DNA from: Colwellia polaris
Lineage (GTDB): Archaea > Nanohalarchaeota > Nanosalinia > Nanosalinales > Nanosalinaceae
Length of the DNA stretch: 64,000 nucleotides
Reading direction: 5' to 3'
Assembly (NCBI GenBank): GCA_047617785.1
Contig: JBLGBK010000003.1
Location: 15,663-79,662 of the forward strand
Program-made: the position numbers and the translations under genes
Notes under the pieces: generated by a model
What the model saw: the letters and a program-made list of their open reading frames with translations, nothing else
Database searches by the model: none
Told to the model about the DNA's origin: nothing
Shown: in pieces, positions 1-64,000 of the stretch
Position numbering within the stretch: position 1 is the stretch's first letter
Layout: the number at the start of each line of letters is the position of its first letter

Positions 1-1286
1 TCTTCTAGGCTCTTGTGCAGATACCAGGCGTATTTCTGCGTCATAGATTTGTCTCGTTCGCTGTACTTTGTGGTCAGCTTCGGTATGACGAGCTCAGTCT
101 TATTTTCGCTAGGAAAGGGTGATTTGAACTCTCGTGTAATGTTGTTCTCTTCCTCGATTCCTAGCAAGTCGTTGTACATCTCTGTAGGGGTCAGTGTTCC
201 AGACATCAGTACTGTGGAGTGTGAGTTCTTGATTGGTTTTCGTGTAGTTGCTTCTGGATTGAGGCAGGAGTACTTTAGCATGACTTCTCCGTAATTTGTA
301 CGTTTCAGTATACGCGAGAATCCTTCGTCCTTTCCATTCCAGTCGTCCATAAACTCTGCTACTTTCAGAACTTTGGATGCTTTGTCCTGTCGACCTTCTA
401 TCTCTTCGCCTGCTTTTTCCAAATCTACGATCATTTCTTTGTAGCTGTGGAAGCTGTCGACAAGGTCTTTAAAGTCTTCTTTCTCTATACGTTTTTCAGA
501 GTCTTTTTGCGATAGTTTTTCCTTTACTAGTCGTTGAAACTTTCTCTTTAGCTGCTGTAGGTGCTGCTGGTCTTCGTGGAACTGTTGTTTGCCAGCTTCT
601 GTGACGGCGTTGCTTAGTAAAGAATCTTTTAGTGTTGCAGAGTACAGGCTTCGGGTACGTGACGGAACATTATGTGCTTCATCTACTATTATTATGCAAT
701 CTGATAGATCGGTGTCTGCCTTCTCCATTACAACATCTCTGACGCCAGGGTGGAAGATGTGGAAGTAGTCTGCGATTATGAGTCTGCTTTGTTTAAGGCT
801 ATGCATCTGAACTTGGTAAGCACATACTTTGTGGCATTTTTTCTTTACTTCATGTGCCGATAGGTTCTGAGTTCGTATTTCGCGTACCCGTTTCTTCGCT
901 TGCTCTGTTAACTGATGGTTGTCATCGAAAGTTGCATCGTGACGCGGACAGTCAGGCTCGTCTTCATCTGCTACAACGTTTTTAGCTTCGCATAGATGGC
1001 TTTTACCGATAAGATCTGTTGAGCTGATATTTTTCCCGTGTTTTTCGTTAATATTTCTCACTGTTTCTAATGCGATCTGGTGCTGGCTGTGGCGTGGTGT
1101 TAGGAAGAATACTTTCTTGTTGTTTTCAAGTGCATGTTCTAGGGCAGGAGTGATTGATGCTGCGGTCTTCCCTAGGCCTGTAGGCGCGTGTATTGTTGCA
1201 GTACCTTCGTTTTCCAGTGTTTTTTCTACGTCTTCTATCATATCTTGCTGCATGTCTCGCGGGTTTTCAAACGGGAATAGGTTCAT
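1..1286 (-). CDS. xpd: XPD/Rad3-family Fe-S DNA helicase, N-terminal ~428 codons; C-terminus lies beyond the window edge
   Basis: Absent from the ORF track because it is open to the window edge. My reverse-strand translation starts at the ATG at 1284-1286: MNLFPFENPRDMQQDMIEDV...IHAPTGLGKT (Walker A). Four Cys lie between Walker A and IIIVDEAHN (DEAH box), followed later by MSGTLTP. No stop down to position 3. Confidence 0.85.
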   Translation of the reverse strand, partial: MNLFPFENPRDMQQDMIEDVEKTLENEGTATIHAPTGLGKTAASITPALEHALENNKKVFFLTPRHSQHQIALETVRNINEKHGKNISSTDLIGKSHLCEAKNVVADEDEPDCPRHDATFDDNHQLTEQAKKRVREIRTQNLSAHEVKKKCHKVCAYQVQMHSLKQSRLIIADYFHIFHPGVRDVVMEKADTDLSDCIIIVDEAHNVPSRTRSLYSATLKDSLLSNAVTEAGKQQFHEDQQHLQQLKRKFQRLVKEKLSQKDSEKRIEKEDFKDLVDSFHSYKEMIVDLEKAGEEIEGRQDKASKVLKVAEFMDDWNGKDEGFSRILKRTNYGEVMLKYSCLNPEATTRKPIKNSHSTVLMSGTLTPTEMYNDLLGIEEENNITREFKSPFPSENKTELVIPKLTTKYSERDKSMTQKYAWYLHKSLE

Positions 1287-1406
1287 GTAGAATACGATAG
1301 CCGGTTACTGTAAAAAACACTGCGGACTAGCGGGATTTGAGTCTGTTATTTCATAGATTGAGAAAACACAACTTTCTTTAAATTAGGTTTTCGAATTACA
1401 ATTGTT

Positions 1407-2381
1407 ATGTCTTGGTACGCGCTTGAAAAGATTGAAGAAGCATTAAACCAGACAAAAGACTTTCTCACTCCGTTTGATCTCGGTTTATGGACAAGATTAG
1501 CTGTTATCGTTCTCTTTCTAGGAGGAGGACTGAATAACGTTCCTACAGGTAATTCCCCTACAACAGATTCAGGAACACAGGGGGTGTCGGGAGCTGATCT
1601 TTCTATTCCGGGCACGGACATGACTTCTAGTATGCACAGTGGAATTATTCCAAATACAGATGGCTTGATGACTGGAGCTGCCACTTCTGATGCGGCAACA
1701 TTAGGCATCATAGCATTAGTAGGTGTGATAGCTCTTGTATTTGTAGTTCTAAGCACTATTGCACGTTTTGCCATCTTCCAGTCGGTTATGGAGAAAAGAG
1801 CAAGTATTAGAGAGATGTTCAAATCCAACTTCAATAGGGCACTTCAGTTGATAGGACTTAATGTTTTAACGCTGATAGCTGTTCTACTACCTACAATCCC
1901 ATATTTAGCAGGTATTGAAGTTGCATCTATAGTCGGCGGAGTTCTGTTTGTCGTAGCAGTGTTCTACTGGCTAGCAATCCTGCTCGCAATGACCTTTGTC
2001 AACGACTTTGGATTGCCGCTGATGGTCTATGAAAACATCAGCATTATTGATGCAGTCAAGAGATCTCTAGGAACAGTATGGAGTCAAAAGGCTCAAGCTG
2101 CTATCTACTTCCTGACCAAGATCGGTATAGGGATAGTAATAGGAGTAATTTATCTAGTAGCGCTTCTTACAGTATTCCTTGCACTACTTATTCCATTTGG
2201 AATACTTGGTTTCATAGCCTACACCCTATCGCCTATCGCAGGAGGAGTAGTGGGAGTTCTAGGTCTGCTTACACTGGCAATAGTTATGCTCTATGTAAGA
2301 GTACCTCTAGAAGTTTACAGACACTACTTCTACGTATTGAACCTAGAAGAGTTTGAGGAAGTTGAACTGGTAGAAAGATAA
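1407..2381 (+). CDS. polytopic membrane protein, function unknown
   Basis: 324-aa ORF with several long hydrophobic segments (LAVIVLFLGGG, IIALVGVIALVFVVL, VGGVLFVVAVFYWLAILLAM). TTTAAATTA at 1377-1385 lies ~26 nt upstream of the ATG, suggesting a leaderless transcript. Confidence 0.6.
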   Translation: MSWYALEKIEEALNQTKDFLTPFDLGLWTRLAVIVLFLGGGLNNVPTGNSPTTDSGTQGVSGADLSIPGTDMTSSMHSGIIPNTDGLMTGAATSDAATLGIIALVGVIALVFVVLSTIARFAIFQSVMEKRASIREMFKSNFNRALQLIGLNVLTLIAVLLPTIPYLAGIEVASIVGGVLFVVAVFYWLAILLAMTFVNDFGLPLMVYENISIIDAVKRSLGTVWSQKAQAAIYFLTKIGIGIVIGVIYLVALLTVFLALLIPFGILGFIAYTLSPIAGGVVGVLGLLTLAIVMLYVRVPLEVYRHYFYVLNLEEFEEVELVER

Positions 2382-3553
2382 CTTTCAAGACTGGACTGGC
2401 GACGGTCTAGCATTTTACTTCTTTTCTTTATCCTCTTGAACAAGAAACGGAAATTACTGTTTATACGCCACTTAACTTGCTCCATATTCTCAAGCTCCTC
2501 AGGATTATTGAACGCGTTCCGAACTGTTTCACGGATCACCCATACGCCTAGCGGAGCCCAATAATCAGGTGTAACTTCGCGTAGAACGATTGCTTTCGCC
2601 TGACGTTTCCGCTGCTGCAGATGCTCCATTATTCCAAGTTTTGTGGCGTAGTAGGCTCCTGCTGTTTGCTCTGCGTACTCTGTACGACCTGAAAATCCTT
2701 CATAGTTGTTTGCGATGTAGGTGTTTTTCATTGCATTCCATGCGGAATCTGGTCGTTTGAGTTCAAGTAGCTCGTACTCCCATTTTCCAGGTATGAGGAA
2801 TATGTGGAAGTTGTTGCCAATGTAGCTGTTCTTGTAGTATTCAATCTGTCCTAGTTCTTGGAACTGCTTTACATCATCAAGTATCTGTGAAGAAATAGTA
2901 TCGTCTGTAGCAGTGATACTCCAGCGTGTCGGAACCAATTTTCGGTTCTCCTCTTTTCCAAGCATTCCCGTGGACATGACTTGTTGGATGGTGTAGTTGT
3001 CGACACCCTTGCTGTAAAGTTTCTGCATAGCGCTCTCTGCCTGGAACTCTTTGTCGTAGAAAGCTTTCTCCACTTGTTTATCGACCGAAGGATTCTCACC
3101 AAGTTTGAACTGCTTCAAGTTGCCGGATGCAGATACTGGTTTCACCCGACCGGCGCTAATACTGTTGAAAGGTTTCTTATCCAGTTCTACCTCTACATGT
3201 GTGGGTTTGCACGCCATGGCGATCTCTCGAGCAGTGTCTACGAACTGGTCAGTCTGCTTAACGCGTGTCTGTTTCTTCGAGTTTACTAGGCTGGTACGGA
3301 GAGAAGCCACTTTCTCAATAGAGTATTTTTCGCTGTACCATTTATCCGGGGAGTCCATGAGCATGGAGTCGCCTTGATGTTGGGGTGAGAGAACACCGGT
3401 ACTTGGCTTGGGGTAGTTGTGTGAGCCGATGAAAACGCTTGGCGGGGTGGACCCGTTGAACTTCTTAGCATTGTTCTGTATAGGCATGACTGACTCGAGC
3501 TTTCTCTTCGCCTGTTCTTCAGACATGCCTTTTGCGAGTTTGCCGTAGCCCAT
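2330..3553 (-). CDS. nreA: Nre-family (NreA-like) DNA repair protein with C-terminal PIP-like box
   Basis: 407 aa. The N-terminal PPSVFIGSHNYPKPSTGVLSP pattern is typical of the archaeal Nre (DUF650/DUF651) family. QSSLESYL (nt 2375-2398) fits the PCNA-interaction consensus QxxLxxYL. Confidence 0.7.
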   Translation of the reverse strand: MGYGKLAKGMSEEQAKRKLESVMPIQNNAKKFNGSTPPSVFIGSHNYPKPSTGVLSPQHQGDSMLMDSPDKWYSEKYSIEKVASLRTSLVNSKKQTRVKQTDQFVDTAREIAMACKPTHVEVELDKKPFNSISAGRVKPVSASGNLKQFKLGENPSVDKQVEKAFYDKEFQAESAMQKLYSKGVDNYTIQQVMSTGMLGKEENRKLVPTRWSITATDDTISSQILDDVKQFQELGQIEYYKNSYIGNNFHIFLIPGKWEYELLELKRPDSAWNAMKNTYIANNYEGFSGRTEYAEQTAGAYYATKLGIMEHLQQRKRQAKAIVLREVTPDYWAPLGVWVIRETVRNAFNNPEELENMEQVKWRINSNFRFLFKRIKKRSKMLDRRQSSLESYLSTSSTSSNSSRFNT

Positions 3554-3611
3554 GATAGTTAGTTAGAGATCAAAATGTAAATTAGTGGTGTAAAAGAGGA
3601 ATCTGGATTAT

Positions 3612-5366
3612 TTACCCTATCTTCCAGTGTGGATCTTTGTTGTCTTTGATATCAACGATTTCTTCCAGTACTTGTTTCTCTCCCTGTGAGAGATGCTCAT
3701 CTAGGTGCTGTAGCTGACGATACTGTTTGCCGGTGATATCGGTGAAGAGGACTTCATCGTCTTCAAATGTACGTCCAACTGTTGCGCCGCTGATCGATAC
3801 TGCGACTTCTGCTCCTTTTGAAGCTTTGTCGATGCTCTCATTATGTTCCTGAATAGCTTTCAGTTTCCCTACCCTGTCACCCTGCGCGTTCATCAGGGTT
3901 GTATCTGGCTTAATTACTCCTTTTTTAACTTTCGCTCCGATTACAGCAGGCTTGGCTTGATTAAAGATGTGTTGCGGCATCAACTGGATCTTTCCTGGGC
4001 GTGGAATCTTTTCCAAGGCTTGTTCCTGTTGTTTCTCTTCCAATATCCTCTTCCATTCTTCGTAGTCTTCTACAATCTTGTATATTACCTGATTCTGGAA
4101 AATTTGTATTCCCTTGTCTTCGATCATATCCTCTGCTTGTGCTGTTGCTTCTACATTGAATGCAAAGATTGCCCTGTTTTCAGGATCCTCGTTCTCTACT
4201 TTGACTACATCATTCTTCTTTACAGGTCCGACTTTAGCTTCCTGTACAGGTATGCTCTCTATTTCACGCATTAATGCTTCCAGAGATCCAAGCGAGTCTG
4301 CTTTAACTATTATTCCTTCGTTCTGTGTTTCGAACTCTATGGTTTCTAGTTCTTCTTGTACTTCTTCTTTGACTTCTTCTATGTTTTCGCTTGTTGTTCT
4401 TACTGGTGCTCCTGCTATTGCGCCTTCAAGGTCTTTTCCACTTATTTTTACTCCGGAAGCAGGATCTATTTCGTCTACCTGGCTGTACTGTTTGTCCAAT
4501 CGTATTTCTTTTAGCGGTCTAGGTTGTAGGAGTGCTCTTATGTCTGTTGTCTTTACTCCGTCCTGTGTTCCGTAGATAAGTGTGTCGTCGGCTTTTATTT
4601 TGCCGTCGTAGTGGATTATGTCGAGAGTGGTGCCTAGTCCTTTTTCTTTGGTAACTTCAAGTACTGTTCCTTTTCCTATACTTTTTTCCTCTGTTTTCAG
4701 TTGATCTGAAAGGTAGTTCTGGCTTAAACCAGTTAGTGTCATTAGGAGTTCTGGGATTCCTTCTCCTGTCATTGCGCTGATTGGTACGATAGCTGCTTTC
4801 TTCTGGAAGTCATCTACGCGGTCGAATCTTTCCGCTGTTACGCCTGTTTGATCGTGTAGGTCGCCCATAAGGCTGTATATTTCTTCATCCAGTTTCTGCT
4901 GGTTCTTATCTGTCTGTTCCCGCAGGTTTTTGGTGAAGATTTTGTGTTTGCTCTGCCAGCCTGGTAGTGTATCAATCTTGTTCAGTGCGATGATGAACGG
5001 CGTGCCCGTGTCTTGTAGTATTTTTAGTGCTTCTTCCGTCTGTGGCTGGATACCGTTCTTTATGTCAACTACTACAATTGCGATGTCGCTTATGCTTCCT
5101 CCGCGTTTTCTGAGGCTGGAGAATGCAGCGTGTCCGGGTGTGTCGATGAAAAGCATACCAGGGATGGTTATGTCTGTATCTAGTTGTTTGAGGAGGTCGC
5201 CGCATACGTCTTCGATAGTCTCAAGGGGTATCTCTGTGGCTCCGATCATCTGTGTGATGCCCCCTTCTTCTCCCTCTACAATCCGTGATTCTCTTATTCT
5301 GTCAAGAAGAGTTGTTTTACCGGAATCTACGTGACCTAGAACTGATAGTATGGGTTGTCGCGGCAT
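3612..5366 (-). CDS. infB: translation initiation factor aIF5B (archaeal IF-2)
   Basis: GHVDSGKTTLLD (G1), DTPGH (G3), NKID (G4). 584 aa, typical length. GGTGA lies 9 nt upstream of the ATG. Confidence 0.95.
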   Translation of the reverse strand: MPRQPILSVLGHVDSGKTTLLDRIRESRIVEGEEGGITQMIGATEIPLETIEDVCGDLLKQLDTDITIPGMLFIDTPGHAAFSSLRKRGGSISDIAIVVVDIKNGIQPQTEEALKILQDTGTPFIIALNKIDTLPGWQSKHKIFTKNLREQTDKNQQKLDEEIYSLMGDLHDQTGVTAERFDRVDDFQKKAAIVPISAMTGEGIPELLMTLTGLSQNYLSDQLKTEEKSIGKGTVLEVTKEKGLGTTLDIIHYDGKIKADDTLIYGTQDGVKTTDIRALLQPRPLKEIRLDKQYSQVDEIDPASGVKISGKDLEGAIAGAPVRTTSENIEEVKEEVQEELETIEFETQNEGIIVKADSLGSLEALMREIESIPVQEAKVGPVKKNDVVKVENEDPENRAIFAFNVEATAQAEDMIEDKGIQIFQNQVIYKIVEDYEEWKRILEEKQQEQALEKIPRPGKIQLMPQHIFNQAKPAVIGAKVKKGVIKPDTTLMNAQGDRVGKLKAIQEHNESIDKASKGAEVAVSISGATVGRTFEDDEVLFTDITGKQYRQLQHLDEHLSQGEKQVLEEIVDIKDNKDPHWKIG

Positions 5367-5425
5367 CTCTATATCACCTGATGTTGCTCTGCCTTAATTC
5401 TACAGAGCTCTTACCCGTTAACTCC

Positions 5426-5445
5426 TTTTTAAATTTTATATATAA
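5426..5445 (-). promoter_or_regulatory. AT-rich TATA-like element upstream of infB
   Basis: The minus strand reads TTATATATAAAATTTAAAAA, about 60-80 nt upstream of the infB ATG. It follows a pyrimidine-rich tract after the L24e stop. Confidence 0.35.
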
Positions 5446-5525
5446 GGGTTGTAAGTCAGAAAATTATATTGAATTGGGAGGTAAAATGTAAATTGAGAAG
5501 GGAGGGGGGGAAAAGAGAGGAAGAT

Positions 5526-5681
5526 TTATTCTCCCTTGTTAGGGTAGCTGTGGCTTCTGTTGTTTGCAGCGTTCTTTTCGCATTTGCCGGAGCAGTAGAA
5601 ATGTTTGTCTCCGTTTGTTTCAACAACAAGCTTGCCCTGTGTCTTAGGTAGTTCTTCTCCGCAGTAGTCACATTCTGTCAT
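5526..5681 (-). CDS. rpl24e: ribosomal protein L24e (eL24)
   Basis: 51 aa, below the ORF-track cutoff. My translation is MTECDYCGEELPKTQGKLVVETNGDKHFYCSGKCEKNAANNRSHSYPNKGE, which has the L24e zinc-ribbon pattern C-x2-C...C-x3-C. It sits in the conserved position after S28e. Confidence 0.85.
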   Translation of the reverse strand: MTECDYCGEELPKTQGKLVVETNGDKHFYCSGKCEKNAANNRSHSYPNKGE

Positions 5682-5696
5682 TCTAGTTCTTCACCT

Positions 5697-5873
5697 CTAT
5701 CCTTCCATCTCTGTTTCTTTGATGTGTACGACGTCGTCTTCTCGGATTGGTCCTCTGACATTTCTGACAAGGATTTTTCCTTCTTCATTTCCTGCGAGAA
5801 CTCTGCATCGTACTTTGCGGACGGTTCTGTGTCCCTGCTCTCCAATTACTTCAATGATCTTGGCTTTTACCAT
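5697..5873 (-). CDS. rps28e: ribosomal protein S28e (eS28)
   Basis: 58 aa, below the ORF-track cutoff. My translation is MVKAKIIEVIGEQGHRTVRKVRCRVLAGNEEGKILVRNVRGPIREDDVVHIKETEMEG. RNVRGPIRE is characteristic of S28e. Confidence 0.9.
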   Translation of the reverse strand: MVKAKIIEVIGEQGHRTVRKVRCRVLAGNEEGKILVRNVRGPIREDDVVHIKETEMEG

Positions 5874-5929
5874 TCTTGATTACCTTTTTGATATTTTTTA
5901 GAGGTTTTTACAGGTAGAAAAGGAGTTTA

Positions 5930-6307
5930 TTACTCCTCTTCTTCTGCTTCTAGCAGTTCTTCTGCTTTTGCGCTGATTTCTTCTATTTCGTCTTCTGCGT
6001 TACCTGAGTCTGTTACAGCGATTGCTGCGGACTGTACGTTGATTCCTGCTGCTAGTCCGAGTTCTTCTTTGTCAGGTACGAATGTGAAGCTGATGTCTCG
6101 TTCTTCTGCTAGGCTTGGGATGTGCATTACGATTTCTTCTGGGGAGACATCTCCAGCTACTATTACTAGGTCTGCATCGTTTCGTTCGATGCTTTTGGTT
6201 ACTTCGTTAGTACCGATTACGACTTTTCCTGTGTCGCGTGCTTTTTCGATTGCGTTGTAGGTTTTCTCTGCTAATGAGTCCGTTGGTTCGAATTTTTGAT
6301 ATACCAT
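5930..6307 (-). CDS. rpl7ae: ribosomal protein L7Ae (K-turn binding; also box C/D and H/ACA RNP component)
   Basis: GTNEVTKSIERNDADLVIVAGDVSPEEIVMHIPSLAEERDISFTFV. Heads the conserved L7Ae-S28e-L24e cluster. Confidence 0.95.
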   Translation of the reverse strand: MVYQKFEPTDSLAEKTYNAIEKARDTGKVVIGTNEVTKSIERNDADLVIVAGDVSPEEIVMHIPSLAEERDISFTFVPDKEELGLAAGINVQSAAIAVTDSGNAEDEIEEISAKAEELLEAEEEE

Positions 6308-6319
6308 TTTTGGTTAAAC

Positions 6320-6345
6320 ACCTTTCACAAACTGTTCATCAAGGT
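6320..6345 (-). promoter_or_regulatory. 5' leader hairpin of L7Ae mRNA with UGAUGA/GUGA tandem G.A motif overlapping the Shine-Dalgarno
   Basis: The RNA reads ACCUU-GAUG-aacaguuu-GUGA-AAGGU. A 5-bp stem is followed by G.A, A.G and U.U pairs. GGUG (6319-6322) lies 11 nt upstream of the ATG and falls in the 3' arm. Confidence 0.3.
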
Positions 6346-6374
6346 CTGTGTTACAAACTGTAAGAGAATAGAAC

Positions 6375-6383
6375 TTTTTTATA
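6375..6383 (-). promoter_or_regulatory. TATA box for the L7Ae operon
   Basis: The minus strand reads TATAAAAAA. This would put the transcription start near 6350, just 5' of the leader hairpin. Confidence 0.45.
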
Positions 6384-6425
6384 CCCTCAACCTTTACGAT
6401 CAGTTGAATTTTTGATGTATAGAAA

Positions 6426-6653
6426 TTATTGGTGTTCGGGATTGAATTCGTCTAGTTTATCGTTTTCGACCCAGTGAAGTTCTTCTTCAAGATCTCTTAT
6501 GATCTCGTTTAACTTGTGTTTCTGTTGTGTCTGTTCAGATGGAAAACTTTCTAGCTCTTCGATAAGTTCGTCAGCTAGAAGGGAGACAGCCTTCTCTGGA
6601 GTATTAGCGTCTCTGTATTCCTCTATGACTTCCGTTATCTCCCGTCTTTCCAT
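6426..6653 (-). CDS. small acidic hypothetical protein
   Basis: 75-aa ORF with acidic composition like neighbouring genes. Same strand and tight spacing with the 6681 gene. No recognisable motif. Confidence 0.4.
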   Translation of the reverse strand: MERREITEVIEEYRDANTPEKAVSLLADELIEELESFPSEQTQQKHKLNEIIRDLEEELHWVENDKLDEFNPEHQ

Positions 6654-6680
6654 ACCGTTAACTTGTTTAGGAATTCTTTT

Positions 6681-7403
6681 TTAGTTTTCATCCGATTCAA
6701 GAACGACGCTCTCTACCTCTTGCTTTCTGTCTTCAAAGTTGTCAAGTAGTTGCTGAGCGACATTTTCGCTCTCTTTCTCATCTTCTATTTGCTCTTCTAG
6801 ATCTGTAGAGGTAGTCTCAATGTCCTGCGTAAGCTGCTGCATTTCTTCAATCATGTCTTTAACTTTCTCAAAGCGCTCAACTTCAAGGAAAAGCTTCTGA
6901 CTCTCATCTCTGCGAGATCTAGAATCAAAGCTTGTTTCTTTGCCTTGTGGGGCAGAGTTCTGTTGTACCGTTTTAGGTTCTACAGGTGAACTATTCTGGC
7001 TGTTGTCCTGCTGACTGAAATCTGGCGTATTATTAGCCTGATCTACATTGTTTTCTATACTGGTTTCTGATTTGTTACCTGGGTTGAAGCTCTGATTATC
7101 TTGTGAGCTATTAACGGGTTCTTGGCCAATTTGTTCGGTCTGTGAAGGAGAATTAGAGTTAACGGGGTTGTCAGAAGACTGGTTTAGAGGAGAACCGCTA
7201 TCAAAGCTGCTTTCTTCAATGCTACCTCCCTCTCTATCCAAGTTACCTTTACTTATCCTGTCATTATTGTTATTTACGGCGGCAGGGTTGTTAGCAGTTG
7301 AGGGCTGTTTATTTGAACTGTCTCCGTGTCCTTGTATGAGGTTTTTGATTTCCTCCATGTTTTCTCTTAGTTTCTCCTTGTCTTCTGATCCAACGTTGAA
7401 CAT
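6681..7403 (-). CDS. hypothetical protein: N/Q/S-rich low-complexity centre plus acidic coiled-coil C-terminus
   Basis: 240 aa. About 130 aa are rich in N, Q, S and P. The C-terminal segment LFLEVERFEKVKDMIEEMQQLTQDIETTSTDLEEQIEDE is heptad-like. Confidence 0.5.
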   Translation of the reverse strand: MFNVGSEDKEKLRENMEEIKNLIQGHGDSSNKQPSTANNPAAVNNNNDRISKGNLDREGGSIEESSFDSGSPLNQSSDNPVNSNSPSQTEQIGQEPVNSSQDNQSFNPGNKSETSIENNVDQANNTPDFSQQDNSQNSSPVEPKTVQQNSAPQGKETSFDSRSRRDESQKLFLEVERFEKVKDMIEEMQQLTQDIETTSTDLEEQIEDEKESENVAQQLLDNFEDRKQEVESVVLESDEN

Positions 7404-7478
7404 GGCTAATTCTAATTTACAATATGGTGCTGCCTCGGTTTAAAACATGCAGGTTACAAAAGAAGGAAACTGTCTATA

Positions 7479-8018
7479 TCATTTGATTCGCTCTATATGT
7501 TCTCCTGTCTTCTCGATAAAACTATTGATCCGGCTATCATAACTTTCATCAAGAAGTTCTCCGTTCTCACTCACAGTTTTACTTAGATTGGATATAGATA
7601 GGCTAGGTCCTGGATGAGCGTTTACGGCTAAGGTGATGTCGTGCAGATGTGATTGAGCTCTTACGCCTCCAAAACCACCTTCAGAAGTAGTTACGTAGCT
7701 AAAAGCCTTTTCCTCGTACTCAGGGTAGAAATGGTCCAGTATATTCTTCATTTCGCCGGGAATACTGTGGTTGTACTCTGGAGTGACTGGTATTATGCAG
7801 TTAGAGTTCTCTATAAGCTGGCCAAGAAGCTCAACGTTTTCTCCGGGGTTATCAGCATGGTGTCGTCTCTTGTTCAAGAAAGGGAGAGGATTAGTTTTAG
7901 GGTCGAATACACTAACCTTGTACCCTTCATCCAGGAATCTGTCCTCTATAAGGTCTGCAGCACGGATGGTCTTGCGACCTTCCCTGCTTGTACCTATTAT
8001 GAGAAGAATATTCTTCAT
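7479..8018 (-). CDS. NAD(P)H-dependent FMN reductase-family flavoprotein
   Basis: N-terminal ILLIIGTSREGRKT and overall flavodoxin-like pattern (TPEYNHSIPG). The start overlaps the S2 stop in an ATGA. Confidence 0.75.
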   Translation of the reverse strand: MKNILLIIGTSREGRKTIRAADLIEDRFLDEGYKVSVFDPKTNPLPFLNKRRHHADNPGENVELLGQLIENSNCIIPVTPEYNHSIPGEMKNILDHFYPEYEEKAFSYVTTSEGGFGGVRAQSHLHDITLAVNAHPGPSLSISNLSKTVSENGELLDESYDSRINSFIEKTGEHIERIK

Positions 8019-8623
8019 TCTTCCTCTTCTTCAGGTTCTGGATTCTCCTTGAAGAAGTCAAGTTCATAGTCGAACTCTTCGCCTTTCTGTTCTGCCATCT
8101 GCTGAGATAGTAGGTAGAAAACTGTCGAAAGGCTGTTTTCTCCTTTATTGTTAGCAGGTATTACATAGTCGACGTTTTCTAGGCTGCTTTCGCTGTCTGC
8201 AATTCCAATTACGGGAATATTAGATTCATGTGCTTCCTTGATCGCCTGACTGTCTTCTTCAGGGTCGCATGCGACTAGTACTTCTGGTTCCTGGAACTCT
8301 ACGCTTTCAGGGTTAGTTAGTGTTCCTGGCATGAACCGTCCAATAATCTTGGAAGCTCCTGTGACTTCTGTGAATCTGTCAATGGGATAATGTGCTTCAT
8401 CTTTTCTTCCAACTACAAGTATTTCCTCTACAGGAATGTCTGCAAGGTATTCTGCAAGTTCTCTTATTTTTTCGTCTGTCTGCTGTACATCTAGTACTGC
8501 AAGTTGATTCTTCTTTACGTGGAAGATATACGGTTCCATGTCTTTAGTTTGGCTTCTGGTGCCGATATGTACGCCGTTAGCCAGGTACTCGTCCCGGTCG
8601 ATCAAGAGTTCTTCTTCGCTCAT
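8015..8623 (-). CDS. rps2: ribosomal protein S2 (uS2)
   Basis: YLANGVHIGTRSQTKDMEPYIF...LAVLDV. Acidic C-terminal tail. Sits downstream of enolase, as in many archaea. Confidence 0.9.
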   Translation of the reverse strand: MSEEELLIDRDEYLANGVHIGTRSQTKDMEPYIFHVKKNQLAVLDVQQTDEKIRELAEYLADIPVEEILVVGRKDEAHYPIDRFTEVTGASKIIGRFMPGTLTNPESVEFQEPEVLVACDPEEDSQAIKEAHESNIPVIGIADSESSLENVDYVIPANNKGENSLSTVFYLLSQQMAEQKGEEFDYELDFFKENPEPEEEEE

Positions 8624-8668
8624 AGAGTTGAAATTAGAGAAAAAAAGTTAAATAAGAGGTAGATACGG

Positions 8669-8860
8669 CTACTTAGAATCTGTTCTATTGTACAGATGAC
8701 GGTAAAGTAAACCTCCAGACCAGATGATTCCAATTGTTAATGGAATTATGAATTGGACGCTCCCCGATAGACTAACTCTAGAGGTGGTTAAACTTGCTGT
8801 AAGTACTGCAACTACTCCTAGAGCGCTCTCAATAAAAATTTGTCTATTTCTATCGTCCAT
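8669..8860 (-). CDS. small two-TM membrane protein, unknown
   Basis: 63-aa ORF with two hydrophobic segments. It begins 4 nt after the enolase stop on the same strand. Confidence 0.35.
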   Translation of the reverse strand: MDDRNRQIFIESALGVVAVLTASLTTSRVSLSGSVQFIIPLTIGIIWSGGLLYRHLYNRTDSK

Positions 8861-8863
8861 AGA

Positions 8864-9985
8864 TTAGAAGCTGTTCATCTCGGGTTCTTCGATTTTATCC
8901 CATAGCTTGATCAACCTGTTTAACTTAGCGATCCGAATGTCGGCTATACCTGCCTTGATTATTGGGCATTTCCATTCAAGTGCCAGATCTGAAATAGTGT
9001 AATCGCAGGTTTCACCGCTTCTATGGGATATGACTGGCGTGTAATCTTCCTCTTTTGCTAGGTCGACTGTTTTCTTCGCCTGTGTGACCGTTCCGATCTG
9101 GTTGGGTTTCACGATCAACGAGTTGCATGCGCCAGTCTCTATGCCCTCGCGTAGCCGCGTCTTGTTGGTTGTAAACAGGTCGTCGCCGCATATAAGCACG
9201 TCAGGATTTGCTCTAGCAAGCTGTGCATGGTTCCGGAAATCTTCCTGATCGAAGGGGTCTTCTACGTAGATTAATTCAAACTCGTTTATCAGTTTCTGAA
9301 TGAACTTTCTGTGTTCCTCTGGTGTCATAACCTGGTTAACAGAGTCAAGATGGTACTTGCCATCCTCATATAGTTCGCCTGCTGCAACGTCAAGACCTAT
9401 CCGTGCATCATGACGGTCAGCAACCTTCTTCAATACTTTCAGAGTCTGTTCATCATCCATAGACGTGATCAGTGCGCCCTCATCATTCATTCCTTTGATC
9501 TTATGTGAATAGTTATCTTTCAGATCCTGATAGATTGCGGTATTTGTTTTGATGGCTTCCGGAAAGCTTTCTGCGTTTACAGGTAGTACAAGAAATTCCT
9601 GGATGCTTGTATTTCCACCGTGCTCGCCTCCACCAATTATGTTGCTTAGAGGTAGAGGGAACTCTTTTCCGTGATCAAATCCGGATGCGTTCTTGAATGC
9701 GAAGCTTGATGCAATTGCTGTGGCTCCGAGACGTGAGAAATTGTTTGTATCATCTAGTGTCTTCAGTTTATCGTCGAATTCTTTCTGTGTGAGGTCGCTG
9801 CCTTCTAGGTTTTTGATCAAGCTGGTTATTTCGTCTAGGTTTTCTGGTACGAAACATTTGGCTTCGTGTGTTCCTGTGGATGCTCCGGAAGGTGCTTTTC
9901 CGCTGTGGCTGTTTATCTCAGTCTCTACTGTTGGTTTTGTACGCGAATCAATTATCTCCCTGATCTCCAGGTTTCGTATCTTCAT
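8864..9985 (-). CDS. eno: enolase (short form)
   Basis: IDSRTKPTVE near the N-terminus, SHRSGET near the C-terminus, and GAPSGASTGTHEA. 373 aa, somewhat shorter than typical. Confidence 0.85.
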   Translation of the reverse strand: MKIRNLEIREIIDSRTKPTVETEINSHSGKAPSGASTGTHEAKCFVPENLDEITSLIKNLEGSDLTQKEFDDKLKTLDDTNNFSRLGATAIASSFAFKNASGFDHGKEFPLPLSNIIGGGEHGGNTSIQEFLVLPVNAESFPEAIKTNTAIYQDLKDNYSHKIKGMNDEGALITSMDDEQTLKVLKKVADRHDARIGLDVAAGELYEDGKYHLDSVNQVMTPEEHRKFIQKLINEFELIYVEDPFDQEDFRNHAQLARANPDVLICGDDLFTTNKTRLREGIETGACNSLIVKPNQIGTVTQAKKTVDLAKEEDYTPVISHRSGETCDYTISDLALEWKCPIIKAGIADIRIAKLNRLIKLWDKIEEPEMNSF

Positions 9986-10116
9986 ATAATGAAAAACTGT
10001 ATTACCTTGATATTAAGTCTAACCCTTATCTACTAGGAAATAATCAGGTTTGATAGAATAAGCTGTCAGAAAGTAGTTGTAGAAATTAGAAAAAGAGAGG
10101 TGTAAAAGCTGGTTTT

Positions 10117-10281
10117 TCAGCTCTTTACTGTAATCGGTAGCTTGCCTTCATTAAGTTCTTTCTTTGCGATATCAAGAGGCTGTGCTCCGCTGTCATAATC
10201 AACGAATGGTGGAGCGCCCATTGCTATCTGAAGGCTTCTTGCACCGAGGATTCTTGCTTTCTCGTAACGTGTGTAACTCAT
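10117..10281 (-). CDS. rpoK: RNA polymerase subunit K (Rpo6)
   Basis: 54 aa, below the ORF-track cutoff. My translation is MSYTRYEKARILGARSLQIAMGAPPFVDYDSGAQPLDIAKKELNEGKLPITVKS. Confidence 0.85.
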   Translation of the reverse strand: MSYTRYEKARILGARSLQIAMGAPPFVDYDSGAQPLDIAKKELNEGKLPITVKS

Positions 10282-10288
10282 AGTATTT

Positions 10289-11059
10289 TTACCCTATGTA
10301 GCCTAGATCGTTTCCAGACTGTTGCTGGTCTTGGTCCGGGCTCTGCTGATTTTTCATGTTTTGAAGTTTTTTAAGTACTTCCTGTGATTCTTCGACTTTA
10401 TCGTCAAGCTCGCTGTAGTCAAGATCTACATTCATGATGCTTTCGACTACCTTCAGAACTGCTTCTGTACTCTTTGGATCGCTTAGCAGGAAGCCAGGTG
10501 TCTCTCCCAGAAGACAAATTCCAGGAATTTCTTTATCCTGTGCTTGACCAAGTAGTAGGCCTGAAACGCCTACAATCTGATCTACATCATGCTCAAACTG
10601 GATGCCGTTATCTGAATAGTCTTCCTTGAGATCTTCTGTTGTAACTGCTCCAAATACGTCAGGATCTTCTACTACATCTCCTGTACCGTATCCTCCGATG
10701 GTCAGCACTCGAGAGATATCATTTTCTTCCGCGAACTTGATTAGTTTTCGTGCTACTTCGTGATGTCCTTCTGGAGTCTGTGCCTGTGCATTTCCTTCAA
10801 CGAGGATGTAGTCGCCGTTATCGGTGTGTAGCTGGTATATGCTGTTCTTTATTTTTTCAATTGTCTTGTCATCTTTTACTATTGTGTAAGGAGGGAAGTG
10901 GTCGCTCTGCAGTTCTCCAATTTTCTCTGCGTCTAGGTGTTCTGCTAGGTAGCTTACTACGTTTCTTCCGATGTGACCTATTCCTGCTAGGCCTTCTACT
11001 AGTGTAGGGTTTTCGACATCAGGTTGTTTTTCTAGGTTAAGTGTTGTAGTGGTTGTCAT
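10289..11059 (-). CDS. PAC2-family proteasome assembly chaperone-like protein
   Basis: LVEGLAGIGHIGRNV...FPPY pattern. Sits in the conserved position downstream of nop10. Confidence 0.7.
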   Translation of the reverse strand: MTTTTTLNLEKQPDVENPTLVEGLAGIGHIGRNVVSYLAEHLDAEKIGELQSDHFPPYTIVKDDKTIEKIKNSIYQLHTDNGDYILVEGNAQAQTPEGHHEVARKLIKFAEENDISRVLTIGGYGTGDVVEDPDVFGAVTTEDLKEDYSDNGIQFEHDVDQIVGVSGLLLGQAQDKEIPGICLLGETPGFLLSDPKSTEAVLKVVESIMNVDLDYSELDDKVEESQEVLKKLQNMKNQQSPDQDQQQSGNDLGYIG

Positions 11060-11062
11060 TGA

Positions 11063-11203
11063 TTAACTCCTCTTGGTCTTTCTACGGTATTTGCCATAAT
11101 GATCTGGGTAAGAAAATTTAGGCGGTCTGCTTGTCTCTGTCTCTTCACCGCAGTGTTCCTTCTTCATTGTGTACGAATTACATTCCACGCATTTTTTAAT
11201 CAC
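11063..11203 (-). CDS. nop10: H/ACA RNP protein Nop10, GTG start
   Basis: 46 aa, below the ORF-track cutoff. My translation is (M)IKKCVECNSYTMKKEHCGEETETSRPPKFSYPDHYGKYRRKTKRS. An in-frame TGA lies three codons upstream of the GTG, which forces a non-ATG start if the zinc ribbon is included. Confidence 0.8.
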   Translation of the reverse strand: MIKKCVECNSYTMKKEHCGEETETSRPPKFSYPDHYGKYRRKTKRS

Positions 11204-11263
11204 GGGTGGGTTTCACGCTCCTAGAGGGGTAAAAAATGCACTCGGCGATTCTAATCAAGTCCA

Positions 11264-12022
11264 TTATGCGCGTGAGAACTCGAATTTGCCGTCAAGTTCC
11301 TGGGTTTTTTCTCTGACTTGTTCGATTGTTTTGTCCATTTTCTCCTTTGCTAATTCTTTGGTTCGTCCCCAAGTTGTGATAGCGTAGTTTGGTGCTGATA
11401 CGTACTTTATCTCAACTCCGTCCATATCGTTTACAAGTGCTTCCTGAATTCTTTCTAGCCCGTTACCTTGGTAGAAATTAAGCTCTACTTCTCCTTCAAG
11501 CTTCTCTTTCTTCAGGTCGATGTTGTTCTCTGCTACCTTCTGGATGGCGTCTACAACTTCTTCATCAAATAAATCTTCCAGTTGGTCTTCTTTTCCTACT
11601 GATATTTCGAATCCGTGGAAGCTGGATCCAAACTCTTCCTGCATAGGGAATGCGATTTCTTCAATAGCTTCCTCTAGATCCATGCCCAGTTCTTCAGCTA
11701 CTTCTTCAATAAATTCTTCCGCTTTCTGTTCCTTGTTCCATCGGCTCATTGCCTCTCGCTTCTGTTTATCGTTTACGCGTTTGATTGAGAGGCTGATATT
11801 ATTCTCGTCTTCTGCTTCAACTACTTGTGCTACTGTTTTCTCTCCTTCGCTTAGTTCTTTGTTTATGTCCTGTACCCAGGATCTAGAAACTTCAGAAATA
11901 TGGATTAAACCGCTTAGATCCTCATATTCGTCCAGTTCTGCATATGCTGAGTTCTGGTCGATGTCTGTAAGGGTTATTACAACGAAATCTCCTTCATCCG
12001 GTATGTCTTTGTACCATTTCAT
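11264..12022 (-). CDS. eif2a: translation initiation factor aIF2 alpha subunit
   Basis: The N-terminal S1 domain reads GDFVVITLTDIDQNSAYAELDEYEDLSGLIHISEVSRSWV. Conserved neighbourhood with S27e and L44e. Confidence 0.9.
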   Translation of the reverse strand: MKWYKDIPDEGDFVVITLTDIDQNSAYAELDEYEDLSGLIHISEVSRSWVQDINKELSEGEKTVAQVVEAEDENNISLSIKRVNDKQKREAMSRWNKEQKAEEFIEEVAEELGMDLEEAIEEIAFPMQEEFGSSFHGFEISVGKEDQLEDLFDEEVVDAIQKVAENNIDLKKEKLEGEVELNFYQGNGLERIQEALVNDMDGVEIKYVSAPNYAITTWGRTKELAKEKMDKTIEQVREKTQELDGKFEFSRA

Positions 12023-12074
12023 ATTCTTAGCTTTACCTCGATAAAAAATAGGGATTTATGTGTTTTTTAACCCG

Positions 12075-12248
12075 TTATTCCGGACTCAGTGTCTCCACTA
12101 CGTTACCGTTGAGTTCAGGCTTTCCGCCCTTTGGGTCTGCGATGACTGTGCTGCATACCAGGCATTGTACTTCAGATGCTGCTCTTGAGAAGATTGTCTG
12201 CTGGTTGCCGCATTCTTCGCATTCTACTCTTAGAAAGTCTTGTGCCAT
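12075..12248 (-). CDS. rps27e: ribosomal protein S27e (eS27)
   Basis: 57 aa, below the ORF-track cutoff. My translation is MAQDFLRVECEECGNQQTIFSRAASEVQCLVCSTVIADPKGGKPELNGNVVETLSPE (C-x2-C...C-x2-C). Confidence 0.85.
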   Translation of the reverse strand: MAQDFLRVECEECGNQQTIFSRAASEVQCLVCSTVIADPKGGKPELNGNVVETLSPE

Positions 12249-12256
12249 TACTTAAT

Positions 12257-12559
12257 TCACCTCTCAATCTCGAACTTTGCTGCTCTAATAGCATTCTTAG
12301 GTTTGTTTGACTTTCCGCATTCCTGACACTGGAACTGAAGATCTCTCTTCTTGGATGTCGGGTTCTTTCCTCCACGGCTTCTGATTGCCGGATTCTCGTA
12401 TGGGAACGAACCGTATCCGTGGTCAATCTTTCGTTGTCTCTTCCGGAACTTCTTTCTCATCTTTCCGTCAGGTCTTCCAGTTACTTCTTTCACTGTTTGA
12501 GTTGTATGTTGGTCACAGTGAGGGCAGTACCTTTTCTGCTCTTTTGGAATCTTAACCAT
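12257..12559 (-). CDS. rpl44e: ribosomal protein L44e (eL42)
   Basis: MVKIPKEQKRYCPHCDQHTTQTV...QFQCQECGK. I prefer the MVKIPK start over the track's MSCM start at 12568. Confidence 0.9.
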   Translation of the reverse strand: MVKIPKEQKRYCPHCDQHTTQTVKEVTGRPDGKMRKKFRKRQRKIDHGYGSFPYENPAIRSRGGKNPTSKKRDLQFQCQECGKSNKPKNAIRAAKFEIER

Positions 12560-12591
12560 ACAAGACAAGTATAGAATAAAACTTTAAAAGG

Positions 12592-13233
12592 TCACTTATT
12601 CGAGGGTTCGATTTCTGTGCCTTCAGCCTGTTCAGGGTCAACAATATTCTCGTTAGTCGCGTAGAAAACTTTGGTCGAGATATTTGATCTCTCAATCAGC
12701 CGGATCGCAGCCTCATCTACAACCGAGTAAGTTCCTGGCTCATTTCGTCCTCCAGCCAGTTCAAGAAGTTTGTCCGTAGTGATGGAATCAAACTTCTTAG
12801 CGCTGTCGTCCTTCTCTGGATCAGCTGAGTAGATGCCATCAACGCGTGTAGCGATATACAGTTCGGCATCAAGAAGCTCCGCTACTGTTGCAGCAACAGC
12901 ATCGGTCGAATAACCGGGCACAAGTCCGCCGGTTACAACATTTTTTCCTGTCGAAGCTGCTTTCTGAACTTCTTCAGGTTTCTCAGGAACTTCAGGGTAG
13001 GTGTTGTCTATCTCGGTGATAAGTGTCTGTGCATGTAGACGTGTGGCTTTGATCCCGATAAGATCTTTTTCCCCTTTATTACCTTCTACAGCTTTCTGAT
13101 ATTTGCTTAGTCCTCCTGCGCCGGTTACAACTACTATCTGTTCGCTGTTCTGGTTGATTGATTCGGCAAATTCTCCGATTTCGTCTAGTTTGTTTCTGAT
13201 TATTGATCCGCTGACTGCAAATACTTTTGTCAT
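12592..13233 (-). CDS. pyrH: uridylate kinase, archaeal type
   Basis: Amino-acid-kinase fold motifs: VVVTGAGG, GGLVPGYSTDAVAATVAELL, ATRVDGIYSADP. Confidence 0.8.
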   Translation of the reverse strand: MTKVFAVSGSIIRNKLDEIGEFAESINQNSEQIVVVTGAGGLSKYQKAVEGNKGEKDLIGIKATRLHAQTLITEIDNTYPEVPEKPEEVQKAASTGKNVVTGGLVPGYSTDAVAATVAELLDAELYIATRVDGIYSADPEKDDSAKKFDSITTDKLLELAGGRNEPGTYSVVDEAAIRLIERSNISTKVFYATNENIVDPEQAEGTEIEPSNK

Positions 13234-13901
13234 TCTACTACCTCTGCGTTTCCACGGTTTACAAGTATTTCGGCGTTCTCCTCGGGTATCGCTGCTTTCT
13301 CGCCTTCATCAAATGGTCCATATGGTTCTAAGTCTGTGCCCATGAATTCTGGGACCTCAGAAGTTATCTTTACTTTCTCATAACCGTCTTCTACTTCCTC
13401 TTCTGAAGTTTTCTCTTCTTCCTCTTTCTCTGTCTCATTTTCTATTCTCTCAGGTTCTCCGCTTGGTTCGGCTATTTCTTCCTCTGAGCTGCTTTCCGTA
13501 TTCGTTTCTTCAGCAGTGGTTGTTTCTTGTACTTCTGTATCAACTTTCTGGACGGATGTTGTGTCTATACGGTCTTCTATGCGTCCTCTGTGCTGTTTGA
13601 ACTCTTTCTTTATCTCGCGGAAAAGTTCTTGTTCGCTTGGTAGAAGATTGAGATTGCCTGCGTTCAGATCTGTTTTTACTGCGATCTGTGCTTGTCTGTA
13701 TATTTTTTTCTCTCTGAGAGATATTATTTTGTCGAATACACGTTTGGCGTTATTGTATTCTCTTTGTTCGCCTAGTTCTTCTTTGTTAGAAAGGTATTCG
13801 GATACTTGTCGGAAGAAGTTATCATCCAGTTCGGTTAGTTCTTCCTGGCGTTTCTCGGATTTCTGTACTTTCCGGAGTTCGCTGAATGTCAGTGGATCCA
13901 T
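13230..13901 (-). CDS. GINS subunit, Gins51 (Gins15) type
   Basis: N-terminal helical A-domain (LTFSELRKVQKSEK...FDKIISLREKKI). C-terminal B-domain VPEFMGTDLEPYGPFDEGEKAAIPEENAEILVNRGNAEV. Adjacent to the primase. Confidence 0.7.
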   Translation of the reverse strand: MDPLTFSELRKVQKSEKRQEELTELDDNFFRQVSEYLSNKEELGEQREYNNAKRVFDKIISLREKKIYRQAQIAVKTDLNAGNLNLLPSEQELFREIKKEFKQHRGRIEDRIDTTSVQKVDTEVQETTTAEETNTESSSEEEIAEPSGEPERIENETEKEEEEKTSEEEVEDGYEKVKITSEVPEFMGTDLEPYGPFDEGEKAAIPEENAEILVNRGNAEVVE

Positions 13902-13938
13902 TTTCTATAGAAATAGTCACAGTGTAAACTTTTTTACC

Positions 13939-15336
13939 TTACTCAATCTTCCGAACTTTCTTATCCTCGTCATTATTACAGCTACGAACATGTTTCTTAT
14001 ACCACTGATTCTCATCGGAATACTCTTTACCGCAATAAGGACACTGAACACTGTTATCGCTGCCTTTATCGCTATTTGAGTCATCTCCGCCGCGATTGGC
14101 TTTCCGGAATGCGTAGCTTACAGGGTTGGGAACTTTTTCCTCAAGGTTGTCGCCTTCGTATACTTGCATATCTTTGTAGTAACCTTTGGAATCATAGTTT
14201 GGAGGTGGAACTGTTTCACCACGCTTCTTATGCCAGTTTAACTGTCCTTTCACGTAGCTTTCACGTAGCTCTTCCTTATTCTCTTCGTTCCATTTCCATA
14301 TTTTGGATTCGACCTCTTCCCAGGAGTAACCTATTGTTCGGAAGAAGTTGATCAGTATGAATAATGCGCGTTTCCTACCATCTTCTAAACCTTCAAGTAT
14401 ATTGTTTATTGTCGGAGGGAAGTATTTTTCAGGAATGGCCTCTTCAGGTCGGTCAAAGTCCTTCTCCTCATTCTTAATCCGTTTTTCATGCTTTTCTTGC
14501 CGTCTTTCCTCTATAAAGTCTAAGGCTTGGACAACTAGGTTCCGTGCTTCGTCTTCCTCATAGCTGTCGAGGAATCCTGATTCGAAGTCGATGTTATCGA
14601 TTTTTGCGTCTTCCTTTTCGAAATTTGGTATTTCTTCGATCTTGATTGGTTTGGATACTAACCAGCTCTTATCGTTGATAGAATAAGGCATTCTGAAGAG
14701 ATGTCTTTGTCCCCAATCGTTCTCCACGTCAGCTACTTGGAAGGGGTCAACGCCGTCGTCAGTCTGTATTTCTTCTTCAAATCCGTACTCCTTTACGAGC
14801 TTTTCTACCTCGTCTCGTATGTTTTCGCGTATGTAGTCGATTATTCCTCGTGGAAGTTCCGGATAGTGGTCGGCTAGTTCTGTTTCCTCTGCTTCTTCAG
14901 GAAAGGCCTCCTGTCTTACGCCGATGTGGAAGCCTCGATTTCCTGAGAATTTTACTGAGATATGGTCTATGCCGTGATGCTGTATTTCCTGTATTACGAG
15001 CTGTGCTACTTCCTTGGATAGTTCAAAGCTGTGATCGCAGTCGATATCGATTACTAGGTCCCAGCCGGTTCTGAGGTCGTTCAGGTTGCTGACTTTATCG
15101 ATTAGAAGAGGGTTTCTCCAGTGTTCAACTGATGCATGGAATGCTATTGCACCATCTTCAACAAGCTGTGTGAAGTCGCCTGGAAAGTTGATTGCATCAG
15201 GGCGTTTTCCGTAACCCTGCGGGTATGTAGGAGCAATTTCTCGGTACTGGCAGAGTTCTACTATCTTTTCTACAAGCTCTTCCTGCTGGTAGTACTGCCT
15301 TATTTTCCAGTCTTGTGGTTTCTCCTGTTCCCCCAT
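13939..15336 (-). CDS. priS: DNA primase: PriS catalytic core fused to a PriL-CTD-like helical module and a C-terminal CCHC zinc knuckle
   Basis: DLVIDIDCDH (DxD) and FSGNRGFHIGV in aa 1-260. YFPPTINNILEGLEDGRKRALFILINFFRTIGYS in aa ~305-337. CPYCGKEYSDENQWYKKHVRSC in aa 432-453. Confidence 0.85.
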   Translation of the reverse strand: MGEQEKPQDWKIRQYYQQEELVEKIVELCQYREIAPTYPQGYGKRPDAINFPGDFTQLVEDGAIAFHASVEHWRNPLLIDKVSNLNDLRTGWDLVIDIDCDHSFELSKEVAQLVIQEIQHHGIDHISVKFSGNRGFHIGVRQEAFPEEAEETELADHYPELPRGIIDYIRENIRDEVEKLVKEYGFEEEIQTDDGVDPFQVADVENDWGQRHLFRMPYSINDKSWLVSKPIKIEEIPNFEKEDAKIDNIDFESGFLDSYEEDEARNLVVQALDFIEERRQEKHEKRIKNEEKDFDRPEEAIPEKYFPPTINNILEGLEDGRKRALFILINFFRTIGYSWEEVESKIWKWNEENKEELRESYVKGQLNWHKKRGETVPPPNYDSKGYYKDMQVYEGDNLEEKVPNPVSYAFRKANRGGDDSNSDKGSDNSVQCPYCGKEYSDENQWYKKHVRSCNNDEDKKVRKIE

Positions 15337-15468
15337 CTGTTTAATTCACTTTAATTTGTGAAAAGGTAAAAAGCCGTTTGATACACTTGGTTTTTTCTGC
15401 TGCACGTATTGGCCGCTGATGCCGTAGAAAGCAGTAAATTAAAGGTAAAGAAAGGTTGAGAAGGAAGT

Positions 15469-16230
15469 TTAATCTTCCTCGATTCTTGGTGCGAGAACAA
15501 AGCTTAGATTGGCTTCGTCAGGGATAACGAATTCAAGTCGCATTGGGAAGTCCTGTCCTAGTTTCATTGTTACCTGTTTGGACAGTTTCTTTCCACCAAT
15601 CATCTTGGATAGGTAGTCTAGGCTGAACATGGATTTGGCTTCTCCGCCTTCTAGTTCAAGTACTCCTGGTGAGTCGCCGGTGATTGTGAATGATGCGTCG
15701 CTCTGATCGCCTTCTGCGCTGATGTTGATTTTTTCGTCGTCTGCGGTTACTGTTACAGAGTCGGATACAACCATTGCGTCCTTGATGGCGCTTTCAAGCA
15801 CTGATGTTTCCAGTTCTGCTTCGACTGTGAAGTCAAGTTGGTCTGTGCTTGGGATGTCGTCTTCGGAAAGGTTTAGTATTGGTAGTGAGAAGTTTCGTGT
15901 GGAAGAGCTTTCCATTGTGATGTGGAACTTTGAGTTTTCTTCATCAAGTTCGAAGGTTAGTGTGTCGTCGCTGTTTGCTCTTCTGAGGATTGAGTAGAAG
16001 TTTTCTAGGTTTAGCCCGACTTTGGTTTCTTCGTCAAGTTCGTAGCTGTCGAATACGTCTTTTTCTATTTTGAAGTCGACTAGTCCGACCATTGCTGGAT
16101 CTGCTGCGACTAGTTTGATTCCGTCTTCCTGCAGCTGGAAAAGTCCTTCGCTGATCAGGTCGGATACGGTTTTCATGGAGTCTTTGATGAGGCTTACTTC
16201 TTCTATTTCTGCTTTGAACACTGAAAACAC
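15469..16230 (-). CDS. pcn: PCNA sliding clamp
   Basis: 253 aa. MFSVFKAEIEEVSLIKDSMKTVSDLISEGLFQLQEDGIKLVAADPAMVGLVDF is typical of archaeal PCNA. It ends with LAPRIEED. Confidence 0.9.
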   Translation of the reverse strand: MFSVFKAEIEEVSLIKDSMKTVSDLISEGLFQLQEDGIKLVAADPAMVGLVDFKIEKDVFDSYELDEETKVGLNLENFYSILRRANSDDTLTFELDEENSKFHITMESSSTRNFSLPILNLSEDDIPSTDQLDFTVEAELETSVLESAIKDAMVVSDSVTVTADDEKINISAEGDQSDASFTITGDSPGVLELEGGEAKSMFSLDYLSKMIGGKKLSKQVTMKLGQDFPMRLEFVIPDEANLSFVLAPRIEED

Positions 16231-16236
16231 CTATTG

Positions 16237-16569
16237 TTATTGAGTAGTGTTAACAACTTTTTTAACTTTGTTGTGGAGTTCGGAGTCGATGCTAGAGAAG
16301 TCCTGCACGATCTCTCCCTGTACTTCAAAGCTGTCAGGAGTTGGCAATACTCTACCAAGAACGCGGATCCGATCCTGTTCCTCAACATCATCAAGTAGGT
16401 CTTCTTCTAGGAATACTTCTGTGCTTCCTGTTCCGTCGTCAAGTGTTAGTGAGTCTTCGGATTTGGAAAGTACTGTACCTACTATTCTTACACGGATATC
16501 GGACTCAGGTGATATATCTTCGATGTCCCGTGGTTCGGCTGCAGCTCTTCTCTGTCTTTCTTCTGGCAT
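16237..16569 (-). CDS. small OB-fold-like protein (putative nucleic-acid binding), unknown role
   Basis: 110 aa. VRIVGTVLSKSEDSLTLDDGTGSTEVFL...RIRVLGRV resembles tRNA_anti/RPA-type OB folds. It ends 6 nt upstream of the PCNA start. Confidence 0.45.
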   Translation of the reverse strand: MPEERQRRAAAEPRDIEDISPESDIRVRIVGTVLSKSEDSLTLDDGTGSTEVFLEEDLLDDVEEQDRIRVLGRVLPTPDSFEVQGEIVQDFSSIDSELHNKVKKVVNTTQ

Positions 16570-16653
16570 ACTCAGAAAAACTCATCTAAATGTTTTAACT
16601 CTTCCCCGGATTTTCCGAAGTTTCAAATACCACCAGCTAGAAACTTTACCTAA

Positions 16654-17247
16654 ATGGATCTAACTGGAAAGAAAGCAGAACAGGCAGCAGAAGGCGTGCA
16701 AAATATTTCGCAGCGCCTGGAGCAGCTGGAATCTCATCTGAACGCTGTAGACGATGCGGTGCAAGACAACCAGAATAAGATCCAGAATATTTCTGCTATA
16801 GAGGATAAAGTTGAGAATCTCAGGTCACAACTAGGAAGCTACTTCACAAATTATCATAACAGAATCAACACTTTAGAAGACGCCAAAGATTCTATGCAGC
16901 AGGATGTTGACAGTAACTCCGATCGCCTATCCGGTCTCGAGCAGATGAATATTAAGCTTGAAGATAGACTGGATGAGATTGAAGATAAAGTTAAACGGAA
17001 TGAAGAGAGTTTAGAAGATCTTAAAACTAAAGTCGATGGTTTGAAAGAAGACATAGATAATCTAGATGCTAGAAGCGAACAGGAAGGGGTATCTGAATTC
17101 AAGGAGCAACTTGGCCAAAAACTTGACCGCACAAGGTTTACTAATCGTCAGAGAGCAGTTAATCACGAGATCAACAAATTAAGAACCTCTATAAATGCAT
17201 TAGCGGATAGTATAGATGAAAATGATAAAATAGAGGTTGATGAATAA
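16654..17247 (+). CDS. acidic coiled-coil protein, unknown
   Basis: 197 aa, heptad-like almost throughout (LEQLESHLNAVDDAVQDNQNKIQNISAIEDKVENLRSQL...). Divergent from the OB-fold/PCNA operon. Confidence 0.5.
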   Translation: MDLTGKKAEQAAEGVQNISQRLEQLESHLNAVDDAVQDNQNKIQNISAIEDKVENLRSQLGSYFTNYHNRINTLEDAKDSMQQDVDSNSDRLSGLEQMNIKLEDRLDEIEDKVKRNEESLEDLKTKVDGLKEDIDNLDARSEQEGVSEFKEQLGQKLDRTRFTNRQRAVNHEINKLRTSINALADSIDENDKIEVDE

Positions 17248-17287
17248 CCTCTAACATGTTTCTAAGTATAGTAGGCTCTATATTAGC

Positions 17288-17620
17288 CTAGTCGTATTCT
17301 TTGTGGACATTACTGCACTCTGTACATCTATAAAATCGGGTTGGCGGTTCGTCTGATGCTCTTGTCTGTTCCATCCAGAATTCGCATTCCATGTTCCCAC
17401 ATTTGGGACACTCTTTCTCGGTAGTAGGGTTCATGGTTTCGCTGTCTCCTTCTTCGTTAACATTCAGCCGATCCATTGGATCGTCTTCTTTTTCTTCGGT
17501 TACTTTGTAATCTTCTTCGTTTGCTTCCTGAATTTCTCCGCAGTTGCGGCATTTCATGACAGTTCCGTCATCGGTTTTCTCAGAGACAAGCATGCCTCCA
17601 CATTCGTCACAGAAGTCCAT
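17288..17620 (-). CDS. tfs: transcription factor S (TFS / RpoM-like)
   Basis: N-terminal zinc ribbon CDECGG...CRNCG. C-terminal CPKCG...EQTRASDEPPTRFYRCTEC. Confidence 0.9.
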   Translation of the reverse strand: MDFCDECGGMLVSEKTDDGTVMKCRNCGEIQEANEEDYKVTEEKEDDPMDRLNVNEEGDSETMNPTTEKECPKCGNMECEFWMEQTRASDEPPTRFYRCTECSNVHKEYD

Positions 17621-17662
17621 GGTTAGGAAGAATTATCGAGAAATTTTTTTATACCTATTACC

Positions 17663-18376
17663 TTAAACGGTTTCTTGGCATACTGGGTAGGTGTCAAAGA
17701 GTATAGGTTTACCTCCATTCAAACCAAGGAAGTCCATTGCTAGGAGCTTTACACCACCTAATCTTGGGATGCGGAAAATGGAGGTGCCGTATATCTGTTC
17801 TGGCTCAACGCGTTTCTCGAATGGTATCTGTTTCGGGTTATTGTCTCCTTTGGTCTCTAGGTAGGTCTCTTCTTTCTCTATAACGCGATGTACTACTGGT
17901 ATGTCCATACCTGCTGCATAATTCAGCCGGATGTTAGTTCCTCTTGAAATTGTTTCTCCGATTTCCATGCGGACTGTTTCTCCTTCTATATCGAGTAAGG
18001 CGTATCCACCTTCCTCTGTTGACTGAGCTCCGATTAAAGTTATTTCTCCTGCTGCTGTTTCCGCGGAGGTGTTACTGCTATCAAGGTTTACTTTTTCTCC
18101 TCCTACTGATAGAACGGCTTGTTTATCCACATTGTAAACAACAATATCCTCCTCTTCTATTTGATCAAAATCTATGCCATTTACAAGCAATATATCGCCA
18201 ACATTCAACGCGGGGTACATGGAACAGGAGACTACTGAAACGACAGGTCTTTCAGTTCCCATGACTGTTCCTGCGGTTTGAAGGCTACCGAACGCAAGTA
18301 AAACTGCTATAGTTAGGAAGAAAAACGTATCCAGATATTCTGTGGCTTCTTCAGGTATTATTTCTGGATCCATCAA
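17663..18376 (-). CDS. signal peptidase I, archaeal Sec11 type, with an insertion
   Basis: N-terminal TM segment. SCSMYPAL (Ser box), VVHRVI (His box), KGDNN. About 100 aa lie between the Ser and His boxes. Confidence 0.75.
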   Translation of the reverse strand: MMDPEIIPEEATEYLDTFFFLTIAVLLAFGSLQTAGTVMGTERPVVSVVSCSMYPALNVGDILLVNGIDFDQIEEEDIVVYNVDKQAVLSVGGEKVNLDSSNTSAETAAGEITLIGAQSTEEGGYALLDIEGETVRMEIGETISRGTNIRLNYAAGMDIPVVHRVIEKEETYLETKGDNNPKQIPFEKRVEPEQIYGTSIFRIPRLGGVKLLAMDFLGLNGGKPILFDTYPVCQETV

Positions 18377-18412
18377 TAAAGAGAAGATAGGTAAGAAGTT
18401 ACTTTAAACTGT

Positions 18413-18655
18413 TCAAATCTGGCTCTGAAGCTCGTCAACCCAGTCCTTAGCTGTCTCTACTGCCTGATTGAGGTCGTCTTCAGGTGTGTCGGATACTACT
18501 ACAAGGTTTGATTCGTCGCCCAGCGGGTGGCCTTTGTCGTATCCAGCTTCGCTCCCGTTCTGCCATAGAGCTTTACGTACAAGGTTTGCTACAGTATGGT
18601 TTCTATCCATGTCGATGATAAGCCTGTCGTCCTTTTCTACAGTTGTAATGTCCAT
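18413..18655 (-). CDS. rpoL: RNA polymerase subunit L (Rpo11)
   Basis: 80 aa. NHTVANLVRKALWQNGSEAGYDKGHPL. Confidence 0.8.
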   Translation of the reverse strand: MDITTVEKDDRLIIDMDRNHTVANLVRKALWQNGSEAGYDKGHPLGDESNLVVVSDTPEDDLNQAVETAKDWVDELQSQI

Positions 18656-18667
18656 AGTATAAGTTTG

Positions 18668-19273
18668 TCAATCCTCCTGTTCTGCTATTATAATATCCAC
18701 TTCGATTTCTTGGCTTGCCTCGGTATGGAAGCCAAAAGTCGGTGGAAGCGACACCGTGTAGCCTTCAGTAGCTACAACTCTAAAACCTGATTTCTCTACA
18801 AAATCTTTTATAACTGAACGCTTACCGTGTGGAGAAACTGCATAAACCTTAGAACCTGTTTCAACAGCTTTCTGCCAGAACTTCATCCCTAGCTCGCTGT
18901 GAACAGAAAACGGAGGGTTCATCACAACGGTGTCAGAATCTAACTCGATACTCTCAACATCCTTGTTTAATATACTGAATTCTACGCCAAACGTTTCTCT
19001 ATTCTTTTTCAAGGATTTAATAGCTTCTTCATCCTTTTCAATAGAAGTAACCTTTCCGTTAAGAAGAGAGGCTCCTATAGAAAGAATCCCTGTACCTGCG
19101 CCCAGGTCGACAACTTTCTTTCCTTCGATATCGCCTTGCATATATGCAGTATGCAATAAATCGGCAGCGAGGCTGGCAGGGGTAATATACTGTTCCAGCT
19201 TGACTTTAGGATTCTCAAAGTCTTCTACTTTTGAAAGCTTACGGGCTAAGTGGCTTTTCCTCACAGCGAACAA
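18668..19273 (-). CDS. SAM-dependent methyltransferase, METTL5/COG2263-like (NPPF motif)
   Basis: LEQYITP, VVDLGAGTGILS and VVMNPPFS. Confidence 0.75.
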   Translation of the reverse strand: MFAVRKSHLARKLSKVEDFENPKVKLEQYITPASLAADLLHTAYMQGDIEGKKVVDLGAGTGILSIGASLLNGKVTSIEKDEEAIKSLKKNRETFGVEFSILNKDVESIELDSDTVVMNPPFSVHSELGMKFWQKAVETGSKVYAVSPHGKRSVIKDFVEKSGFRVVATEGYTVSLPPTFGFHTEASQEIEVDIIIAEQED

Positions 19274-19322
19274 ATTTCCGACAGTACTGATTTAAGATTA
19301 AGCAAGCCATACCCGAAAAGTA

Positions 19323-20945
19323 ATGTCCGAGTACGAAGATCTATCCCGAGAAGAACTTATAGAATTGCTTCAAGAGCAGGAAAAACAAGATCAGGTGGTT
19401 TTCTTTGAACCACAGAGAGAGATAATAGTATCTGAACCTGGAGAAGAAACACTTCATGAACTTTCAAGCATAGCACACATGGAAACATCTTCCGAGAGTC
19501 ATTACAAGTTCCAGGTTCGGGAAATGGACGTATGGAACTCGGATAGATCTCTTGAAGAGATGAAAGAGGCATATACACGTATAGTAGGAAATTATCCAAG
19601 CTTTCTGGAATGGATTGAAAGAACATACGAGCGCCAGGAAATCTTCTCAATTGAACACAAAGGACGTTACCATGCTCTTGAATCCACGGATGCAGAAAGA
19701 ATGGAGTGGGCGAGAGGAATAGACAAGGTAAGAAAGAACCTGGCAGTAGATCTATCAGATACTTCTTCAAGAATAAAGATGGGGTCAAAGGCCAGAGCAG
19801 AGATCAAGGAAGCACTTCTTAAGAAAGGGTATCCGGTAGAAGACAACTCCAAGTTCCGAGAAGTCGACGAGAAAATTGGGTGCGATCTTACAATCGATCT
19901 CAGAGAATATCAGCAAGAATATGTTGATAAAGCATACGACGAACGCGCAGCCGTTCTAGCCAACCCTGCAGGATCCGGTAAAACAGTTACGTCTATAGGA
20001 TTGATGGCAAAGATCGATGCTCCAACACTTGTTCTTGTACCGCAGAGATCGCTTGTAAACCAGTGGAAACGAGAAATACTAGACAAAACAACGCTCACAG
20101 AGGATCAAATTGGTGAATACCACGGCGGCCAAAAGAAAATGAAAGATGTAACTATAGCAACCTACCACATGGCTGCAGAAAAAACGTCATTGTTCAGAAA
20201 GGACTGGGGTCTAATCATCTTCGACGAAGTACACCATATTCCATCCAAGATGTTCAGAAAGACCGCAAATCTCCAGTCGACGCGTAGAATCGGTCTATCA
20301 GCCTCTCCTGTCCGAGAAGACAATAAGGAAAGAGAAATATTTGCTTTGATAGGAAAAGAAATCGGTGGAGAATGGGCTCGCTTCTTCCAGGAAGGACACG
20401 TTGTTAAACCGGATGTAGAGCTACGTTTCGTTGAGTTTGAATCCGACTACTACCGTAACAAGTACGAACAGGCTTCAGGAATCAAGAAAGCGATTGTAGC
20501 TTCGAAGAATCCGGCAAAGATCCCGCTTCTGGAGAAGCTTCTGGAGAAGCATGAAGGGGATAAGACAATTATCTTCTGTGACTGGATCGATCAGGGAGAA
20601 CAGATTTCCGAACAGTTCGATATTCCTTTCGTCTCAGGAGAAACAGAATTCGAAGATAGAGAGGACTACTTCCAAAAATTCCGGGAAAACGAACTCACAA
20701 CACTTATTGTATCAAGAATTGGAGATGAAGGGCTTGACCTTCCTGACGCAGAGATAGGAATTGTTATGAGCGGACAAGGAGGAAGCCGAAGACAAGCAAC
20801 ACAGCGAGCAGGACGAGTAATGCGACCATTCGGAGATGCACAAGTCTATATGATAGCGACGAAAGGAAGTAATGAGGAAGACTTCGTCAAGAGACAGGTA
20901 GAATTGCTGAAAGAAAAAGGAGTTCCTGTAACTATCAAAGAATAA
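19323..20945 (+). CDS. xpb: XPB/Rad25-family DNA repair helicase
   Basis: NPAGSGKTV (motif I), IFDEVHH (II), GLSASPVREDNKE (III plus RED motif), QRAGRVMR (VI). Confidence 0.85.
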   Translation: MSEYEDLSREELIELLQEQEKQDQVVFFEPQREIIVSEPGEETLHELSSIAHMETSSESHYKFQVREMDVWNSDRSLEEMKEAYTRIVGNYPSFLEWIERTYERQEIFSIEHKGRYHALESTDAERMEWARGIDKVRKNLAVDLSDTSSRIKMGSKARAEIKEALLKKGYPVEDNSKFREVDEKIGCDLTIDLREYQQEYVDKAYDERAAVLANPAGSGKTVTSIGLMAKIDAPTLVLVPQRSLVNQWKREILDKTTLTEDQIGEYHGGQKKMKDVTIATYHMAAEKTSLFRKDWGLIIFDEVHHIPSKMFRKTANLQSTRRIGLSASPVREDNKEREIFALIGKEIGGEWARFFQEGHVVKPDVELRFVEFESDYYRNKYEQASGIKKAIVASKNPAKIPLLEKLLEKHEGDKTIIFCDWIDQGEQISEQFDIPFVSGETEFEDREDYFQKFRENELTTLIVSRIGDEGLDLPDAEIGIVMSGQGGSRRQATQRAGRVMRPFGDAQVYMIATKGSNEEDFVKRQVELLKEKGVPVTIKE

Positions 20946-21159
20946 GGTTAAACAGCTGTCTGATAAAAGATCCCTATACTTTCTGGGTGAAAATACCTGG
21001 TGCTGAATTAAAATCAGGGCCTATAACAGGATACTTGTTGTAAGAGAAGTAATCCCCGAGCTGAAGTGGCGTTCCCGAAGTCTGCTCGGTTATGGATATT
21101 GATGGACACTATTTCGTTGCAAAAGGTAATTCTGCATGTTACGTCCAATAAAGTGGTTC

Positions 21160-21182
21160 TTCAGAATTTTACGGATTCTGAA
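21160..21182. promoter_or_regulatory. perfect 8-bp inverted repeat TTCAGAAT-N7-ATTCTGAA upstream of the ABC operon
   Basis: Read directly at 21160-21167 and 21175-21182. It ends 40 nt upstream of the ATG at 21222, just upstream of an AT-rich TATA-like stretch (21189-21200). Confidence 0.3.
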
Positions 21183-21221
21183 TAAGTTGATTTTTCAAAC
21201 TACTTCAACCAATTTTAGAAC

Positions 21222-22205
21222 ATGACGCTAATTAAAGCAGAAAATCTGGACAAGACCTTCCGCATCTACAACCAGGGCGAAGGAATCCGCGGATACCTCA
21301 AATCCTTCATCAGTAGAGATTACGAAGAAATACATGCAGTAGAAGATCTCAACCTGCAGATAGATGAAGGTGAGATGATAGGATATATTGGTTCAAATGG
21401 GGCAGGAAAAAGCACAACAGTCAAGATGCTGACTGGTATACTAGAGCCATCTTCCGGTAATATAGAAGTAGATGGTCTAAATCCAAACAAAAACCGGAAG
21501 AAGAATGCGATGAATATCGGAGTTGTATTCGGCCAAAAAACACAGCTCTGGTGGGACCTACCCGTTAAAGAATCATTCAAACTTCTGAAAGAAATTTACG
21601 AAGTCGGCGATCAAGAATACGATAAGAGAATAGATGAGTTCGACGAAGTTCTCCAGCTTTCTGATTTCTGGGATCAACCTGTTAGAAAACTGAGTCTTGG
21701 TCAGAAGATGCGTTGCGAGCTAGCAGCAGCATTCCTTCACCACCCGAAGATCGTCTACTTGGATGAACCGACTATTGGTCTCGACGTAGCGGTTAAGGAA
21801 AGGATAAGAGATTTTATCCGTAAAATGAACCAGGAAAAAGACATCACGGTAATGTTGACAACGCACGATATCGGTGATATAGAAGATTTGTGTGACAGAA
21901 TTGTTGTTCTTGATAAAGGCAAGAAAATATACGACGGCCAGCTAGATGACTTAGTAAATCGTTTCTCCTCTAGAAGGCTTGTTCTAGAGACGGATGATAC
22001 TATAAAGATAGAAATCGACGGTATAAAGGATATTCAGACGCCTAACGGCAAAACAGAGATAGTTTTCGACCGTGAAATAATTTCCGCCGCTGATCTGATG
22101 AAAGAAGTGCTTGACAGATATGATGTCAGCGACTTCCAGATTAAAGAACCAGATATTGAAGCAGTAGTCAAGAAAATCTACAATGAAGGACTGGCTGAGG
22201 AATAA
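21222..22205 (+). CDS. ABC transporter ATP-binding protein (ABC-2 type)
   Basis: GSNGAGKST (Walker A), LSLGQKMR (signature), VYLDEPT (Walker B). Confidence 0.9.
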   Translation: MTLIKAENLDKTFRIYNQGEGIRGYLKSFISRDYEEIHAVEDLNLQIDEGEMIGYIGSNGAGKSTTVKMLTGILEPSSGNIEVDGLNPNKNRKKNAMNIGVVFGQKTQLWWDLPVKESFKLLKEIYEVGDQEYDKRIDEFDEVLQLSDFWDQPVRKLSLGQKMRCELAAAFLHHPKIVYLDEPTIGLDVAVKERIRDFIRKMNQEKDITVMLTTHDIGDIEDLCDRIVVLDKGKKIYDGQLDDLVNRFSSRRLVLETDDTIKIEIDGIKDIQTPNGKTEIVFDREIISAADLMKEVLDRYDVSDFQIKEPDIEAVVKKIYNEGLAEE

Positions 22206-22206
22206 A

Positions 22207-22998
22207 ATGTCCAAGATAAGGAAATACTTCGAATTTGTCCGCATAGGATTCAGAGAATCAACAGCATATCGATTTAATGCTGTTATGTCTTTAGTAGCAT
22301 CAATTCTCTACTTGATAATGGTTTATGCCATCTGGACAGCGATAGATGCAGGAGGACAACTTGCAGCCAGTCTAACCGGGGTTCTTACATATATTCTACT
22401 CGGACAGGTTGTATCTAACTCTGTTTTTATTGACGTAGAAAGTTTCATGTCCGAAAGAGTCAGAGAAGGAACTATAGTGAACGAACTGAAGCGTCCTGTC
22501 TCGCTCAGGCTTCAGGTATACTCGTATCTCGTAGGAAAGTCAGCTTTCAACATCGTAACAAAGGGCCTGCCAGTCCTGATTATCGGCTTCCTTTTCATCA
22601 ATATCCAGGCTCCATCCTTAATGAACGCCTTGGCATTTGTAGTCTCGCTCATATTGAGCTTTAACCTCGTATTCGCATTTTCATTCCTGACCTCAATGTT
22701 GGTTTTCTGGACAGAAATTGGTTGGGGGATCAGAGCAATGCGTACAAACATACAGGACGTATTTTCAGGGGTTCTATTCCCGCTTTATCTGCTTCCTGTA
22801 GGGCTAGTATCGTTCTTCGATATACTACCTTTCAAGTGGATGGCAGACGGACCGATACAAATTTTCACCATGGAAGCAACAGGAGCGGAGGTAATCCGGA
22901 TTTTTGGCCTCCAGTTATTCTGGATTTTTATAATGTCAGTTCTAGGAGAACTAGCCTGGCGAAAAGCTAAGACAAAGTTAACGGTTCAAGGGGGATAA
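22207..22998 (+). CDS. ABC-2 family permease
   Basis: About 6 TM segments. I prefer the MSKIRKY start, 1 nt after the ATPase stop, over the track's 22183 start. Confidence 0.7.
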   Translation: MSKIRKYFEFVRIGFRESTAYRFNAVMSLVASILYLIMVYAIWTAIDAGGQLAASLTGVLTYILLGQVVSNSVFIDVESFMSERVREGTIVNELKRPVSLRLQVYSYLVGKSAFNIVTKGLPVLIIGFLFINIQAPSLMNALAFVVSLILSFNLVFAFSFLTSMLVFWTEIGWGIRAMRTNIQDVFSGVLFPLYLLPVGLVSFFDILPFKWMADGPIQIFTMEATGAEVIRIFGLQLFWIFIMSVLGELAWRKAKTKLTVQGG

Positions 22999-23001
22999 AA
23001 A

Positions 23002-23817
23002 ATGATTAAAGACAAATTAGCGGTTGTAAAGAAATACCTCAGTATCTACTGGTATTACTTCAAACAGTACTGGAAAACACGACTTGTCTACAAGGGAGAC
23101 TTTGCCGTAGGATTTATCGCACAGCTAATCAACCTCGGGGCATCTCTCGCTTTCCTGACTCTCCTCTTCACGCAAGTTGAATCACTCAACGGTTGGAGCT
23201 TCAACGAGATGCTATTTCTCGCAGGGGTTGGAGGATTCATCATGAACTTCCACCATGTCTTCTTATTCAATATGTTCAGTCTGGAAGACTACATCGTCGA
23301 AGGACGCATGGACAGATTCCTAGTAAGGCCGTTAAGCCCTTTATTCCAGGTATACGCTGATGACGTCTCAGACAATAACCTGTCCAAGCTGATAGCTAAC
23401 TCTGCATTAATTATCTACTCGGCAAACCAGATGGGGCTAAATCTGCTAACGTTTTCAAACGTCGCATATGGGGTAGCCGCTCTTGTATCGGGAGTTCTGG
23501 TTTTTGCAGCAGCTTACATGGCATTTGCTACAACAGGTTTCTGGACGGGAAGATCAAGAAGCGCTATCTGGCTGATATTTCGGCTAAGCGAGTACCGGCG
23601 CTATCCATACAATATCTACAGCTTGCCGATCCAGATAATACTGGTTACAGCTATACCTATAGCCTTTGCTTCATTCTTCCCGGCAACATACTTCCTTGGA
23701 AAAGAAGGGTGGCAGATTTGGCAGTACGCATCTATAGCAGCAGGACCGGTTCTATACAGCCTGGCGCTGGCTTTCTGGAAGTACGGTCTCAGCAACTACT
23801 CTAGTACAGGGAGCTGA
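23002..23817 (+). CDS. ABC-2 family permease (second subunit)
   Basis: About 6 TM segments. It begins 3 nt after the previous stop. Confidence 0.7.
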   Translation: MIKDKLAVVKKYLSIYWYYFKQYWKTRLVYKGDFAVGFIAQLINLGASLAFLTLLFTQVESLNGWSFNEMLFLAGVGGFIMNFHHVFLFNMFSLEDYIVEGRMDRFLVRPLSPLFQVYADDVSDNNLSKLIANSALIIYSANQMGLNLLTFSNVAYGVAALVSGVLVFAAAYMAFATTGFWTGRSRSAIWLIFRLSEYRRYPYNIYSLPIQIILVTAIPIAFASFFPATYFLGKEGWQIWQYASIAAGPVLYSLALAFWKYGLSNYSSTGS

Positions 23818-23861
23818 CTACCCTCACTTATTAAACAGTTCCTTTCTTTTGCTTTTGCTAC

Positions 23862-24476
23862 ATGACAACATTTCACGAGTTTGTTTACTCGGAATTGGGG
23901 GAGCCAGATTCTCTTGATATTGTAGGTCTTGGACCTGCTGAAAGAGAGTATGATAATCAGTGGCTTTATGAGATGAATCGCAATTTTTCTCGAATAGACA
24001 GTCTTGATCAAGCAAGCGATTACTGGCTTGGTTTTGAGCAGGATGACCGAGATTATGATATTGAAGGAGATGTTTTCGAACAGGACTTCTACGATGCGAT
24101 TCTGGATGGAGATGCAGCAATTCTTGTGGCTCCTAAGCCAACCATATACAGAGGTTCTGCTACAGAAGATAATTCGTATACGTCTAATTATGTCGAGTTA
24201 GGTGAACTTGCCAAAACTGGTCTTGACGCTGTACTAATGAGAAAGATTGATGAGGGCTTTGAAGCACTAACTCATCTAGAGTACAAGGATATGGCGGATA
24301 ACTTCCGTGAGGGATTCCAGAAAAAGGAGCGTTCAATGCAGGAAATGGAGCCAAGAGACATGGCGAATGTAGTTCAGAATCAACCTGATATCCAAGCTAC
24401 ACACTTGAACTGGACTACTCAAGATGAAGAGGTAATTCTCGTTACTGAGAGTCAGAAACCACTTTCAACGCTTTGA
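23862..24476 (+). CDS. acidic hypothetical protein
   Basis: 204-aa ORF with acidic composition, just downstream of the ABC operon. No motif recognised. Confidence 0.45.
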   Translation: MTTFHEFVYSELGEPDSLDIVGLGPAEREYDNQWLYEMNRNFSRIDSLDQASDYWLGFEQDDRDYDIEGDVFEQDFYDAILDGDAAILVAPKPTIYRGSATEDNSYTSNYVELGELAKTGLDAVLMRKIDEGFEALTHLEYKDMADNFREGFQKKERSMQEMEPRDMANVVQNQPDIQATHLNWTTQDEEVILVTESQKPLSTL

Positions 24477-24570
24477 AAACCAGGTAGAATACTTCAAACC
24501 TCATCTTCTGAAATCGAAGCAGGCAGTTCCATTAAAGAAAAATCTTGAAAAGTAAATAAAAAGTAGTAGA

Positions 24571-24596
24571 GAGGTCTTGACAGACCTCAAGTTTTT
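24571..24596. terminator. hairpin GAGGTCT-tgac-AGACCTC followed by T5, between convergent genes
   Basis: Read directly. 7-bp stem with a 4-nt loop. The T-run abuts the ppa stop codon. Confidence 0.35.
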
Positions 24597-25128
24597 ACTC
24601 GAATTTCTCGCTGTAAAGTTCTTGACTTCTCTCAATGGCTTCTTTAGCGTCTTCTGCGTCGCCCCAGCCTTCAATCTCTACTTCTTTCTTAGGTTCGAGG
24701 TTCTTGTATGTCTTGAAGAACTCTGCGATCTCTTTCTTCTTGTGCTCATTGACGTCTTCAAGATCTTCAACGTTGTTCCAGCGCGGATCTTCTGTAGGTA
24801 CTGCGATGATGTTGTCGTCCTGTTCTCCGTCGTCGTCCATGTAGAGGATTCCAACTGGTCTGACTTCGATTACGCATCCTGGGAAAGTTGAGTGTGTGGT
24901 CAGTACGAGGATGTCCATTGGGTCGCCGTCTTCGTAGTAGGCTTGTGGGATGAATCCGTAGTCACCGGGGTACTGGATTGATGAGTAGAGTACTCTGTCG
25001 AGGACAACTGACTCTTTTTCTTTGTCGTATTCGTATTTGTTTTCTGTTCCGTCAGGGTTTTCGATTATTGCGTTGATTACATCCGGCGCGTCCGGACCTG
25101 TTTCGTAGTCCTGCCACTTGTTTACCAT
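24595..25128 (-). CDS. ppa: inorganic pyrophosphatase (family I)
   Basis: YPGDYGFIPQAYYEDGDPMDILVL and KYEYDKE. Confidence 0.95.
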   Translation of the reverse strand: MVNKWQDYETGPDAPDVINAIIENPDGTENKYEYDKEKESVVLDRVLYSSIQYPGDYGFIPQAYYEDGDPMDILVLTTHSTFPGCVIEVRPVGILYMDDDGEQDDNIIAVPTEDPRWNNVEDLEDVNEHKKKEIAEFFKTYKNLEPKKEVEIEGWGDAEDAKEAIERSQELYSEKFE

Positions 25129-25218
25129 TTTGCTTCTAACCGTGGATTGGTTAGTTACACTTTTTTAACTGATTGTAGAAGGAGAATTAGAGAAAGATAA
25201 GAGAGGGGAATTTTGGTT

Positions 25219-25374
25219 TTATTCGTGGTTCTTGGTTGTAGCAGATAGTCTAATCATTGAGATATCTGTTACGTGGCCGCAGTTGCTGCAGACAACTTTA
25301 ACCCAGTCGATATTAGGTTTATCTACTGCGTTCACATGTAGTTCGTTCCCACATTCTTCGCATTCAAGTGTCAT
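25219..25374 (-). CDS. zinc-ribbon miniprotein (51 aa), unknown
   Basis: Below the ORF-track cutoff. My translation is MTLECEECGNELHVNAVDKPNIDWVKVVCSNCGHVTDISMIRLSATTKNHE (C-x2-C...C-x2-C). Confidence 0.4.
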   Translation of the reverse strand: MTLECEECGNELHVNAVDKPNIDWVKVVCSNCGHVTDISMIRLSATTKNHE

Positions 25375-25468
25375 GAATTTTGTTCTGCCTCGTCTCCCAG
25401 TTTAAAAACAGGTTCCCAACTATTTAAGCCTAACTTGAACTGAATAAAACACAGACGAAAAAGCACTT

Positions 25469-25543
25469 GGGTTCGTGGTCTAGCTTGGTTATGACACCTC
25501 CTTGACGTGGAGGAGATCCCCAGTTCAAATCTGGGCGAACCCA
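25469..25543 (+). tRNA. tRNA-Val (anticodon GAC)
   Basis: Cloverleaf folded by hand. Acceptor GGGTTCG/CGAACCC, anticodon stem CCTCC/GGAGG with loop TTGACGT, T-arm CCCAG-TTCAAAT-CTGGG. No encoded CCA. Confidence 0.9.
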
Positions 25544-25553
25544 CTACGCATTT

Positions 25554-25717
25554 GGGAAAGTAGCTCAGGGGTTAGAGCGCTGCGCTCATAACAACTTTTA
25601 TGAGCGATGAGGGAGCAGGCGATTTCTGGATAGCCGGCTTTCCGATGATTAAAAACTCTTCCAGAATCATGTTTGTGAGAAACGCAGAGGTCCCGGGTTC
25701 GATTCCCGGCTTTCCCA
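25554..25717 (+). tRNA. tRNA-Met elongator type (anticodon CAT; Ile2 alternative not excluded) with a 91-nt intron at position 37/38
   Basis: Acceptor GGGAAAG/CTTTCCC, D-arm GCTC-AGGGGTTA-GAGC, anticodon stem CTGCG (25580-84)/CGCAG (25683-87), T-arm CCGGG-TTCGATT-CCCGG. The mature length would be 73 nt. Confidence 0.85.
25591..25681 (+). other. tRNA intron bounded by a canonical bulge-helix-bulge motif
   Basis: The central 4-bp helix pairs CTCA (25585-88) with TGAG (25676-79). The 3-nt bulges are T-A-A (25589-91) and A-A-A (25680-82). The outer helix pairs CAA (25592-94) with TTG (25673-75). Confidence 0.75.
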
Positions 25718-25757
25718 TATAGTTTTGACTTAATTAGATTTTATCGTAGCCATCATC

Positions 25758-25766
25758 TTTTTTTTT
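25758..25766 (+). terminator. T9 run downstream of the tRNA pair
   Basis: Nine consecutive T about 40 nt after the tRNA-Met 3' end. Oligo-T is the usual archaeal termination signal. Confidence 0.4.
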
Positions 25767-25898
25767 GTGTCTAGATAGAAGTAAATTTCCCTGAGCTAGA
25801 TGAAGATATGTTCTAGCTGGTTTAATTTGGTTTTTGTACCAGGTTTTTCCCTCTCTGATAGGGGAACATTAAAATGCATGTATTTAGAATAAGTTGAT

Positions 25899-26264
25899 AT
25901 GGCAAGTAAAGAGGAAAAACTCGAGGAGCCTTTAAATGATCTGGACGATGTTCAAAGTGTAAATGGTGCTGCAGTTGTCCGACGAGATGGATTGTTAATT
26001 GCTTCTAATATGGGCGATGATATTAATGATGATCAGGTTGGTGCTATGACGGCATCTACAGTAGGGTCTGGAGAGACGGCAAGTGAATCACTGGAAATGG
26101 GAGATGTAGAAGCAGTAACAATCGAAGCAAAAAACGGAAAACTAGTCGCTACAGGAGCAGGAGACGAAGGAATCCTAGCAATACTAACAGACGACGACGT
26201 CAACATGGGACTAGTAAAAGTCGAAATGGAAAAAGCAACAGACAAAATCAAAAGAGTACTTTAA
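25899..26264 (+). CDS. Roadblock/LC7 (MglB-like) domain protein
   Basis: 121 aa. VNGAAVVRRDGLLIASNMGDD...VEAVTIEAKNGKLVATGAGDEGILAILTD is the typical Roadblock pattern. Confidence 0.75.
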   Translation: MASKEEKLEEPLNDLDDVQSVNGAAVVRRDGLLIASNMGDDINDDQVGAMTASTVGSGETASESLEMGDVEAVTIEAKNGKLVATGAGDEGILAILTDDDVNMGLVKVEMEKATDKIKRVL

Positions 26265-26357
26265 ACCCTTTTTCTCCTTACGTTTCTATATCTGTATTTA
26301 ATAGTATGAAGGAGAGGCAGAAGGATATTTTATTACCTTCTCCCTCTGGTTAAGTTT

Positions 26358-26498
26358 TCAGGCTTCGGCTCTTTGCGCCTTAGGAATACATTCTTTATGG
26401 CAGTAACCGTCTGATGACTTCAGGTAATCATCCCTCTTGAAAACTCTTTCTTGGCAAAGAGTGCAGAAACCTAGCCTTACAGATCTTAGTTTAGACAT
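26358..26498 (-). CDS. Cys-rich miniprotein (46 aa), unknown
   Basis: Below the ORF-track cutoff. My translation is MSKLRSVRLGFCTLCQERVFKRDDYLKSSDGYCHKECIPKAQRAEA (C-x2-C...C-H-x2-C). Coding status is uncertain. Confidence 0.3.
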   Translation of the reverse strand: MSKLRSVRLGFCTLCQERVFKRDDYLKSSDGYCHKECIPKAQRAEA

Positions 26499-26644
26499 AG
26501 TTCGAAAATCCCCCGTCTCCCCTCGGGAATCAGTATTACTTTCTCCTTGCTTTTATGGATATATTTACAGCTCTACAATACTACTGTTGAGACAAAAACA
26601 GAGAATGAAAAAAGGTTTTTTAGGTCGTTAAATGCTGAAAAATT

Positions 26645-28315
26645 CTACTGATGGCCGTAGATAAACAGGTTCTCTTCTTCTTTGCGTACAAATCCGAAAC
26701 GCTCGAACTGGACTATTTCATCTAGCGTGATTTCATTAGGTTCGATACGGCCTTCAGCTTTTCGACCGTCGGGCATCCACACGATAGATGTCTCAGATTC
26801 TTCAGGTGTCCACTGAACAAAGCTTATGTCTTGGTCGAGAGCTTCCTTGTAATCCTCTTCTACGTAGACTGCAGTTTGCTCGTCTTCAAACTCGATGGTG
26901 CATAATCCTTTCAGTCGAAGCTTTCCGTCATTTATATCCTTTCTATCAACATATACTGTGAATTCTCCCTCTTCTAAGTTGACGTCAGGGCTTCTGTAAC
27001 CGCGGTCAACGTCAGGATGAATAGGGATCTTCGCTTCTAGATCTTCCGGAGCGTCTTCGACTGTTATCGCTACAGGTTCTTCTACAAAGAAGTATCGGTC
27101 GGCGTCTTCGTCAATTACTCGGGTGTTCTCCTTCTCTAGACTTTCAATACTCGCTTCGATATTGTTCTCTGTTACTCCCATATCAACGAAGAACTTCTGA
27201 ATGGCTTCCGGCTGGAAGCCTCTTCTCTTTAACGCTCGCAGTGTACCGCAGCGAGGATCATTCCATCCTTCAAGCTCGCCATCTTCCACCATTTCTGCTA
27301 TGGATGAGGTGGACATTGGAGCGGTGAAACCTGATACCTCTACCGTACCCCAGTATTGGATATACGGGTAATCCCAGTCAAGGTAATCGTAGATGTACTT
27401 CTGTCGCTTTGTAGATGCACGTAAATCTTTTCCACGGACAATGTGGGTGGTTCCCATGACGTGATCTTCAATAGCGCCTTGGAAGTCAAGCATAGGCCAT
27501 ACGCGGTACTTGTTCTCTGTAATAGGGTGGTTGGCGTTATCTATTATTCTAAATGCTACAAAGTCTCTTACTGCAGGGTTTTTGTGGTCCATGTCGGTTT
27601 TGATCTTGAGAACGGCTTCTCCTTCTTCAATACTGCCGTTTTTCATTTCTTCCCAGTTTTTCATTGCCTTTGAAGGAACTTGTTCTCGGTGTGGGCACGC
27701 TTCTCCTTCTTTTCTGTATTTCTGTCCTTCTTCCTGGCTGCAGAAGCAAACATATGCTTTGCCCATGTCAATTAGTTTTTCAGCGTACTCTATGTAGGTA
27801 TCAAAATTCTTTGAGCTGTAACGTACTTCATCTGGTTCGTAGCCAAGCCATTTGTAGTCTTCAAGATACATTTCGTAGGCTTCTTCCATCGGACGCTTAG
27901 TAACGGGGTCGGTATCGTCGTAGCGAAGAATTAGTTTTCCGTCATACTTGTCTCTTAGCTCTCCGTTGACTGTCATTCCACGTGCGTGACCGAGGTGAGG
28001 CGGTCCGTTAGGATTTGGTGCGAACCGTACCACTACTTCGTCCATTTCCTCTGCGTTCGTTAGATCGGGCACAGGGTCGTGTTCTTTTTTCTCTGGTATA
28101 TCGAATTCGTATTGTTCAAGTTCTTCTTCTTGTTCTTCTAGAGATAGCTGGTTTACTTCCTGGCAGACCTCTTGTGCTGTCGAAGTTACCTCGCCTTTAT
28201 CATCAAATTCCTCTTCTGCGAATATCTTTCCGATTACTGCTCCAGGGTTGCATTCGCCGCCGTGCTGGACAGCGTTTCTCAAAGCGTATTTCCGTGCTAT
28301 CTCTTCTAAACTCAT
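26645..28315 (-). CDS. gltX: glutamyl-tRNA synthetase, archaeal type
   Basis: VVRFAPNPNGPPHLGHARG (HIGH region). The N-terminal YALRNAVQHGGECNPGAVIGK extension is typical of archaeal GluRS. Confidence 0.95.
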   Translation of the reverse strand: MSLEEIARKYALRNAVQHGGECNPGAVIGKIFAEEEFDDKGEVTSTAQEVCQEVNQLSLEEQEEELEQYEFDIPEKKEHDPVPDLTNAEEMDEVVVRFAPNPNGPPHLGHARGMTVNGELRDKYDGKLILRYDDTDPVTKRPMEEAYEMYLEDYKWLGYEPDEVRYSSKNFDTYIEYAEKLIDMGKAYVCFCSQEEGQKYRKEGEACPHREQVPSKAMKNWEEMKNGSIEEGEAVLKIKTDMDHKNPAVRDFVAFRIIDNANHPITENKYRVWPMLDFQGAIEDHVMGTTHIVRGKDLRASTKRQKYIYDYLDWDYPYIQYWGTVEVSGFTAPMSTSSIAEMVEDGELEGWNDPRCGTLRALKRRGFQPEAIQKFFVDMGVTENNIEASIESLEKENTRVIDEDADRYFFVEEPVAITVEDAPEDLEAKIPIHPDVDRGYRSPDVNLEEGEFTVYVDRKDINDGKLRLKGLCTIEFEDEQTAVYVEEDYKEALDQDISFVQWTPEESETSIVWMPDGRKAEGRIEPNEITLDEIVQFERFGFVRKEEENLFIYGHQ

Positions 28316-28371
28316 ACAAGAACTTTATGAGGTAAAAATTTCTATAAAGTCAGTGGTTAGTTTTCCTATCA

Positions 28372-28869
28372 TTATTGGTCTCGTATTAAAGTCCATTTCT
28401 TCTCGACGTCGGAGTTGTTTATAACACGTAGATTTCCGTCTTCTAATTCTAGCCGCGACTTCCTGAGCCCGACATTAGTTATCTCTCCTTTTAACCCGTC
28501 AACCTCGACGAAGTCCCCGTTGTTGAAGTCCGGATCTTTCGCTAGGTAGACGCCTGCAACTGTGTCGGATAGAACGTCCTTTAACGCGAATGATACACCT
28601 AGAGCGACGAATCCGGCTGCTGTTCCAAGTGCTGCGGCGATTTCGCTGAATCCAAGGATGCTTAGGGTGATGAGTGTTGCTGAGAACCATAGTAGTCCTT
28701 TAGATATGCTTTCCATAAGGTTCAGGATTGTTTCTTCCTCGAACTTGTGGGACAAGATATTATGGATAACTTTTCCGCCATAATTTATTGCCAGACTGGC
28801 AAATACCAAGAAAAGTGCTGCGGCGATTATGCGTGCGCCTACAGCGGTTAGAACAGCTTCCGAGATCAT
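28372..28869 (-). CDS. small MscS-like mechanosensitive channel family protein
   Basis: 165 aa. Three TM segments, then GDFVEVDGLKGEITNVGLRKSRLELEDGNLRVINNSDV (the MscS beta-domain pattern). It lacks the usual C-terminal domain. Confidence 0.6.
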   Translation of the reverse strand: MISEAVLTAVGARIIAAALFLVFASLAINYGGKVIHNILSHKFEEETILNLMESISKGLLWFSATLITLSILGFSEIAAALGTAAGFVALGVSFALKDVLSDTVAGVYLAKDPDFNNGDFVEVDGLKGEITNVGLRKSRLELEDGNLRVINNSDVEKKWTLIRDQ

Positions 28870-28991
28870 ACGTTCTTAATTTCTTCCTGTGTCTTTTACT
28901 TCTGTCGGTCGGCAGAAAAAGAAAGTTTGGTAGTATATATGATTGTTTTTAACCTCTCGTATTTTTAACCAGTAGTTTGTATAACTCGGTT

Positions 28992-29471
28992 ATGGATGAA
29001 CTCAAAGCTTCGATGATTATTTTGGCTATACTTGCTATCGGTTTTGCTGCACTAGGTTTTCTACCTACTCAGAATCAGTCAAAAGTGGTTTTCCAGACCG
29101 GATCTCTTGATTCAGCAGTAAAAGTTGAGGTGGCTGATAACAGTTCTACGAGGGCGAAAGGCTTGATGAATAGAGAATCGCTTTGCAGAAGATGTGGTAT
29201 GATCTTTGTCTTTGAGAATGCCGAACAGCGTGCTTTTTGGATGAAGAACACGTCGATACCGCTGGACATAATTTTCATATCGGAGGATAGAGAGGTTATC
29301 AATGTCGAGCAGGCTGATCCTGAACCGGATGTAGCTGATGAGAATTTAACGCTTTACAGAAGTGATGAACCTGCAAAGTATGTTGTTGAAGTTAATCAGG
29401 GATTTGCTGAAGAAAAAAGTATAGAGGAGGGAACGAAAGTGTTGTTCCGCTCTATTCCTCTAGATCAATAA
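28992..29471 (+). CDS. DUF192-family protein with N-terminal membrane anchor
   Basis: RAKGLMNRESL...GMIFVF...FWMKNTSIPLDIIFI. I prefer the ATG at 28992 (MDELKAS) over the track's TTG at 28977. ATTTTTAA lies ~28 nt upstream. Confidence 0.7.
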   Translation: MDELKASMIILAILAIGFAALGFLPTQNQSKVVFQTGSLDSAVKVEVADNSSTRAKGLMNRESLCRRCGMIFVFENAEQRAFWMKNTSIPLDIIFISEDREVINVEQADPEPDVADENLTLYRSDEPAKYVVEVNQGFAEEKSIEEGTKVLFRSIPLDQ

Positions 29472-30768
29472 CGCTTTGGTTCTCGCTTATGAAGATGTCT
29501 TCGTTCAGTGTGTAACCTTCTTGTCGAGCAAGCTCTACGTAGCTTCCAAGCTTCTGGATGTGCCCGTGGCTTGGAATGATGTTGTCGGGGTCGAAGAACT
29601 TGATGAAGTCTCTGTGATCTTCTTTCTTTGCGTGTCCGGATGTGTGGACGTTTTTGTAAAGTCTTACGCCCTGTTCCTTCATCTTTTTCTCTAGGTTGTA
29701 TCTGTTTGCTCTTGTAGGCGGTGTTGGAATCGTTCGGCTGGAGAAGATTACGTGATCTCCTTCCTTGAACTTGAATGGGTATGTCTGAGATGCGACTTTG
29801 TCCATCTGTGCTCCAGGTTCTCCCTGGTTTCCTGTCGCAACGATTAGCCATTCTTCTCTTTCTCCGTCTACCCGGTCCATTAGCTCCTTACATTCATCGA
29901 AGTAGGAAACCATCTTGACGTCAGAGAGATCGATCAGATCAAGCTTCTCGGCTGCTTCTGTGTATTCTCTGAGGCTACGCCCCATAAATGCTACCTTTCT
30001 TCTGCCATTGTTTGCGTCTAGAATTGAGTTTAGACGTGCTATCTGACTGGAAAATGTTGTTACGAATACTGCACCACCTGCGTCGTAGCAAGCGTTCAGT
30101 ACGTTGTCGAGCTCTACCTGAACTGCTTTTTCAGGCTTTACTCTTCCAGGTTCGTCTACAGAGGTTGTTCCAGGAACCATTACTCGGACTCCTTCTTCTC
30201 CTACTTCCTTGAGTCTTTCTGAGTCGGTGTTCTTTCCGATTACTGGACTTCGGTCGAACTTCATGTCGTTTCCGTAGACAACATTCCCTTCCTCTGTCCG
30301 AAGAAGTGATAGTGTTGCGTCTGGTATACTGTGATTGACATGCAAGAATTCAAGAGACTTTTTGGAATTGATTTCGTATTTGTCTCCTGTTTCCAGTTCA
30401 ACAAGTTCGTTGTTGATGTTCTTCCGATCTCCTTCCATCCCGTTCTCGATAATCTTCTTTGTGAACGGGGTACATAGGATTGGTGCGTCGTACTGTCCTG
30501 CAAGTTTTGGAATTGCTCCTACGTGGTCAAGGTGTCCGTGGCCGATAACGATTGCCACGACGTTCTTGTCCATAATCTGTTTGTCTTTAGGAATTGCTCC
30601 TGTTTCTAGGGTTTGATTTGTGGTTAGTTCGTCGATTTGGTCTTCTGCGGCCACGACCTCTTCCATATCATAACCCATGTCGAAGATGACGACTTCTCCG
30701 TCATCTGTTTCGACTGCGGTCATGTTCTTTCCGATTTCTTCGTAGCCTCCAATTGTGTGTACTTTCAT
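29452..30768 (-). CDS. rnj: archaeal RNase J (metallo-beta-lactamase / beta-CASP)
   Basis: IGHGHLDHVGAIP (HxHxDH). About 440 aa, typical of archaeal RNase J. Confidence 0.85.
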   Translation of the reverse strand: MKVHTIGGYEEIGKNMTAVETDDGEVVIFDMGYDMEEVVAAEDQIDELTTNQTLETGAIPKDKQIMDKNVVAIVIGHGHLDHVGAIPKLAGQYDAPILCTPFTKKIIENGMEGDRKNINNELVELETGDKYEINSKKSLEFLHVNHSIPDATLSLLRTEEGNVVYGNDMKFDRSPVIGKNTDSERLKEVGEEGVRVMVPGTTSVDEPGRVKPEKAVQVELDNVLNACYDAGGAVFVTTFSSQIARLNSILDANNGRRKVAFMGRSLREYTEAAEKLDLIDLSDVKMVSYFDECKELMDRVDGEREEWLIVATGNQGEPGAQMDKVASQTYPFKFKEGDHVIFSSRTIPTPPTRANRYNLEKKMKEQGVRLYKNVHTSGHAKKEDHRDFIKFFDPDNIIPSHGHIQKLGSYVELARQEGYTLNEDIFISENQSVIDLEE

Positions 30769-30898
30769 AAAGTGAGAAATTCACCTGAAATTTTGAAGTC
30801 TTTATAACATGTATCATAAATGAGACTCTTTTAAATCCCTCCTCGATTTCGGCCGGTGGAATACTTAAGACTTCCACTAACTCATACAAACTGTAGAT

Positions 30899-32203
30899 AT
30901 GTACTCCGATCAAATCCAGCAACTTCTCGACGAAAAAGATATCGAAACCGGAGACCGGATAAAAGTAAATAAGCGTGAAGGCGTACTGATGCCGAAACCG
31001 GAGACTGGCGATGAAAGTATAATTAATCTCAAGCTGGAAAGCGGGTACAATATAGGTCTTAAACCAGAAAACATCGAACTAGTTGAGAAGAAATATGTAG
31101 AGGACAGCGAACTAGAGGAGAAAATTACATACAGCGATGATAAGAAGGATATCTTACTTCTTCATACAGGAGGTACAATTGCATCAAGAGTTTCCTATGA
31201 AACTGGTGGCGTAAAGGCCTCTTTTGAGCAGGAAGATATGGTACAGATGTACCCCGAGGTTGTAGAGGAAGCCAACATTCACTCAGAAGTGTATGTAGGG
31301 AAGATAATGTCTGAAGACATGGAGCCAGGTCACTGGCAGGGACTAGCCCAAAAAATAGATGAGGTTAAAGATGAATACGATGGAATAATAATCGGTCATG
31401 GTACCGATACTCTCGGCAGCACGGCAGCAGCTCTGAACCTGATGATGAAAGGACTGGATACTGGCGTCCTTATTGTAGGTTCACAGAGATCTTCTGACCG
31501 GCCAAGTACTGACGCAAGAATGAATATTTTCTGCGCCACCAAATTCCTCTCCGAAACTGATTTCACAGGCATAGGTGTCTGTATGCACAAGAACACGAGC
31601 GACGACATGTGCTCGATTCTTCCCGGAGGAAAAGCAAGAAAAATGCACACCTCAAGAAGAGATGCTTTTGAGGCGATAAATTCTGAAGAACTAGCTACTG
31701 TAGACTACCAGACAGGAGAAATAAACTATGAGGAAACTGAAGAGAAGAGCAAATACGAACTAAGAACGGACTTAAATGAAAATGTAGGTTTCCTTAAAGT
31801 GAGGCCTGGATTTGATCCAGAAGAACTACAGTTCTACATAGATCAAGACTATGACGGTGTAATTATTGAAGGCACAGGTTTAGGCCATATGCCGATCAGT
31901 GCATTCGATGATAAAACTCAGCATCATAAAGAGATACAAGAGAAACTAGAGGAGCTAACGGATAAGGCCCTGGTTATCATGAGTTCCAACTGCATCCATG
32001 GCCGAGTAAATATGGATGTATACGACAACCAGGTAAAGGTTAAGAAGAGAGGAGTATTTGAATCAGAAGACATGCATCCGGAACTAGCCTACGTCAAACT
32101 TATGTGGTCTCTAGGCCAGGCCGAGGATAGCGAGGAAGCACTAGAAATTTTCCAGAACAACGTAAACGGAGAAATAAATGAAAGGACTCCCTACGTAGAA
32201 TAA
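30899..32203 (+). CDS. gatD: Glu-tRNA(Gln) amidotransferase subunit D
   Basis: LLLHTGGTIAS and GHGTDT asparaginase-type motifs. Confidence 0.9.
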   Translation: MYSDQIQQLLDEKDIETGDRIKVNKREGVLMPKPETGDESIINLKLESGYNIGLKPENIELVEKKYVEDSELEEKITYSDDKKDILLLHTGGTIASRVSYETGGVKASFEQEDMVQMYPEVVEEANIHSEVYVGKIMSEDMEPGHWQGLAQKIDEVKDEYDGIIIGHGTDTLGSTAAALNLMMKGLDTGVLIVGSQRSSDRPSTDARMNIFCATKFLSETDFTGIGVCMHKNTSDDMCSILPGGKARKMHTSRRDAFEAINSEELATVDYQTGEINYEETEEKSKYELRTDLNENVGFLKVRPGFDPEELQFYIDQDYDGVIIEGTGLGHMPISAFDDKTQHHKEIQEKLEELTDKALVIMSSNCIHGRVNMDVYDNQVKVKKRGVFESEDMHPELAYVKLMWSLGQAEDSEEALEIFQNNVNGEINERTPYVE

Positions 32204-32216
32204 CAGGGTTTAAACG

Positions 32217-32456
32217 ATGGATAAAGACGAATTTGATGCAAAAGCAGAGAAGTTTCTAGACGATGGAAACCAGGAAAGAGTTAGAGATATTCTCAGAGAG
32301 TACGCTATGTGTATAGCATTCGAAGAGGACAAAGAGCTTGATAACCCTACACATCTTCTTGACTCGGTTGTTGATATTTCTACAGTGAACGACTTCACAG
32401 AATACCGTGTTGCAAAATCGCTTATACGCAACGAAATCAAAAGAGGATCAATATGA
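32217..32456 (+). CDS. small hypothetical protein
   Basis: 79-aa ORF between gatD and the kinase. Its stop overlaps the next start (ATGA). No motif recognised. Confidence 0.4.
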   Translation: MDKDEFDAKAEKFLDDGNQERVRDILREYAMCIAFEEDKELDNPTHLLDSVVDISTVNDFTEYRVAKSLIRNEIKRGSI

Positions 32457-33001
32457 CGCAGCTTTACGGTGTTGCTGGCCTGCCTCTATCAGGTAAAACC
32501 ACTGTAGCCGGCAAGATGCAGCAAAATGGCTTCAAAAAAGTCGACATGGGTGATGTCGTAAGAGAAGAAATGGATAAAAGAGGAGTTCCAGCTGAGGAAA
32601 CAGGAGATTTCGTCTCCGCTCTAAGAAAACAGAATGGTATGGCTGCTATAGCAGAACTTACGCTTCCATATGTTGAAGAAGTATTACAGGAAAACGAAAA
32701 AGTGGTTATCAGCGGTATGCGAAGCTGGATGGAAAAAGAATGCTTTGAAAAGAATCTTAGCGAGCAATTAAATATAATTGCAGTATGGGCATCTCGAGAA
32801 ACACGTTTTGAAAGACAGGAAGGTCGTGGAAGAGAAGAAGATCAGGTAGTAAAGCTTGAGGAAAGAGATGAACGTGAGATTGAGCACGGTGCTGCCAAAT
32901 TAATTACTTTAGCAGATTATCTTCTCGTTAACGAGTTTGATAGTCTAGAAGGTTTTGAGCAGGAAGTAGAAAATGCTTTACAAGAATTGGAGGTAAAATA
33001 A
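32453..33001 (+). CDS. P-loop nucleotide kinase-like protein (UPF0200 / dephospho-CoA-kinase-like)
   Basis: YGVAGLPLSGKTTVA (P-loop) and VDMGDVVREEM. Confidence 0.65.
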   Translation: MTQLYGVAGLPLSGKTTVAGKMQQNGFKKVDMGDVVREEMDKRGVPAEETGDFVSALRKQNGMAAIAELTLPYVEEVLQENEKVVISGMRSWMEKECFEKNLSEQLNIIAVWASRETRFERQEGRGREEDQVVKLEERDEREIEHGAAKLITLADYLLVNEFDSLEGFEQEVENALQELEVK

Positions 33002-33006
33002 GTACT

Positions 33007-34851
33007 ATGGATTACGAAAATCTCGGCTTTAAATGTGGGATCGAAATACATCAACAGCTAGCAACAGAAACCAAACTCTTCTGCAACTGTCCAGTTGACA
33101 TGGAAGACGAAGAAAAGGACTTCCAGGTTAGAAGGCAGTTAAAATCGGTCGCAGGAGAAAGCGGAGAACGAGACGAAGCCGCAGAAGTTGAATCAGAAAG
33201 CTCAAACATATTTTTGTACAACTACTACGCAAGAAACAACTGCCTGGTTGAACTAGACGAGGAACCGCCGCATAAACTCAATCAGGAAGCACTTGATACA
33301 GCATTAACCTTCGCACGAATGATAGGTGCTAATATACCAAGTGAAATTCAGATAATGCGTAAAATAGTGGTTGATGGCTCCAATACGTCAGGATTCCAGA
33401 GAACAGCGATGGTAGGGCTTGATGGCGAACTAGAAACAGAGACGGGAAAAGTAGCTATCGATGATATTGAACTTGAAGAAGAGTCAGCAGGAATTCACAG
33501 CAGAAGCGCAGAAGAATCAGTATACGACCTCAATCGACTAGGAATACCGCTAGTCGAAGTAGGAACTGATGCATCAATCCAGAATCCAGAACACGCACGC
33601 GAAGTCGCAAAAGAACTCGGAATGCTACTACGATCAACAGGCAAAGCACGTAGAGGAATAGGAACAATCAGACAGGACGTCAACGTATCAATAGAAGACG
33701 GTGCACGTGTCGAAATCAAAGGATTCCAGGATGTAGAGAACATCGATAACTTGATTGAATTGGAAGTAACACGTCAGAAGAACCTTGTTGAACTAGGCCA
33801 AGAACTTGAAGAAAGCGAAGTACTTGTAGACAACGTAACACATCTTTTCGATGACTCAGATAACGAAATACTATCAACAGTACTAGGAAATAATGGGGAG
33901 GTCTACGGCTTCAAACTGCCGCAGCTTGAAGGTAAGATGAAACAGATAATCTCGGGAGACCGATACCTAGCCAAAGAACTAGTCGACTATGGGAAAAAAT
34001 ATGGAATCAACGGACTAATTCACACAGACGAAGATATAGAAGGCTATGGGCTCGAAACAGAGTTTAAGGAGCTTGCAGATACCTTTAAACGAGAAGACGG
34101 GGATGTCCTCGCGATAATGGCGGGTCCAAAACAGAAGGTAAGAGCAGCCGCCAAAGCAGTTCGAGACCGAGCAGAAAAGATTTACAGAGGAGAAGTCCCT
34201 GAAGAAACACGCAACGCGGAACAGGACTTCACATCAACGTACCTCAGACCTCTTCCGGGAAGCGCACGAATGTATCCGGAGACAGATATACAACCTGTCA
34301 AAATAACAGATGAAGAAATAGGAAAGATCGACCATAATCTGCCCGATACGCTAGAAGAACGCAGAGAAAAGTATGCGGAAGAAATCGGTGAAGAACTGGC
34401 CATACAGATCACAAGCAGCAGGAAGCTCAACACGTTTGAAGAACTCAAAGAGAGTCACGATATGAAGAATGCTGCAAATCTTCTGGTCAACACTCTTCCA
34501 CAGCTGGAAGATGACGGGGTGGCGGTTAATAGGCTTTCCACGGAAGATCTTAGCTATCTCCTGGACGCTCTTGAGAGCGATGAAATAAAGTCAGGAGAGT
34601 TAGAGAAGGCGGTAAGACTTTCAGTTGAATCTGGTCCTGAAGAAGCAGTTGAACGGATACAAGAGAACAGGGTGAGCGAAGATGAAATACGTGAAGCAGT
34701 TCAAGAAGTAATCGATGAGAAACAGGACATGATTGAAGAACAGGGCGAGCACGCGCAGGGAGCTTTGATGGGATTAGTAATGCAGAAGGTTGAGGCCGAC
34801 GGCTCAACGGTTTCAAGAATTCTATCCGAAGAACTGCAAGAGCACCTGTAA
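33007..34851 (+). CDS. gatE: Glu-tRNA(Gln) amidotransferase subunit E
   Basis: GFKCGIEIHQQL near the N-terminus. 614 aa, with a C-terminal GatB/YqeY-like tail. Confidence 0.95.
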   Translation: MDYENLGFKCGIEIHQQLATETKLFCNCPVDMEDEEKDFQVRRQLKSVAGESGERDEAAEVESESSNIFLYNYYARNNCLVELDEEPPHKLNQEALDTALTFARMIGANIPSEIQIMRKIVVDGSNTSGFQRTAMVGLDGELETETGKVAIDDIELEEESAGIHSRSAEESVYDLNRLGIPLVEVGTDASIQNPEHAREVAKELGMLLRSTGKARRGIGTIRQDVNVSIEDGARVEIKGFQDVENIDNLIELEVTRQKNLVELGQELEESEVLVDNVTHLFDDSDNEILSTVLGNNGEVYGFKLPQLEGKMKQIISGDRYLAKELVDYGKKYGINGLIHTDEDIEGYGLETEFKELADTFKREDGDVLAIMAGPKQKVRAAAKAVRDRAEKIYRGEVPEETRNAEQDFTSTYLRPLPGSARMYPETDIQPVKITDEEIGKIDHNLPDTLEERREKYAEEIGEELAIQITSSRKLNTFEELKESHDMKNAANLLVNTLPQLEDDGVAVNRLSTEDLSYLLDALESDEIKSGELEKAVRLSVESGPEEAVERIQENRVSEDEIREAVQEVIDEKQDMIEEQGEHAQGALMGLVMQKVEADGSTVSRILSEELQEHL

Positions 34852-34878
34852 ACCGATTCAAAACCGGTTTCAGTCAAT

Positions 34879-34893
34879 CTTTTAAATTTTAAC
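34879..34893 (+). promoter_or_regulatory. TATA-like element upstream of the thermosome gene
   Basis: CTTTTAAATTTTAAC lies ~60 nt upstream of the ATG. GGTG lies 14 nt upstream of the ATG. Confidence 0.4.
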
Positions 34894-34947
34894 ATACTTC
34901 TATTAAAACAAGTTCTACATTCTATTCAAGAGGTGTAAAAATAAACA

Positions 34948-36624
34948 ATGCCAGGATTCGGAAACAACCCGGTTTTCATCATGTCTGAAGATGCCGAGAG
35001 GCAGCATGGTGAAGACGCACAGCAAGAAAATATCGAAGCATGCAAAACCGTAGGAAACTCAGTAAGAACTACTCTAGGTCCAAAAGGAATGGATAAAATG
35101 ATGGTCGACGGAGTAGGAGACCTAGTAGTCACCAACGACGGTGTAACAATACTAGAAGAAATGGATATTCAGCATCCAGCAGCCAAAATGATGGTAGAAG
35201 TCGCACAGACCCAGGAAGAAGAAGTCGGCGATGGAACCACCACTGCAGTAGTTCTCGCAGGGGAACTGCTCAAACAGGCAGAAGATCTGCTGGATCAGGA
35301 AATCCATCCAACAATAATCACACAGGGATACCGACTCGCGCGAGAAAAAAGCATCCAGGTGCTTGAAGACATCTCAGAAGAAGTAGATATCAACGATACT
35401 GAAACACTGGAGAAAGTAGCCAAGACAGCAATGACAGGCAAGTCAGCAGAAAGTTCACGCGACTACCTCTCAGAAATCACAGTCAGCGCTATCAAACAGG
35501 TAGCAGAAGAGAAAAATGATAGCATCCTAATTGACAGAGACCAAATCAAGGTTGAAAAACAACAGGGAGGTACAATCGACGATACAGAACTTGTAGAAGG
35601 AGTAATTCTCGATAAGGAGAAAGTGCATAGTGGGATGCCTAACACAGTTGAAGACAGCAATATAGCGCTTCTCAACACTGCAATCGAGGTCAAGGAGACA
35701 GAAACAGATGCAGAAATCAATATCTCCGATCCAAGCCAGATGAAAAACTTCGTAGAACAGGAAGAAGAACAATTGAAGGAAATGGTTGAAAAACTGGATG
35801 ATGCAGGAGTAAACGTAGTATTCTGCAAGAAAGGAATCGATGACATCGCCCAGCACTACCTCGCCAAAAGAGGGATCCTCGCATTCAGAAGAGTCAGCAG
35901 CGGCGATCTAGAAAAGCTAAGCAAGGCAACAGGGGCAAATATCCTCACAAGCTTAGAAGATATCCAGGACTCCGATCTAGGAACAGCAGGAACAATTGAA
36001 CACCGAATCGTCGGAGGAGACTCCATGACATTCGTCTACGACTGTCCAGAAGCCAAATCCGTCTCCATCCTCATCAGAGGAGGAACAGAACACGTAATTG
36101 ATGAAATTGAAAGGGCAGTAGAAGACGCAATCGGCGGAGTAAGCTCAGCTCTACAACACGGAAGAGTAGTCGGTGGAGGAGGAGCAACAGAAGTAGAACT
36201 AGCACGAGAACTTCGAGACTACGCAGACAGCGTAGGTGGAAGAGAACAGCTAGCAATCAACGCATTCGCGGACGCAATGGAAGTCATCCCACGAACACTC
36301 GCAGAAAATGCAGGTCACGACCCAATCGATACACTCGTCGACCTCAGAAACAAACATGAGAAAGGAGAAGTATGGGCAGGAATCAACGTAACAACAGGAG
36401 AAAGCGATGCCCTATTCGATCAAGGAGTAGTAGAACCACGACAGACCAAGACACAGGCAGTACAATCCGCCAGCGAAGCAGCAGAAATGATTCTCAGAAT
36501 CGACGACGTAATCTCTGCATCAGGATTTGACAGCGATGGTGGAGATTCAGGAGGACCTCCAGCTGGCGGCCCAGGCGGCGGAATGCCTGGTGGCGGCATG
36601 GGAGGAATGGGCGGCATGATGTAA
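34948..36624 (+). CDS. ths: thermosome (group II chaperonin) subunit
   Basis: [22 protein letters not shown], and a C-terminal [10 protein letters not shown] tail. Confidence 0.95.
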
Positions 36625-36739
36625 AAACCGTCTCAACACCCTATATCTTTCTTCTATCTATATTTTTCTTTCATCTATTCTCCATTGGTTATAAATACAG
36701 GCTCCGGGAATATTGGAATACAAGAGGTTTTCTAAAAAC

Positions 36740-37507
36740 ATGTCAGACCGATCAGATAACGAGGTTGAAATAAACCACGGTAACGGCGATGATTACGAAG
36801 TTGTCCCTGTAGGACCAATCAAGAAACTGGAAAGAAGAATTGACGAGATGGAGCAACAAAACCAACAGGGAGGCGGTGCTGCCGGAGATCGTATGGTCAG
36901 CGATATGATGGAAATAATGAAAACTAACCAGAAGATCGTCAACGACATGACTGAGTCAACACACGAACTGAAGAACTCGGTAGAAGATCTCACACACAAA
37001 ATGGATGAAGTAGTAGATAACATGAACAGCTTCATGGATCTTCTTACAGAGGCTTCTGAAGTAGATATGGAAGGAGAAGTCATGGGAGACATGGAAAGCC
37101 GAATCTCCAAAGCAATCGGCGACGAAATGCAAGACGTAGCTGAGGATATTAAACAGTCTAATCAAAAAGTCGTTGAGAATTTAGACAATATTAATGAGAG
37201 TTTGAGAAGAGCTTATGCTTCTCAGGATAGTCAAGATTTCTCGCCTCAAAATAGTAGTAACTCTAGCCCGTCGGGTTCTCCACAGAACCGGCAAAAATCT
37301 GCTAGCTCTTCATCGACTAATTCGGTTAATAGAGCTTCTCAAAGTTCGGGAAGTTCCCATCAGCGAAGTAGCAGCTCATCTATTCAGTCAACGTCAGGCA
37401 GTTCTACTCAGAGTCAAGGTTCGGGGAATGGTAACAGTGATTTAGGCAGTATAGGTAATGATTCTGACCGTATGGAAAAGTTGAAGAAGAAGTTTTCTGA
37501 AGAATGA
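36740..37507 (+). CDS. hypothetical protein: coiled-coil N-half and Ser-rich low-complexity C-half, translationally coupled to the first pilin
   Basis: I prefer the ATG at 36740 (MSDRSDNE) over the track's TTG at 36713. ATAAATA lies at ~36691 and GAGGT 12 nt upstream of the ATG. The stop TGA overlaps the next gene's ATG (ATGA at 37504-37507). Confidence 0.5.
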   Translation: MSDRSDNEVEINHGNGDDYEVVPVGPIKKLERRIDEMEQQNQQGGGAAGDRMVSDMMEIMKTNQKIVNDMTESTHELKNSVEDLTHKMDEVVDNMNSFMDLLTEASEVDMEGEVMGDMESRISKAIGDEMQDVAEDIKQSNQKVVENLDNINESLRRAYASQDSQDFSPQNSSNSSPSGSPQNRQKSASSSSTNSVNRASQSSGSSHQRSSSSSIQSTSGSSTQSQGSGNGNSDLGSIGNDSDRMEKLKKKFSEE

Positions 37508-37998
37508 TGGATAGAAAAGGAGTTACTCCTGTAGTTGCAACAGTACTTTTGATATCTATAGGTATAGCAGCAGTAGGTACTGCCGGAGTTTTTCTCCAGG
37601 ATATTGGAGATACTCTTAGAGAGAATGCTAACGATAGGATAGCAGGTGAGAACCGGATAGAGAATTCTGATATCTCTATAGAATATGCTTTTGAAAATGC
37701 TGACGGAGATATAGCTCTTGATGTTAGAAATACAGGTTCTACTAATTTAGAAGTTAAAGAAGATGGTGACGACTTATGGAATATCTATATTGAGGGGCGT
37801 CCTCAAGGCTCGTGGGAACTATCTGATACTGCTCTTGATAATTCGGATGATGTCGATTTATCGCCTCAAGAACAGCTCAGAATAGATACAAATGAAGACT
37901 ATCCTTCTACGGGGAACTCTAAAAGGGTCCAGGTATCAGGAATTTATGAAACACAGTCATCAATAATTTGCTCCTATAATGACGATGGGAGCTGCTAG
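37504..37998 (+). CDS. archaeal type IV pilin (DUF1628/Pilin_N-type class III signal peptide)
   Basis: MMDRKG|VTPVVATVLLISIGIAAVGTAGVF. The C-terminus reads CSYNDDGSC. Confidence 0.75.
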   Translation: MMDRKGVTPVVATVLLISIGIAAVGTAGVFLQDIGDTLRENANDRIAGENRIENSDISIEYAFENADGDIALDVRNTGSTNLEVKEDGDDLWNIYIEGRPQGSWELSDTALDNSDDVDLSPQEQLRIDTNEDYPSTGNSKRVQVSGIYETQSSIICSYNDDGSC

Positions 37999-38058
37999 AG
38001 GCAGTAATGACTTAGTTATATAAACCGTTTAACACTATGAAATTTATAGAGAGATATT

Positions 38059-38589
38059 ATGTTTGATATGAAAAATAGAAAGGGTATTACGCCCGTAATC
38101 GCGATTGTCCTACTCCTTATGGTTACAGTAGGAGCGGTCGGAGTGGTTTACACACAGTTCCAGTCACTTGTAGGTGATCCTGCAGATGAAGTGGGTAATC
38201 AGCAGCAAGTGCAGAACACAGAACTGTCAATCCGACCTTATCTCAACGACGATGATGATACCATCAACATCACGGTAGAAAATACCGGTGACGAGTCATT
38301 TGTCCTTAACGAGACAATGAGAATTACCTACGCTCCAGATGGAGAAAACTCTGGATTCGAGTATGGTAGTGCAGACGGTATTGGAAATCTTGTTGCCGCT
38401 GGAGGAACAACGCCTCTATGTCACAACGATGACACCACTATGGATCCTGGAGATACCGTAGACTGTAATACCGGTATTCAATATCCGGAAGCAACTTCGT
38501 CCGTAGGAATCATCATCGAGTTTAGAGGAGAGGAAAAATCTTGGTCAGAAACCTGTGATCCAGAGAATTCTGACTCGCTGACTTGTTAA
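38059..38589 (+). CDS. archaeal type IV pilin (DUF1628/Pilin_N-type class III signal peptide)
   Basis: MFDMKNRKG|ITPVIAIVLLLMVTVGAVGVVY. Four Cys in the C-terminal half. Confidence 0.75.
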   Translation: MFDMKNRKGITPVIAIVLLLMVTVGAVGVVYTQFQSLVGDPADEVGNQQQVQNTELSIRPYLNDDDDTINITVENTGDESFVLNETMRITYAPDGENSGFEYGSADGIGNLVAAGGTTPLCHNDDTTMDPGDTVDCNTGIQYPEATSSVGIIIEFRGEEKSWSETCDPENSDSLTC

Positions 38590-38666
38590 AAAGTCGGATC
38601 TTATCTTTCCCCTTCGATTCTTTTTCCCCTTTATTTTATATTCGGTTAAGTGCCTACACTTACTGT

Positions 38667-39329
38667 ATGAAGGTAGGCCAGACTCAGGCTGTAACTGCAG
38701 TAATTATTACAGGGATAACTCTAAGCGCAGTATCTGCGACATATATATGGGGTACTCCTATACTGGAGAAAAGACAAAGTCAGCAGCAGTTGGTCCAGAC
38801 TGAAGACCAGGTCAGGTCTCTTTATCAATCAATTGATTCAATCAGTAATAGCGGTGAAGGTACTACAGAGACTTTAGAGTTTGATTTTTCAGAGGATGCA
38901 AATATTCGTTTAAACGAATCAGGCAATTATATTGAAGTTAGTACTTCTGCTAGTAGTTCTCCGTATGCTAAAGGTACGTGGTTCCTTTTGGAAGGTGAGA
39001 GGCTGCAAGGATTATCTATAGGCGAAGGGACTTACGCAAGACGAGGTCAAGATCAGCCAGGGGTTATAGCGTTAAGAGCTACTGGCGATAGCAATGTTCA
39101 GTTAAGTTATCGTGTTGAGTTCAGAAATATGTATACTGAAACTGCATCTGGAAATAGACTTGAACAAGTCGATCTGCAATCTGTACGAGGGGATACGGCT
39201 ACTGGAGATACCGAGGTAGTTATTTCCAATGAAGGAACTGAGATAGATAGTGGTTCAGAAGCAGTAGACACAGAAACCGGAGAGACTATAGATCGTGAAA
39301 GAACTGTTGTAACTGTAGAGTTCCGGTAA
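38667..39329 (+). CDS. prepilin-like protein (G|Q class III signal)
   Basis: MKVG|QTQAVTAVIITGITLSAVSATYIWG. The ATG at 38667 is preferred. TTATTTTATATT lies at 38631-38642, ~30 nt upstream. Confidence 0.55.
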   Translation: MKVGQTQAVTAVIITGITLSAVSATYIWGTPILEKRQSQQQLVQTEDQVRSLYQSIDSISNSGEGTTETLEFDFSEDANIRLNESGNYIEVSTSASSSPYAKGTWFLLEGERLQGLSIGEGTYARRGQDQPGVIALRATGDSNVQLSYRVEFRNMYTETASGNRLEQVDLQSVRGDTATGDTEVVISNEGTEIDSGSEAVDTETGETIDRERTVVTVEFR

Positions 39330-39350
39330 TATCTGAAGAGGTCGAGAATT

Positions 39351-39755
39351 TTGAAAGGACAGTATTTGGCCGTAGAATATATTTTTGTCATAGGTCTAAG
39401 TTTGATACTTGTTATAGCTTCGGTAGGTTTATTTAACGCCTATCGTGAGGAGGTTGTAGAGACCTCTATTGATGGTCAAACTGATATTGTTGCCTCCAAG
39501 ATGAGCGTTCAACTGTATAATTTGAAGCAGCATGAACAAGGTACTGTTGAGAAGACTATTCAGTTACCGGAATCTATGGGTGATAGAGACTATGAAATTA
39601 TTCTTGCTAATCCGTCGAACTTGATAATAGATATTCAAGGAGAAGAATACTCCTATGAATTTCCTTCACTTTCTGACTATGACTTCAGCGGTGATGCCGA
39701 AGGAGGAGACATAACTTTATACAAAAACAATAACCAGATAAGTATAGCAGGGTGA
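39351..39755 (+). CDS. prepilin-like protein (MKG|Q class III signal), TTG start
   Basis: (M)KG|QYLAVEYIFVIGLSLILVIASVGLF. The TTG start is supported by the MKGQ motif shared with the genes at 43349 and 45903, and by GAGGT 8 nt upstream. Confidence 0.55.
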   Translation: MKGQYLAVEYIFVIGLSLILVIASVGLFNAYREEVVETSIDGQTDIVASKMSVQLYNLKQHEQGTVEKTIQLPESMGDRDYEIILANPSNLIIDIQGEEYSYEFPSLSDYDFSGDAEGGDITLYKNNNQISIAG

Positions 39756-39761
39756 AAAAAT

Positions 39762-41459
39762 ATGAATATGCATGGACTAGTTGAACGTCTTAGAAGAGTA
39801 AGGCACCCAGAGTGGTATGAGGAAGAGGAAGAAGAGAATACACATCAAGAAGGGGTAAGTCTTCCTGCACCAGGTAAGTTTTCACCGGAAATGGTCGATG
39901 AGGGAGAAGCCTCAGCTGACTTAACAGATGTTGACACCACATATCCTCTAGTACCAGAAGATCCGGATAAAGGCGAAATAGTCTATGCTTGGGCTCATAT
40001 AAAATGGGATGAGGAAGCAGGAGAAGTTATATACCATATAATAGAACCTGAGCTTACAGAAGAGACTGAGAAAACTCTTGATAAGATAAGCCAAATTATG
40101 GAGAGAAGCTTCGATGTAACATTCAATGATATGGAGAGCCAAGAAGCAGAGGAATATCTCGAAGAGAAAATAGACATGATTGTTGATAAATATGATATCT
40201 CTATTGATGATGAGCAGCGAGAAGTAATCAGATACTACACTAAAAGAGACTTTGCGGGACTAGGCAAGCTACAACCGCTAATGAATGATACAGAAGTCGA
40301 AGATATATCTTGTGACGGGAGCGGCATACCGGTATATGCTTATCACCGAAATCCACGTTTTGGATCGGTTAAGACTAGTATAACCTGGGAGGATAAAGGT
40401 GAACTTGACGAGTTCGTCATGAAACTAGCACAGAGGTGTGGAAAGTCTGTCTCTGTTTCCAGTCCTTTACTTGATGGATCGCTGCCAGATGGTTCTCGTG
40501 TGCAGGCAACGTTAGCGACTGATATTGCCCGCAAAGGATCTAACTTCACCGTTCGACGGTTTACAGAGGATCCATTAACACCTATCCATATGATGGATTA
40601 TGAAACTGAAAATGCCCAGATGCTTAGCTATCTTTGGACGCTTGTAGAACATGGAAAGTCTATACTTGTATGTGGAACTACCGGAGCAGGTAAAACTTCG
40701 CAGTTGAACTCTCTAAGTCTGTTTATCAAACCTGAAAAAAAGATTGTATCTATTGAGGATACTCCTGAGTTACGGCTTCCTCACGATCACTGGGTGCCTG
40801 AAGTCGCCCGTTCAGGATTCGGATCCTCAGCTGAAGAAGGCGGAGAGGTATCAATGGATGACCTGCTTAAGGAATCTTTACGTCAGCGACCTGAATATAT
40901 TATCGTCGGAGAGGTTCGAGGAGAAGAAGCATACATACTTTTCCAGCAGATGGCAACAGGACACACAGGACTGTCTACGATCCACGCAGATTCACTTGAC
41001 ATGCTTATGGACAGGCTTACAACCGATCCGATCGACCTTTCTCCATCATTGATTGAGACATTGGATATGGTTATGCTGATTAAACGTATCCGGCGTGGAG
41101 GAAGCTACATCCGACGTATTACAGGACTTCATGAGATCCGAGGCTATGATGAGCGTACAGGTATTGATGAGAATCAGGTATTTGGATGGGATCCGGGAGA
41201 GGATGAGTATATTGTGAAGAATAACTCTCTGATTCTAAAGGATATTGCTGATCAGAGCGGTATGGATTACACCGATCTCCAGGATGAACTCCGTAATCGC
41301 CAGCATGTCTTGAGTTGGATGCAAGAGGAGCAACACAAACATTACCGAAAAGTTGGTGACATTATTTCACGTTATTATTCTAATCCTGAATCAATTCTGG
41401 AGAGAGTTGGGCAAACATTTAATTCAAATAAAGACGAATTAGAAGTCAAGGATGCTTAG
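39762..41459 (+). CDS. type II/IV secretion ATPase (VirB11/GspE family; archaeal PilB/FlaI-like)
   Basis: CGTTGAGKTS (Walker A), YIIVGEVRGEEA, GHTGLSTIHA. Confidence 0.9.
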   Translation: MNMHGLVERLRRVRHPEWYEEEEEENTHQEGVSLPAPGKFSPEMVDEGEASADLTDVDTTYPLVPEDPDKGEIVYAWAHIKWDEEAGEVIYHIIEPELTEETEKTLDKISQIMERSFDVTFNDMESQEAEEYLEEKIDMIVDKYDISIDDEQREVIRYYTKRDFAGLGKLQPLMNDTEVEDISCDGSGIPVYAYHRNPRFGSVKTSITWEDKGELDEFVMKLAQRCGKSVSVSSPLLDGSLPDGSRVQATLATDIARKGSNFTVRRFTEDPLTPIHMMDYETENAQMLSYLWTLVEHGKSILVCGTTGAGKTSQLNSLSLFIKPEKKIVSIEDTPELRLPHDHWVPEVARSGFGSSAEEGGEVSMDDLLKESLRQRPEYIIVGEVRGEEAYILFQQMATGHTGLSTIHADSLDMLMDRLTTDPIDLSPSLIETLDMVMLIKRIRRGGSYIRRITGLHEIRGYDERTGIDENQVFGWDPGEDEYIVKNNSLILKDIADQSGMDYTDLQDELRNRQHVLSWMQEEQHKHYRKVGDIISRYYSNPESILERVGQTFNSNKDELEVKDA

Positions 41460-42324
41460 AAAGTACGCCAACTTATGCTATAATTTAGTAGGCAGCTTTG
41501 TGCTTCCATATGTGGATCTTTTTGAGGGTTTAAGACCTCAAATATCGAAAGCAGATATAGAGGTATCGCTGCCAGAGTATGTAAGCTTGATGTTTGCTAC
41601 TTCCGGATTTGTATCTTTGTTTATATTTTTAGTTGTTGGCACCCTGCTTCTGTTGTCTCAAGGTATTTCTGGCATAATATTAGCCTTAACACTTTCTATA
41701 GTATCTGGCGCGGCGACAATTATAGGTTTCTACATCTATCCTTCTTTGATAAAGTCAAGTAGAGCTTCTGAGATCCGAGACACTCTGCCTTTTGCTACTA
41801 TGTATCTCTCTACCTTGGCCGGTACTGGTACTTCTTTACCGGAGATTTTCTCAAATCTTGCAGAGGTAGAGGAGTACGGAGAAGTTGCACGGGAGGCTGA
41901 GAAGATTGATAGAGATATTAAGACATTTGGTATGGATGCAAGTAAAGCAATTCAAAGAGCAGCTGAGAGAACCCCTAGTGAAGATTTTCGAGAGCTTATG
42001 TGGGGTCTTAACCATGTTTTGACGACAGGAGGAACTCTTAGAGACTTTCTACAGGAACGTGCAAGCCGTTTAATGGATGATTATGAAAGAAGAGTGGAAG
42101 AATTTGCAGATTCACTATCTTTATTGGTGGAAATGTATATTACTGTTGTAATTGTAGGTTCAATTGTATTTACATCAATGTCCGCAGTTATGACAACTTT
42201 TACAGATCTTTCTCCTAGTGTAATTGTAACAATACAGATGCTTCTTATCTTCTTTGGGCTGCCATTAATTTCAGGCATGTTCATACTTCTTGTACAAGGT
42301 CTATCGCCGGGTGGAGTACAATGA
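41452..42324 (+). CDS. T2SSF-domain platform protein, first half (TadC/PilC/FlaJ-like)
   Basis: 290 aa. TM pair, cytoplasmic helical domain (DTLPFATMYLSTLAGTG...), then TMs. Overlaps the ATPase stop. Confidence 0.75.
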   Translation: MLRKYANLCYNLVGSFVLPYVDLFEGLRPQISKADIEVSLPEYVSLMFATSGFVSLFIFLVVGTLLLLSQGISGIILALTLSIVSGAATIIGFYIYPSLIKSSRASEIRDTLPFATMYLSTLAGTGTSLPEIFSNLAEVEEYGEVAREAEKIDRDIKTFGMDASKAIQRAAERTPSEDFRELMWGLNHVLTTGGTLRDFLQERASRLMDDYERRVEEFADSLSLLVEMYITVVIVGSIVFTSMSAVMTTFTDLSPSVIVTIQMLLIFFGLPLISGMFILLVQGLSPGGVQ

Positions 42325-43349
42325 TTGACTTTTTCCAAGACGAGAAACTGGAGGCAGGATGGTCTATTGAGGATAAAATCCTCTTTATATCAATTTCATT
42401 AGGTATTGTTCTTGTAGGATCAGGTCTCTTAACCTATGCTGCTTTAGGGCCGCAGCTAGGTGGTGCGATACTCATCTTTGGTTTAATAATGTCGGTCTTA
42501 CCTTACTCTGGCTACTCGTTCTTGAAAAATAGGGCAATTAGGGAAATAGAAAACCAGTTCCCTTCATTTTTGAACGACCTTGCTGAATCTAAGAGAGGAG
42601 GTATGACTCTATTAAGAGCTCTCGAGTCAGCAAGAGAGTCTGACTATGGAAGACTGAATAACGAGATAGAGAAAGTTCATAACCAAATGACCTGGGGCGT
42701 GCCGTTTCCTGAAGTAATGGAAAGATTTTCCAGGAGAATGAGCGCTTCCTCAGTTGTTCAGCAATCTTTGTCTATCATTATTCAGAGCTTTCAGAGCGGA
42801 GGAAACATAACTGCTACTATTGAATCGGTCGCAGAGGATGCAGATCAACTTAGAGAAGTTATTCAAGAGAAAGATGCTCAGCTTAAACAACAGCTCGTTA
42901 TCATGTATGTTATTTTCTTCCTGTTCATAGGAATAACAGTAGGAATATATTTCCTGCTTGGACAGCTGTTAGGTCTAGGTTCTCCAGATGCAGGAGCACT
43001 CTCTGGAATAGGAGAGGTAATAGGTAGCGGCGGAAACACTGATGTAAACTTCTGTAATGGCAACATACAAACAGCTACTCCGTTCTGCCAAACTGCTAGA
43101 ATATTCGGTTTTGTACCTTCTGATATAGCACTTACGTCTCAACAAGCAGAAGACAGAAGTTATGGTAATATGGCCTACTATAAATCACTTCTTTTCCTTA
43201 TGCTAATAGTTCAAGGTATGTGTACTGCTGCAGTAGCAGGTCAGATAAAGGAAGGAAGCCCTAGCGGAGGGGTAAAGCATGCTCTAATAATGCTTCCTTT
43301 AGCACTTGTTGTATATATGGTAGTGGTAGCTCCTGCAGGTGTAAGCTGA
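42321..43349 (+). CDS. T2SSF-domain platform protein, second half (TadC/PilC/FlaJ-like)
   Basis: 342 aa with the same architecture (QFPSFLNDLAESKRGGMTLLRALE...). ATGA overlap with the previous gene. Confidence 0.75.
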   Translation: MIDFFQDEKLEAGWSIEDKILFISISLGIVLVGSGLLTYAALGPQLGGAILIFGLIMSVLPYSGYSFLKNRAIREIENQFPSFLNDLAESKRGGMTLLRALESARESDYGRLNNEIEKVHNQMTWGVPFPEVMERFSRRMSASSVVQQSLSIIIQSFQSGGNITATIESVAEDADQLREVIQEKDAQLKQQLVIMYVIFFLFIGITVGIYFLLGQLLGLGSPDAGALSGIGEVIGSGGNTDVNFCNGNIQTATPFCQTARIFGFVPSDIALTSQQAEDRSYGNMAYYKSLLFLMLIVQGMCTAAVAGQIKEGSPSGGVKHALIMLPLALVVYMVVVAPAGVS

Positions 43350-44176
43350 TGATGAAAGGTCAATCGACCATAGAGTTTCTTGGAACTTCAATGATGTTCA
43401 TAGCGCTTTTAGGTACTATCATAATGGTTGCCTCCGATAGCTTACCCCGATTTGATTCCGAGGTAGAAGAAGCATCATTAAATATGGAATTACAAACTCT
43501 TACGACAAAAATGCTGACACAGCCAGGTGAAACTACAGGAGGATCATCTGATTGGGAGCGTAATCCTGACTTAATCGAAACCTTTGGATTGGCAGATAAG
43601 AGCGGGGAGGTTGAACGATCAAAGATACAGGCACTGGACGATAGCAGTAATTCGCCTTCGACTTTGAATTACACTGAATTTAGGTCTACGGAGAATATAG
43701 AGAATGAGTACAGAATGGTATTTACATGGTATCCTATTGTAGAATCGTCTAAAACATTTACTAGAACAAATTCTCCCTCTAAAATTCAGGAGCCTACAAC
43801 CTCTGAATACACTGACGACGGTAATACTGTCCACTATGGGTCAGCCATGATTAATGGGCAAGATATGAAATTTCTTGTAACTTCACACGATAATGTCTAC
43901 GATACAGTGTATATATCTCCAGAGTGGAATTTCCTAAACGCAGAACCTAGAGTTGAAGGCGAGGTAGTTGATATTCAGGGTCAAAACTTTACCGTTTCCG
44001 AATTCCAGAACAGAGATGAAAATCCGGGTAATTTAGTAATATTCTCCAAAAATTTGAACGACTTTGGTGCAATCCAAGGGCAGGCCAGCACCGTCATAAA
44101 ACTCAATAGATATGCCATCTTGAAGGATGTAGGCTCAGATGATTTCCCTCTTAAGATAGAGGTGTTAGCATGGTAA
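43349..44176 (+). CDS. prepilin-like protein (MKG|Q class III signal)
   Basis: MMKG|QSTIEFLGTSMMFIALLGTIIMVA, with Glu at +5 if cleaved after Gly. Confidence 0.55.
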   Translation: MMKGQSTIEFLGTSMMFIALLGTIIMVASDSLPRFDSEVEEASLNMELQTLTTKMLTQPGETTGGSSDWERNPDLIETFGLADKSGEVERSKIQALDDSSNSPSTLNYTEFRSTENIENEYRMVFTWYPIVESSKTFTRTNSPSKIQEPTTSEYTDDGNTVHYGSAMINGQDMKFLVTSHDNVYDTVYISPEWNFLNAEPRVEGEVVDIQGQNFTVSEFQNRDENPGNLVIFSKNLNDFGAIQGQASTVIKLNRYAILKDVGSDDFPLKIEVLAW

Positions 44177-45906
44177 GAAGAAAAGGGTTAAGCTATTCTC
44201 TTGAAGTTATAATATCGGCTATTATAATTCTAAGTTTCACCTATGGTATTTTTGAAATTCCTCAAGGGAATGATTGGAATCAGCATAGATCTGAGATAGA
44301 AGCTCAAGATTTGACACAGACGCTCCATAAAACAGGGCTTGCCACTAGTTTAGTTAGTAGAGGAGAGACAGGTTCTTTGCAGACAGCTATTACTACAATT
44401 TCGGATAGAGATCGTACTATCTCAGGTAGTATTACTAATATTCCTATAGGTGAGGTAGAAGTAGGATATCATACTGTTGATGAGGATCAGTACACAGTCA
44501 ATCTAGAAGACGTACAAGGATCTGGTGATATGTGCCAAGGCGACTTACAAGATGATATTGATACTCAAAAAGATATTAAAAGAACCCAGCAACTAGGTAC
44601 TTCGGATGAAAACTACGATGTTAGGCTTTATATCGCGGATACCGGCTCTCAATTTGATGAGAGCGTTGATTATAATACGGTATGGGTAGATAATGGTACA
44701 GAATGTCAGTTTACGGCATCCGATGGACCTTTCTTTTTGGAAGACAATTTCAAATGGGGAGACAGTAATAACTCCGCACCAAGCGATCATTTTCAGATAA
44801 AAAGTATAGAAGGCAATCAACTGACTATCTACAAAACCACGATACCTACTCAAATACATAAACAGATGAATGAGCCTGTAAATTCGCTTAGACCGGAAGT
44901 AGAGATGGATGCAATAGATATTAGGGATGAGGAACTGACACAGGATATAATGGTCTTCAGAAAAACTGAAGCTCTTGATGACATAGACACTGAAAGGACT
45001 AAAGTAGAGGATTACATGCAGGACTACCCTGTTTTAATGATGATGGATATAAATCAAGCAGATTTCTCAAACTCAGATTTTATGCAGAATACCAACTTCC
45101 ATTGGGTAGATGCAGGGTTTTCAGGGGGTTATGGTGGTAATCCAACAAGTATTGAATTTACTAATTCGGATATATCTAGAAATATTGAGACTTTCTTTGA
45201 AGGAATGAATGGGGATAGTGCTTCTGCAGCTCTGCCTCCTGCAGGACCAATAGTGTCCAACAATTCGGATACTCTAACGCAGGAAAATCCTGCTCTTCAA
45301 GGAGGTGCAACTCTTAATACTGCTGCATGGAGTGATCGAGTTGATAATATGGCTACAACTCCCTACGATGGCGAACCTTCTCCAGACTGTGGAACTCGAT
45401 ATGAAGGAACGGTAAATCTTCCGGGAGGTAATTACCCTATATTGAATACAGAACTAGTAGGATCAGAGGGAAGCTGTCCTACTGATGGATGGGCTGTGAA
45501 CTTTGATTTTCAAGGTTCTGCAGACACTGGTAGAGGGCCATTTCTTCAAGGGGAAGAAACAATTATCGATAGAAGAGGTTACACTATTTTAACTAACTCT
45601 GATGACTCAGGATGTGATTTAGGAGAATGTGTCGAATTTAATTTCTCAGGAAATTCCAATGTAGAGGTAATTAACTACGGTGAGAGCTTCCAAGGATTTG
45701 ATGGGGAGAGACTTGCACTGACGGGAAGGAAGACATCATATAATGAGGAGGAATTTAAGCTACTATCGTCTACGATTTTCAGCCTTTACGATTCAGAAGT
45801 AACCTTTGGAACTCAGCAGTCTTCATCTATATCTACAGATATAGTCTCTGGTGTTGATAATACTACATATATGCCTTATCAGTTACGTCTGAGGTGGAGT
45901 CGATGA
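44170..45906 (+). CDS. large prepilin-like surface protein (578 aa), no recognisable domain
   Basis: MVRRKG|LSYSLEVIISAIIILSFTYGIF. The rest is hydrophilic with scattered Cys pairs. Confidence 0.5.
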   Translation: MVRRKGLSYSLEVIISAIIILSFTYGIFEIPQGNDWNQHRSEIEAQDLTQTLHKTGLATSLVSRGETGSLQTAITTISDRDRTISGSITNIPIGEVEVGYHTVDEDQYTVNLEDVQGSGDMCQGDLQDDIDTQKDIKRTQQLGTSDENYDVRLYIADTGSQFDESVDYNTVWVDNGTECQFTASDGPFFLEDNFKWGDSNNSAPSDHFQIKSIEGNQLTIYKTTIPTQIHKQMNEPVNSLRPEVEMDAIDIRDEELTQDIMVFRKTEALDDIDTERTKVEDYMQDYPVLMMMDINQADFSNSDFMQNTNFHWVDAGFSGGYGGNPTSIEFTNSDISRNIETFFEGMNGDSASAALPPAGPIVSNNSDTLTQENPALQGGATLNTAAWSDRVDNMATTPYDGEPSPDCGTRYEGTVNLPGGNYPILNTELVGSEGSCPTDGWAVNFDFQGSADTGRGPFLQGEETIIDRRGYTILTNSDDSGCDLGECVEFNFSGNSNVEVINYGESFQGFDGERLALTGRKTSYNEEEFKLLSSTIFSLYDSEVTFGTQQSSSISTDIVSGVDNTTYMPYQLRLRWSR

Positions 45907-46760
45907 AAGGGCAGTTTATGGCGCTTACTGCAGTGTTGGTCTCTATAATCGTCCTTTCGATGACAGGCATAATTACAGAGTTTCAGAGCCAGAATTATCC
46001 TGATACTCAGGAAGATAGAGTTATCGATATGATTAAAGAAGAGGCTGGCAAAGTTGATGTAGCTCAGCCTGAGGAAAGGCGTAGTTTCACACGATTTGTT
46101 CAGTCAGTTCCTAACTATAGGGCTGAGACTACCTTTGATAACACACGTCAATGCTTTGAAGTAATACTAGAACGATCAAATTCACGAATTACAATGGACT
46201 GTGTAGGAGGAGAGGAGTCTAAAGTTGAGGAGGTTAGACTTATTTCAATAGGCTATGATGCAAGGCAAGATTATGGGGGTAACGCACCGGTACCTCCTAG
46301 AGGCACAGAATCTAGTTATGGTGGAGTCTACGATGCCGAAAACAACCGTCAACTTCACAGTGCAGGACGTTCATATTCCCTATCAGTCTATGATCTAGGT
46401 TCTAATACGTTTCTTAGTCATCAAACTTATGATATATATGACGAGGATGATGGTGAGTCAAAAGCCGACCAAATGGCAAATGATATACAATCTATGACTG
46501 ACGATGAAATAGCGTTAATAACGACCCAGAATGAGCCCCAAAATCACAGACTTCATGGTGACCTTGAAGATGCAATGTATAACTTAGGAGCTTCTCAAGA
46601 TCTCTATGGGGCAGGGGATTCTATATTTAAGAACAGAAGCGCTTACTTACTGGTTGGAAGACCGGATCTCGGTGAAGGTAACGCCTATATTGAGAAGTAC
46701 GCTGGTGAAGTAAATAACAGTTCTGATGCATGGGTTAAGGCAGATTTCAAGCTAAGCTGA
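45903..46760 (+). CDS. prepilin-like protein (MKG|Q) with a C-terminal ILEI/FAM3 'GG'-like domain
   Basis: MKG|QFMALTAVLVSIIVLSM. I prefer the ATG at 45903 (ATGA overlap with the previous stop) over the track's GTG at 45894. The C-terminal ~175 aa align by eye with the FAM3/ILEI pattern. Confidence 0.55.
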   Translation: MKGQFMALTAVLVSIIVLSMTGIITEFQSQNYPDTQEDRVIDMIKEEAGKVDVAQPEERRSFTRFVQSVPNYRAETTFDNTRQCFEVILERSNSRITMDCVGGEESKVEEVRLISIGYDARQDYGGNAPVPPRGTESSYGGVYDAENNRQLHSAGRSYSLSVYDLGSNTFLSHQTYDIYDEDDGESKADQMANDIQSMTDDEIALITTQNEPQNHRLHGDLEDAMYNLGASQDLYGAGDSIFKNRSAYLLVGRPDLGEGNAYIEKYAGEVNNSSDAWVKADFKLS

Positions 46761-47942
46761 AAATTTTTCTATAAACTCTACTTCTTTATCATCAAATTCA
46801 AGGTCTCCGGCTAGTGCTGGATTATCTTCCAGTATCTCAGCAAGGAATGGCAGCGATCTTTTTGCCTCTCTCTTTGAGATATGCATTTTGTCGGATAGCT
46901 TGGATGCGATGCCGTCCATACGGTTCCGTGCTGCATGTGTCTGTCCCATGCGCTTAATCTTTCCAGGATACTGGTACTTGGTCCATCCATCGTATTTTTC
47001 ATCCTTGGAAAGAGCAACTCCTACACTGGAGAAGAAGTAGACATATTTCAACAGTTTCCAGTTTTGCCGGATCCGAATCCTTCCATTGAATAAATCCGCA
47101 TTCGATAACTGCCTGTATGCTTTTGCAACATCCTCTTTTTTCTTGTATTCGCGCGGGATATTCTCTCTTATCCATTGAAGGAAGGTATCTGCATCTTCAT
47201 CAAGATTCTCCGTAGCTTGCTTCGCATTTTGGGGAGTCGTTGTTTTGAAGATAACTTTCAGTGAGTCAAAGATTTCCTGTCGATTATCACGCTGGCTGAT
47301 AGCATCAAGGTCTTCGACCTCAAGTTTATCCTTTCCGAGTGCTACAGCTTCAAGGTCGTTTATTGCTGACCGCATCTGGCCGCCGCTTCCACGGGCGATA
47401 CGTTTGACCGCGCTTTCATCGTATTCAATTCCCTCGTTTTCAAGTATCCTTTTCAGATGTGCGTTGATGGAATTTGTGTGTACTGATCCAAGTTCGATAA
47501 GTTTGGATCTGTTTCTTATCGTCTGTACGTTGCTTGCGTAGGCGTCATTTGCGGTAAGTATTACTGGGAAACGTGATTCATCTATGATTTTAAGCAATTC
47601 GCTGCTTCCCCCTCTGTCGGCGCGCCCCATACCGTCTACTTCGTCAATTAAAATCAGTTTTTCTTTTCCTAGAAAGCTGGCCTGTCGAGTTGCTTCTTTC
47701 AATTCTGACTTTAGTTTCTTCTTGGTCCGGACGTCTGAAGCGTTGGTCTCTACAAGTTCTCTGTCATAGTCTTCTGCTAGAGCTTCGGCCATTGAGGTTT
47801 TTCCTGTTCCTGCCTGTCCATGTAGAAGTACCGGTTTATCTCCTTGTTTCCAGTTTTCAAGCCATTCTTTCAGCTCCTTTTTTTCGCTGGAAGCACCTCT
47901 ATAGTCTTCTAGGCTGTCTGGACGGTATTTTTCTACCCACAT
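46752..47942 (-). CDS. rfcL: replication factor C large subunit
   Basis: MWVEKYRP, LLHGQAGTGKTS, LILIDEVDG. Confidence 0.9.
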   Translation of the reverse strand: MWVEKYRPDSLEDYRGASSEKKELKEWLENWKQGDKPVLLHGQAGTGKTSMAEALAEDYDRELVETNASDVRTKKKLKSELKEATRQASFLGKEKLILIDEVDGMGRADRGGSSELLKIIDESRFPVILTANDAYASNVQTIRNRSKLIELGSVHTNSINAHLKRILENEGIEYDESAVKRIARGSGGQMRSAINDLEAVALGKDKLEVEDLDAISQRDNRQEIFDSLKVIFKTTTPQNAKQATENLDEDADTFLQWIRENIPREYKKKEDVAKAYRQLSNADLFNGRIRIRQNWKLLKYVYFFSSVGVALSKDEKYDGWTKYQYPGKIKRMGQTHAARNRMDGIASKLSDKMHISKREAKRSLPFLAEILEDNPALAGDLEFDDKEVEFIEKFSA

Positions 47943-47948
47943 TGTCCT

Positions 47949-48899
47949 TTATTTCTGACCTATTTCTGCGAGTTTTGCGAGCATTGCCTCGATCTGGATG
48001 TCGCTGCTTCCTCCTTCGCTTATTCTGAATTCATATTCTCCTAGCTGTTCGACTACTTCCAGTTTCTGTTGGTCGTCTAGATCTAGGTCGAGAATTTCTC
48101 TGTGAATGGAATTTATTATGTCGGTTCCATCGAGCCCTCTGTCGACCATTAGATCGGTGAGTTTCTCTCTCGCATCCATGAAGCTGCCTTCAAAGGCGAG
48201 GTCGAGTACTTCACGGATTTCATCTGGTCGAAGGCTGGCTGCCACACCGTAAACGTCTTCTTCCTCGATCTCATCTTCCTGAATTGCTGCGGTCTGAAGG
48301 ATGTTAGTAACTCTACGCATGTCTCCGCTTGATACTCTCATAACTGCTTTTACAGCGTCTTCAGAAATTGTAAATTCTTCTTTCTCGCCAAGTTTCTGAA
48401 TGTATTCTTTAACATCTTCCTCTTCTAGGCGGTTGAAGCGGAATACCGCACATCTTGATTGGATAGGATCGATGATCTTGGAGGAGTAGTTGCAGGAGAG
48501 GATGAATCGGCAGTTGTCGGAGAACTGCTCCATAGTTCTTCTCAATGCCTGCTGTGCGTCGCTTGTGAGCGAGTCTGCCTCGTCTAGGAAGATTATCTTG
48601 TAGTCTGCATTGACGGGTTTGGTCCGTGCGAAATCCTTGATCTTATCTCTTACTACATTAATTCCTCTCTCATCAGAGGCATTAGTCTCCATGAAGTTCT
48701 GACTCCATTCATCGCCGTACAGATCCTTAGCTAATGCAACAGCAGAAGTGGTTTTTCCTGTTCCTGCTGGACCTGCAAACATCATATGAGGTATGGAATC
48801 CTCCTCTACAAATGCTTCAAGTCTTTCAATTATTTTATCCTGTCCAATTACCTCTTTAAGCGTTTCCGGCCGGTACTTTTCAGTCCATATATCAATCAT
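47949..48899 (-). CDS. rfcS: replication factor C small subunit
   Basis: WTEKYRP, FAGPAGTGKTT, FLDEADS, QSRCAVFRF. Confidence 0.95.
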   Translation of the reverse strand: MIDIWTEKYRPETLKEVIGQDKIIERLEAFVEEDSIPHMMFAGPAGTGKTTSAVALAKDLYGDEWSQNFMETNASDERGINVVRDKIKDFARTKPVNADYKIIFLDEADSLTSDAQQALRRTMEQFSDNCRFILSCNYSSKIIDPIQSRCAVFRFNRLEEEDVKEYIQKLGEKEEFTISEDAVKAVMRVSSGDMRRVTNILQTAAIQEDEIEEEDVYGVAASLRPDEIREVLDLAFEGSFMDAREKLTDLMVDRGLDGTDIINSIHREILDLDLDDQQKLEVVEQLGEYEFRISEGGSSDIQIEAMLAKLAEIGQK

Positions 48900-49018
48900 T
48901 TTTGATTCGTCCTCCTTTGAAGCGGAGCGGTTAAGTTATCGTTTCTCTCGCCCCTTTGTGCTATACTGAGTTTTGCTCTATCTATTCTTTTATGCCTTCA
49001 TACCGCACATCATAAACT

Positions 49019-49534
49019 ATGATAGTAACCATAACCGGGACTCCGGGAACAGGAAAAACCTCTGTACTGAAGTCTCTAGACACGAATTTCAGAAAAGTAC
49101 ATCTAACCGAATATATACAGGAAAACGAAATTGGAGAAAACACGGACGACGTAACGGAAGTAGATACCTATCTCTTGAAAGAGAAGATATCAGAAGACAT
49201 CAATGATGGGGAAGAGGACGTTATAATTGAAGGTCATCTTGCACACCATATTGACTCCGATCTCTGCATAGTTCTACGCTGCAACCCGGAAAAACTTGAA
49301 GAAAGACTCTCTCAGAGAGATTACTCTCAAAACAAGGTTATGGAAAACGTTGAATCCGAAGCACTAGATGTGATTCTTTCAGAAACAGTTCATACCCAGA
49401 AAAACGTCCTTGAGATAGATACTACGCATAAAGAACTAGATGAAGTAGTAGAAGAGGTAAAGGAAGGAATTGAGAAAGAGAAAACGGGTTATGGTGGTGT
49501 TGACTGGTCTGAAAGTTTTCAGGAATTATTTTGA
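49019..49534 (+). CDS. adenylate kinase-like ATPase (Fap7/AK6 family)
   Basis: MIVTITGTPGTGKTSV. 171 aa. The LRCNPEKLEERLSQR pattern is typical of the family. Confidence 0.75.
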   Translation: MIVTITGTPGTGKTSVLKSLDTNFRKVHLTEYIQENEIGENTDDVTEVDTYLLKEKISEDINDGEEDVIIEGHLAHHIDSDLCIVLRCNPEKLEERLSQRDYSQNKVMENVESEALDVILSETVHTQKNVLEIDTTHKELDEVVEEVKEGIEKEKTGYGGVDWSESFQELF

Positions 49535-49830
49535 ATCCAGTTGAATAGTTTATCTTTCTGCATAGCTCCCGATGCACGAGCAACTTCTTCACCGTTCTTA
49601 ACCATTAGCAGTGTCGGTAGAGCTCTTACACCGTATTTTCCGCCTGCGCTCTGGTATTCTTCCATATCCAGTTTACCGAAGTTGATATCTTCAAACTCCT
49701 CTGAAGCTTCCTCAACTCTTGGTGCTAGTACCTTGCATGGCTGGCACCAGTCTGCCCAGAAATCAATTATCCATGTTTCATCTGACTCAAAAACTTCGTC
49801 AAGTTCATCAGCAGTAAGTTCTTGTACCAT
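49519..49830 (-). CDS. trxA: thioredoxin
   Basis: DFWADWCQPCK active site. 103 aa. Confidence 0.9.
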   Translation of the reverse strand: MVQELTADELDEVFESDETWIIDFWADWCQPCKVLAPRVEEASEEFEDINFGKLDMEEYQSAGGKYGVRALPTLLMVKNGEEVARASGAMQKDKLFNWIQNNS

Positions 49831-49913
49831 GGTTCTAAATCGAATGGTCGAGACTTAATTAACTTGTCATAAGCTGTAGGTTAGTTAGAAAAAAAGAAAG
49901 AAGAGCGAGGAAT

Positions 49914-50726
49914 TTACTCCTCCATGTAGACAGTACGGATCGGATAAGGGATATCGATCCCTTCATCGTCGTAACGATCCTTGATCAGCTGTGTCAGCTC
50001 TGAAGAGGCCTTAACAACGTTAGCCTTTCGAGTGTCAGTCCAACCACGTAGCTTCAGATTTACAGATGATCCTCCTAGCTCATTCACAAGAACCTGAGGC
50101 TCTGGTGAATCTTCTGTATGTTCTGCATCATCTAACACGTCCTCTGCAATGTTCTTCGCAGTCTCTATATCGTCTTCATAATCTATACCGACTACAACCT
50201 CGAATCTTCGATTTCCATAGGCGGTGTTGTTTACTATAACGTCGTTGTACAGGTTGGAGTTAGGGATAATGACTTTACGCCCGTCATAAGTTTTGATGTC
50301 TGTGGCCCGGATTCTGATGTCTTGTACTGTTCCTTCTTCTCCAGCTGATTCTATCTGATCACCGATCTTGAATGGTCGGCTTAGCAGGATCATTACTCCA
50401 GAAATAAAGTTGGCTATCATATCCTGCATGGCAAATGAGAGACCTAAGCCGAGCAGACCTACTAGAGTTGCCAGTGAGCCGAGAGGTACGTTAAATACTC
50501 CGAGAAGAGCAACAATTGTCAGCGAGTAGATTGCAAATGTCGCTAGCTTTCTTGTAGTCTTTGCAACGTGTTCATCGCCACCTTTCTTCTTAATTGCTTT
50601 CTTGATGTATCTTGAAGCGATCTTATTAGCGAATATCCCTGCAACAAGTATTACAGCAGTCCATAGAACGGTTTGGGGTGCTATATAAGATGTTGCCAGT
50701 TCAACCAGTTGATTGAGACTTTGCAT
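49914..50726 (-). CDS. mscS: MscS-family mechanosensitive channel
   Basis: Three TM segments, then FKIGDQIESAGEEGTVQDIRIRATDIKTYDGRKVIIPNSNL, plus a C-terminal alpha/beta domain. Confidence 0.85.
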   Translation of the reverse strand: MQSLNQLVELATSYIAPQTVLWTAVILVAGIFANKIASRYIKKAIKKKGGDEHVAKTTRKLATFAIYSLTIVALLGVFNVPLGSLATLVGLLGLGLSFAMQDMIANFISGVMILLSRPFKIGDQIESAGEEGTVQDIRIRATDIKTYDGRKVIIPNSNLYNDVIVNNTAYGNRRFEVVVGIDYEDDIETAKNIAEDVLDDAEHTEDSPEPQVLVNELGGSSVNLKLRGWTDTRKANVVKASSELTQLIKDRYDDEGIDIPYPIRTVYMEE

Positions 50727-50826
50727 AATTCTTATTATGAACTCGGACTTTCCAGTGTTAAAAACTCTTTGAGAAAAAGGGCTTCTGTTTAAAAATCATC
50801 TTCCCTCAACAGATAATTACTAGCCA

Positions 50827-51666
50827 ATGGACTCAGTTGAGAATTACATAGAATACGCAGGAGTATTCGCACTTTCGCTGCTCGCAGTCTCAGCAGTATA
50901 CCTGATAGACTTTTCACGCCCTATAACAGCATTTCTACTACTAACGTTTCCTATACTATACGGATTTGTCGCAAGCATCTCAACTGAAGGCTTCAACAGA
51001 GCCTCGTTAATATCTCTTTTATCATTAGTTTTGGCACCTGTTGATCTATTTATGGCGGCTGCAGCCGTATTTATCTCATTCACTACTGTCCTAATATCGT
51101 TCTTTTCGAGCGGGAAACAGTTCAGAGATTTCTACGGATCGACAGCACTCCCTCTACTCCTTACCGGACTAATTGTAAGCTCAGGGCTGTTTGTTGCAGC
51201 TTCAACAAGTCAACAGTTTGGAAATAAAATTACCAATACTACAGCGAATGTTGTAGGATCTCAAACACAGAACGTAATTGAAACAACAGGTATAGTAGGC
51301 TCTCAGCAACAGCAACAGGCCAGAATAGTAGAGGCAACCAGCCAGAACTCTGTAGTTCTTACACAGCAATATGTCCTGAATGAAACAAGAGAGGACTTTA
51401 ACAGAGATCAGATTAGATCTCTTAATCAGGCTTTCCAGGGCGCGGAACAGGAAATACCTGATCGGCTCTCATCAGAGATAGAGGACAGAGATCTAGATGT
51501 TGATGTTGAAGGTCAGATGGAAGACCTAGTTAGAGATAACTTTGATCAGAAGCTTTTCATTGTAATAATACCGCTATTAACACTTCTAATCTACTCATTG
51601 CAGCCGGCAGTAGGGCTTTTAACAGCTGTAGTAGCTTCTATAATCGTTCGTTTCCGACATCTATAG
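50827..51666 (+). CDS. membrane protein, unknown
   Basis: 279 aa. About 5 N-terminal TM segments, a polar Q-rich linker, and one C-terminal TM region. Confidence 0.5.
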   Translation: MDSVENYIEYAGVFALSLLAVSAVYLIDFSRPITAFLLLTFPILYGFVASISTEGFNRASLISLLSLVLAPVDLFMAAAAVFISFTTVLISFFSSGKQFRDFYGSTALPLLLTGLIVSSGLFVAASTSQQFGNKITNTTANVVGSQTQNVIETTGIVGSQQQQQARIVEATSQNSVVLTQQYVLNETREDFNRDQIRSLNQAFQGAEQEIPDRLSSEIEDRDLDVDVEGQMEDLVRDNFDQKLFIVIIPLLTLLIYSLQPAVGLLTAVVASIIVRFRHL

Positions 51667-51721
51667 GATAAACTAATTGGCTAGCGCAGGTTGTTAAATC
51701 TTCACCGATCTAATTATTAAC

Positions 51722-54412
51722 ATGCCGGAGATAGATTTCCATCCTGAAAGTGAGGCCTCAGACACGCTTCCTGAAGACTTCCAGCCCTACGTTAAGGACT
51801 GGTTTAACTCCAAGTTCGAGTCATTGAGCCCTCCGCAGAAACACTCGTTCCAGCTAATACATGAGGAACAGAACTCTCTCATCTGCGCACCAACAGGTTC
51901 CGGTAAAACGCTGTCCGCATTTCTCTCCGGATTAAACGAACTATTCCGACTCGGTGAAAAAGACGAGCTAGAGGATCAGATCTATATGGTCTACGTTTCA
52001 CCTCTTAGAGCACTGAACAATGATATTAAGAGAAACTTAGAAGACCCGCTTAACGAAATCCGAGAAAAAGCGGAGGAACACGGCCACGAGGTACCGGAAG
52101 TCCGATCAGCTGTAAGAACAGGAGATACTACTGATGCAGAGAAATCAAAAATGCTTGAAACGCCGCCACACATACTGATAACAACGCCAGAATCTTTGGG
52201 GATACTTCTCAACTCGCCAAAGTTCCAAGATCATCTGAAAAATGTTGAATATACTATTGTGGACGAAATCCACAGTCTATCAGAGAACAAGAGAGGAGTA
52301 CATCTATCTCTCTCACTTGAACGACTTCAGGAAATGGCTAATACCACGCCGACGAGGATAGGTTTATCGGCTACGCAGGCACCGATAAAGGAGATTGCCA
52401 AGTATCTTGTAGGCTTCAAGCCGAAGAAAAGAGATAGCTACATGAAGGAAACAGAGTACGATGATATACCTGCAGATGAAGAGATGCTGGATGCTGAAAA
52501 CTTTGAATCGCGCGGATGCCAGATCGTAGACGTCGCAGCGTCAAAGGAGATCGATCTAGAAACAATTTCTCCGGTCAGAGATCTAATACACACAGATCCG
52601 GGTGAAATACGCGAGGCGATGTACGACCAAATACATAATCTGGTCGAAGAACATGAATCTACTATAATATTTACCAATACTAGAAGCGCAACGGAACGAG
52701 TAGTCAACAATCTGAAAGAGCGCTTTCCTGATTATTACGACGATAATATTGGCGCGCATCACTCCTCTATGAGCCGTGAAAAACGCTTGGAAGTCGAGGA
52801 AAGATTGAAGAAGGGAGAAATGGAGGTAGGAGTTACATCTACCTCTCTAGAGCTCGGAGTTGATATTGGAACAGTTGACCTTGTGCTGCAGATCGGATCT
52901 CCAAAAGGTGTTGCACGTGGAATCCAGAGAATCGGCCGCTCAGGACACAAAATCGGTGAGAAAGCAAAAGGAAAAATGATCGTGACGGATAGAGATGAGG
53001 CAGTTGAATGCTCTGTGCTTACAAAATGTGCTAAAGAGGATGACCTGGATAAAATACAGATTCCAAGAAACGCTCTGGATGTACTGGCACAACATGTGGT
53101 TGGAATGGCATGTAATCATAGGTGGGATATCAACCGCGCATTCAACACGGTAAAACAGAGCTATTGCTATCGTCACCTCAGTGAAGATGACTGGGATAAT
53201 GTTCTCAAGTACCTTTCTGGAGAATACGAATTGGAAGACCAGAATGTTTACAGTAAGATCTGGATTAACCGTGATAAAGAGCTATTCGGACGCTCGGGAA
53301 AGATGACGCGCGTAATATATATGACCAACATAGGGACAATACCAGATGAATCTGGTTACGATGTGAAGACGCGTGGAGAAGGAAACTATGTTGGAACTCT
53401 AGATGAAGAGTTCCTTGACCGGTTAACGAAAGGCGATATATTTACTTTAGGTGGTTCAACCTATCAATTCTCCTACGCAAAGGGTATGAAGGTTTTTGTT
53501 GATCCTAAGCCTCAGAGCAAGCCAACTGTGCCTTCTTGGTACTCTGAACGTCTTCCTTTGAGCTATGATCTTGGTATGAAGATAGGAAGATTCCGGGCAA
53601 GGATTGCAGAACAGCTTGAATATGGGGCGGGAGATGATGATATCATTCAGTGGATTATGCATAACTACTATCTGGATGAGAACACGGCTAACTCGATTTT
53701 CCAGTATGTGAAGGAGCAGTATCAGTTCACGGGCCAAGTATCTTCCAACGAAGATATTGTGGTTGAGAAATACATAGATGATGATAACCGTCAGAATCTT
53801 ATCTTTCAGACAACTTACGGTAGAAGAACTCACGACGCACTGGCGCGTATAATGGCCAACGTCCTACAAGACAAGTTCAATACCAATATCGGAATGGTTA
53901 TTGATGATAACGGTTTCATCCTGCTGACGCCGCGTAGACCTGTTGATCTTGACTGGATAATGGAACAGCTCAAGGAATGCAATCCTGAGGAGGAATTACG
54001 TGATGCAGTGTCTAAGACAGAATTGATGAAGCGTCGTTTCCGGCACGTTGCGGGTCGTAGCCTGATGATTCTCAGAAACTATCAGGGAAATTCCAAGACG
54101 GTAGGGCAGCAGCAGATGAAAGGACATTTCCTGCTTTCAACAGTAAGAAACCGTTATGATGAGGACTTTCCTATGGTAAAGGAGACTTACAGAGAGATTA
54201 TGGAGGATGCTATGGATATTAAGCATACCTTGGAAGTGATTGACGGTCTTCGTGATGGAGATATCGATTACAGTATGTATGATGCAAACATTCCATCTCC
54301 TTTCAGCCATAACCTGCTTCTGCAGAACAGTACGGATGTTGTGAAGATGGAGGATAGGAAGAAGCGTTTGAAGGACCTGCATCAGAAGGTCATGGAGAGG
54401 ATCGAAGATTAA
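51722..54412 (+). CDS. lhr: Lhr-like large DEAD/DEAH-box helicase
   Basis: CAPTGSGKT, VDEIHSL, GLSATQ, IGRSGH. 896 aa with a long Lhr-type C-terminal extension. Confidence 0.9.
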   Translation: MPEIDFHPESEASDTLPEDFQPYVKDWFNSKFESLSPPQKHSFQLIHEEQNSLICAPTGSGKTLSAFLSGLNELFRLGEKDELEDQIYMVYVSPLRALNNDIKRNLEDPLNEIREKAEEHGHEVPEVRSAVRTGDTTDAEKSKMLETPPHILITTPESLGILLNSPKFQDHLKNVEYTIVDEIHSLSENKRGVHLSLSLERLQEMANTTPTRIGLSATQAPIKEIAKYLVGFKPKKRDSYMKETEYDDIPADEEMLDAENFESRGCQIVDVAASKEIDLETISPVRDLIHTDPGEIREAMYDQIHNLVEEHESTIIFTNTRSATERVVNNLKERFPDYYDDNIGAHHSSMSREKRLEVEERLKKGEMEVGVTSTSLELGVDIGTVDLVLQIGSPKGVARGIQRIGRSGHKIGEKAKGKMIVTDRDEAVECSVLTKCAKEDDLDKIQIPRNALDVLAQHVVGMACNHRWDINRAFNTVKQSYCYRHLSEDDWDNVLKYLSGEYELEDQNVYSKIWINRDKELFGRSGKMTRVIYMTNIGTIPDESGYDVKTRGEGNYVGTLDEEFLDRLTKGDIFTLGGSTYQFSYAKGMKVFVDPKPQSKPTVPSWYSERLPLSYDLGMKIGRFRARIAEQLEYGAGDDDIIQWIMHNYYLDENTANSIFQYVKEQYQFTGQVSSNEDIVVEKYIDDDNRQNLIFQTTYGRRTHDALARIMANVLQDKFNTNIGMVIDDNGFILLTPRRPVDLDWIMEQLKECNPEEELRDAVSKTELMKRRFRHVAGRSLMILRNYQGNSKTVGQQQMKGHFLLSTVRNRYDEDFPMVKETYREIMEDAMDIKHTLEVIDGLRDGDIDYSMYDANIPSPFSHNLLLQNSTDVVKMEDRKKRLKDLHQKVMERIED

Positions 54413-54459
54413 AGAAACTCCATCTCGCTATTATTAATTCAGAGGGCATTGAAAGATAA

Positions 54460-56046
54460 ATGATACAGCAACTTGGGAACTACTTTCTGCAGCCGATGAA
54501 TCTGGCAGTTCTATCAGTTTTGGTTGTAGTTATTCTGCTGTATCTTCTGAAACCGAAGCCAGAGAAGAAAGTTATGCCATCAATAATGTTTTTTCAGGAA
54601 GATGAGAATCCTGGTAAATTGCGGCAGGGCTTAAGGAAAATTCTACAGAACAAGTTTCTATTTCTTCACCTGCTGATTGTATCGCTTCTTGCAGTATCTC
54701 TTGCTGATCCTTACATAAATCAGGAAACAGAAACAGAAGAAGTAACGATTTATCTAGATTCTACAGCTAACACTGCAGCAAACTTCCAAGATGTGAAAGA
54801 CTATGCTTCTCAACATCTATCTGAACGTAACAATCTGGTTATTGCAGGAGCTCAGACTGAAGTTTACACGGATATTTCGGCTTCAGAGGCACGTCAACAA
54901 ATACGAAACACGGCCTCTACTGAGGTTTATCCAAGTTCTGAAAACAGCTTGGAATCTGCTTCATCGCTTGAAGGCCGACTTTACATAGCCAGCAACCTAG
55001 CGGATTTAACGGATACAAAGGCGCAGCAGCTAATTGATACTTACAGCGATAGAAGATCAGTAGATATCTATGAAACAGATTTTGAGAATAACTGGGGTAT
55101 AACTGATTACAGGTTAGAAGGCGAGCAGATAGAACTTTACGTGAAGAACTACGGTGGTCAAGAAATTATTGGGTTGAATATTAATGATGAAGAAGTTCAA
55201 GAGTTCGAAGCTTCGGAAGGAGAGCTTACGACTATCCGGACCGAGATAAAGCCCGGTAGAAACAACATATCTCTTTCTCAAGATGGTTTCAGCAGTGATA
55301 ACAGTATTTATTTGAGGAATCCGTCCTCATCTCACATAGAGGTCGAGATTGAGGGGGAACATCCCTATATGAATGAAGTTATCAACGTTCTTCCGAATGC
55401 TGATATAGGTAGCGAAGATCCTGATATCAAGATTGCCTCTTCCATAGATCGGCAAGATGTTGAAAAAGTTGAAAACGGCCTCACACTCATTTATATGGCA
55501 GAAGAATCTACATCTAGCTCTCAACTTCCTGTAAAAATCTCTCAAAAGAGTGAAGGCGATATAAGAATAAATCAGCCTATAAGAGATAGAGTGTATAACG
55601 CACACTATCTGCAAGGCAGTCTTGAACCAGGGGCAAAAAACCTGACGACCCCGGACTCCGCTATAGTGAAAATCGAGCGTGGCGAAGGCACTATAATCCA
55701 GTATAACATTCTTGATAACTCGTTCTCACGTAGTATTGTATTCCCGATTTTCTGGCAGCAAGTATTCCAGAACACAACTGAAAAATTAAGCATAGAAGAA
55801 GCTAACAAATTGACCGGTCAGAGAGCAGAAGGGCGCTTACTAACCTCTCAGGGATATAGCGATGTCAACGGCAAAACCTATGCAGTATCTACAACCGGAT
55901 CTTTCTCTCCTAAAAACCTTGAAACAAAAGACCAAAATACAGGAACAACTACTGAAAAGAAGTCAATTTCCTCAGCTCTTAACATAGGGATAGTTTTACT
56001 GCTATTAATAGAGTCAGTACTTCTTTACAGAGAGAGGGTGATATAG
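54460..56046 (+). CDS. BatA-N (double-TM N-terminal) domain membrane protein with C-terminal TM anchor
   Basis: NYFLQPMNLAVLSVLVVVILLYLLKPKP...FLFLHLLIVSLLAVSLADPY. The C-terminal TM is ALNIGIVLLLLIESVLLY. Confidence 0.55.
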   Translation: MIQQLGNYFLQPMNLAVLSVLVVVILLYLLKPKPEKKVMPSIMFFQEDENPGKLRQGLRKILQNKFLFLHLLIVSLLAVSLADPYINQETETEEVTIYLDSTANTAANFQDVKDYASQHLSERNNLVIAGAQTEVYTDISASEARQQIRNTASTEVYPSSENSLESASSLEGRLYIASNLADLTDTKAQQLIDTYSDRRSVDIYETDFENNWGITDYRLEGEQIELYVKNYGGQEIIGLNINDEEVQEFEASEGELTTIRTEIKPGRNNISLSQDGFSSDNSIYLRNPSSSHIEVEIEGEHPYMNEVINVLPNADIGSEDPDIKIASSIDRQDVEKVENGLTLIYMAEESTSSSQLPVKISQKSEGDIRINQPIRDRVYNAHYLQGSLEPGAKNLTTPDSAIVKIERGEGTIIQYNILDNSFSRSIVFPIFWQQVFQNTTEKLSIEEANKLTGQRAEGRLLTSQGYSDVNGKTYAVSTTGSFSPKNLETKDQNTGTTTEKKSISSALNIGIVLLLLIESVLLYRERVI

Positions 56047-56047
56047 A

Positions 56048-58198
56048 GTGATAGCTTTTGAACAACCATACGCTCTGCTACTCTTAATGCCTTTAATGGC
56101 AGGGGTTTACAAATTTTATGCTTCTGAGAAAGATTTTACATTACTTCACATATCCAGAGCATTGATTGCCGTCCTTGCAGTAGCGCTATTAGCTCAGCCG
56201 ATGATAGCTTCTTCTTACATGACTGATCAACAGTCCATAACGTTATTGAAAGATGATTCTGCCTCAACAGAGATAATAGACTACCAGAAACCTGAAAGTT
56301 CACAAGTTAGCATTAGAGAACAAACTGTAGATGCTGGAAACCCTGATGAAACCACTTCGTCTATTCTTAATCATATTCAAGAGGATAGGACCTATCTTAT
56401 ATCCTCTGATCTTAGAATCGATCAGCAAAGGCTTGAAGATGGTGTAAATGAGAGAAACGCCACTCTTCATCTGGTAAAATACTCTGAAAAGGATGAAATA
56501 TCTGTAAGTATTAAAGGGCCTGAAGAAAGCTATATATCCGCTGAGAACAGCTTTGCCGTCCAGGTAAGCTCGACAGCAGAGAAACATCCTGTTCCAGAAG
56601 TAAGAGTGGAAGGAGAGGAAGTAGAGTTGGAAGAGACTGAAGAAAATACCTATACCTTCGGCTATAGCTTTGACGATGAAGGAAGAAAAAAGATTTCGGC
56701 ATCAATAAACTCAGAGGACAAGTTCTCGGAGAATAATAAATACTATCATGTTGTAGATGTTCAGGAGAAACCTGATATTCTGTATGTAGAGAACAGAATA
56801 GAAGGCTCTCATAACAACTTCCTAGATACAGATTACGTTCAGGAAGTACCTGACAAAACCGAAAAATACGATACATTAGTTGTTAACCGAGAATCAGCTT
56901 CAGATCTGGAAAGCAGTGTTATACAGGGACAGAATGTTCTCTACACCGGCCCTGCAGTTGAAAGCAACTATCTCCCAGTAGAACCATCTCAAAAATCTTC
57001 TCAAGACAGTGAAACATTTGAAAGCGCTCGGGTAGCTATAGTAATCGATATCTCCGTAAGTAATACGCAGGAAATACGCAACAACAAGGCTATCGCTCTC
57101 AACACTATTGATGGTCTTCCTTCATCCTCGCGGGTTGCAATAGTAGCGTACAACGATGAACCGTACCTATTATCTGAACTAACATCTCTACAAAACAATA
57201 GGGGCTCACTGAAGAATACAGTGAAATCTATAGAAACTAAAGGACCAACAGATCACGCAGTAGGCTTGAATGCAGGTAGGAAAGCGCTAAGCGATGAAGG
57301 AAATATTGTCATGATTACTGATGGAGGGCTGAAAACCGATGCACCGGGTGTGGAGAATGTAAGGGAAAGAACTCTGAGAGCAGCAGCTAACACATCTACG
57401 ACAGTTAATGTCGTTGATACCCAACCGCAGCTGAATCCTGATTTCCTGAAACAGATTTCACGCCTTTCCGATGGTATTTACACGTCTGCAAGTTCTGAAA
57501 GTCCGCTATCATTCGTGTTTGATTCGCAAACCTCTGAGTCAGGGACGAAGGTGGCAACTATAGATGACTCACATCCTATAACCGAAAATCACGATTCAAC
57601 AGTATTTACTGAAGTAGCGCCTACGTCCTCCCAAAATGCAGCTCAAGAACTAATGGTTTCCTCGTCATCAACACCATACCTGTCAACTTGGAGATATGGA
57701 ATAGGCAAGGTGGCGACAATCACTGACAAGGATCCTTCATTAAACTCTCTAGCCTCCCAGGATCCGCAGATACTTCTAAATACATTCCAGTGGCTATCTG
57801 ACTCATCAGAAGAAGAATTTACTGTTTCTGGTGCTCGTCAACCTTTTTCAACTGAAGTACGTAGCTCAGAAAAGTTTGAAGGGGCAGAACAGCTTAACTC
57901 AGATACATTTATACGGCAGGTTAATTTCAACAGTACAGGTATAAAGCAGATTGCTGGAAGACCTGTAGCTTACAACTATCCGATTGAACTAGAGAAAGTA
58001 GGTTACAGCAATGAAATAGAAAAGGTAGTCAATAGTTCTGGAGGAGATGTTCTTCAGCAGGATTCAGGACGTATTTCGGAGATAGCTAATAAGCAATCGG
58101 CGACAGAAAGCCGTAGTATAGAAAACCCGCTTCTCATAGCTCTTGGCGTGATTTTTCTGCTTGAGATCGGTTACAGAAAGAGAAACCGGTTGATATAG
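56048..58198 (+). CDS. BatA-N domain plus von Willebrand factor A domain membrane protein, GTG start
   Basis: (M)IAFEQPYALLLLMPLMAGVYKFY... RVAIVIDISVSN (MIDAS DxSxS). TKGPTDHAVGL, IVMITDGG. The C-terminal TM is LLIALGVIFLLEIGY. It starts 2 nt after the previous stop. Confidence 0.7.
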   Translation: MIAFEQPYALLLLMPLMAGVYKFYASEKDFTLLHISRALIAVLAVALLAQPMIASSYMTDQQSITLLKDDSASTEIIDYQKPESSQVSIREQTVDAGNPDETTSSILNHIQEDRTYLISSDLRIDQQRLEDGVNERNATLHLVKYSEKDEISVSIKGPEESYISAENSFAVQVSSTAEKHPVPEVRVEGEEVELEETEENTYTFGYSFDDEGRKKISASINSEDKFSENNKYYHVVDVQEKPDILYVENRIEGSHNNFLDTDYVQEVPDKTEKYDTLVVNRESASDLESSVIQGQNVLYTGPAVESNYLPVEPSQKSSQDSETFESARVAIVIDISVSNTQEIRNNKAIALNTIDGLPSSSRVAIVAYNDEPYLLSELTSLQNNRGSLKNTVKSIETKGPTDHAVGLNAGRKALSDEGNIVMITDGGLKTDAPGVENVRERTLRAAANTSTTVNVVDTQPQLNPDFLKQISRLSDGIYTSASSESPLSFVFDSQTSESGTKVATIDDSHPITENHDSTVFTEVAPTSSQNAAQELMVSSSSTPYLSTWRYGIGKVATITDKDPSLNSLASQDPQILLNTFQWLSDSSEEEFTVSGARQPFSTEVRSSEKFEGAEQLNSDTFIRQVNFNSTGIKQIAGRPVAYNYPIELEKVGYSNEIEKVVNSSGGDVLQQDSGRISEIANKQSATESRSIENPLLIALGVIFLLEIGYRKRNRLI

Positions 58199-58283
58199 CG
58201 TTTTTCTTCGTTTTTTGGTTAACCTATAAAAGCCGGTGAAGTCAATTATTCGATAACATGCCAAAGGTGTTTCCGCAACTGCT

Positions 58284-58961
58284 ATGAGCTTTTTTGATAA
58301 TATACGAGGATCTGTAGAGAAAATAAAACCTGGTTCAGACTCGGATAGCGGAAGCTCTGGAGGATTTGAAGGCTCTGATTTCGACTCCTCTTTCGATAGT
58401 GGAGGAAATGACTCCGGTGGTTCTGCAGGATCAGATTTTGATTCAGACTTCTCATCCGGCGGTGATGGGGGTTCAGACTTCGGCTCCAATCCGTCTCAGA
58501 ATGGGCTCGGTCAAGGAGGAAATCAATCTCAGCCTTCACCTGCTCAGGAACCGCAGGCTCAAGGTCCACAACCGGGAAGTCAAAATAATAGTTTAGGTCA
58601 GAACCCACAGTCTTCCCAACAGCCAGGTCAACAGGTACGACAGCAGAACTCTAATTTAGGCAACTCTGCTCCCGGTCAATCCCGGAATCAAGCACCTCAG
58701 AACTCTGGCGGTTTAAATCAACAGCCAAACCCTGTAAATTCAGGTAATTCGGGAGGTATTGATGCTCCTAATCCCCAGGCTGGAAGGCCGCAGAGAGGAA
58801 GTGATTCTCCGCAGGTAAGTCAGCAGACCGAGCAGAAGATGCAGAATGCAGGTCTTAGTGGTGGTTCATCAGGAACCGGTTCTGGCGATATGGAAGAGTT
58901 GAAGCAGCAGAATCAGCAGATTATCCAGCTTCTTCAGCAGATTTCCAATCAGCTTCAATAA
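58284..58961 (+). CDS. intrinsically disordered protein: GSDF-type repeats, Q/N/P/G-rich centre, short Q-rich C-terminal helix
   Basis: 225 aa. GGFEGSDFDSSFDSGGNDSGGSAGSDFDSDFSSGGDGGSDFGS is followed by ~120 aa of Q/N/P/G/S. It ends MEELKQQNQQIIQLLQQISNQLQ. Confidence 0.45.
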   Translation: MSFFDNIRGSVEKIKPGSDSDSGSSGGFEGSDFDSSFDSGGNDSGGSAGSDFDSDFSSGGDGGSDFGSNPSQNGLGQGGNQSQPSPAQEPQAQGPQPGSQNNSLGQNPQSSQQPGQQVRQQNSNLGNSAPGQSRNQAPQNSGGLNQQPNPVNSGNSGGIDAPNPQAGRPQRGSDSPQVSQQTEQKMQNAGLSGGSSGTGSGDMEELKQQNQQIIQLLQQISNQLQ

Positions 58962-58974
58962 ATTTTTCTTTATT

Positions 58975-59301
58975 CTATCTGTTCATTAAACCGGATACGC
59001 TCCATATTCCTTTGAATAGCAGTATATAAGCCAAGTATATTTTGTAGTCTGCAAATATAGGTGGCTGACCGATATAGAGTATGCCGGCAGACATTATGTC
59101 GGCAGGACCTCCTAGGTAGTATACAGGTAGCGGTAGAGGTATCGGTTTCAGCATACTTCCTATTCCTTTGAATATCAGAAATGCTGCGTGAACTTCGGAG
59201 ATAACTGTGGGTATCTGTGAAACTGTTAGTAAAAGTAGTATGCCTGATAGAAGATCTGTTATTCCTAGTGGATCAGGTCTTATTAATGTGAGAAGTGGCA
59301 C
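58975..59301 (-). CDS. small membrane protein, unknown
   Basis: 108 aa with about 3 hydrophobic segments. Confidence 0.4.
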   Translation of the reverse strand: MPLLTLIRPDPLGITDLLSGILLLLTVSQIPTVISEVHAAFLIFKGIGSMLKPIPLPLPVYYLGGPADIMSAGILYIGQPPIFADYKIYLAYILLFKGIWSVSGLMNR

Positions 59302-59331
59302 GTGTAGAAAATTCTTGAGACCTTGAATTAT

Positions 59332-59796
59332 TTATTCTAGTTCCACGACTTTGTCAGCTGCATTTCTCAGTGCTGTTGAGAAACCGGGCTCCATACCCAT
59401 GATAACAGTCTCCTTGCCGTGTTCCTTGGCTTTCTGGATTACAGGTAGGAAGTCTGTATCGCGGGTTACAAGTACGATTATATCTATATCGTCGTTAAAT
59501 ACTGCTTCCATTGCGTTGACGGACATGTAGACGTCTACATCGCTTTCCTTGTCTTTTTCTCCGCCTAGTCCCAGATCGGCTTCGAAGCCTTGTGAGATAA
59601 TGGCTTCAATCAGCTTGTCGGAAGCGTACTGGTTGAGAAAAACTTTACCTATCTTTATCTCCCCAAATTCTTCTACTTCTTCACGTAGATGATCTAGATC
59701 CAGGTCAAACTCTCTTCTTACTACGTTAGGACCGTCTACAAATACTGCAACGTTCGGTTCGGTTGAAATTCCTTCTTTTAGTTTTTTGAAGACCAT
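59332..59796 (-). CDS. NYN-domain (LabA-like) protein
   Basis: VAVFVDGPNV...IIVLVTRDTDFLPVIQKAKEHGKETVIMG. Confidence 0.7.
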   Translation of the reverse strand: MVFKKLKEGISTEPNVAVFVDGPNVVRREFDLDLDHLREEVEEFGEIKIGKVFLNQYASDKLIEAIISQGFEADLGLGGEKDKESDVDVYMSVNAMEAVFNDDIDIIVLVTRDTDFLPVIQKAKEHGKETVIMGMEPGFSTALRNAADKVVELE

Positions 59797-59865
59797 ATCG
59801 AGTTATTCCCTGTTTCTCTGTGTATAATTAATTTAGGAACCTTTTTGAAATAAATAGCCCCCTGC

Positions 59866-60615
59866 CTAGTCTATATTGAAGAAATCTTCAGCATTCATGG
59901 TAGTCCTTTCAACTACCTTTGACTGGTCTAATTCCTTTATATCTGCTATTTTGCCTGCAACCTCTCTTACGGTCAAAGGAGTATTCCTCTCACCTTTCTT
60001 CAGGAACGGCGAATCAGTTTCCAGAAGAAGATTCTCAAGAGGTATATTTTCAGCTAACTCCTGAACGCGGTTCGAGTAAAGCACCTGATAAGTTACTCCA
60101 ATAAACATATCCTCATCAAGAGCACGCTCTAACTGGCTTATATTGCCGTTGAAACAGTGAAGATAAGCATCAGCCTCCTTTTCCTCCAGTATATCAATCA
60201 CTTGTTTCTCAGCGTTCCGGCTATGTACAACAACAGGAAGATCCTGTTCTTCTGCAAGTTCAACCATTTCAACGAAAACCTCATGCTGCTTTTCACGCAA
60301 TTCTTCTTCCTCAACATGGTGGAAGTCCATGCCTATTTCTCCCACAGCATGGAAATTATTCTCCTCAACCTGGCGCTTTACCTCCTTCAACTTGTCAAAA
60401 CTATCAGTATGTGTCGGATGAATGCCGGCAGTAGCGTAAACAAAATCAGGGTGTTCCTCTTGGAGATTTAGTGAGTCTTGATTGCTTTCAGGTTCTCTGC
60501 CCGAATTAACTATAAAATCAAGTTTTTCCTGGCATTTCTGAATAACTTCTTCTCTATCATCGTCGAACTTATCGAAGTCTAGGTGGCAATGTGCGTCAAC
60601 AGGTTTATGGCTCAT
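59866..60615 (-). CDS. tatD: TatD-family metal-dependent hydrolase/DNase
   Basis: VDAHCHLDF, EIGMDFH, VVHSR, LLETDSPF. Confidence 0.9.
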   Translation of the reverse strand: MSHKPVDAHCHLDFDKFDDDREEVIQKCQEKLDFIVNSGREPESNQDSLNLQEEHPDFVYATAGIHPTHTDSFDKLKEVKRQVEENNFHAVGEIGMDFHHVEEEELREKQHEVFVEMVELAEEQDLPVVVHSRNAEKQVIDILEEKEADAYLHCFNGNISQLERALDEDMFIGVTYQVLYSNRVQELAENIPLENLLLETDSPFLKKGERNTPLTVREVAGKIADIKELDQSKVVERTTMNAEDFFNID

Positions 60616-61196
60616 CTTTTCTCTCTATCAAGTCTTGCTTCGGTTGCTCCTGTCTGATCCATGTATTTGGAGTCTTTTTTCTCTCCGTAAGGGTTCTCTG
60701 CCTCACTTGTCATGGTTTCAATCGCCATTTGGCAGATACGATCCTCGGGATAGATGGTGATTGGTACGTTACCGAGGTTCTGGATTTCCAGGGTTATCTG
60801 TCCTCTGAAACCTGCGTCAACAAATCCTCCGGCGGCATGAGGGATTAGCCCCATCCGGGCGTAGCTGCTTCGACCTTCTATACGTGCTACAAGGTCATTA
60901 GGTATATTTACGGTTTCCAGTGTGGTGCCAAGAACGAATTCGCCGGGATGAACGACTATCCCTTCTTCCGGTGTTGCTTTCATGTTCTCCTGGAGATCGG
61001 AGTAGTTCTCCATCTTTTTAGTGTCCAGAGCTTGGACTTTACGGGTTCTGAGTAAGCCGAACTCGTATCCTAGCCGTAGATCAATAGAGGACGGTCCTAT
61101 CTGTAGTTCTTTGTTCACTTCAGGGCCGCCGTCTACATAAACTGCGTTTTCTTCTTCGATTATTTTTTTGATATCTTTGTCAGACAGTATAGTCAT
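60612..61196 (-). CDS. dcd: dCTP deaminase family protein
   Basis: MTILSDKDI, PSSIDLRLG, and a GFVDAGFRGQITLEI-type motif. The stop overlaps the tatD start. Confidence 0.9.
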   Translation of the reverse strand: MTILSDKDIKKIIEEENAVYVDGGPEVNKELQIGPSSIDLRLGYEFGLLRTRKVQALDTKKMENYSDLQENMKATPEEGIVVHPGEFVLGTTLETVNIPNDLVARIEGRSSYARMGLIPHAAGGFVDAGFRGQITLEIQNLGNVPITIYPEDRICQMAIETMTSEAENPYGEKKDSKYMDQTGATEARLDREKR

Positions 61197-61273
61197 ATAC
61201 TACGGTTTAACTATGCAATAGTTTTTAATCTTCATCTCCGCATTCTTCATCAGTTGAGGAAACTGCCAACACC

Positions 61274-62779
61274 ATGAAAGCAAAATTACTCTCTCTAATA
61301 TTGCTGCTTTTTGCAGCCTCTGCGGCAGCTCAGGTCACCTATGATATAGATAACGGACTTGAAGAGGCTACCATGTCTGTAGATGTAACTCTAGACTGTA
61401 GCACTATCAATTGTCCTCGTCTGACATGGGGTATGCCATCTGGTTTTGATCTGGTTAGTGTTACAGGTCCTGATGGCGAAAGCCTGGATTATAAGGTGTC
61501 AGGAGGTCAAGTAGAGATAGATACGGGCCGTTCAGGAGGCAGAGATGAGAAAACAATAACGATACAGTTTAAATCGACTGAAGAAGCTAGGGAGATATAT
61601 TCCGGGCTTTACAAGCGGGAGCTCTCTCTTTCAGCTTTTGAAGGAGATACTAGCGGCATAGTTGATAGCGAAAATCTTATCTCTGGCAATGTCGGCTACG
61701 GATTCCAAACTTCTTATGCGGAAAGACAATACAACTTTACAGGCCGTGGACCGGTCAATATTGATATTAACTTTGGTGAAGGTGAGAAAACAGATTACTA
61801 TGTTCTTTTCGGATCATATGAGGGTTCTAAATCTCTTTCAGGAGTATATGAAATTGTTGCAGGCACAACTGGCAGAGTTCAGAACTATGAAAGAATCCCT
61901 GTAGCAGTTATACCAGGTTCCGTATACAATCAGACTCAAAGCAGTTGGAGTTCTGGTGAGTACGGCGGCGGAACAATCAGGATTCGAGGAGATTTAGAGG
62001 ATGATTTCAACAAGACTCTCGCTCATGAAACAGTTCATGCTGTAAATGATGAGATACTTGACTGGGACAGAACTTCCTCATCCTACATTGATGAAGGAAC
62101 AGCTAAATACGTAGATTATCTTGTAGATCGTCAGAGCGTCCCTGTAAATCAGCGAGACCAGAGAATTAGGCGGCTTTTTGGAGAAGAAGTCAGCTATACG
62201 ACTACTATAGATGGTCAAAGGTATAAGATAACAAAGCCTTCAAGAGGTGATAGAGAGGTTCTATGGAACTACTATGAGCAGGATGCAGATTTTATGAAAA
62301 CATGGAAGCCTTCTGATGCAGAATACAGGGATTTTGGATATGCCTACTCTGAACTGATTATCCGGCATAATATCTTGGAAAAAGATATGGAGCTATCTGA
62401 AATGTATGATTACTTCCAGATGGATCAGAAAATAAGTGATCCTGAAGTTAAATGGGCCGATCTATCTGAAAACCTAGATTTGACGCCGTGTAAGACGGAT
62501 AACAGGACAGAGTTTGATAACTGTCTTGAAGAAGTAAATGACCATTCTCAGTTCACAACTTATACTGCCGAACCTGAGAGAGGGTCCACATCTCTGAAAA
62601 TAGAGAAGAAACAACCTCCAGAAGAGGGAGATATAGAAGATGTAAATGGAACCCTCTTGGGTAATGAAACTGAAGTAGAGGAGCTAGGTAGCAGGCAGTC
62701 ATTTGCCTCTTTCGTAACAGATTTGGTGCGGTATATTCTGGAGGGAGTTTCAAATTTTGTAAACAGCAATGTGGAGTAA
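61274..62779 (+). CDS. secreted gluzincin-type metallopeptidase-like protein
   Basis: Signal peptide MKAKLLSLILLLFAASAAAQ. HETVH followed by exactly 18 residues and then E (IDEGTA), which is the HEXXH-X18-E motif. Confidence 0.55.
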   Translation: MKAKLLSLILLLFAASAAAQVTYDIDNGLEEATMSVDVTLDCSTINCPRLTWGMPSGFDLVSVTGPDGESLDYKVSGGQVEIDTGRSGGRDEKTITIQFKSTEEAREIYSGLYKRELSLSAFEGDTSGIVDSENLISGNVGYGFQTSYAERQYNFTGRGPVNIDINFGEGEKTDYYVLFGSYEGSKSLSGVYEIVAGTTGRVQNYERIPVAVIPGSVYNQTQSSWSSGEYGGGTIRIRGDLEDDFNKTLAHETVHAVNDEILDWDRTSSSYIDEGTAKYVDYLVDRQSVPVNQRDQRIRRLFGEEVSYTTTIDGQRYKITKPSRGDREVLWNYYEQDADFMKTWKPSDAEYRDFGYAYSELIIRHNILEKDMELSEMYDYFQMDQKISDPEVKWADLSENLDLTPCKTDNRTEFDNCLEEVNDHSQFTTYTAEPERGSTSLKIEKKQPPEEGDIEDVNGTLLGNETEVEELGSRQSFASFVTDLVRYILEGVSNFVNSNVE

Positions 62780-62851
62780 ACTTACGGCTCTTTTTCCTTC
62801 TTTAACGAGTGCCTGTTTAATAAGCTCAATTAATTTAATGAAAAATCATAG

Positions 62852-63796
62852 ATGAACGATCGCTTCCGCAGAATTATGGATACTTATCTTAAGGGAATGG
62901 CAATGGGAGCAGCAGATGCAGTTCCGGGCGTCTCTGGAGGAACTATCGCTCTTATAACGGGTATATACGAAAGACTGATTGATGCGGTAGCGGGATTGAC
63001 CGGTCAAAAATTAATTTATACAGCTAAAATACTAGATAAAGATCGCCAAAGTTTCTACCGACAACTGAAGGACCTTGAAATCCCTTTCCTCACTGTACTG
63101 GGTGCAGGAGTCCTATCCTCTCTGCTTATAGTACTCAATCTGATGCATTATATGATATCAAGTTTCCCTGTGGAAACCTACGGTTTCTTTTTCGGTCTTA
63201 TAGCTATCTCTGCGCTTGTACTTTACAGTGAAGTTGATCTAAGCTCTTTGAGAAGTAAATTAGCAGGTTTAACAGGATTTATGGCTGCATTTCTACTTTC
63301 GGGCTATGCGGCTACATCGATAGGCAACAGTCTTCCCGTAGTTTTTCTATCAGGGGCTGTTGCGGTAAGTGCCATGATACTTCCTGGTATATCCGGATCC
63401 CTTATCCTCGTAATCCTTGGACAGTATGAATACATGACTGCAGCACTCTCACGTTTCACAGATGCAGTAATTAATATACGAGAAGCAGGAGTAGGCAATG
63501 TTGCTGAGAATGCGCCTCCTGTAGTAGTATTCGTTTCTGGGGGAGTAGTAGGTCTGCTATCTATAGCTCACTTGGTAAAGAAGGCTCTGGATAAATACAG
63601 GAAAGCCACAATGACGTTTCTCGTCAGTATGATAGTAGGTGCTTTAAGAGCTCCTGTAGAAGAAGTAAATGTTCATCTAGCAGAGCAAGGCGTAGAATGG
63701 ATAACTGTATTGCCAGAATTTATATCCGCAGCAGTTTTAGGAGGCATAATGGTATTTATCCTTGATTACAGAACTTTATCGGATTCTATAACGTAG
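62852..63796 (+). CDS. DUF368-family membrane protein
   Basis: GAADAVPGVSGGTIALITGIYERL, repeated later as ILPGISGSLILVILG. About 8 TM segments. Confidence 0.8.
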   Translation: MNDRFRRIMDTYLKGMAMGAADAVPGVSGGTIALITGIYERLIDAVAGLTGQKLIYTAKILDKDRQSFYRQLKDLEIPFLTVLGAGVLSSLLIVLNLMHYMISSFPVETYGFFFGLIAISALVLYSEVDLSSLRSKLAGLTGFMAAFLLSGYAATSIGNSLPVVFLSGAVAVSAMILPGISGSLILVILGQYEYMTAALSRFTDAVINIREAGVGNVAENAPPVVVFVSGGVVGLLSIAHLVKKALDKYRKATMTFLVSMIVGALRAPVEEVNVHLAEQGVEWITVLPEFISAAVLGGIMVFILDYRTLSDSIT

Positions 63797-64000
63797 AATC
63801 GCCGCTATTCCTCCCATATTAAGAAGTCTTTTACCTTCTTCATGATCGCTGGAGATAATCTCCAGGTCGCTGGACATTTCCTCAGCTTTTTCCCCAAGTG
63901 CATCAACTATATCCCCGATCTCCTTTAAGTCCATGTCCTCGCCGCATTCAGGGCATTCGATATCGTCATCTATCTCTGCTTTCTCCTCAAATATCTTGTG
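63776..64000 (-). CDS. C-terminal fragment of an unknown protein whose start lies beyond the window
   Basis: Not in the ORF track. My translation is ...HKIFEEKAEIDDDIECPECGEDMDLKEIGDIVDALGEKAEEMSSDLEIISSDHEEGKRLLNMGGIAAILRYRIR, with a stop at 63776-63778. It overlaps the DUF368 3' end by 21 nt. Confidence 0.3.
   Translation of the reverse strand, partial: HKIFEEKAEIDDDIECPECGEDMDLKEIGDIVDALGEKAEEMSSDLEIISSDHEEGKRLLNMGGIAAILRYRIR

Follow-up and report, generated by a model that had tools for sequence, protein, structure and literature searches.

The eleven-gene block analyzed here matches, in gene content and context, the type IV pilus-like cluster already described in outline as "Locus 1", and is a real but largely known system. 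We estimate a probability of roughly 70% that it is a vertically inherited, DPANN-wide Tad/Pil-type type IV pilus operon, working by the mechanism proposed below and serving in attachment. The block lies in a 64,000-base stretch of DNA (the window) from a DPANN archaeon of the Nanohaloarchaeota. It spans 10,021 bases, or 15.7% of the window, close to the 15% given in an earlier note made from the sequence alone. Its products (g1–g11; Table 1) are an ATPase of the PilB/ArlI family, two T2SSF platform proteins, a coiled-coil protein, and seven proteins whose N-termini are class III-like.

Gene order, composition, and inheritance

All eleven open reading frames of the earlier note were found on the plus strand with the boundaries it gave, and their product sizes agreed with the independent JGI and Logan gene calls. 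The start/stop overlaps it listed were present at 37504 (4 nt), 41452 (8 nt), 42321 (4 nt), 43349 (1 nt), 44170 (7 nt), and 45903 (4 nt).

Table 1. Features of the locus (slash, boundary marked in class III-like N-termini).
Feature	Coordinates	Strand	Basis or pattern
Whole locus	36740-46760	+	eleven genes in one direction, most of them overlapping
g1, 255-aa acidic coiled-coil protein (DPANN 'CCP')	36740..37507	+	synteny and Locus 1 position
g2, 164-aa pilin, MMDRKG/VTPVVATVLL (PilA/'FlaF-like')	37504..37998	+	TIGR02537 26.9 bits vs 20
g3, 176-aa pilin, (MFD)MKNRKG/ITPVIAIVLLLMVTVGAVGVVYTQFQ	38059..38589	+	TIGR02537 23.0 bits vs 20
Post-g3 intergenic region	38590..38666	.	stem-loop over g3 stop, T-runs (TTTTT, TTTATTTT), TTTATATT box ~26 nt 5' of g4 ATG
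g4, 220-aa minor pilin-like, MKVG/QTQAVTAV, DUF7289-like	38667..39329	+	DUF7289 19.3 bits, below gathering score 27
g5, 134-aa minor pilin-like, TTG start, MKG/QYLAVEY, DUF7266-like	39351..39755	+	DUF7266 E 2.4e-4, 21.3 bits, below gathering score 27.6
g6, 565-aa secretion ATPase, PilB/ArlI/GspE/CpaF family, PilB3-like C-terminal domain	39762..41459	+	T2SSE and PilB3_C
g7, 290-aa platform protein, one T2SSF domain, N-terminal half of ArlJ/PilC (TadB-like)	41452..42324	+	T2SSF 62.2 bits (Pfam)
g8, 342-aa platform protein, one T2SSF domain, C-terminal half of ArlJ/PilC (TadC-like)	42321..43349	+	T2SSF 66.5 bits (Pfam)
g9, 275-aa minor pilin-like, MMKG/QSTIEF (Glu at +5), DUF7287-like	43349..44176	+	orthologue DUF7287 matches
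g10, 578-aa pilin-like, MVRRKG/LSYSLEV	44170..45906	+	class III-like N-terminus
g11, 285-aa minor pilin-like, MKG/QFMALTAV	45903..46760	+	PF15711 ILEI 35.8 bits, above gathering score 27
g11 ILEI/PANDER (GG-lectin-type) domain, residues ~110-285	46230-46757	+	Pfam and fold match
Conserved N-terminal patterns, g2, g3, g4			[RS]KG/[VIL][TS]PV; RKG/ITPVIA; KGQ/TQAVTAV
Conserved N-terminal patterns, g5, g9, g10, g11			KGQ/YLAVE; KGQ/xxxEF; RKG/xGYxIE; KGQ/FMxIS

The cluster occupies the same chromosomal spot in nearly all Nanohaloarchaeota and in several other DPANN archaea. Some 40 Nanohaloarchaeota genomes keep the order thermosome, g1–g11, RFC-L, RFC-S. Aenigmarchaeota, Undinarchaeota, and other DPANN loci show all or some of the order thermosome, g1, pilins, g4, ATPase, g7, g8. 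Among 11 distant DPANN loci inspected, 10 have two or three class III-like genes after those for the platform, and all three are present in three of the loci. The earlier note had set the block against an otherwise housekeeping window; given this synteny, it is not an oddity or island there. Locus 1, which was reported from Nanohaloarchaeota and further DPANN archaea of cluster 2, consists of GatE, GroEL, a coiled-coil protein, FlaF/PilA, CpaF, and TadC (Hamm et al., 2024; PMC11291902), and the context in the window (NTPase, GatE, thermosome, coiled-coil protein, FlaF/PilA, CpaF, TadC) matches it.

Base composition would be the argument for a recently acquired foreign island. The locus has a GC content of 0.410 compared to 0.431 in the remainder, which bears out, with a small effect, the AT-richness first judged by eye; this value is lower than that of each non-overlapping 10-kb window (minimum 0.422). 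GC3 was 0.333 in the locus vs 0.408 outside (Mann-Whitney p = 4e-4). However, other membrane and secreted genes in the flanks have an equally low GC3 (0.32–0.37), and the low GC3 of the locus therefore points to a codon-usage class and not to foreign origin. The identity of the ATPase also follows that of the thermosome and RFC, and no integrase, tRNA target, or repeats were found at the borders, the sole tRNAs lying at ~25.5 kb. Recent acquisition is extremely improbable and was refuted by the synteny.

The ATPase, the platform, and the coiled-coil protein

The machinery recognized earlier, one VirB11/GspE-type ATPase and two half-size T2SSF genes, was found alike by Pfam and NCBIfam. g6 matched T2SSE with 113.8 bits and PilB3_C with 29.5 bits (Pfam), and its Walker A (GTTGAGKT), Walker B/Asp box (IIVGEVRG), and His box motifs read as intact. 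Identity was 67–93% across Nanohaloarchaeota, including 93% to the ATPase of a Nanohaloarchaea MAG, and about 50% in other DPANN archaea. The best solved relatives were A. fulgidus GspE (2oap, 369 bits), S. acidocaldarius FlaI (275 bits), and CpaF (146 bits). In NCBIfam models of ArlJ, g7 aligned to positions 5–234 of 555, and g8 to 191–384 of 465 and 288–451 of 555. This split, with g8 conserved beside g7, was kept wherever the sequence of a DPANN locus reaches far enough; the bacterial Tad platform is likewise encoded by two genes, TadB and TadC.

A reduced or divergent rotating archaellum would assign g2 as an ArlF/G-like stator, g3 as the archaellin, g6 as ArlI, and g7 with g8 as ArlJ, with g1 replacing ArlC/D/E or ArlX. 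The best NCBIfam models are indeed archaellar, and g3 has a weak Arch_flagellin match, but all of them scored below their cut-offs: the FlaI equivalog 404.5 vs 550 bits, ArlJ 101 vs 550, ArlF 33.4 vs 110 (far under), and Arch_flagellin 20.9 vs 29.5. Long filaments on Nanohalobium were captioned as archaella by La Cono et al., and genome papers credit Nanohaloarchaeota, save Nucleotidisoterales MAGs, with archaella. However, the locus is without ArlC/D/E/X, and profile searches of all eleven products gave no KaiC/ArlH match, as the earlier note had held; in a census, ArlH, ArlF, ArlG, and ArlC/D/E were present in all archaellated archaea (PMC4858521). The ATPase is nearer to A. fulgidus GspE than to FlaI, and extra minor pilins of the KGQ type, five here, are a usual feature of pili rather than of archaella. 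The proteome of Nha. antarcticus contained FlaI, FlaJ, and an "archaellin", a gene set judged insufficient for an archaellum (Hamm, 2019). An archaellum is thus very unlikely, and the original preference for a type IV pilus-like system is upheld by the archaellar scores below cut-off and the lack of ArlH/KaiC.

The gene at the head of the operon, which had been left without interpretation, encodes the coiled-coil protein conserved in DPANN archaea. g1 was predicted to have neither a signal peptide nor a TM segment, and its Pfam search returned coiled-coil-type noise only. The helical core is almost invariant among 29 genomes, accompanied by a variable Q/S/N-rich linker and a conserved C-terminal DRMxKLRERF motif, and the stop codon overlaps the start of g2. 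In Nanohaloarchaeota g1 lies between the thermosome and the pilins, and tblastn recovered it at 21–36% identity in Aenigmarchaeota and other DPANN loci. Its position is that of the coiled-coil protein in Locus 1 (PMC11291902). Its conservation exceeds that of every pilin and it lacks an export signal; we therefore place it on the cytoplasmic side, where it may act as a scaffold or regulator of the ATPase–platform complex. Hamm et al. (2024) liken the coiled-coil protein to a viral attachment protein, under which reading it would be extracellular (PMC11291902).

Pilins and minor pilin-like proteins

The seven prepilin-like N-termini quoted in the earlier note proved letter-exact, and each is kept in about 33–41 orthologues of other Nanohaloarchaeota. 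A loose home-made class III rule was run on the 89 ORFs that six-frame translation gives at a minimum length of 100 aa. Twelve passed, among them all seven claimed genes, which are confined to a single block; of the other five, three were internal starts, one of them in the first platform gene, another was a Sec-type signal, and the last was a small ORF without explanation. Peptidase_A24 (prepilin peptidase) had no match in the eleven products, nor in the scanned membrane proteins elsewhere in the window, in agreement with the first reading. A 279-aa membrane protein at 50827-51666 had no Pfam match, and a GxGD motif was not seen in it.

The first two pilins passed the cut-off of TIGR02537, the model of the archaellin/pilin N-terminal domain. 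g2 is 80% identical to its counterpart in the nearest genome, and its Pilin_N score of 17.7 bits is below the gathering score. The ArlF stator model, aligned over nearly its full length, was the best named match of g2 and hints at an archaellum-like part.

The true start of g3 is probably the ATG at 38068. Its first ~30 residues are nearly invariant among 35 genomes. Compared with the nearest genome, the N-terminal 45 aa were 91% identical and the head domain 33%, whereas the ATPases of the same pair shared 93%. Since the N-terminal helix is invariant and the head hypervariable, g3 is the likely major pilin and the strongest candidate for that role. Its own upstream intergenic region contains TATA-like boxes, and a stem-loop at 38578-38597 spans its stop. 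The region that follows possibly combines a terminator for the pilin transcript with a promoter for g4–g11.

Four of the five accessory proteins were weakly related to the accessory pilins of haloarchaeal pil operons, in which the order is PilB, PilC, DUF7287, DUF7288, DUF7261, DUF7266, DUF7289. All four DUF assignments of the window's own proteins lie below the Pfam gathering scores, and hhalign gave no significant alignment to single haloarchaeal sequences. Among orthologues, DUF7289 was matched by 22 of 34 for g4 (best E 4.6e-7), DUF7266 by 31 of 36 for g5 (best E 1.1e-8), and DUF7287 by 13 of 38 for g9 (best E 9.2e-6), the g9 of the window having no Pfam match. With family HMMs made from alignments of the orthologues, the haloarchaeal DUF7289 genes ranked top for g4 (E about 1e-4), and the top three hits were the three DUF7266 genes for g5 (among 220 haloarchaeal ORFs) and the three DUF7287 genes for g9 (best E 3.5e-6). 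The g4–DUF7289 match covers, in part, the hydrophobic N-terminus. g4 is also present in Aenigmarchaeota and other DPANN loci, and a 243-aa Nha. antarcticus protein given in the literature as arCOG02911 is a candidate orthologue by its size. Of 11 other DPANN loci inspected, 10 have a KGQ/xNIE[YF] gene after those for the platform, as with g9 here, and the g9 orthologue of another genome carries an inserted Laminin_G_3 domain.

g10 is the only accessory protein without a family or fold match. It had no Pfam or NCBIfam match, no Pfam match recurred among 35 orthologues, and its sequence had no match in the PDB. The AF2 model (pLDDT 72, pTM 0.70) found no match in the PDB and viral fold searches (best E 0.04). 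Only 20 homologues were retrieved, every source name given being "hypothetical". Conserved are the cysteines, the N-terminal ~240 aa, and the extreme C-terminus (..LRW), and orthologues of 840–880 aa have the first ~315 aa alone in common. The link to DUF7288 is weak and by rank only (E 0.025–2, family HMM against the 220 ORFs). In other DPANN loci, a [KR]KG/xxHxxE gene encoding 300–660 aa stands at this position.

In g11, residues ~1–105 form a pilin module common to all orthologues, most of which are only ~105 aa long. This part relates weakly to DUF7261 (2 of 33 orthologues; HMM E 0.0056 in the 220-ORF database). The AF2 model, of moderate confidence (pLDDT 67), matched FAM3B PANDER (2yop, E 8.6e-5), FAM3C ILEI, and the POMGnT1 stem domain (5ggj, TM 0.70) in Foldseek. 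The 14 pilin–ILEI fusions retrieved were all at least 52% identical to g11 and were recovered only from the window's own clade. Representative homologues of the ILEI domain itself numbered 472, most of them within giant proteins, of which at least one is from Nanohaloarchaea, and a similar domain, 44% identical, occurs in a GpJ-like phage tail-tip protein. The earlier view that five prepilin-like proteins lack a recognizable domain thus holds for g10, but g11 carries ILEI/PANDER and four, including g11, relate weakly to Pfam DUFs. Similarly, g10 can still be called undescribed, but the locus matches Locus 1 and the other four accessory proteins are weakly tied to haloarchaeal pil families.

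Proposed assembly and attachment role

In the proposed mechanism, a prepilin peptidase encoded outside the window would cleave after the conserved Gly, and the ATPase, acting via the platform, would lift the hydrophobic N-terminal helices from the membrane into a helical filament. g3 would be the major subunit, in keeping with its invariant assembly helix, hypervariable exposed head, and apparent own promoter/terminator signals, and g2 a second PilA-like subunit or an envelope anchor. By analogy with the minor pilins of bacterial T4P and T2SS, which prime assembly and sit at the tip, g4, g5, g9, g10, and g11 may be low-abundance minor pilins with the same role and position.

The same gene set could alternatively build a pseudopilus, bindosome-like assembly, or DNA-uptake machine, comparable to the Sulfolobus Bas system, T2SS, or competence pili, in which a short envelope-spanning structure displays binding domains or takes up DNA or substrates. 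BasE (191.9 bits) and BasF (43.5 bits) are among the NCBIfam matches, but far under their cut-offs (1000 and 1300, respectively). "Minor" types make up five of the seven substrates, and lectin-type domains occur in two families. Nanohaloarchaeota are without nucleotide biosynthesis, and pilus DNA uptake has been proposed for related clusters. The locus has a single ATPase; the Tad ATPase CpaF is reported to power extension and retraction alike (PMC11300603). However, profile searches of the locus gave no substrate-binding-protein family, secretin, or DNA-binding ComEA/ComEC-type gene, g3 has the signature of an abundant exposed major pilin, and filaments, long ones, have been seen on cells of the cultivated relative Ca. 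Nanohalobium constans. We consider this alternative unlikely.

In the preferred reading of a type IV pilus, g10, a large protein, and the ILEI/PANDER domain of g11 would be displayed at the tip and bind glycans or proteins, with the haloarchaeal host envelope or polysaccharide particles as targets, and would thereby attach the nanohaloarchaeal cell to a surface or to its host. For the ILEI domain, glycan binding is suggested by analogy with POMGnT1, although FAM3 proteins share the fold and are not lectins. The earlier proposal of a host-contact apparatus was conditional on an ectosymbiotic DPANN archaeon; the organism is a DPANN archaeon, and the literature infers the same role (PMC6642349, PMC11291902). 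To the known system, this analysis adds g3 as the likely major pilin and the ILEI/PANDER domain on the last minor pilin, a sugar-binding-type domain that plausibly makes this copy of the locus a host-attachment device.

Gene content and assembly machinery

The locus comprises eleven genes (g1 to g11) arranged head to tail on the forward strand. The gene boundaries and start/stop overlaps described in an earlier note were borne out by reading the ORFs, and the same eleven products are found in the independent JGI and Logan gene calls of identical contigs. The promoter and terminator scan used bacterial-type models and is uninformative for an archaeon. Rfam and tRNA scans detected nothing within the locus. 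Elsewhere in the window, Rfam reported a second tRNA (164 nt, 56.5 bits) beside tRNA-Val that is absent from the ARAGORN calls and is probably an intron-containing archaeal tRNA.

Positions of features in the window and in fetched comparison loci (labels beginning with L)
Feature	Position	Strand	Description
tRNA-Val	25469-25544
Second tRNA	25554-25717	+
ORF passing the loose class III rule	28977-29471	+	164 aa
AAA_18 NTPase	32453-33001		Window context upstream of the locus
GatE	33007-34851		Window context upstream of the locus
Thermosome	34948-36624		Directly before g1
Locus, g1 to g11	36740-46760	+
g1	36740-37507	+	Acidic coiled-coil protein, without class III signal
g6	39762-41459	+	T2SSE secretion ATPase with PilB3-like C-terminal domain (Pfam/NCBIfam)
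g7	41452-42324	+	Single T2SSF domain; aligns to N-terminal half of ArlJ/PilC models
g8	42321-43349	+	Single T2SSF domain; aligns to C-terminal half of ArlJ/PilC models
BatA/DUF7408 protein, then VWA-domain protein	54460-58198	+	N-terminal TM segments in both
Secreted protein	61274-62779	+	501 aa, without Pfam match
Upstream gene, haloarchaeal operon	L083:6514-7191
Upstream gene, haloarchaeal operon	L085:5972-6595
Hypothetical protein, Halobaculum halophilum plasmid	L084:15535-17058	-	~500 aa
Separate ILEI ORF	L004:16561-17127		188 aa
g9 orthologue with Laminin_G_3	L035:13629-15074		481 aa

Pfam analysis of the ATPase g6 gave 113.8 bits for T2SSE (gathering score, 24.9) and 29.5 bits for PilB3_C, and its nucleotide-binding motifs were intact as read in the sequence (Walker A, GTTGAGKT; Walker B, IIVGEVRG). 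The adjacent platform genes g7 and g8 scored 62.2 and 66.5 bits, respectively, for T2SSF (gathering score, 25.2). Seven further products (g2, g3, g4, g5, g9, g10, and g11) have near the N-terminus a hydrophobic helix preceded by a short, Gly-terminated basic leader, and all seven N-terminal motifs are kept in 33–41 orthologues from other Nanohaloarchaeota. Of these, g2 and g3 were above the cut-off of TIGR02537, the archaellin/pilin N-terminal model. Class III (prepilin-type) signals were scored by a home-made rule and not by FlaFind; under this loose rule, the seven prepilin-like genes claimed previously form one contiguous set among the 89 large ORFs of the window. No match to Peptidase_A24 was obtained in the locus or in eight further window proteins scanned, six of which are membrane or secreted proteins, and no GxGD motif was seen by eye in a 279-aa window membrane protein without a Pfam match, in line with the earlier statement that the region has no prepilin peptidase. 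By these sequence matches, the locus holds the ATPase, the T2SSF platform, and the class III-signal pilins expected of an archaeal type IV pilus system.

Outside the locus, a 164-aa ORF with the N-terminus MDELKA|SMIILAILAIGFAALGF also passes the loose class III rule and could encode a further pilin-like or membrane-anchored protein. The BatA/DUF7408 protein, the VWA-domain protein, and the 501-aa secreted protein are additional surface proteins in the otherwise housekeeping window.

The ATPase, platform, and class III substrates of the archaellum (ArlA/B, C/D/E, F, G, H, I, J) belong to the same superfamily as those found here, and the best-scoring NCBIfam models for this locus are archaellar. 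An archaellum is nevertheless disfavored because every archaellar model fell below its cut-off and because ArlH and ArlC/D/E are missing from the locus: g6 reached 404.5 bits with the ArlI equivalog NF058587 (cut-off, 550), g2 scored 33.4 and 20.2 bits for ArlF and ArlG (cut-off, 110 for both), and g3 scored 20.9 bits for Arch_flagellin (PF01917; cut-off, 29.5). None of the eleven locus products matched KaiC/ArlH, ArlC/D/E/X are absent from the locus, and five extra minor pilins are present. The preference for a pilus over an archaellum expressed in the earlier note therefore holds.

The locus also resembles the bacterial Tad (type IVc) pilus in its single CpaF/TadA-type ATPase, two single-domain TadB/TadC-like platform proteins, short pilins accompanied by minor pseudopilins, and a presumed adhesive role. 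However, it lacks a secretin, TadZ, TadD, and TadG, its pilins are of the archaeal type (TIGR02537), and g6 is much closer to archaeal GspE/FlaI than to CpaF, with 369 bits to Archaeoglobus fulgidus GspE (2oap) compared to 146 bits to CpaF structures.

Of the readings considered, an adhesive type IV pilus has the best support. In such a pilus, g6 would power filament assembly on a TadB/TadC-like platform formed by g7 and g8, and the shaft would be built of g3, perhaps together with g2, after presumed cleavage of the leaders. The five minor pilins (g4, g5, g9, g10, and g11) would prime assembly and cap the filament, and g10 and the lectin-type domain of g11 would be displayed at the cap, the presumed tip, for contact with a ligand on the host or another substrate. 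It is unlikely that the locus instead encodes a pseudopilus, a bindosome, or a DNA-uptake machine.

Conservation and relation to the published DPANN locus

Pilus-like genes have been reported from this group before. FlaI, FlaJ, and an "archaellin" were detected in the proteome of Nha. antarcticus, and the set was judged unable to make an archaellum and to be pilus-like (Hamm et al., 2019; PMC6642349). According to a later study, cluster 2 DPANN and Undinarchaeota carry two conserved type IV pilus-like loci, each with a coiled-coil protein; the first of them, Locus 1, contains FlaF, PilA, CpaF, and TadC and adjoins GroEL, GatE, Mpg, and a P-loop NTPase (Hamm et al., 2024; PMC11291902). A related cluster was reported from other Nanohaloarchaeota MAGs, with an architecture identical to that in Undinarchaeota, and filaments have been observed on cells of Ca. 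Nanohalobium constans. These filaments and the proteome detections in Nha. antarcticus are indirect evidence that an extracellular filament is produced. Unannotated genes beside FlaI and TadC in DPANN genomes were considered probably to be diverse pilins, and euryarchaeal systems were noted often to contain a pair of tadC-like genes in one locus (Makarova et al., 2016; PMC4858521).

Set against the published figure legend, the window presents the context of Locus 1, namely NTPase, GatE, thermosome, g1, g2/g3, and, further downstream, the ATPase and two T2SSF genes. The two share the phylum, the flanks (P-loop NTPase, GatE, and GroEL/thermosome), and the gene order of coiled-coil protein, FlaF/PilA-type pilins, CpaF-type ATPase, and TadC-type platform. 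The conservation of Locus 1 over Nanohaloarchaeota, Aenigmarchaeota, and Undinarchaeota was reproduced in the present search. At the level of the locus, this is a known DPANN-wide system because Locus 1 and the earlier pilus-like reports match the window context, and the earlier suggestion that its accessory proteins look undescribed goes too far. Within the accessible portions of the Locus 1 paper, CpaF, TadC, FlaF, PilA, and the coiled-coil protein are the only components named; there is no discussion of the five accessory proteins of the KGQ/RKG type and their links to haloarchaeal DUF families, of the hypervariable pilin head, or of the ILEI fusion.

The ATPase g6 is 92–93% identical to its counterparts in two Nanohaloarchaea MAGs, 67–80% identical to those of nearly all other Nanohaloarchaeota, and approximately 50% identical to sequences of Aenigmarchaeota, Undinarchaeota, and other DPANN. 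Synteny was analyzed by tblastn of all window proteins against 80 fetched loci. The order thermosome, g1 to g11, RFC large, and RFC small is held in approximately 40 Nanohaloarchaeota genomes, and in other phyla the order thermosome, g1, pilin(s), g4, ATPase, g7, and g8 is wholly or partly retained. The region downstream of the platform genes was checked in eleven distant DPANN loci. Ten of them carry a gene of 150–216 aa with a KGQ|xNIE[YF] N-terminus followed by a gene of 300–660 aa, mostly with the N-terminus [KR]KG|xxHxxE, and three of these ten have a third class III-like gene (119–180 aa, mostly with a G/A|QF N-terminus); in the eleventh, neither the KGQ-type nor the 300–660-aa gene was seen. 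Since distant DPANN loci hold corresponding genes, the g9-g10-g11 set, too, appears to be of old origin.

The GC content of the locus is 0.410 compared to 0.431 in the flanks, and GC3 is 0.333 compared to 0.408. The locus is thus AT-richer, as had been noted by eye, but only slightly, and this does not mark it as odd, as membrane and secreted genes in the flanks have equally low GC3. The synteny over approximately 40 Nanohaloarchaeota genomes and other DPANN phyla likewise speaks against the earlier view of an anomaly among housekeeping genes. Together, the synteny and the GC3 of the other surface genes rule out a recent horizontal acquisition or foreign island.

Coiled-coil protein, pilins, and haloarchaeal relatives

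The coiled-coil protein g1 is without an export signal; its helical core is nearly invariant and its C-terminal motif conserved, and it also contains a linker of low complexity. Its conservation exceeds that of every pilin (median 53% vs. 32–42%). The protein is helical and coiled-coil-like, and its position is kept in Nanohaloarchaeota and other DPANN; by position, it may correspond to the published Nha. antarcticus coiled-coil proteins. We infer from these sequence features that g1 may be a cytoplasmic partner of the ATPase-platform complex. This reading differs from the likening of the coiled-coil protein to reovirus sigma-1 by Hamm et al. (2024; PMC11291902). Searched against the sequences of solved structures, the g1, g10, and g11 profiles returned nothing useful, and the g3 profile gave only a marginal N-terminal match.

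The first ~30 mature residues of g3 are almost invariant across the phylum. Compared to the nearest genome, its N-terminal 45 residues are 91% identical and its head domain 33%, while in the same comparison g2 is 80% and the ATPase 93% identical. The invariant helix and hypervariable head make g3 the likely major pilin, with a diversifying head. The intergenic regions on both sides of g3 contain TATA-like boxes and T-runs, which would fit separate and high expression of this gene.

Haloarchaeal pil operons (Makarova et al., 2016; PMC4858521; Fig. 4B–C type) likewise combine an ATPase of the PilB type with a T2SSF platform, pilins of the Pilin_N family, and a set of five accessory pilin-like genes (DUF7287, DUF7288, DUF7261, DUF7266, and DUF7289). 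Such operons were located by tblastn of the ATPase against plasmids. The operon on the Halobaculum halophilum plasmid gave strong Pfam scores for Pilin_N, DUF7287, DUF7288, DUF7266, and DUF7289; its DUF genes lie downstream of the ATPase and a fused T2SSF gene of ~680 aa, and the third downstream gene matched DUF7261 weakly, below the gathering score (E value, 2e-4). A Salinibaculum plasmid operon encodes DUF7288, DUF7266, and DUF7289, and five genes of matching size lie downstream in the operon of Haloferax mediterranei pHME505.

When orthologue alignments were compared by hhalign with haloarchaeal DUF proteins taken singly, probabilities stayed below 10%. Because one sequence makes too weak a template, Pfam counts per orthologue and our own HMMs searched against 220 haloarchaeal ORFs were used instead.

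Matches of the accessory pilin-like proteins to haloarchaeal DUF families
Protein	Family	Orthologues matched	Best E value	Own HMM against haloarchaeal ORFs
g5	DUF7266	31/36	1.1e-8	Top three are the three DUF7266 genes
g4	DUF7289	22/34	4.6e-7	DUF7289 genes among top matches
g9	DUF7287	13/38	9.2e-6	Top three are genes in DUF7287 position
g11, N-terminal part	DUF7261	2/33	0.0013 (weak)	Top match at DUF7261 position, E 0.0056
g10	DUF7288	0/35		Ranks 1, 2, and 4, E 0.025 to 2; by rank only

The window proteins themselves fall below the gathering scores (g4, 19.3 bits for DUF7289 against 27; g5, 21.3 bits for DUF7266 against 27.6), and the window g9, g10, and g11 N-terminal part had no Pfam DUF match. 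On this profile evidence, which supports a link for g5, g4, and g9, the nanohaloarchaeal accessory proteins are best described as putative relatives, and not members, of the haloarchaeal families. The g9-g10-g11 order is colinear with 7287-7288-7261. The assignment of g10 to DUF7288 is by position only; g10 is three times as large as DUF7288, and no membership in that family is detectable. The five-member minor pilin set appears, from these comparisons, to be shared with the pili of the haloarchaeal hosts themselves.

The two systems also differ. In the haloarchaeal loci, the platform is one fused protein (~680 aa), compared to the two separate halves here. The present DUF7289-like and DUF7266-like genes lie upstream of the ATPase, unlike in those operons, and the ATPase of 565 aa lacks the large haloarchaeal extensions (~830–990 aa annotated in two haloarchaeal loci). 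By HMM search, g1 had no haloarchaeal counterpart. Two haloarchaeal operons have a 207–225-aa gene upstream of the ATPase, at the position of the coiled-coil protein in DPANN; the products look RecA/KaiC-like by eye, and a PDB sequence search with them found nothing.

All proteins recovered by a wider g4 profile search were either from Nanohaloarchaeota or unnamed metagenome entries comparable in size and identity; the search did not reach haloarchaeal DUF7289. A ~500-aa hypothetical protein encoded on the Halobaculum halophilum plasmid, adjoining the pil operon on the opposite strand, was the top match of the g4 (DUF7289-like) profile (E value, 7.5e-5) and may be a larger paralogue of the g4-type minor pilin family. 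Alignment by hhalign of g9 with g4 and of g5 with g11 was confined to the N-terminal helix and gave no evidence of recent duplication of the globular parts.

Lectin-type modules and possible host recognition

In most genomes, g11 is a pilin module of ~105 aa, to which the clade of the window adds a C-terminal domain of 175 aa. A word-based homologue search found 14 such fusion proteins, each at least 52% identical. Residues ~110–285 of g11 matched ILEI (PF15711) with 35.8 bits (gathering score, 27). The domain model, of moderate confidence, superposed in Foldseek on FAM3B PANDER, FAM3C ILEI, and the POMGnT1 stem domain, with a probability of 1.00 to 2yop, 5lc2, and 5ggj and target TM scores of 0.55–0.70. 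Both the profile match and the predicted model thus assign to g11 an ILEI/PANDER (GG-type lectin) domain, of the same fold and sequence family as those of FAM3 proteins, the POMGnT1 stem, and TMEM2. It differs from the solved ILEI/PANDER structures in its low sequence identity (12–16%) and in its setting, an archaeal protein in which it is joined to a class III pilin module. The POMGnT1 stem domain is known from published structures to bind carbohydrate, and by likeness to this lectin-type fold the g11 domain is a putative carbohydrate or host binder.

The ILEI domain alone had 472 representative homologues, mostly in proteins of 700–5000 aa; homologues of 936 and 188 aa are named by NCBI as Nanohaloarchaea ILEI-domain proteins. 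In one comparison locus, the domain forms a separate 188-aa ORF, apparently the same protein that NCBI calls "interleukin-like EMT inducer domain-containing protein." As this ORF lies downstream of a g11-like pilin module, the arrangement represents either a split gene or a frameshifted form of the g11 fusion. A 1594-aa ENA metagenome protein (P0143) is a phage tail-tip protein with FNIII-A_GpJ, Phage-tail_3, and Phage_Tail_Tip domains; close to its C-terminus lies an ILEI domain that shares 44% identity with that of g11. This domain type is thus also represented in a viral tail-tip protein, where it may have a receptor-binding role.

Other minor pilins carry other modules. The g9 orthologue of Nanohaloarchaea MAG DAL-Ass_40_71C5R contains an inserted Laminin_G_3 (ConA-like lectin) domain (E value, 6.4e-16), so that here another minor pilin bears another kind of binding module than the ILEI domain of g11, and some g10 and g11 orthologues have unrelated C-terminal extensions of 200–300 aa. 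The window g10 (578 aa) has 20 detectable homologues, for which every source name given is "hypothetical." Its model is fairly confident (pLDDT 72; pTM 0.70) and had no match among PDB and viral folds, in a whole-chain query that may mask domain-level matches. g10 remains a large component that neither family nor fold explains.

A further proposal, which we rate well short of an even chance, is that the pilus tip is a host-recognition complex that is modular and evolves fast. In this view, g9, g10, and g11 would each provide a conserved pilin module as a scaffold for receptor-binding domains that differ between lineages, such as ILEI/PANDER on g11 in the clade of the window, Laminin_G on g9 in another genome, and C-terminal extensions on g10 and g11 in others, with one module type (ILEI) shared with a GpJ-like phage tail-tip protein. 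If so, these tip modules, together with the hypervariable g3 head, would set the host range, deciding to which haloarchaeal host each nanohaloarchaeon can attach.

The locus is relevant to how DPANN episymbionts recognize and hold specific hosts, and among the surface-appendage operons of Nanohaloarchaeota it is the most widely conserved. Beyond the known locus, the present analysis adds a parts list consisting of a major pilin candidate, a minor pilin set, and lineage-specific lectin-type modules. The lectin-type modules on the minor pilins could be determinants of host specificity.

Follow-up and report, generated by a model that had tools for sequence, protein, structure and literature searches.

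Nanohaloarchaea and other DPANN archaea require physical contact with a host cell. To our knowledge, no receptor-binding part of their pili has been identified so far. For Nanohaloarchaeota, as for other DPANN and CPR symbionts, this contact is suspected to be mediated by type IV pili (PMC11291902; PMC9563170; PMC9894109). The question raised by the locus described here is whether the last gene of a pilus operon could encode the part with which such a pilus grips its host. A first-pass annotation of the window (the whole 64,000-nucleotide stretch of nanohaloarchaeal DNA that was analyzed) had proposed that a prepilin-like protein encoded from position 45903 ends in an ILEI/FAM3 'GG'-like domain and, on a pilin, would act as a lectin-like tip adhesin.

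The region 45894-46760 holds a single open reading frame on the + strand, with its stop codon at 46758-46760. Because the ATG at 45903 overlaps the stop codon of the upstream 578-aa gene (the two share bases in ATGA; context cgATGAaa), we place the gene at 45903..46760 on the + strand. It encodes a protein of 285 aa (P0001), a putative modular minor pilin, and converges with a gene for the large subunit of RFC (46752-47942, - strand), which it overlaps by 9 bases. The gene as first annotated is real: the reading frame is confirmed, and the peptide cited for it (GRSYSL...AYIEK) corresponds exactly to aa 155-265. The protein, read along the + strand, begins with a predicted M-K-G leader (45903..45911), which module-family alignments suggest would be cleaved between G3 and Q4, and continues with a hydrophobic N-terminal helix resembling pilin alpha-1N (QFMALTAVLVSIIVLSMTGIITE; 45912..45980), recognized from the sequence and covered by a helix at residues 5-19 in the low-confidence part of our first structural model. 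A small globular part follows (aa ~27-102), which ends in ...MDCVGG and contains two conserved cysteines, Cys84 (46152-46154) and Cys100 (46200-46202), and together these elements make up the pilin module (aa 1-102; 45903..46208). A 7-aa linker, GGEESKV (46209..46229), leads from the module to the C-terminal head (aa 110-285; 46230..46757), and the ~175 residues after MDCVGG include no cysteine. The span first assigned to the head, 46227-46757, equals aa 109-285 and fits the boundaries of the modeled domain, whose first strand covers aa 110-116.

The identity of the head was addressed with family models, profiles, and predicted structures. The Pfam family ILEI (PF15711) scores 35.8 bits on the 285-aa protein (E 1.1e-8), which exceeds its gathering cut-off of 27, and orthologues and distant relatives likewise match it. 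An exhaustive HMMER search of 1.84 billion representative proteins recovered 522 relatives, of which 221 have E<=1e-10, and nearly all align only over aa ~137-285; a word-indexed homologue search with the head alone returned no further relatives. Queried with the single sequence, phmmer found nothing relevant among PDB sequences and only a spurious match to allophycocyanin (E 0.092), so that a family profile was needed, and we aligned 30 diverse ILEI domain segments from the HMMER relatives for this purpose. Searched against PDB sequences, the resulting profile matched FAM3B (E 1.3e-7), the POMGnT1 stem (E 1.9e-3), TMEM2 (E 3.3e-3), FAM3C (E 0.064), and FAM3A (E 0.094).

Predicted structures point the same way. 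A first AlphaFold2 model, built with 14 close orthologues, had a pLDDT of 66 and low confidence over its first 34 residues, and its top 20 Foldseek matches were all FAM3, POMGnT1, or TMEM2. Modeling the domain alone (aa 103-285) with the 30-segment alignment gave a pLDDT of 94.9 and a pTM of 0.91, and this model, with nine strands and two helices, has the fold of FAM3B, FAM3C, and the POMGnT1 stem, in which a helical layer accompanies two beta-sheets. In a Foldseek search of the PDB with the domain model, ranks 1-21 were occupied exclusively by FAM3A/B/C, the POMGnT1 stem, and TMEM2 (probability 1.00; E 1.9e-5 to 1.8e-3), and between them and the next match, at E 0.3, the E-values show a gap of over two orders of magnitude. 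Full-domain matches had TM-scores of 0.59-0.67 when normalized by the query and of up to 0.75 when normalized by the stem-domain target. Among viral models, the head matched large phage proteins whose annotation is ILEI-domain, tail-fibre, or receptor-binding protein, and also T4-type gp35 hinge connectors, with E-values down to 8e-14, TM-scores of 0.72-0.79, rmsd of 2.0-3.0 Å, and 23-30% identity. Two PHROGs families match the head at ~1e-14, and one representative relative carries a Phage_Tail_Tip domain. In both structure and sequence, the head is most closely related to the ILEI domains of phage fibres and not to those of animal proteins.

It could be objected that all this is a chance or compositional resemblance and that the C-terminal region is no ILEI domain, given that the single-sequence search of the PDB found nothing of relevance and that the solved ILEI/GG members share just 10-19% identity with the domain model. 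We rejected this explanation as extremely improbable: the Pfam score lies above the gathering threshold, the profile search reaches FAM3B at E 1.3e-7, the high-confidence model retrieves an exclusive block of ILEI/GG structures before that wide gap, and the phage ILEI proteins match more strongly still. From the Pfam, profile, PDB, and viral structure matches, therefore, assignment of aa ~110-285 to the ILEI/PANDER ('GG') superfamily is secure. The first-pass claim was borne out in that Pfam, the profile search of the PDB, and two structure searches all point to this superfamily and nowhere else. Neither a missing ILEI/GG match nor a better match to another fold, the two outcomes named at the outset as fatal to the claim, was found, and FAM3, the POMGnT1 stem, and phage hinge proteins, which had been said to share the fold, are all among the structure matches, the last of them as gp35.

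FAM3 proteins have conserved disulfide-bonded cysteines. Cysteines of this type are absent from the head, as its sequence has none in aa 103-285, and for this reason it is a member of the ILEI/GG superfamily yet no FAM3 protein. The name 'GG' domain is said to come from a conserved Gly-Gly signature. The clade of pilin-borne ILEI domains described below has an invariant Y139-G140-G141. Specific to this clade, too, is an insert (DARQxxGGNAPxPPxG, ~12 residues long) that separates strands 1 and 2.

The N-terminal part of the protein is harder to match to known families. It reads MKG/QFMALTAVLVSIIVLSMTGIIT (the slash marks the expected cleavage), with ~22 hydrophobic residues after MKG/Q, as in a class III-type signal. 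An alignment of 15 module homologues shows no variation at the G, the Q, or the first Cys, and at least 90% conservation of the K, the F, the M, and the second Cys. None of the curated pilin models (Pilin_N PF07790, TIGR02537, and Class_IIIsignal) matches the module at E-values up to 10, a Pfam search at the same limit with the module and the N-termini of the neighboring prepilins found just DUF7266 at E 0.11, and NCBIfam has no model that matches the 285-aa protein or its two large neighbors. A profile of the module matched no PDB entry, and hence no solved pilin, and hhalign aligned only MKGQ and six further residues of the module with a 134-aa pilin of the locus. The prepilin methylation motif (IPR012902; G/FxxxE) is absent from the protein, whose signal is archaeal. 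With no curated model or structure matching, the assignment as a pilin therefore rests on the signal-like N-terminus, the position in the operon, and the homologues. The description "prepilin-like" holds up on these grounds, with the signal motif, the operon, an A24 peptidase encoded in the genome, and homologues that consist of the N-terminal module only all supporting it, and we infer that the leader is cleaved and that the protein enters a filament.

The operon consists of eleven co-directional and mostly overlapping genes, all on the + strand, with the gene for the 285-aa protein in last position. It starts with a coiled-coil protein (36713-37507), which is followed by two pilins of the Pilin_N/TIGR02537 type (37504-37998 and 38059-38589, with TIGR02537 matches), two further pilin-like genes (38583-39329 and 39351-39755), a T2SSE-type assembly ATPase (39762-41459), and two separate T2SSF platform genes (41452-42324 and 42321-43349). 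Next come a 275-aa prepilin-like protein with an MKG/QSTIEF signal (43349..44176) and the 578-aa prepilin-like protein (44170..45906), which has an RKG/L signal, contains no known domain, and is translationally coupled to the 285-aa protein; it is a probable partner of the latter in a tip or minor-pilin complex. Besides the 285-aa protein, six proteins of the operon have class III signals. The genome (787 kb, 96.5% complete) encodes a single A24 prepilin peptidase, located on another contig (33.4 bits vs. 26.5), and exactly one ILEI gene, and the synteny of the pilus operon is maintained in relatives of the same genus.

How the head came to be on this pilin can be read from its distribution. 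When the full-length alignment was searched against 70 genomes of the class, the pilin module (positions 1 to ~104) was found in 49 of the 50 genomes of the window's family, for the most part as a short pilin of ~105-116 aa. The combination of pilin and ILEI head occurred among the 70 genomes only in the window's genus (G000, G044, and G045) and in one other (JBDGSE01; G036), and it is also present in 13 metagenomic orthologues with 52-65% identity. At the loci that we read in three other genera (L019, L022, and L023), the module has a gene of its own (105-116 aa) in the same operon position, which follows prepilin-like genes of ~280 aa and 576-845 aa and lies tail-to-tail with the RFC large-subunit gene. 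Stand-alone modules of 102 aa also predominate among the N-terminal matches in the search of representative proteins, and such short modules mostly terminate one to five residues past the second Cys. The JBDGSE01 version has an in-frame TAG in the linker (between ...CVEVGAPA and EMEVMVYSIGF...), which yields an open reading frame of 114 aa for the pilin and one of 188 aa, lacking a signal, for the ILEI domain. Two other genera have versions of the module protein with 313 aa and 311 aa, whose C-terminal parts match no Pfam family, and elsewhere the same module bears a ConA-like lectin head (Laminin_G_3) or a PKD plus Laminin_G_3 head (P0162 and P0114). Judged from the sequences, then, the ILEI head is a lineage-restricted gain on a conserved short pilin, and the pattern as a whole is one of head swapping with the pilin module held constant.

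The head, in turn, is found on other modules. In P0024, P0029, and their relatives, the ILEI head comes after a Pilin_N N-terminus of the classical archaeal kind (KGVTPVVATVLL...), so that pilin-borne ILEI heads occur on two unrelated archaeal pilin modules. One metagenomic archaeal contig (L025) encodes three consecutive and overlapping pilins of the Pilin_N type, each with a different head: a fibrinogen-C-like segment (Fibrinogen_C, borderline at 22.2 bits vs. a cut-off of 22), a glycine-rich region, and, in the last gene, an ILEI domain. The proximity of the ILEI head and the borderline fibrinogen-C-like one speaks in favor of the lectin reading discussed below. In a maximum-likelihood tree of 72 ILEI domains, 11 of them pilin-borne, all 11 pilin-borne heads fall into one clade (support 100/98), separate from the phage-like domains and from those of giant proteins. 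Also outside the pilin clade is the ILEI domain that a nanohaloarchaeon of another family (L011) carries in a secreted surface protein, rich in repeats and >1,091 aa long. Because the JBDGSE01 head clusters with the Pilin_N-borne heads (99/93) and not with those of the window's genus, the tree suggests that the head may have been transferred more than once. We considered a recent insertion from a phage as a source of the head and rejected it, because the gene lies within a conserved operon, the GC content across the 64-kb window is even (0.40-0.45), and the clade of the head is separate from the phage clades.

A broader reading of these patterns, which is possible but which we regard as rather doubtful, is that the heads of DPANN minor pilins are exchangeable cartridges for host recognition. 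According to it, the ILEI clade, sister to the receptor-binding ILEI domains of phages, would have hopped between KGQ-type and Pilin_N-type modules and between lineages, and its gain in the window's genus would set the haloarchaeal host glycan that is bound and therefore the host to which the symbiont attaches.

The same data bear on whether the 285-aa protein is part of a filament at all. It might instead stay in the membrane by an uncleaved anchor, or have a cleaved class III signal as in the sugar-binding proteins of Sulfolobus, and present its ILEI domain at the surface of the cell, or as part of a short pseudopilus or a structure akin to a bindosome, for the capture of polysaccharide or other nutrients. 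Archaeal class III signals do occur on surface proteins other than pilins, such as substrate-binding proteins (PMC4858521), the module matches no pilin model or structure, and the giant protein of the related nanohaloarchaeon is an ordinary secreted surface protein with an ILEI domain. However, the module is near-universal in the family and is the translationally coupled last gene of a pilus operon at the loci read, its K-G-Q-F-M motif is invariant or nearly so, and heads of the same ILEI clade occur on bona fide pilins of the Pilin_N type as well, all of which makes a location outside the filament quite unlikely.

If the protein is indeed a pilin, the next question is what the head could bind. 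The first-pass annotation had noted that the domain binds carbohydrate in POMGnT1, and this agrees with published work, in which beta-linked GlcNAc is contacted by Arg129, Asp179, and Arg207 of the POMGnT1 stem; FAM3 proteins have all three residues conserved, and in vitro binding to GlcNAc and further sugars has been shown for FAM3A and FAM3C (PMC9802357). The equivalents of Arg129 and Asp179 are also retained in a domain of this fold from the Tal protein of a streptococcal phage (PMC9437275). In an HMM alignment, Arg129 corresponds to the motif GRSY and Asp179 to the family motif DEPQ. Arg207 is placed at FKxRSAY by motif, via the alignment with FAM3B and the residue spacing of POMGnT1 (50 and 28 residues by our own count), which makes this placement a tentative lead. 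The triad of the window's protein is R156/N210/R245, with Arg156 (46368..46370, + strand) in GRSY, Asn210 (46530..46532, + strand) in QNEPQ, and Arg245 (46635..46637, + strand) in FKNRSAY.

Among 14 orthologues, 10 have R/D/R, one (the window's protein itself) has R/N/R, one has T/D/R, and two (P0013 and P0014) have G/N/A, with all three residues lost. An Asp at the position equivalent to Asp179 is thus present in 11 of the 14, and across the 30 diverse ILEI domains the expected residues are found in 23/30 (R), 24/30 (D), and 21/30 (R). Because the triad is lost in P0013 and P0014 and reads T/D/R in one further orthologue, a pocket like that of POMGnT1 is not kept universally. These counts thus make a POMGnT1-type glycan pocket plausible for the family, as a predicted feature that may be somewhat altered in the window's protein and abandoned in one sub-branch.

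The altered triad leaves room for a different function, in which the ILEI head would be a protein-protein connector or another non-lectin module that docks to the large neighboring minor pilins or to a protein receptor. The gp35 hinge connectors are among the structural matches, and in T4 gp35, the 'kneecap' of the long tail fibre, which has three structural domains, the one of ILEI/PANDER type acts as a structural connector, not as a proven lectin. To this can be added the incomplete triad of the window's protein and its loss in the two orthologues just named. We nevertheless hold a connector role to be unlikely, since the three sugar-contact motifs are the most conserved parts of the family, sugar binding by FAM3A, FAM3C, and the POMGnT1 stem is experimental (PMC9802357), and the other heads on the same pilin module include ConA-type lectin domains.

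Our preferred reading, which we hold to be probable with moderate confidence, is that the 285-aa protein is a bimodular minor type IV pilin, likely placed at the tip, whose ILEI head binds a glycan and so provides lectin-type attachment. The single A24 prepilin peptidase would remove the short class III leader (MKG/Q), and the hydrophobic helix and the small disulfide-containing module would insert the subunit into a pilus built by the co-encoded ATPase and the split TadB/TadC-like platform. The tip would be the likeliest position for the subunit, given its bulky head and its co-translation with two further large minor pilins. From there the head would be displayed outward and could bind a glycan through a pocket formed by the motifs GRSY, (D/N)EPQ, and FKxRSAY; this glycan would plausibly belong to the polysaccharides or glycoproteins on the surface of a haloarchaeal host, or be found on a substrate. 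Tip position, carbohydrate ligand, and host adhesion are each predictions of this reading.

Each of the three components, namely the ILEI domain, the modular design of pilins, and the pilus locus of DPANN archaea, was known before, and the new part would be the combination of an ILEI head with an archaeal pilin. The first-pass annotation was aware of no such domain on an archaeal pilin; a full-text search of the available literature likewise found no description of one, nor of conserved pilin modules in DPANN archaea that bear exchangeable heads of the lectin type. The 285-aa gene provides a small and expressible candidate for the host-gripping part of the pilus, in the form of a putative lectin-type head, and its history is clear, in that a conserved short pilin gained an ILEI head in only two genera, with other genera having different heads or none. 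If binding is confirmed, the identity of the head could predict host range from metagenomes.

Comparison with known systems places each of these parts. The pilus operon is the conserved nanohaloarchaeal 'Locus 1', known since 2024, to go by the parts of the description available to us: the neighborhood in the window, with GatE, a P-loop NTPase, a thermosome, a coiled-coil protein, pilins, a CpaF-like ATPase, and TadC-like genes, is the same as that described for cluster-2 DPANN, where the pilins are FlaF/PilA-like and the other genes are of the CpaF-type ATPase and TadC-type (Hamm et al. 2024, PMC11291902). Those parts describe no head domain, and mention no ILEI head, on the last pilin of 'Locus 1'; the ILEI fusion is limited to two genera.

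The head itself shares the fold of the POMGnT1 stem and FAM3A/B/C (PDB 5GGJ, 2YOP, 5LC2, and 7ECQ; TM-scores of 0.60-0.75), and the sugar-contact motifs are conserved, but it differs from these proteins in its low identity (10-19%), its lack of cysteines, the insert of ~12 residues, the Asn in place of Asp179, and its prokaryotic, filament-borne context. The ILEI proteins of phages (the T4 gp35 hinge, Bacillus phage G gp431, Dickeya phage JA13, and streptococcal phage Tal CBM_1) are likewise displayed on fibres for recognition of cell surfaces, which links the pilus heads to a domain family that phage tail fibres use for the same end. In phages, however, the domain forms part of giant tail proteins with many domains and is not borne by a pilin, and the pilin-borne heads form their own well-supported clade.

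The closest parallel in design is provided by Streptococcus sanguinis PilB, with a vWA head, and PilC, with a ConA-like lectin head (Raynaud et al. 2021, PMC8179133). These have the same order of class III signal, pilin module, short linker, and ligand-binding domain, they are minor pilins of a pilus locus, as the 285-aa protein is predicted to be, and an exposed location at the tip is predicted in both cases; for PilB and PilC, a place at the filament tip and a direct role in adhesion have been argued for the bulky head on its small pilin module (PMC8179133). The main text of that paper does not mention archaea, and ILEI/IPR039477 is absent from those parts of its supplement that were available. 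In contrast to PilB and PilC, the module here is archaeal, with a KG/Q leader and neither the IPR012902 motif nor a match to a pilin model, and the head is ILEI/PANDER. Since its signal is archaeal and lacks G/FxxxE, the protein stands outside the published bacterial set, yet it would work like a modular pilin: a module of aa 1-102 and a 7-aa linker precede the ILEI domain, the module also occurs alone, and the head also occurs in phage and surface proteins. The modular pilin principle would thereby extend from bacteria to archaea.

The fusion of a pilin module to an ILEI head, as in the window gene at 45903-46760 (+), is found in only one genus besides the window's own, and there in a divided form. 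In the genome concerned (JBDGSE010000031.1, L024:6833-7747, minus strand), the linker holds an in-frame TAG (…CVEVGAPA*EMEVMVYSIGF…) that separates a 114-aa pilin ORF from a 188-aa ILEI ORF without a signal; possible explanations for the split are pseudogenization, a sequencing error, read-through, or an intermediate stage of fusion or fission. On a metagenomic contig (Logan SRR27869037_630047, L025:540-4287, plus strand), three successive overlapping genes encode Pilin_N-type pilins with different heads, namely a fibrinogen-C-like domain (borderline, at 22.2 bits vs 22), a glycine-rich region of ~400 aa, and ILEI, an arrangement that resembles a modular-pilin cassette. The domain also occurs in a secreted surface protein of a nanohaloarchaeon from another family within the same order (G003; L011:142-3414, plus strand; >1,091 aa), which combines a signal peptide, many repeats and a single ILEI domain; this domain is 49% identical to the window's head and falls outside the clade of pilin-borne heads.

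In two other nanohaloarchaeal genera, the version of the pilin that closes the operon is 313 aa (L020:12398-13339, plus strand) and 311 aa (L021:1928-2863, minus strand) long. Because no Pfam family matched their ~200-aa C-terminal parts, these may be alternative heads. The large middle prepilin-like protein (window 44170-45906; L022:9621-12158; L023:2906-5392), which is without a known domain, may also carry exchangeable parts, since its length differs between genera (576-608 aa to 828-845 aa).

The A24 prepilin peptidase gene is present in single copy in the window's genome, and its 3' end is overlapped on the opposite strand by a gene for a 193-aa polytopic membrane protein (contig 5, L006:2245-2826, minus strand). 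Elsewhere in the window, a normal 75-base tRNA (25469-25543) directly precedes a tRNA match at 25554-25717 (+), whose span of 164 bases implies an intron-containing gene.

At the head of the operon, the Ser-rich coiled-coil protein (window 36713-37507) corresponds to the “CCP” genes of Hamm et al. (2024; PMC11291902), who compared them with the viral attachment protein sigma-1.
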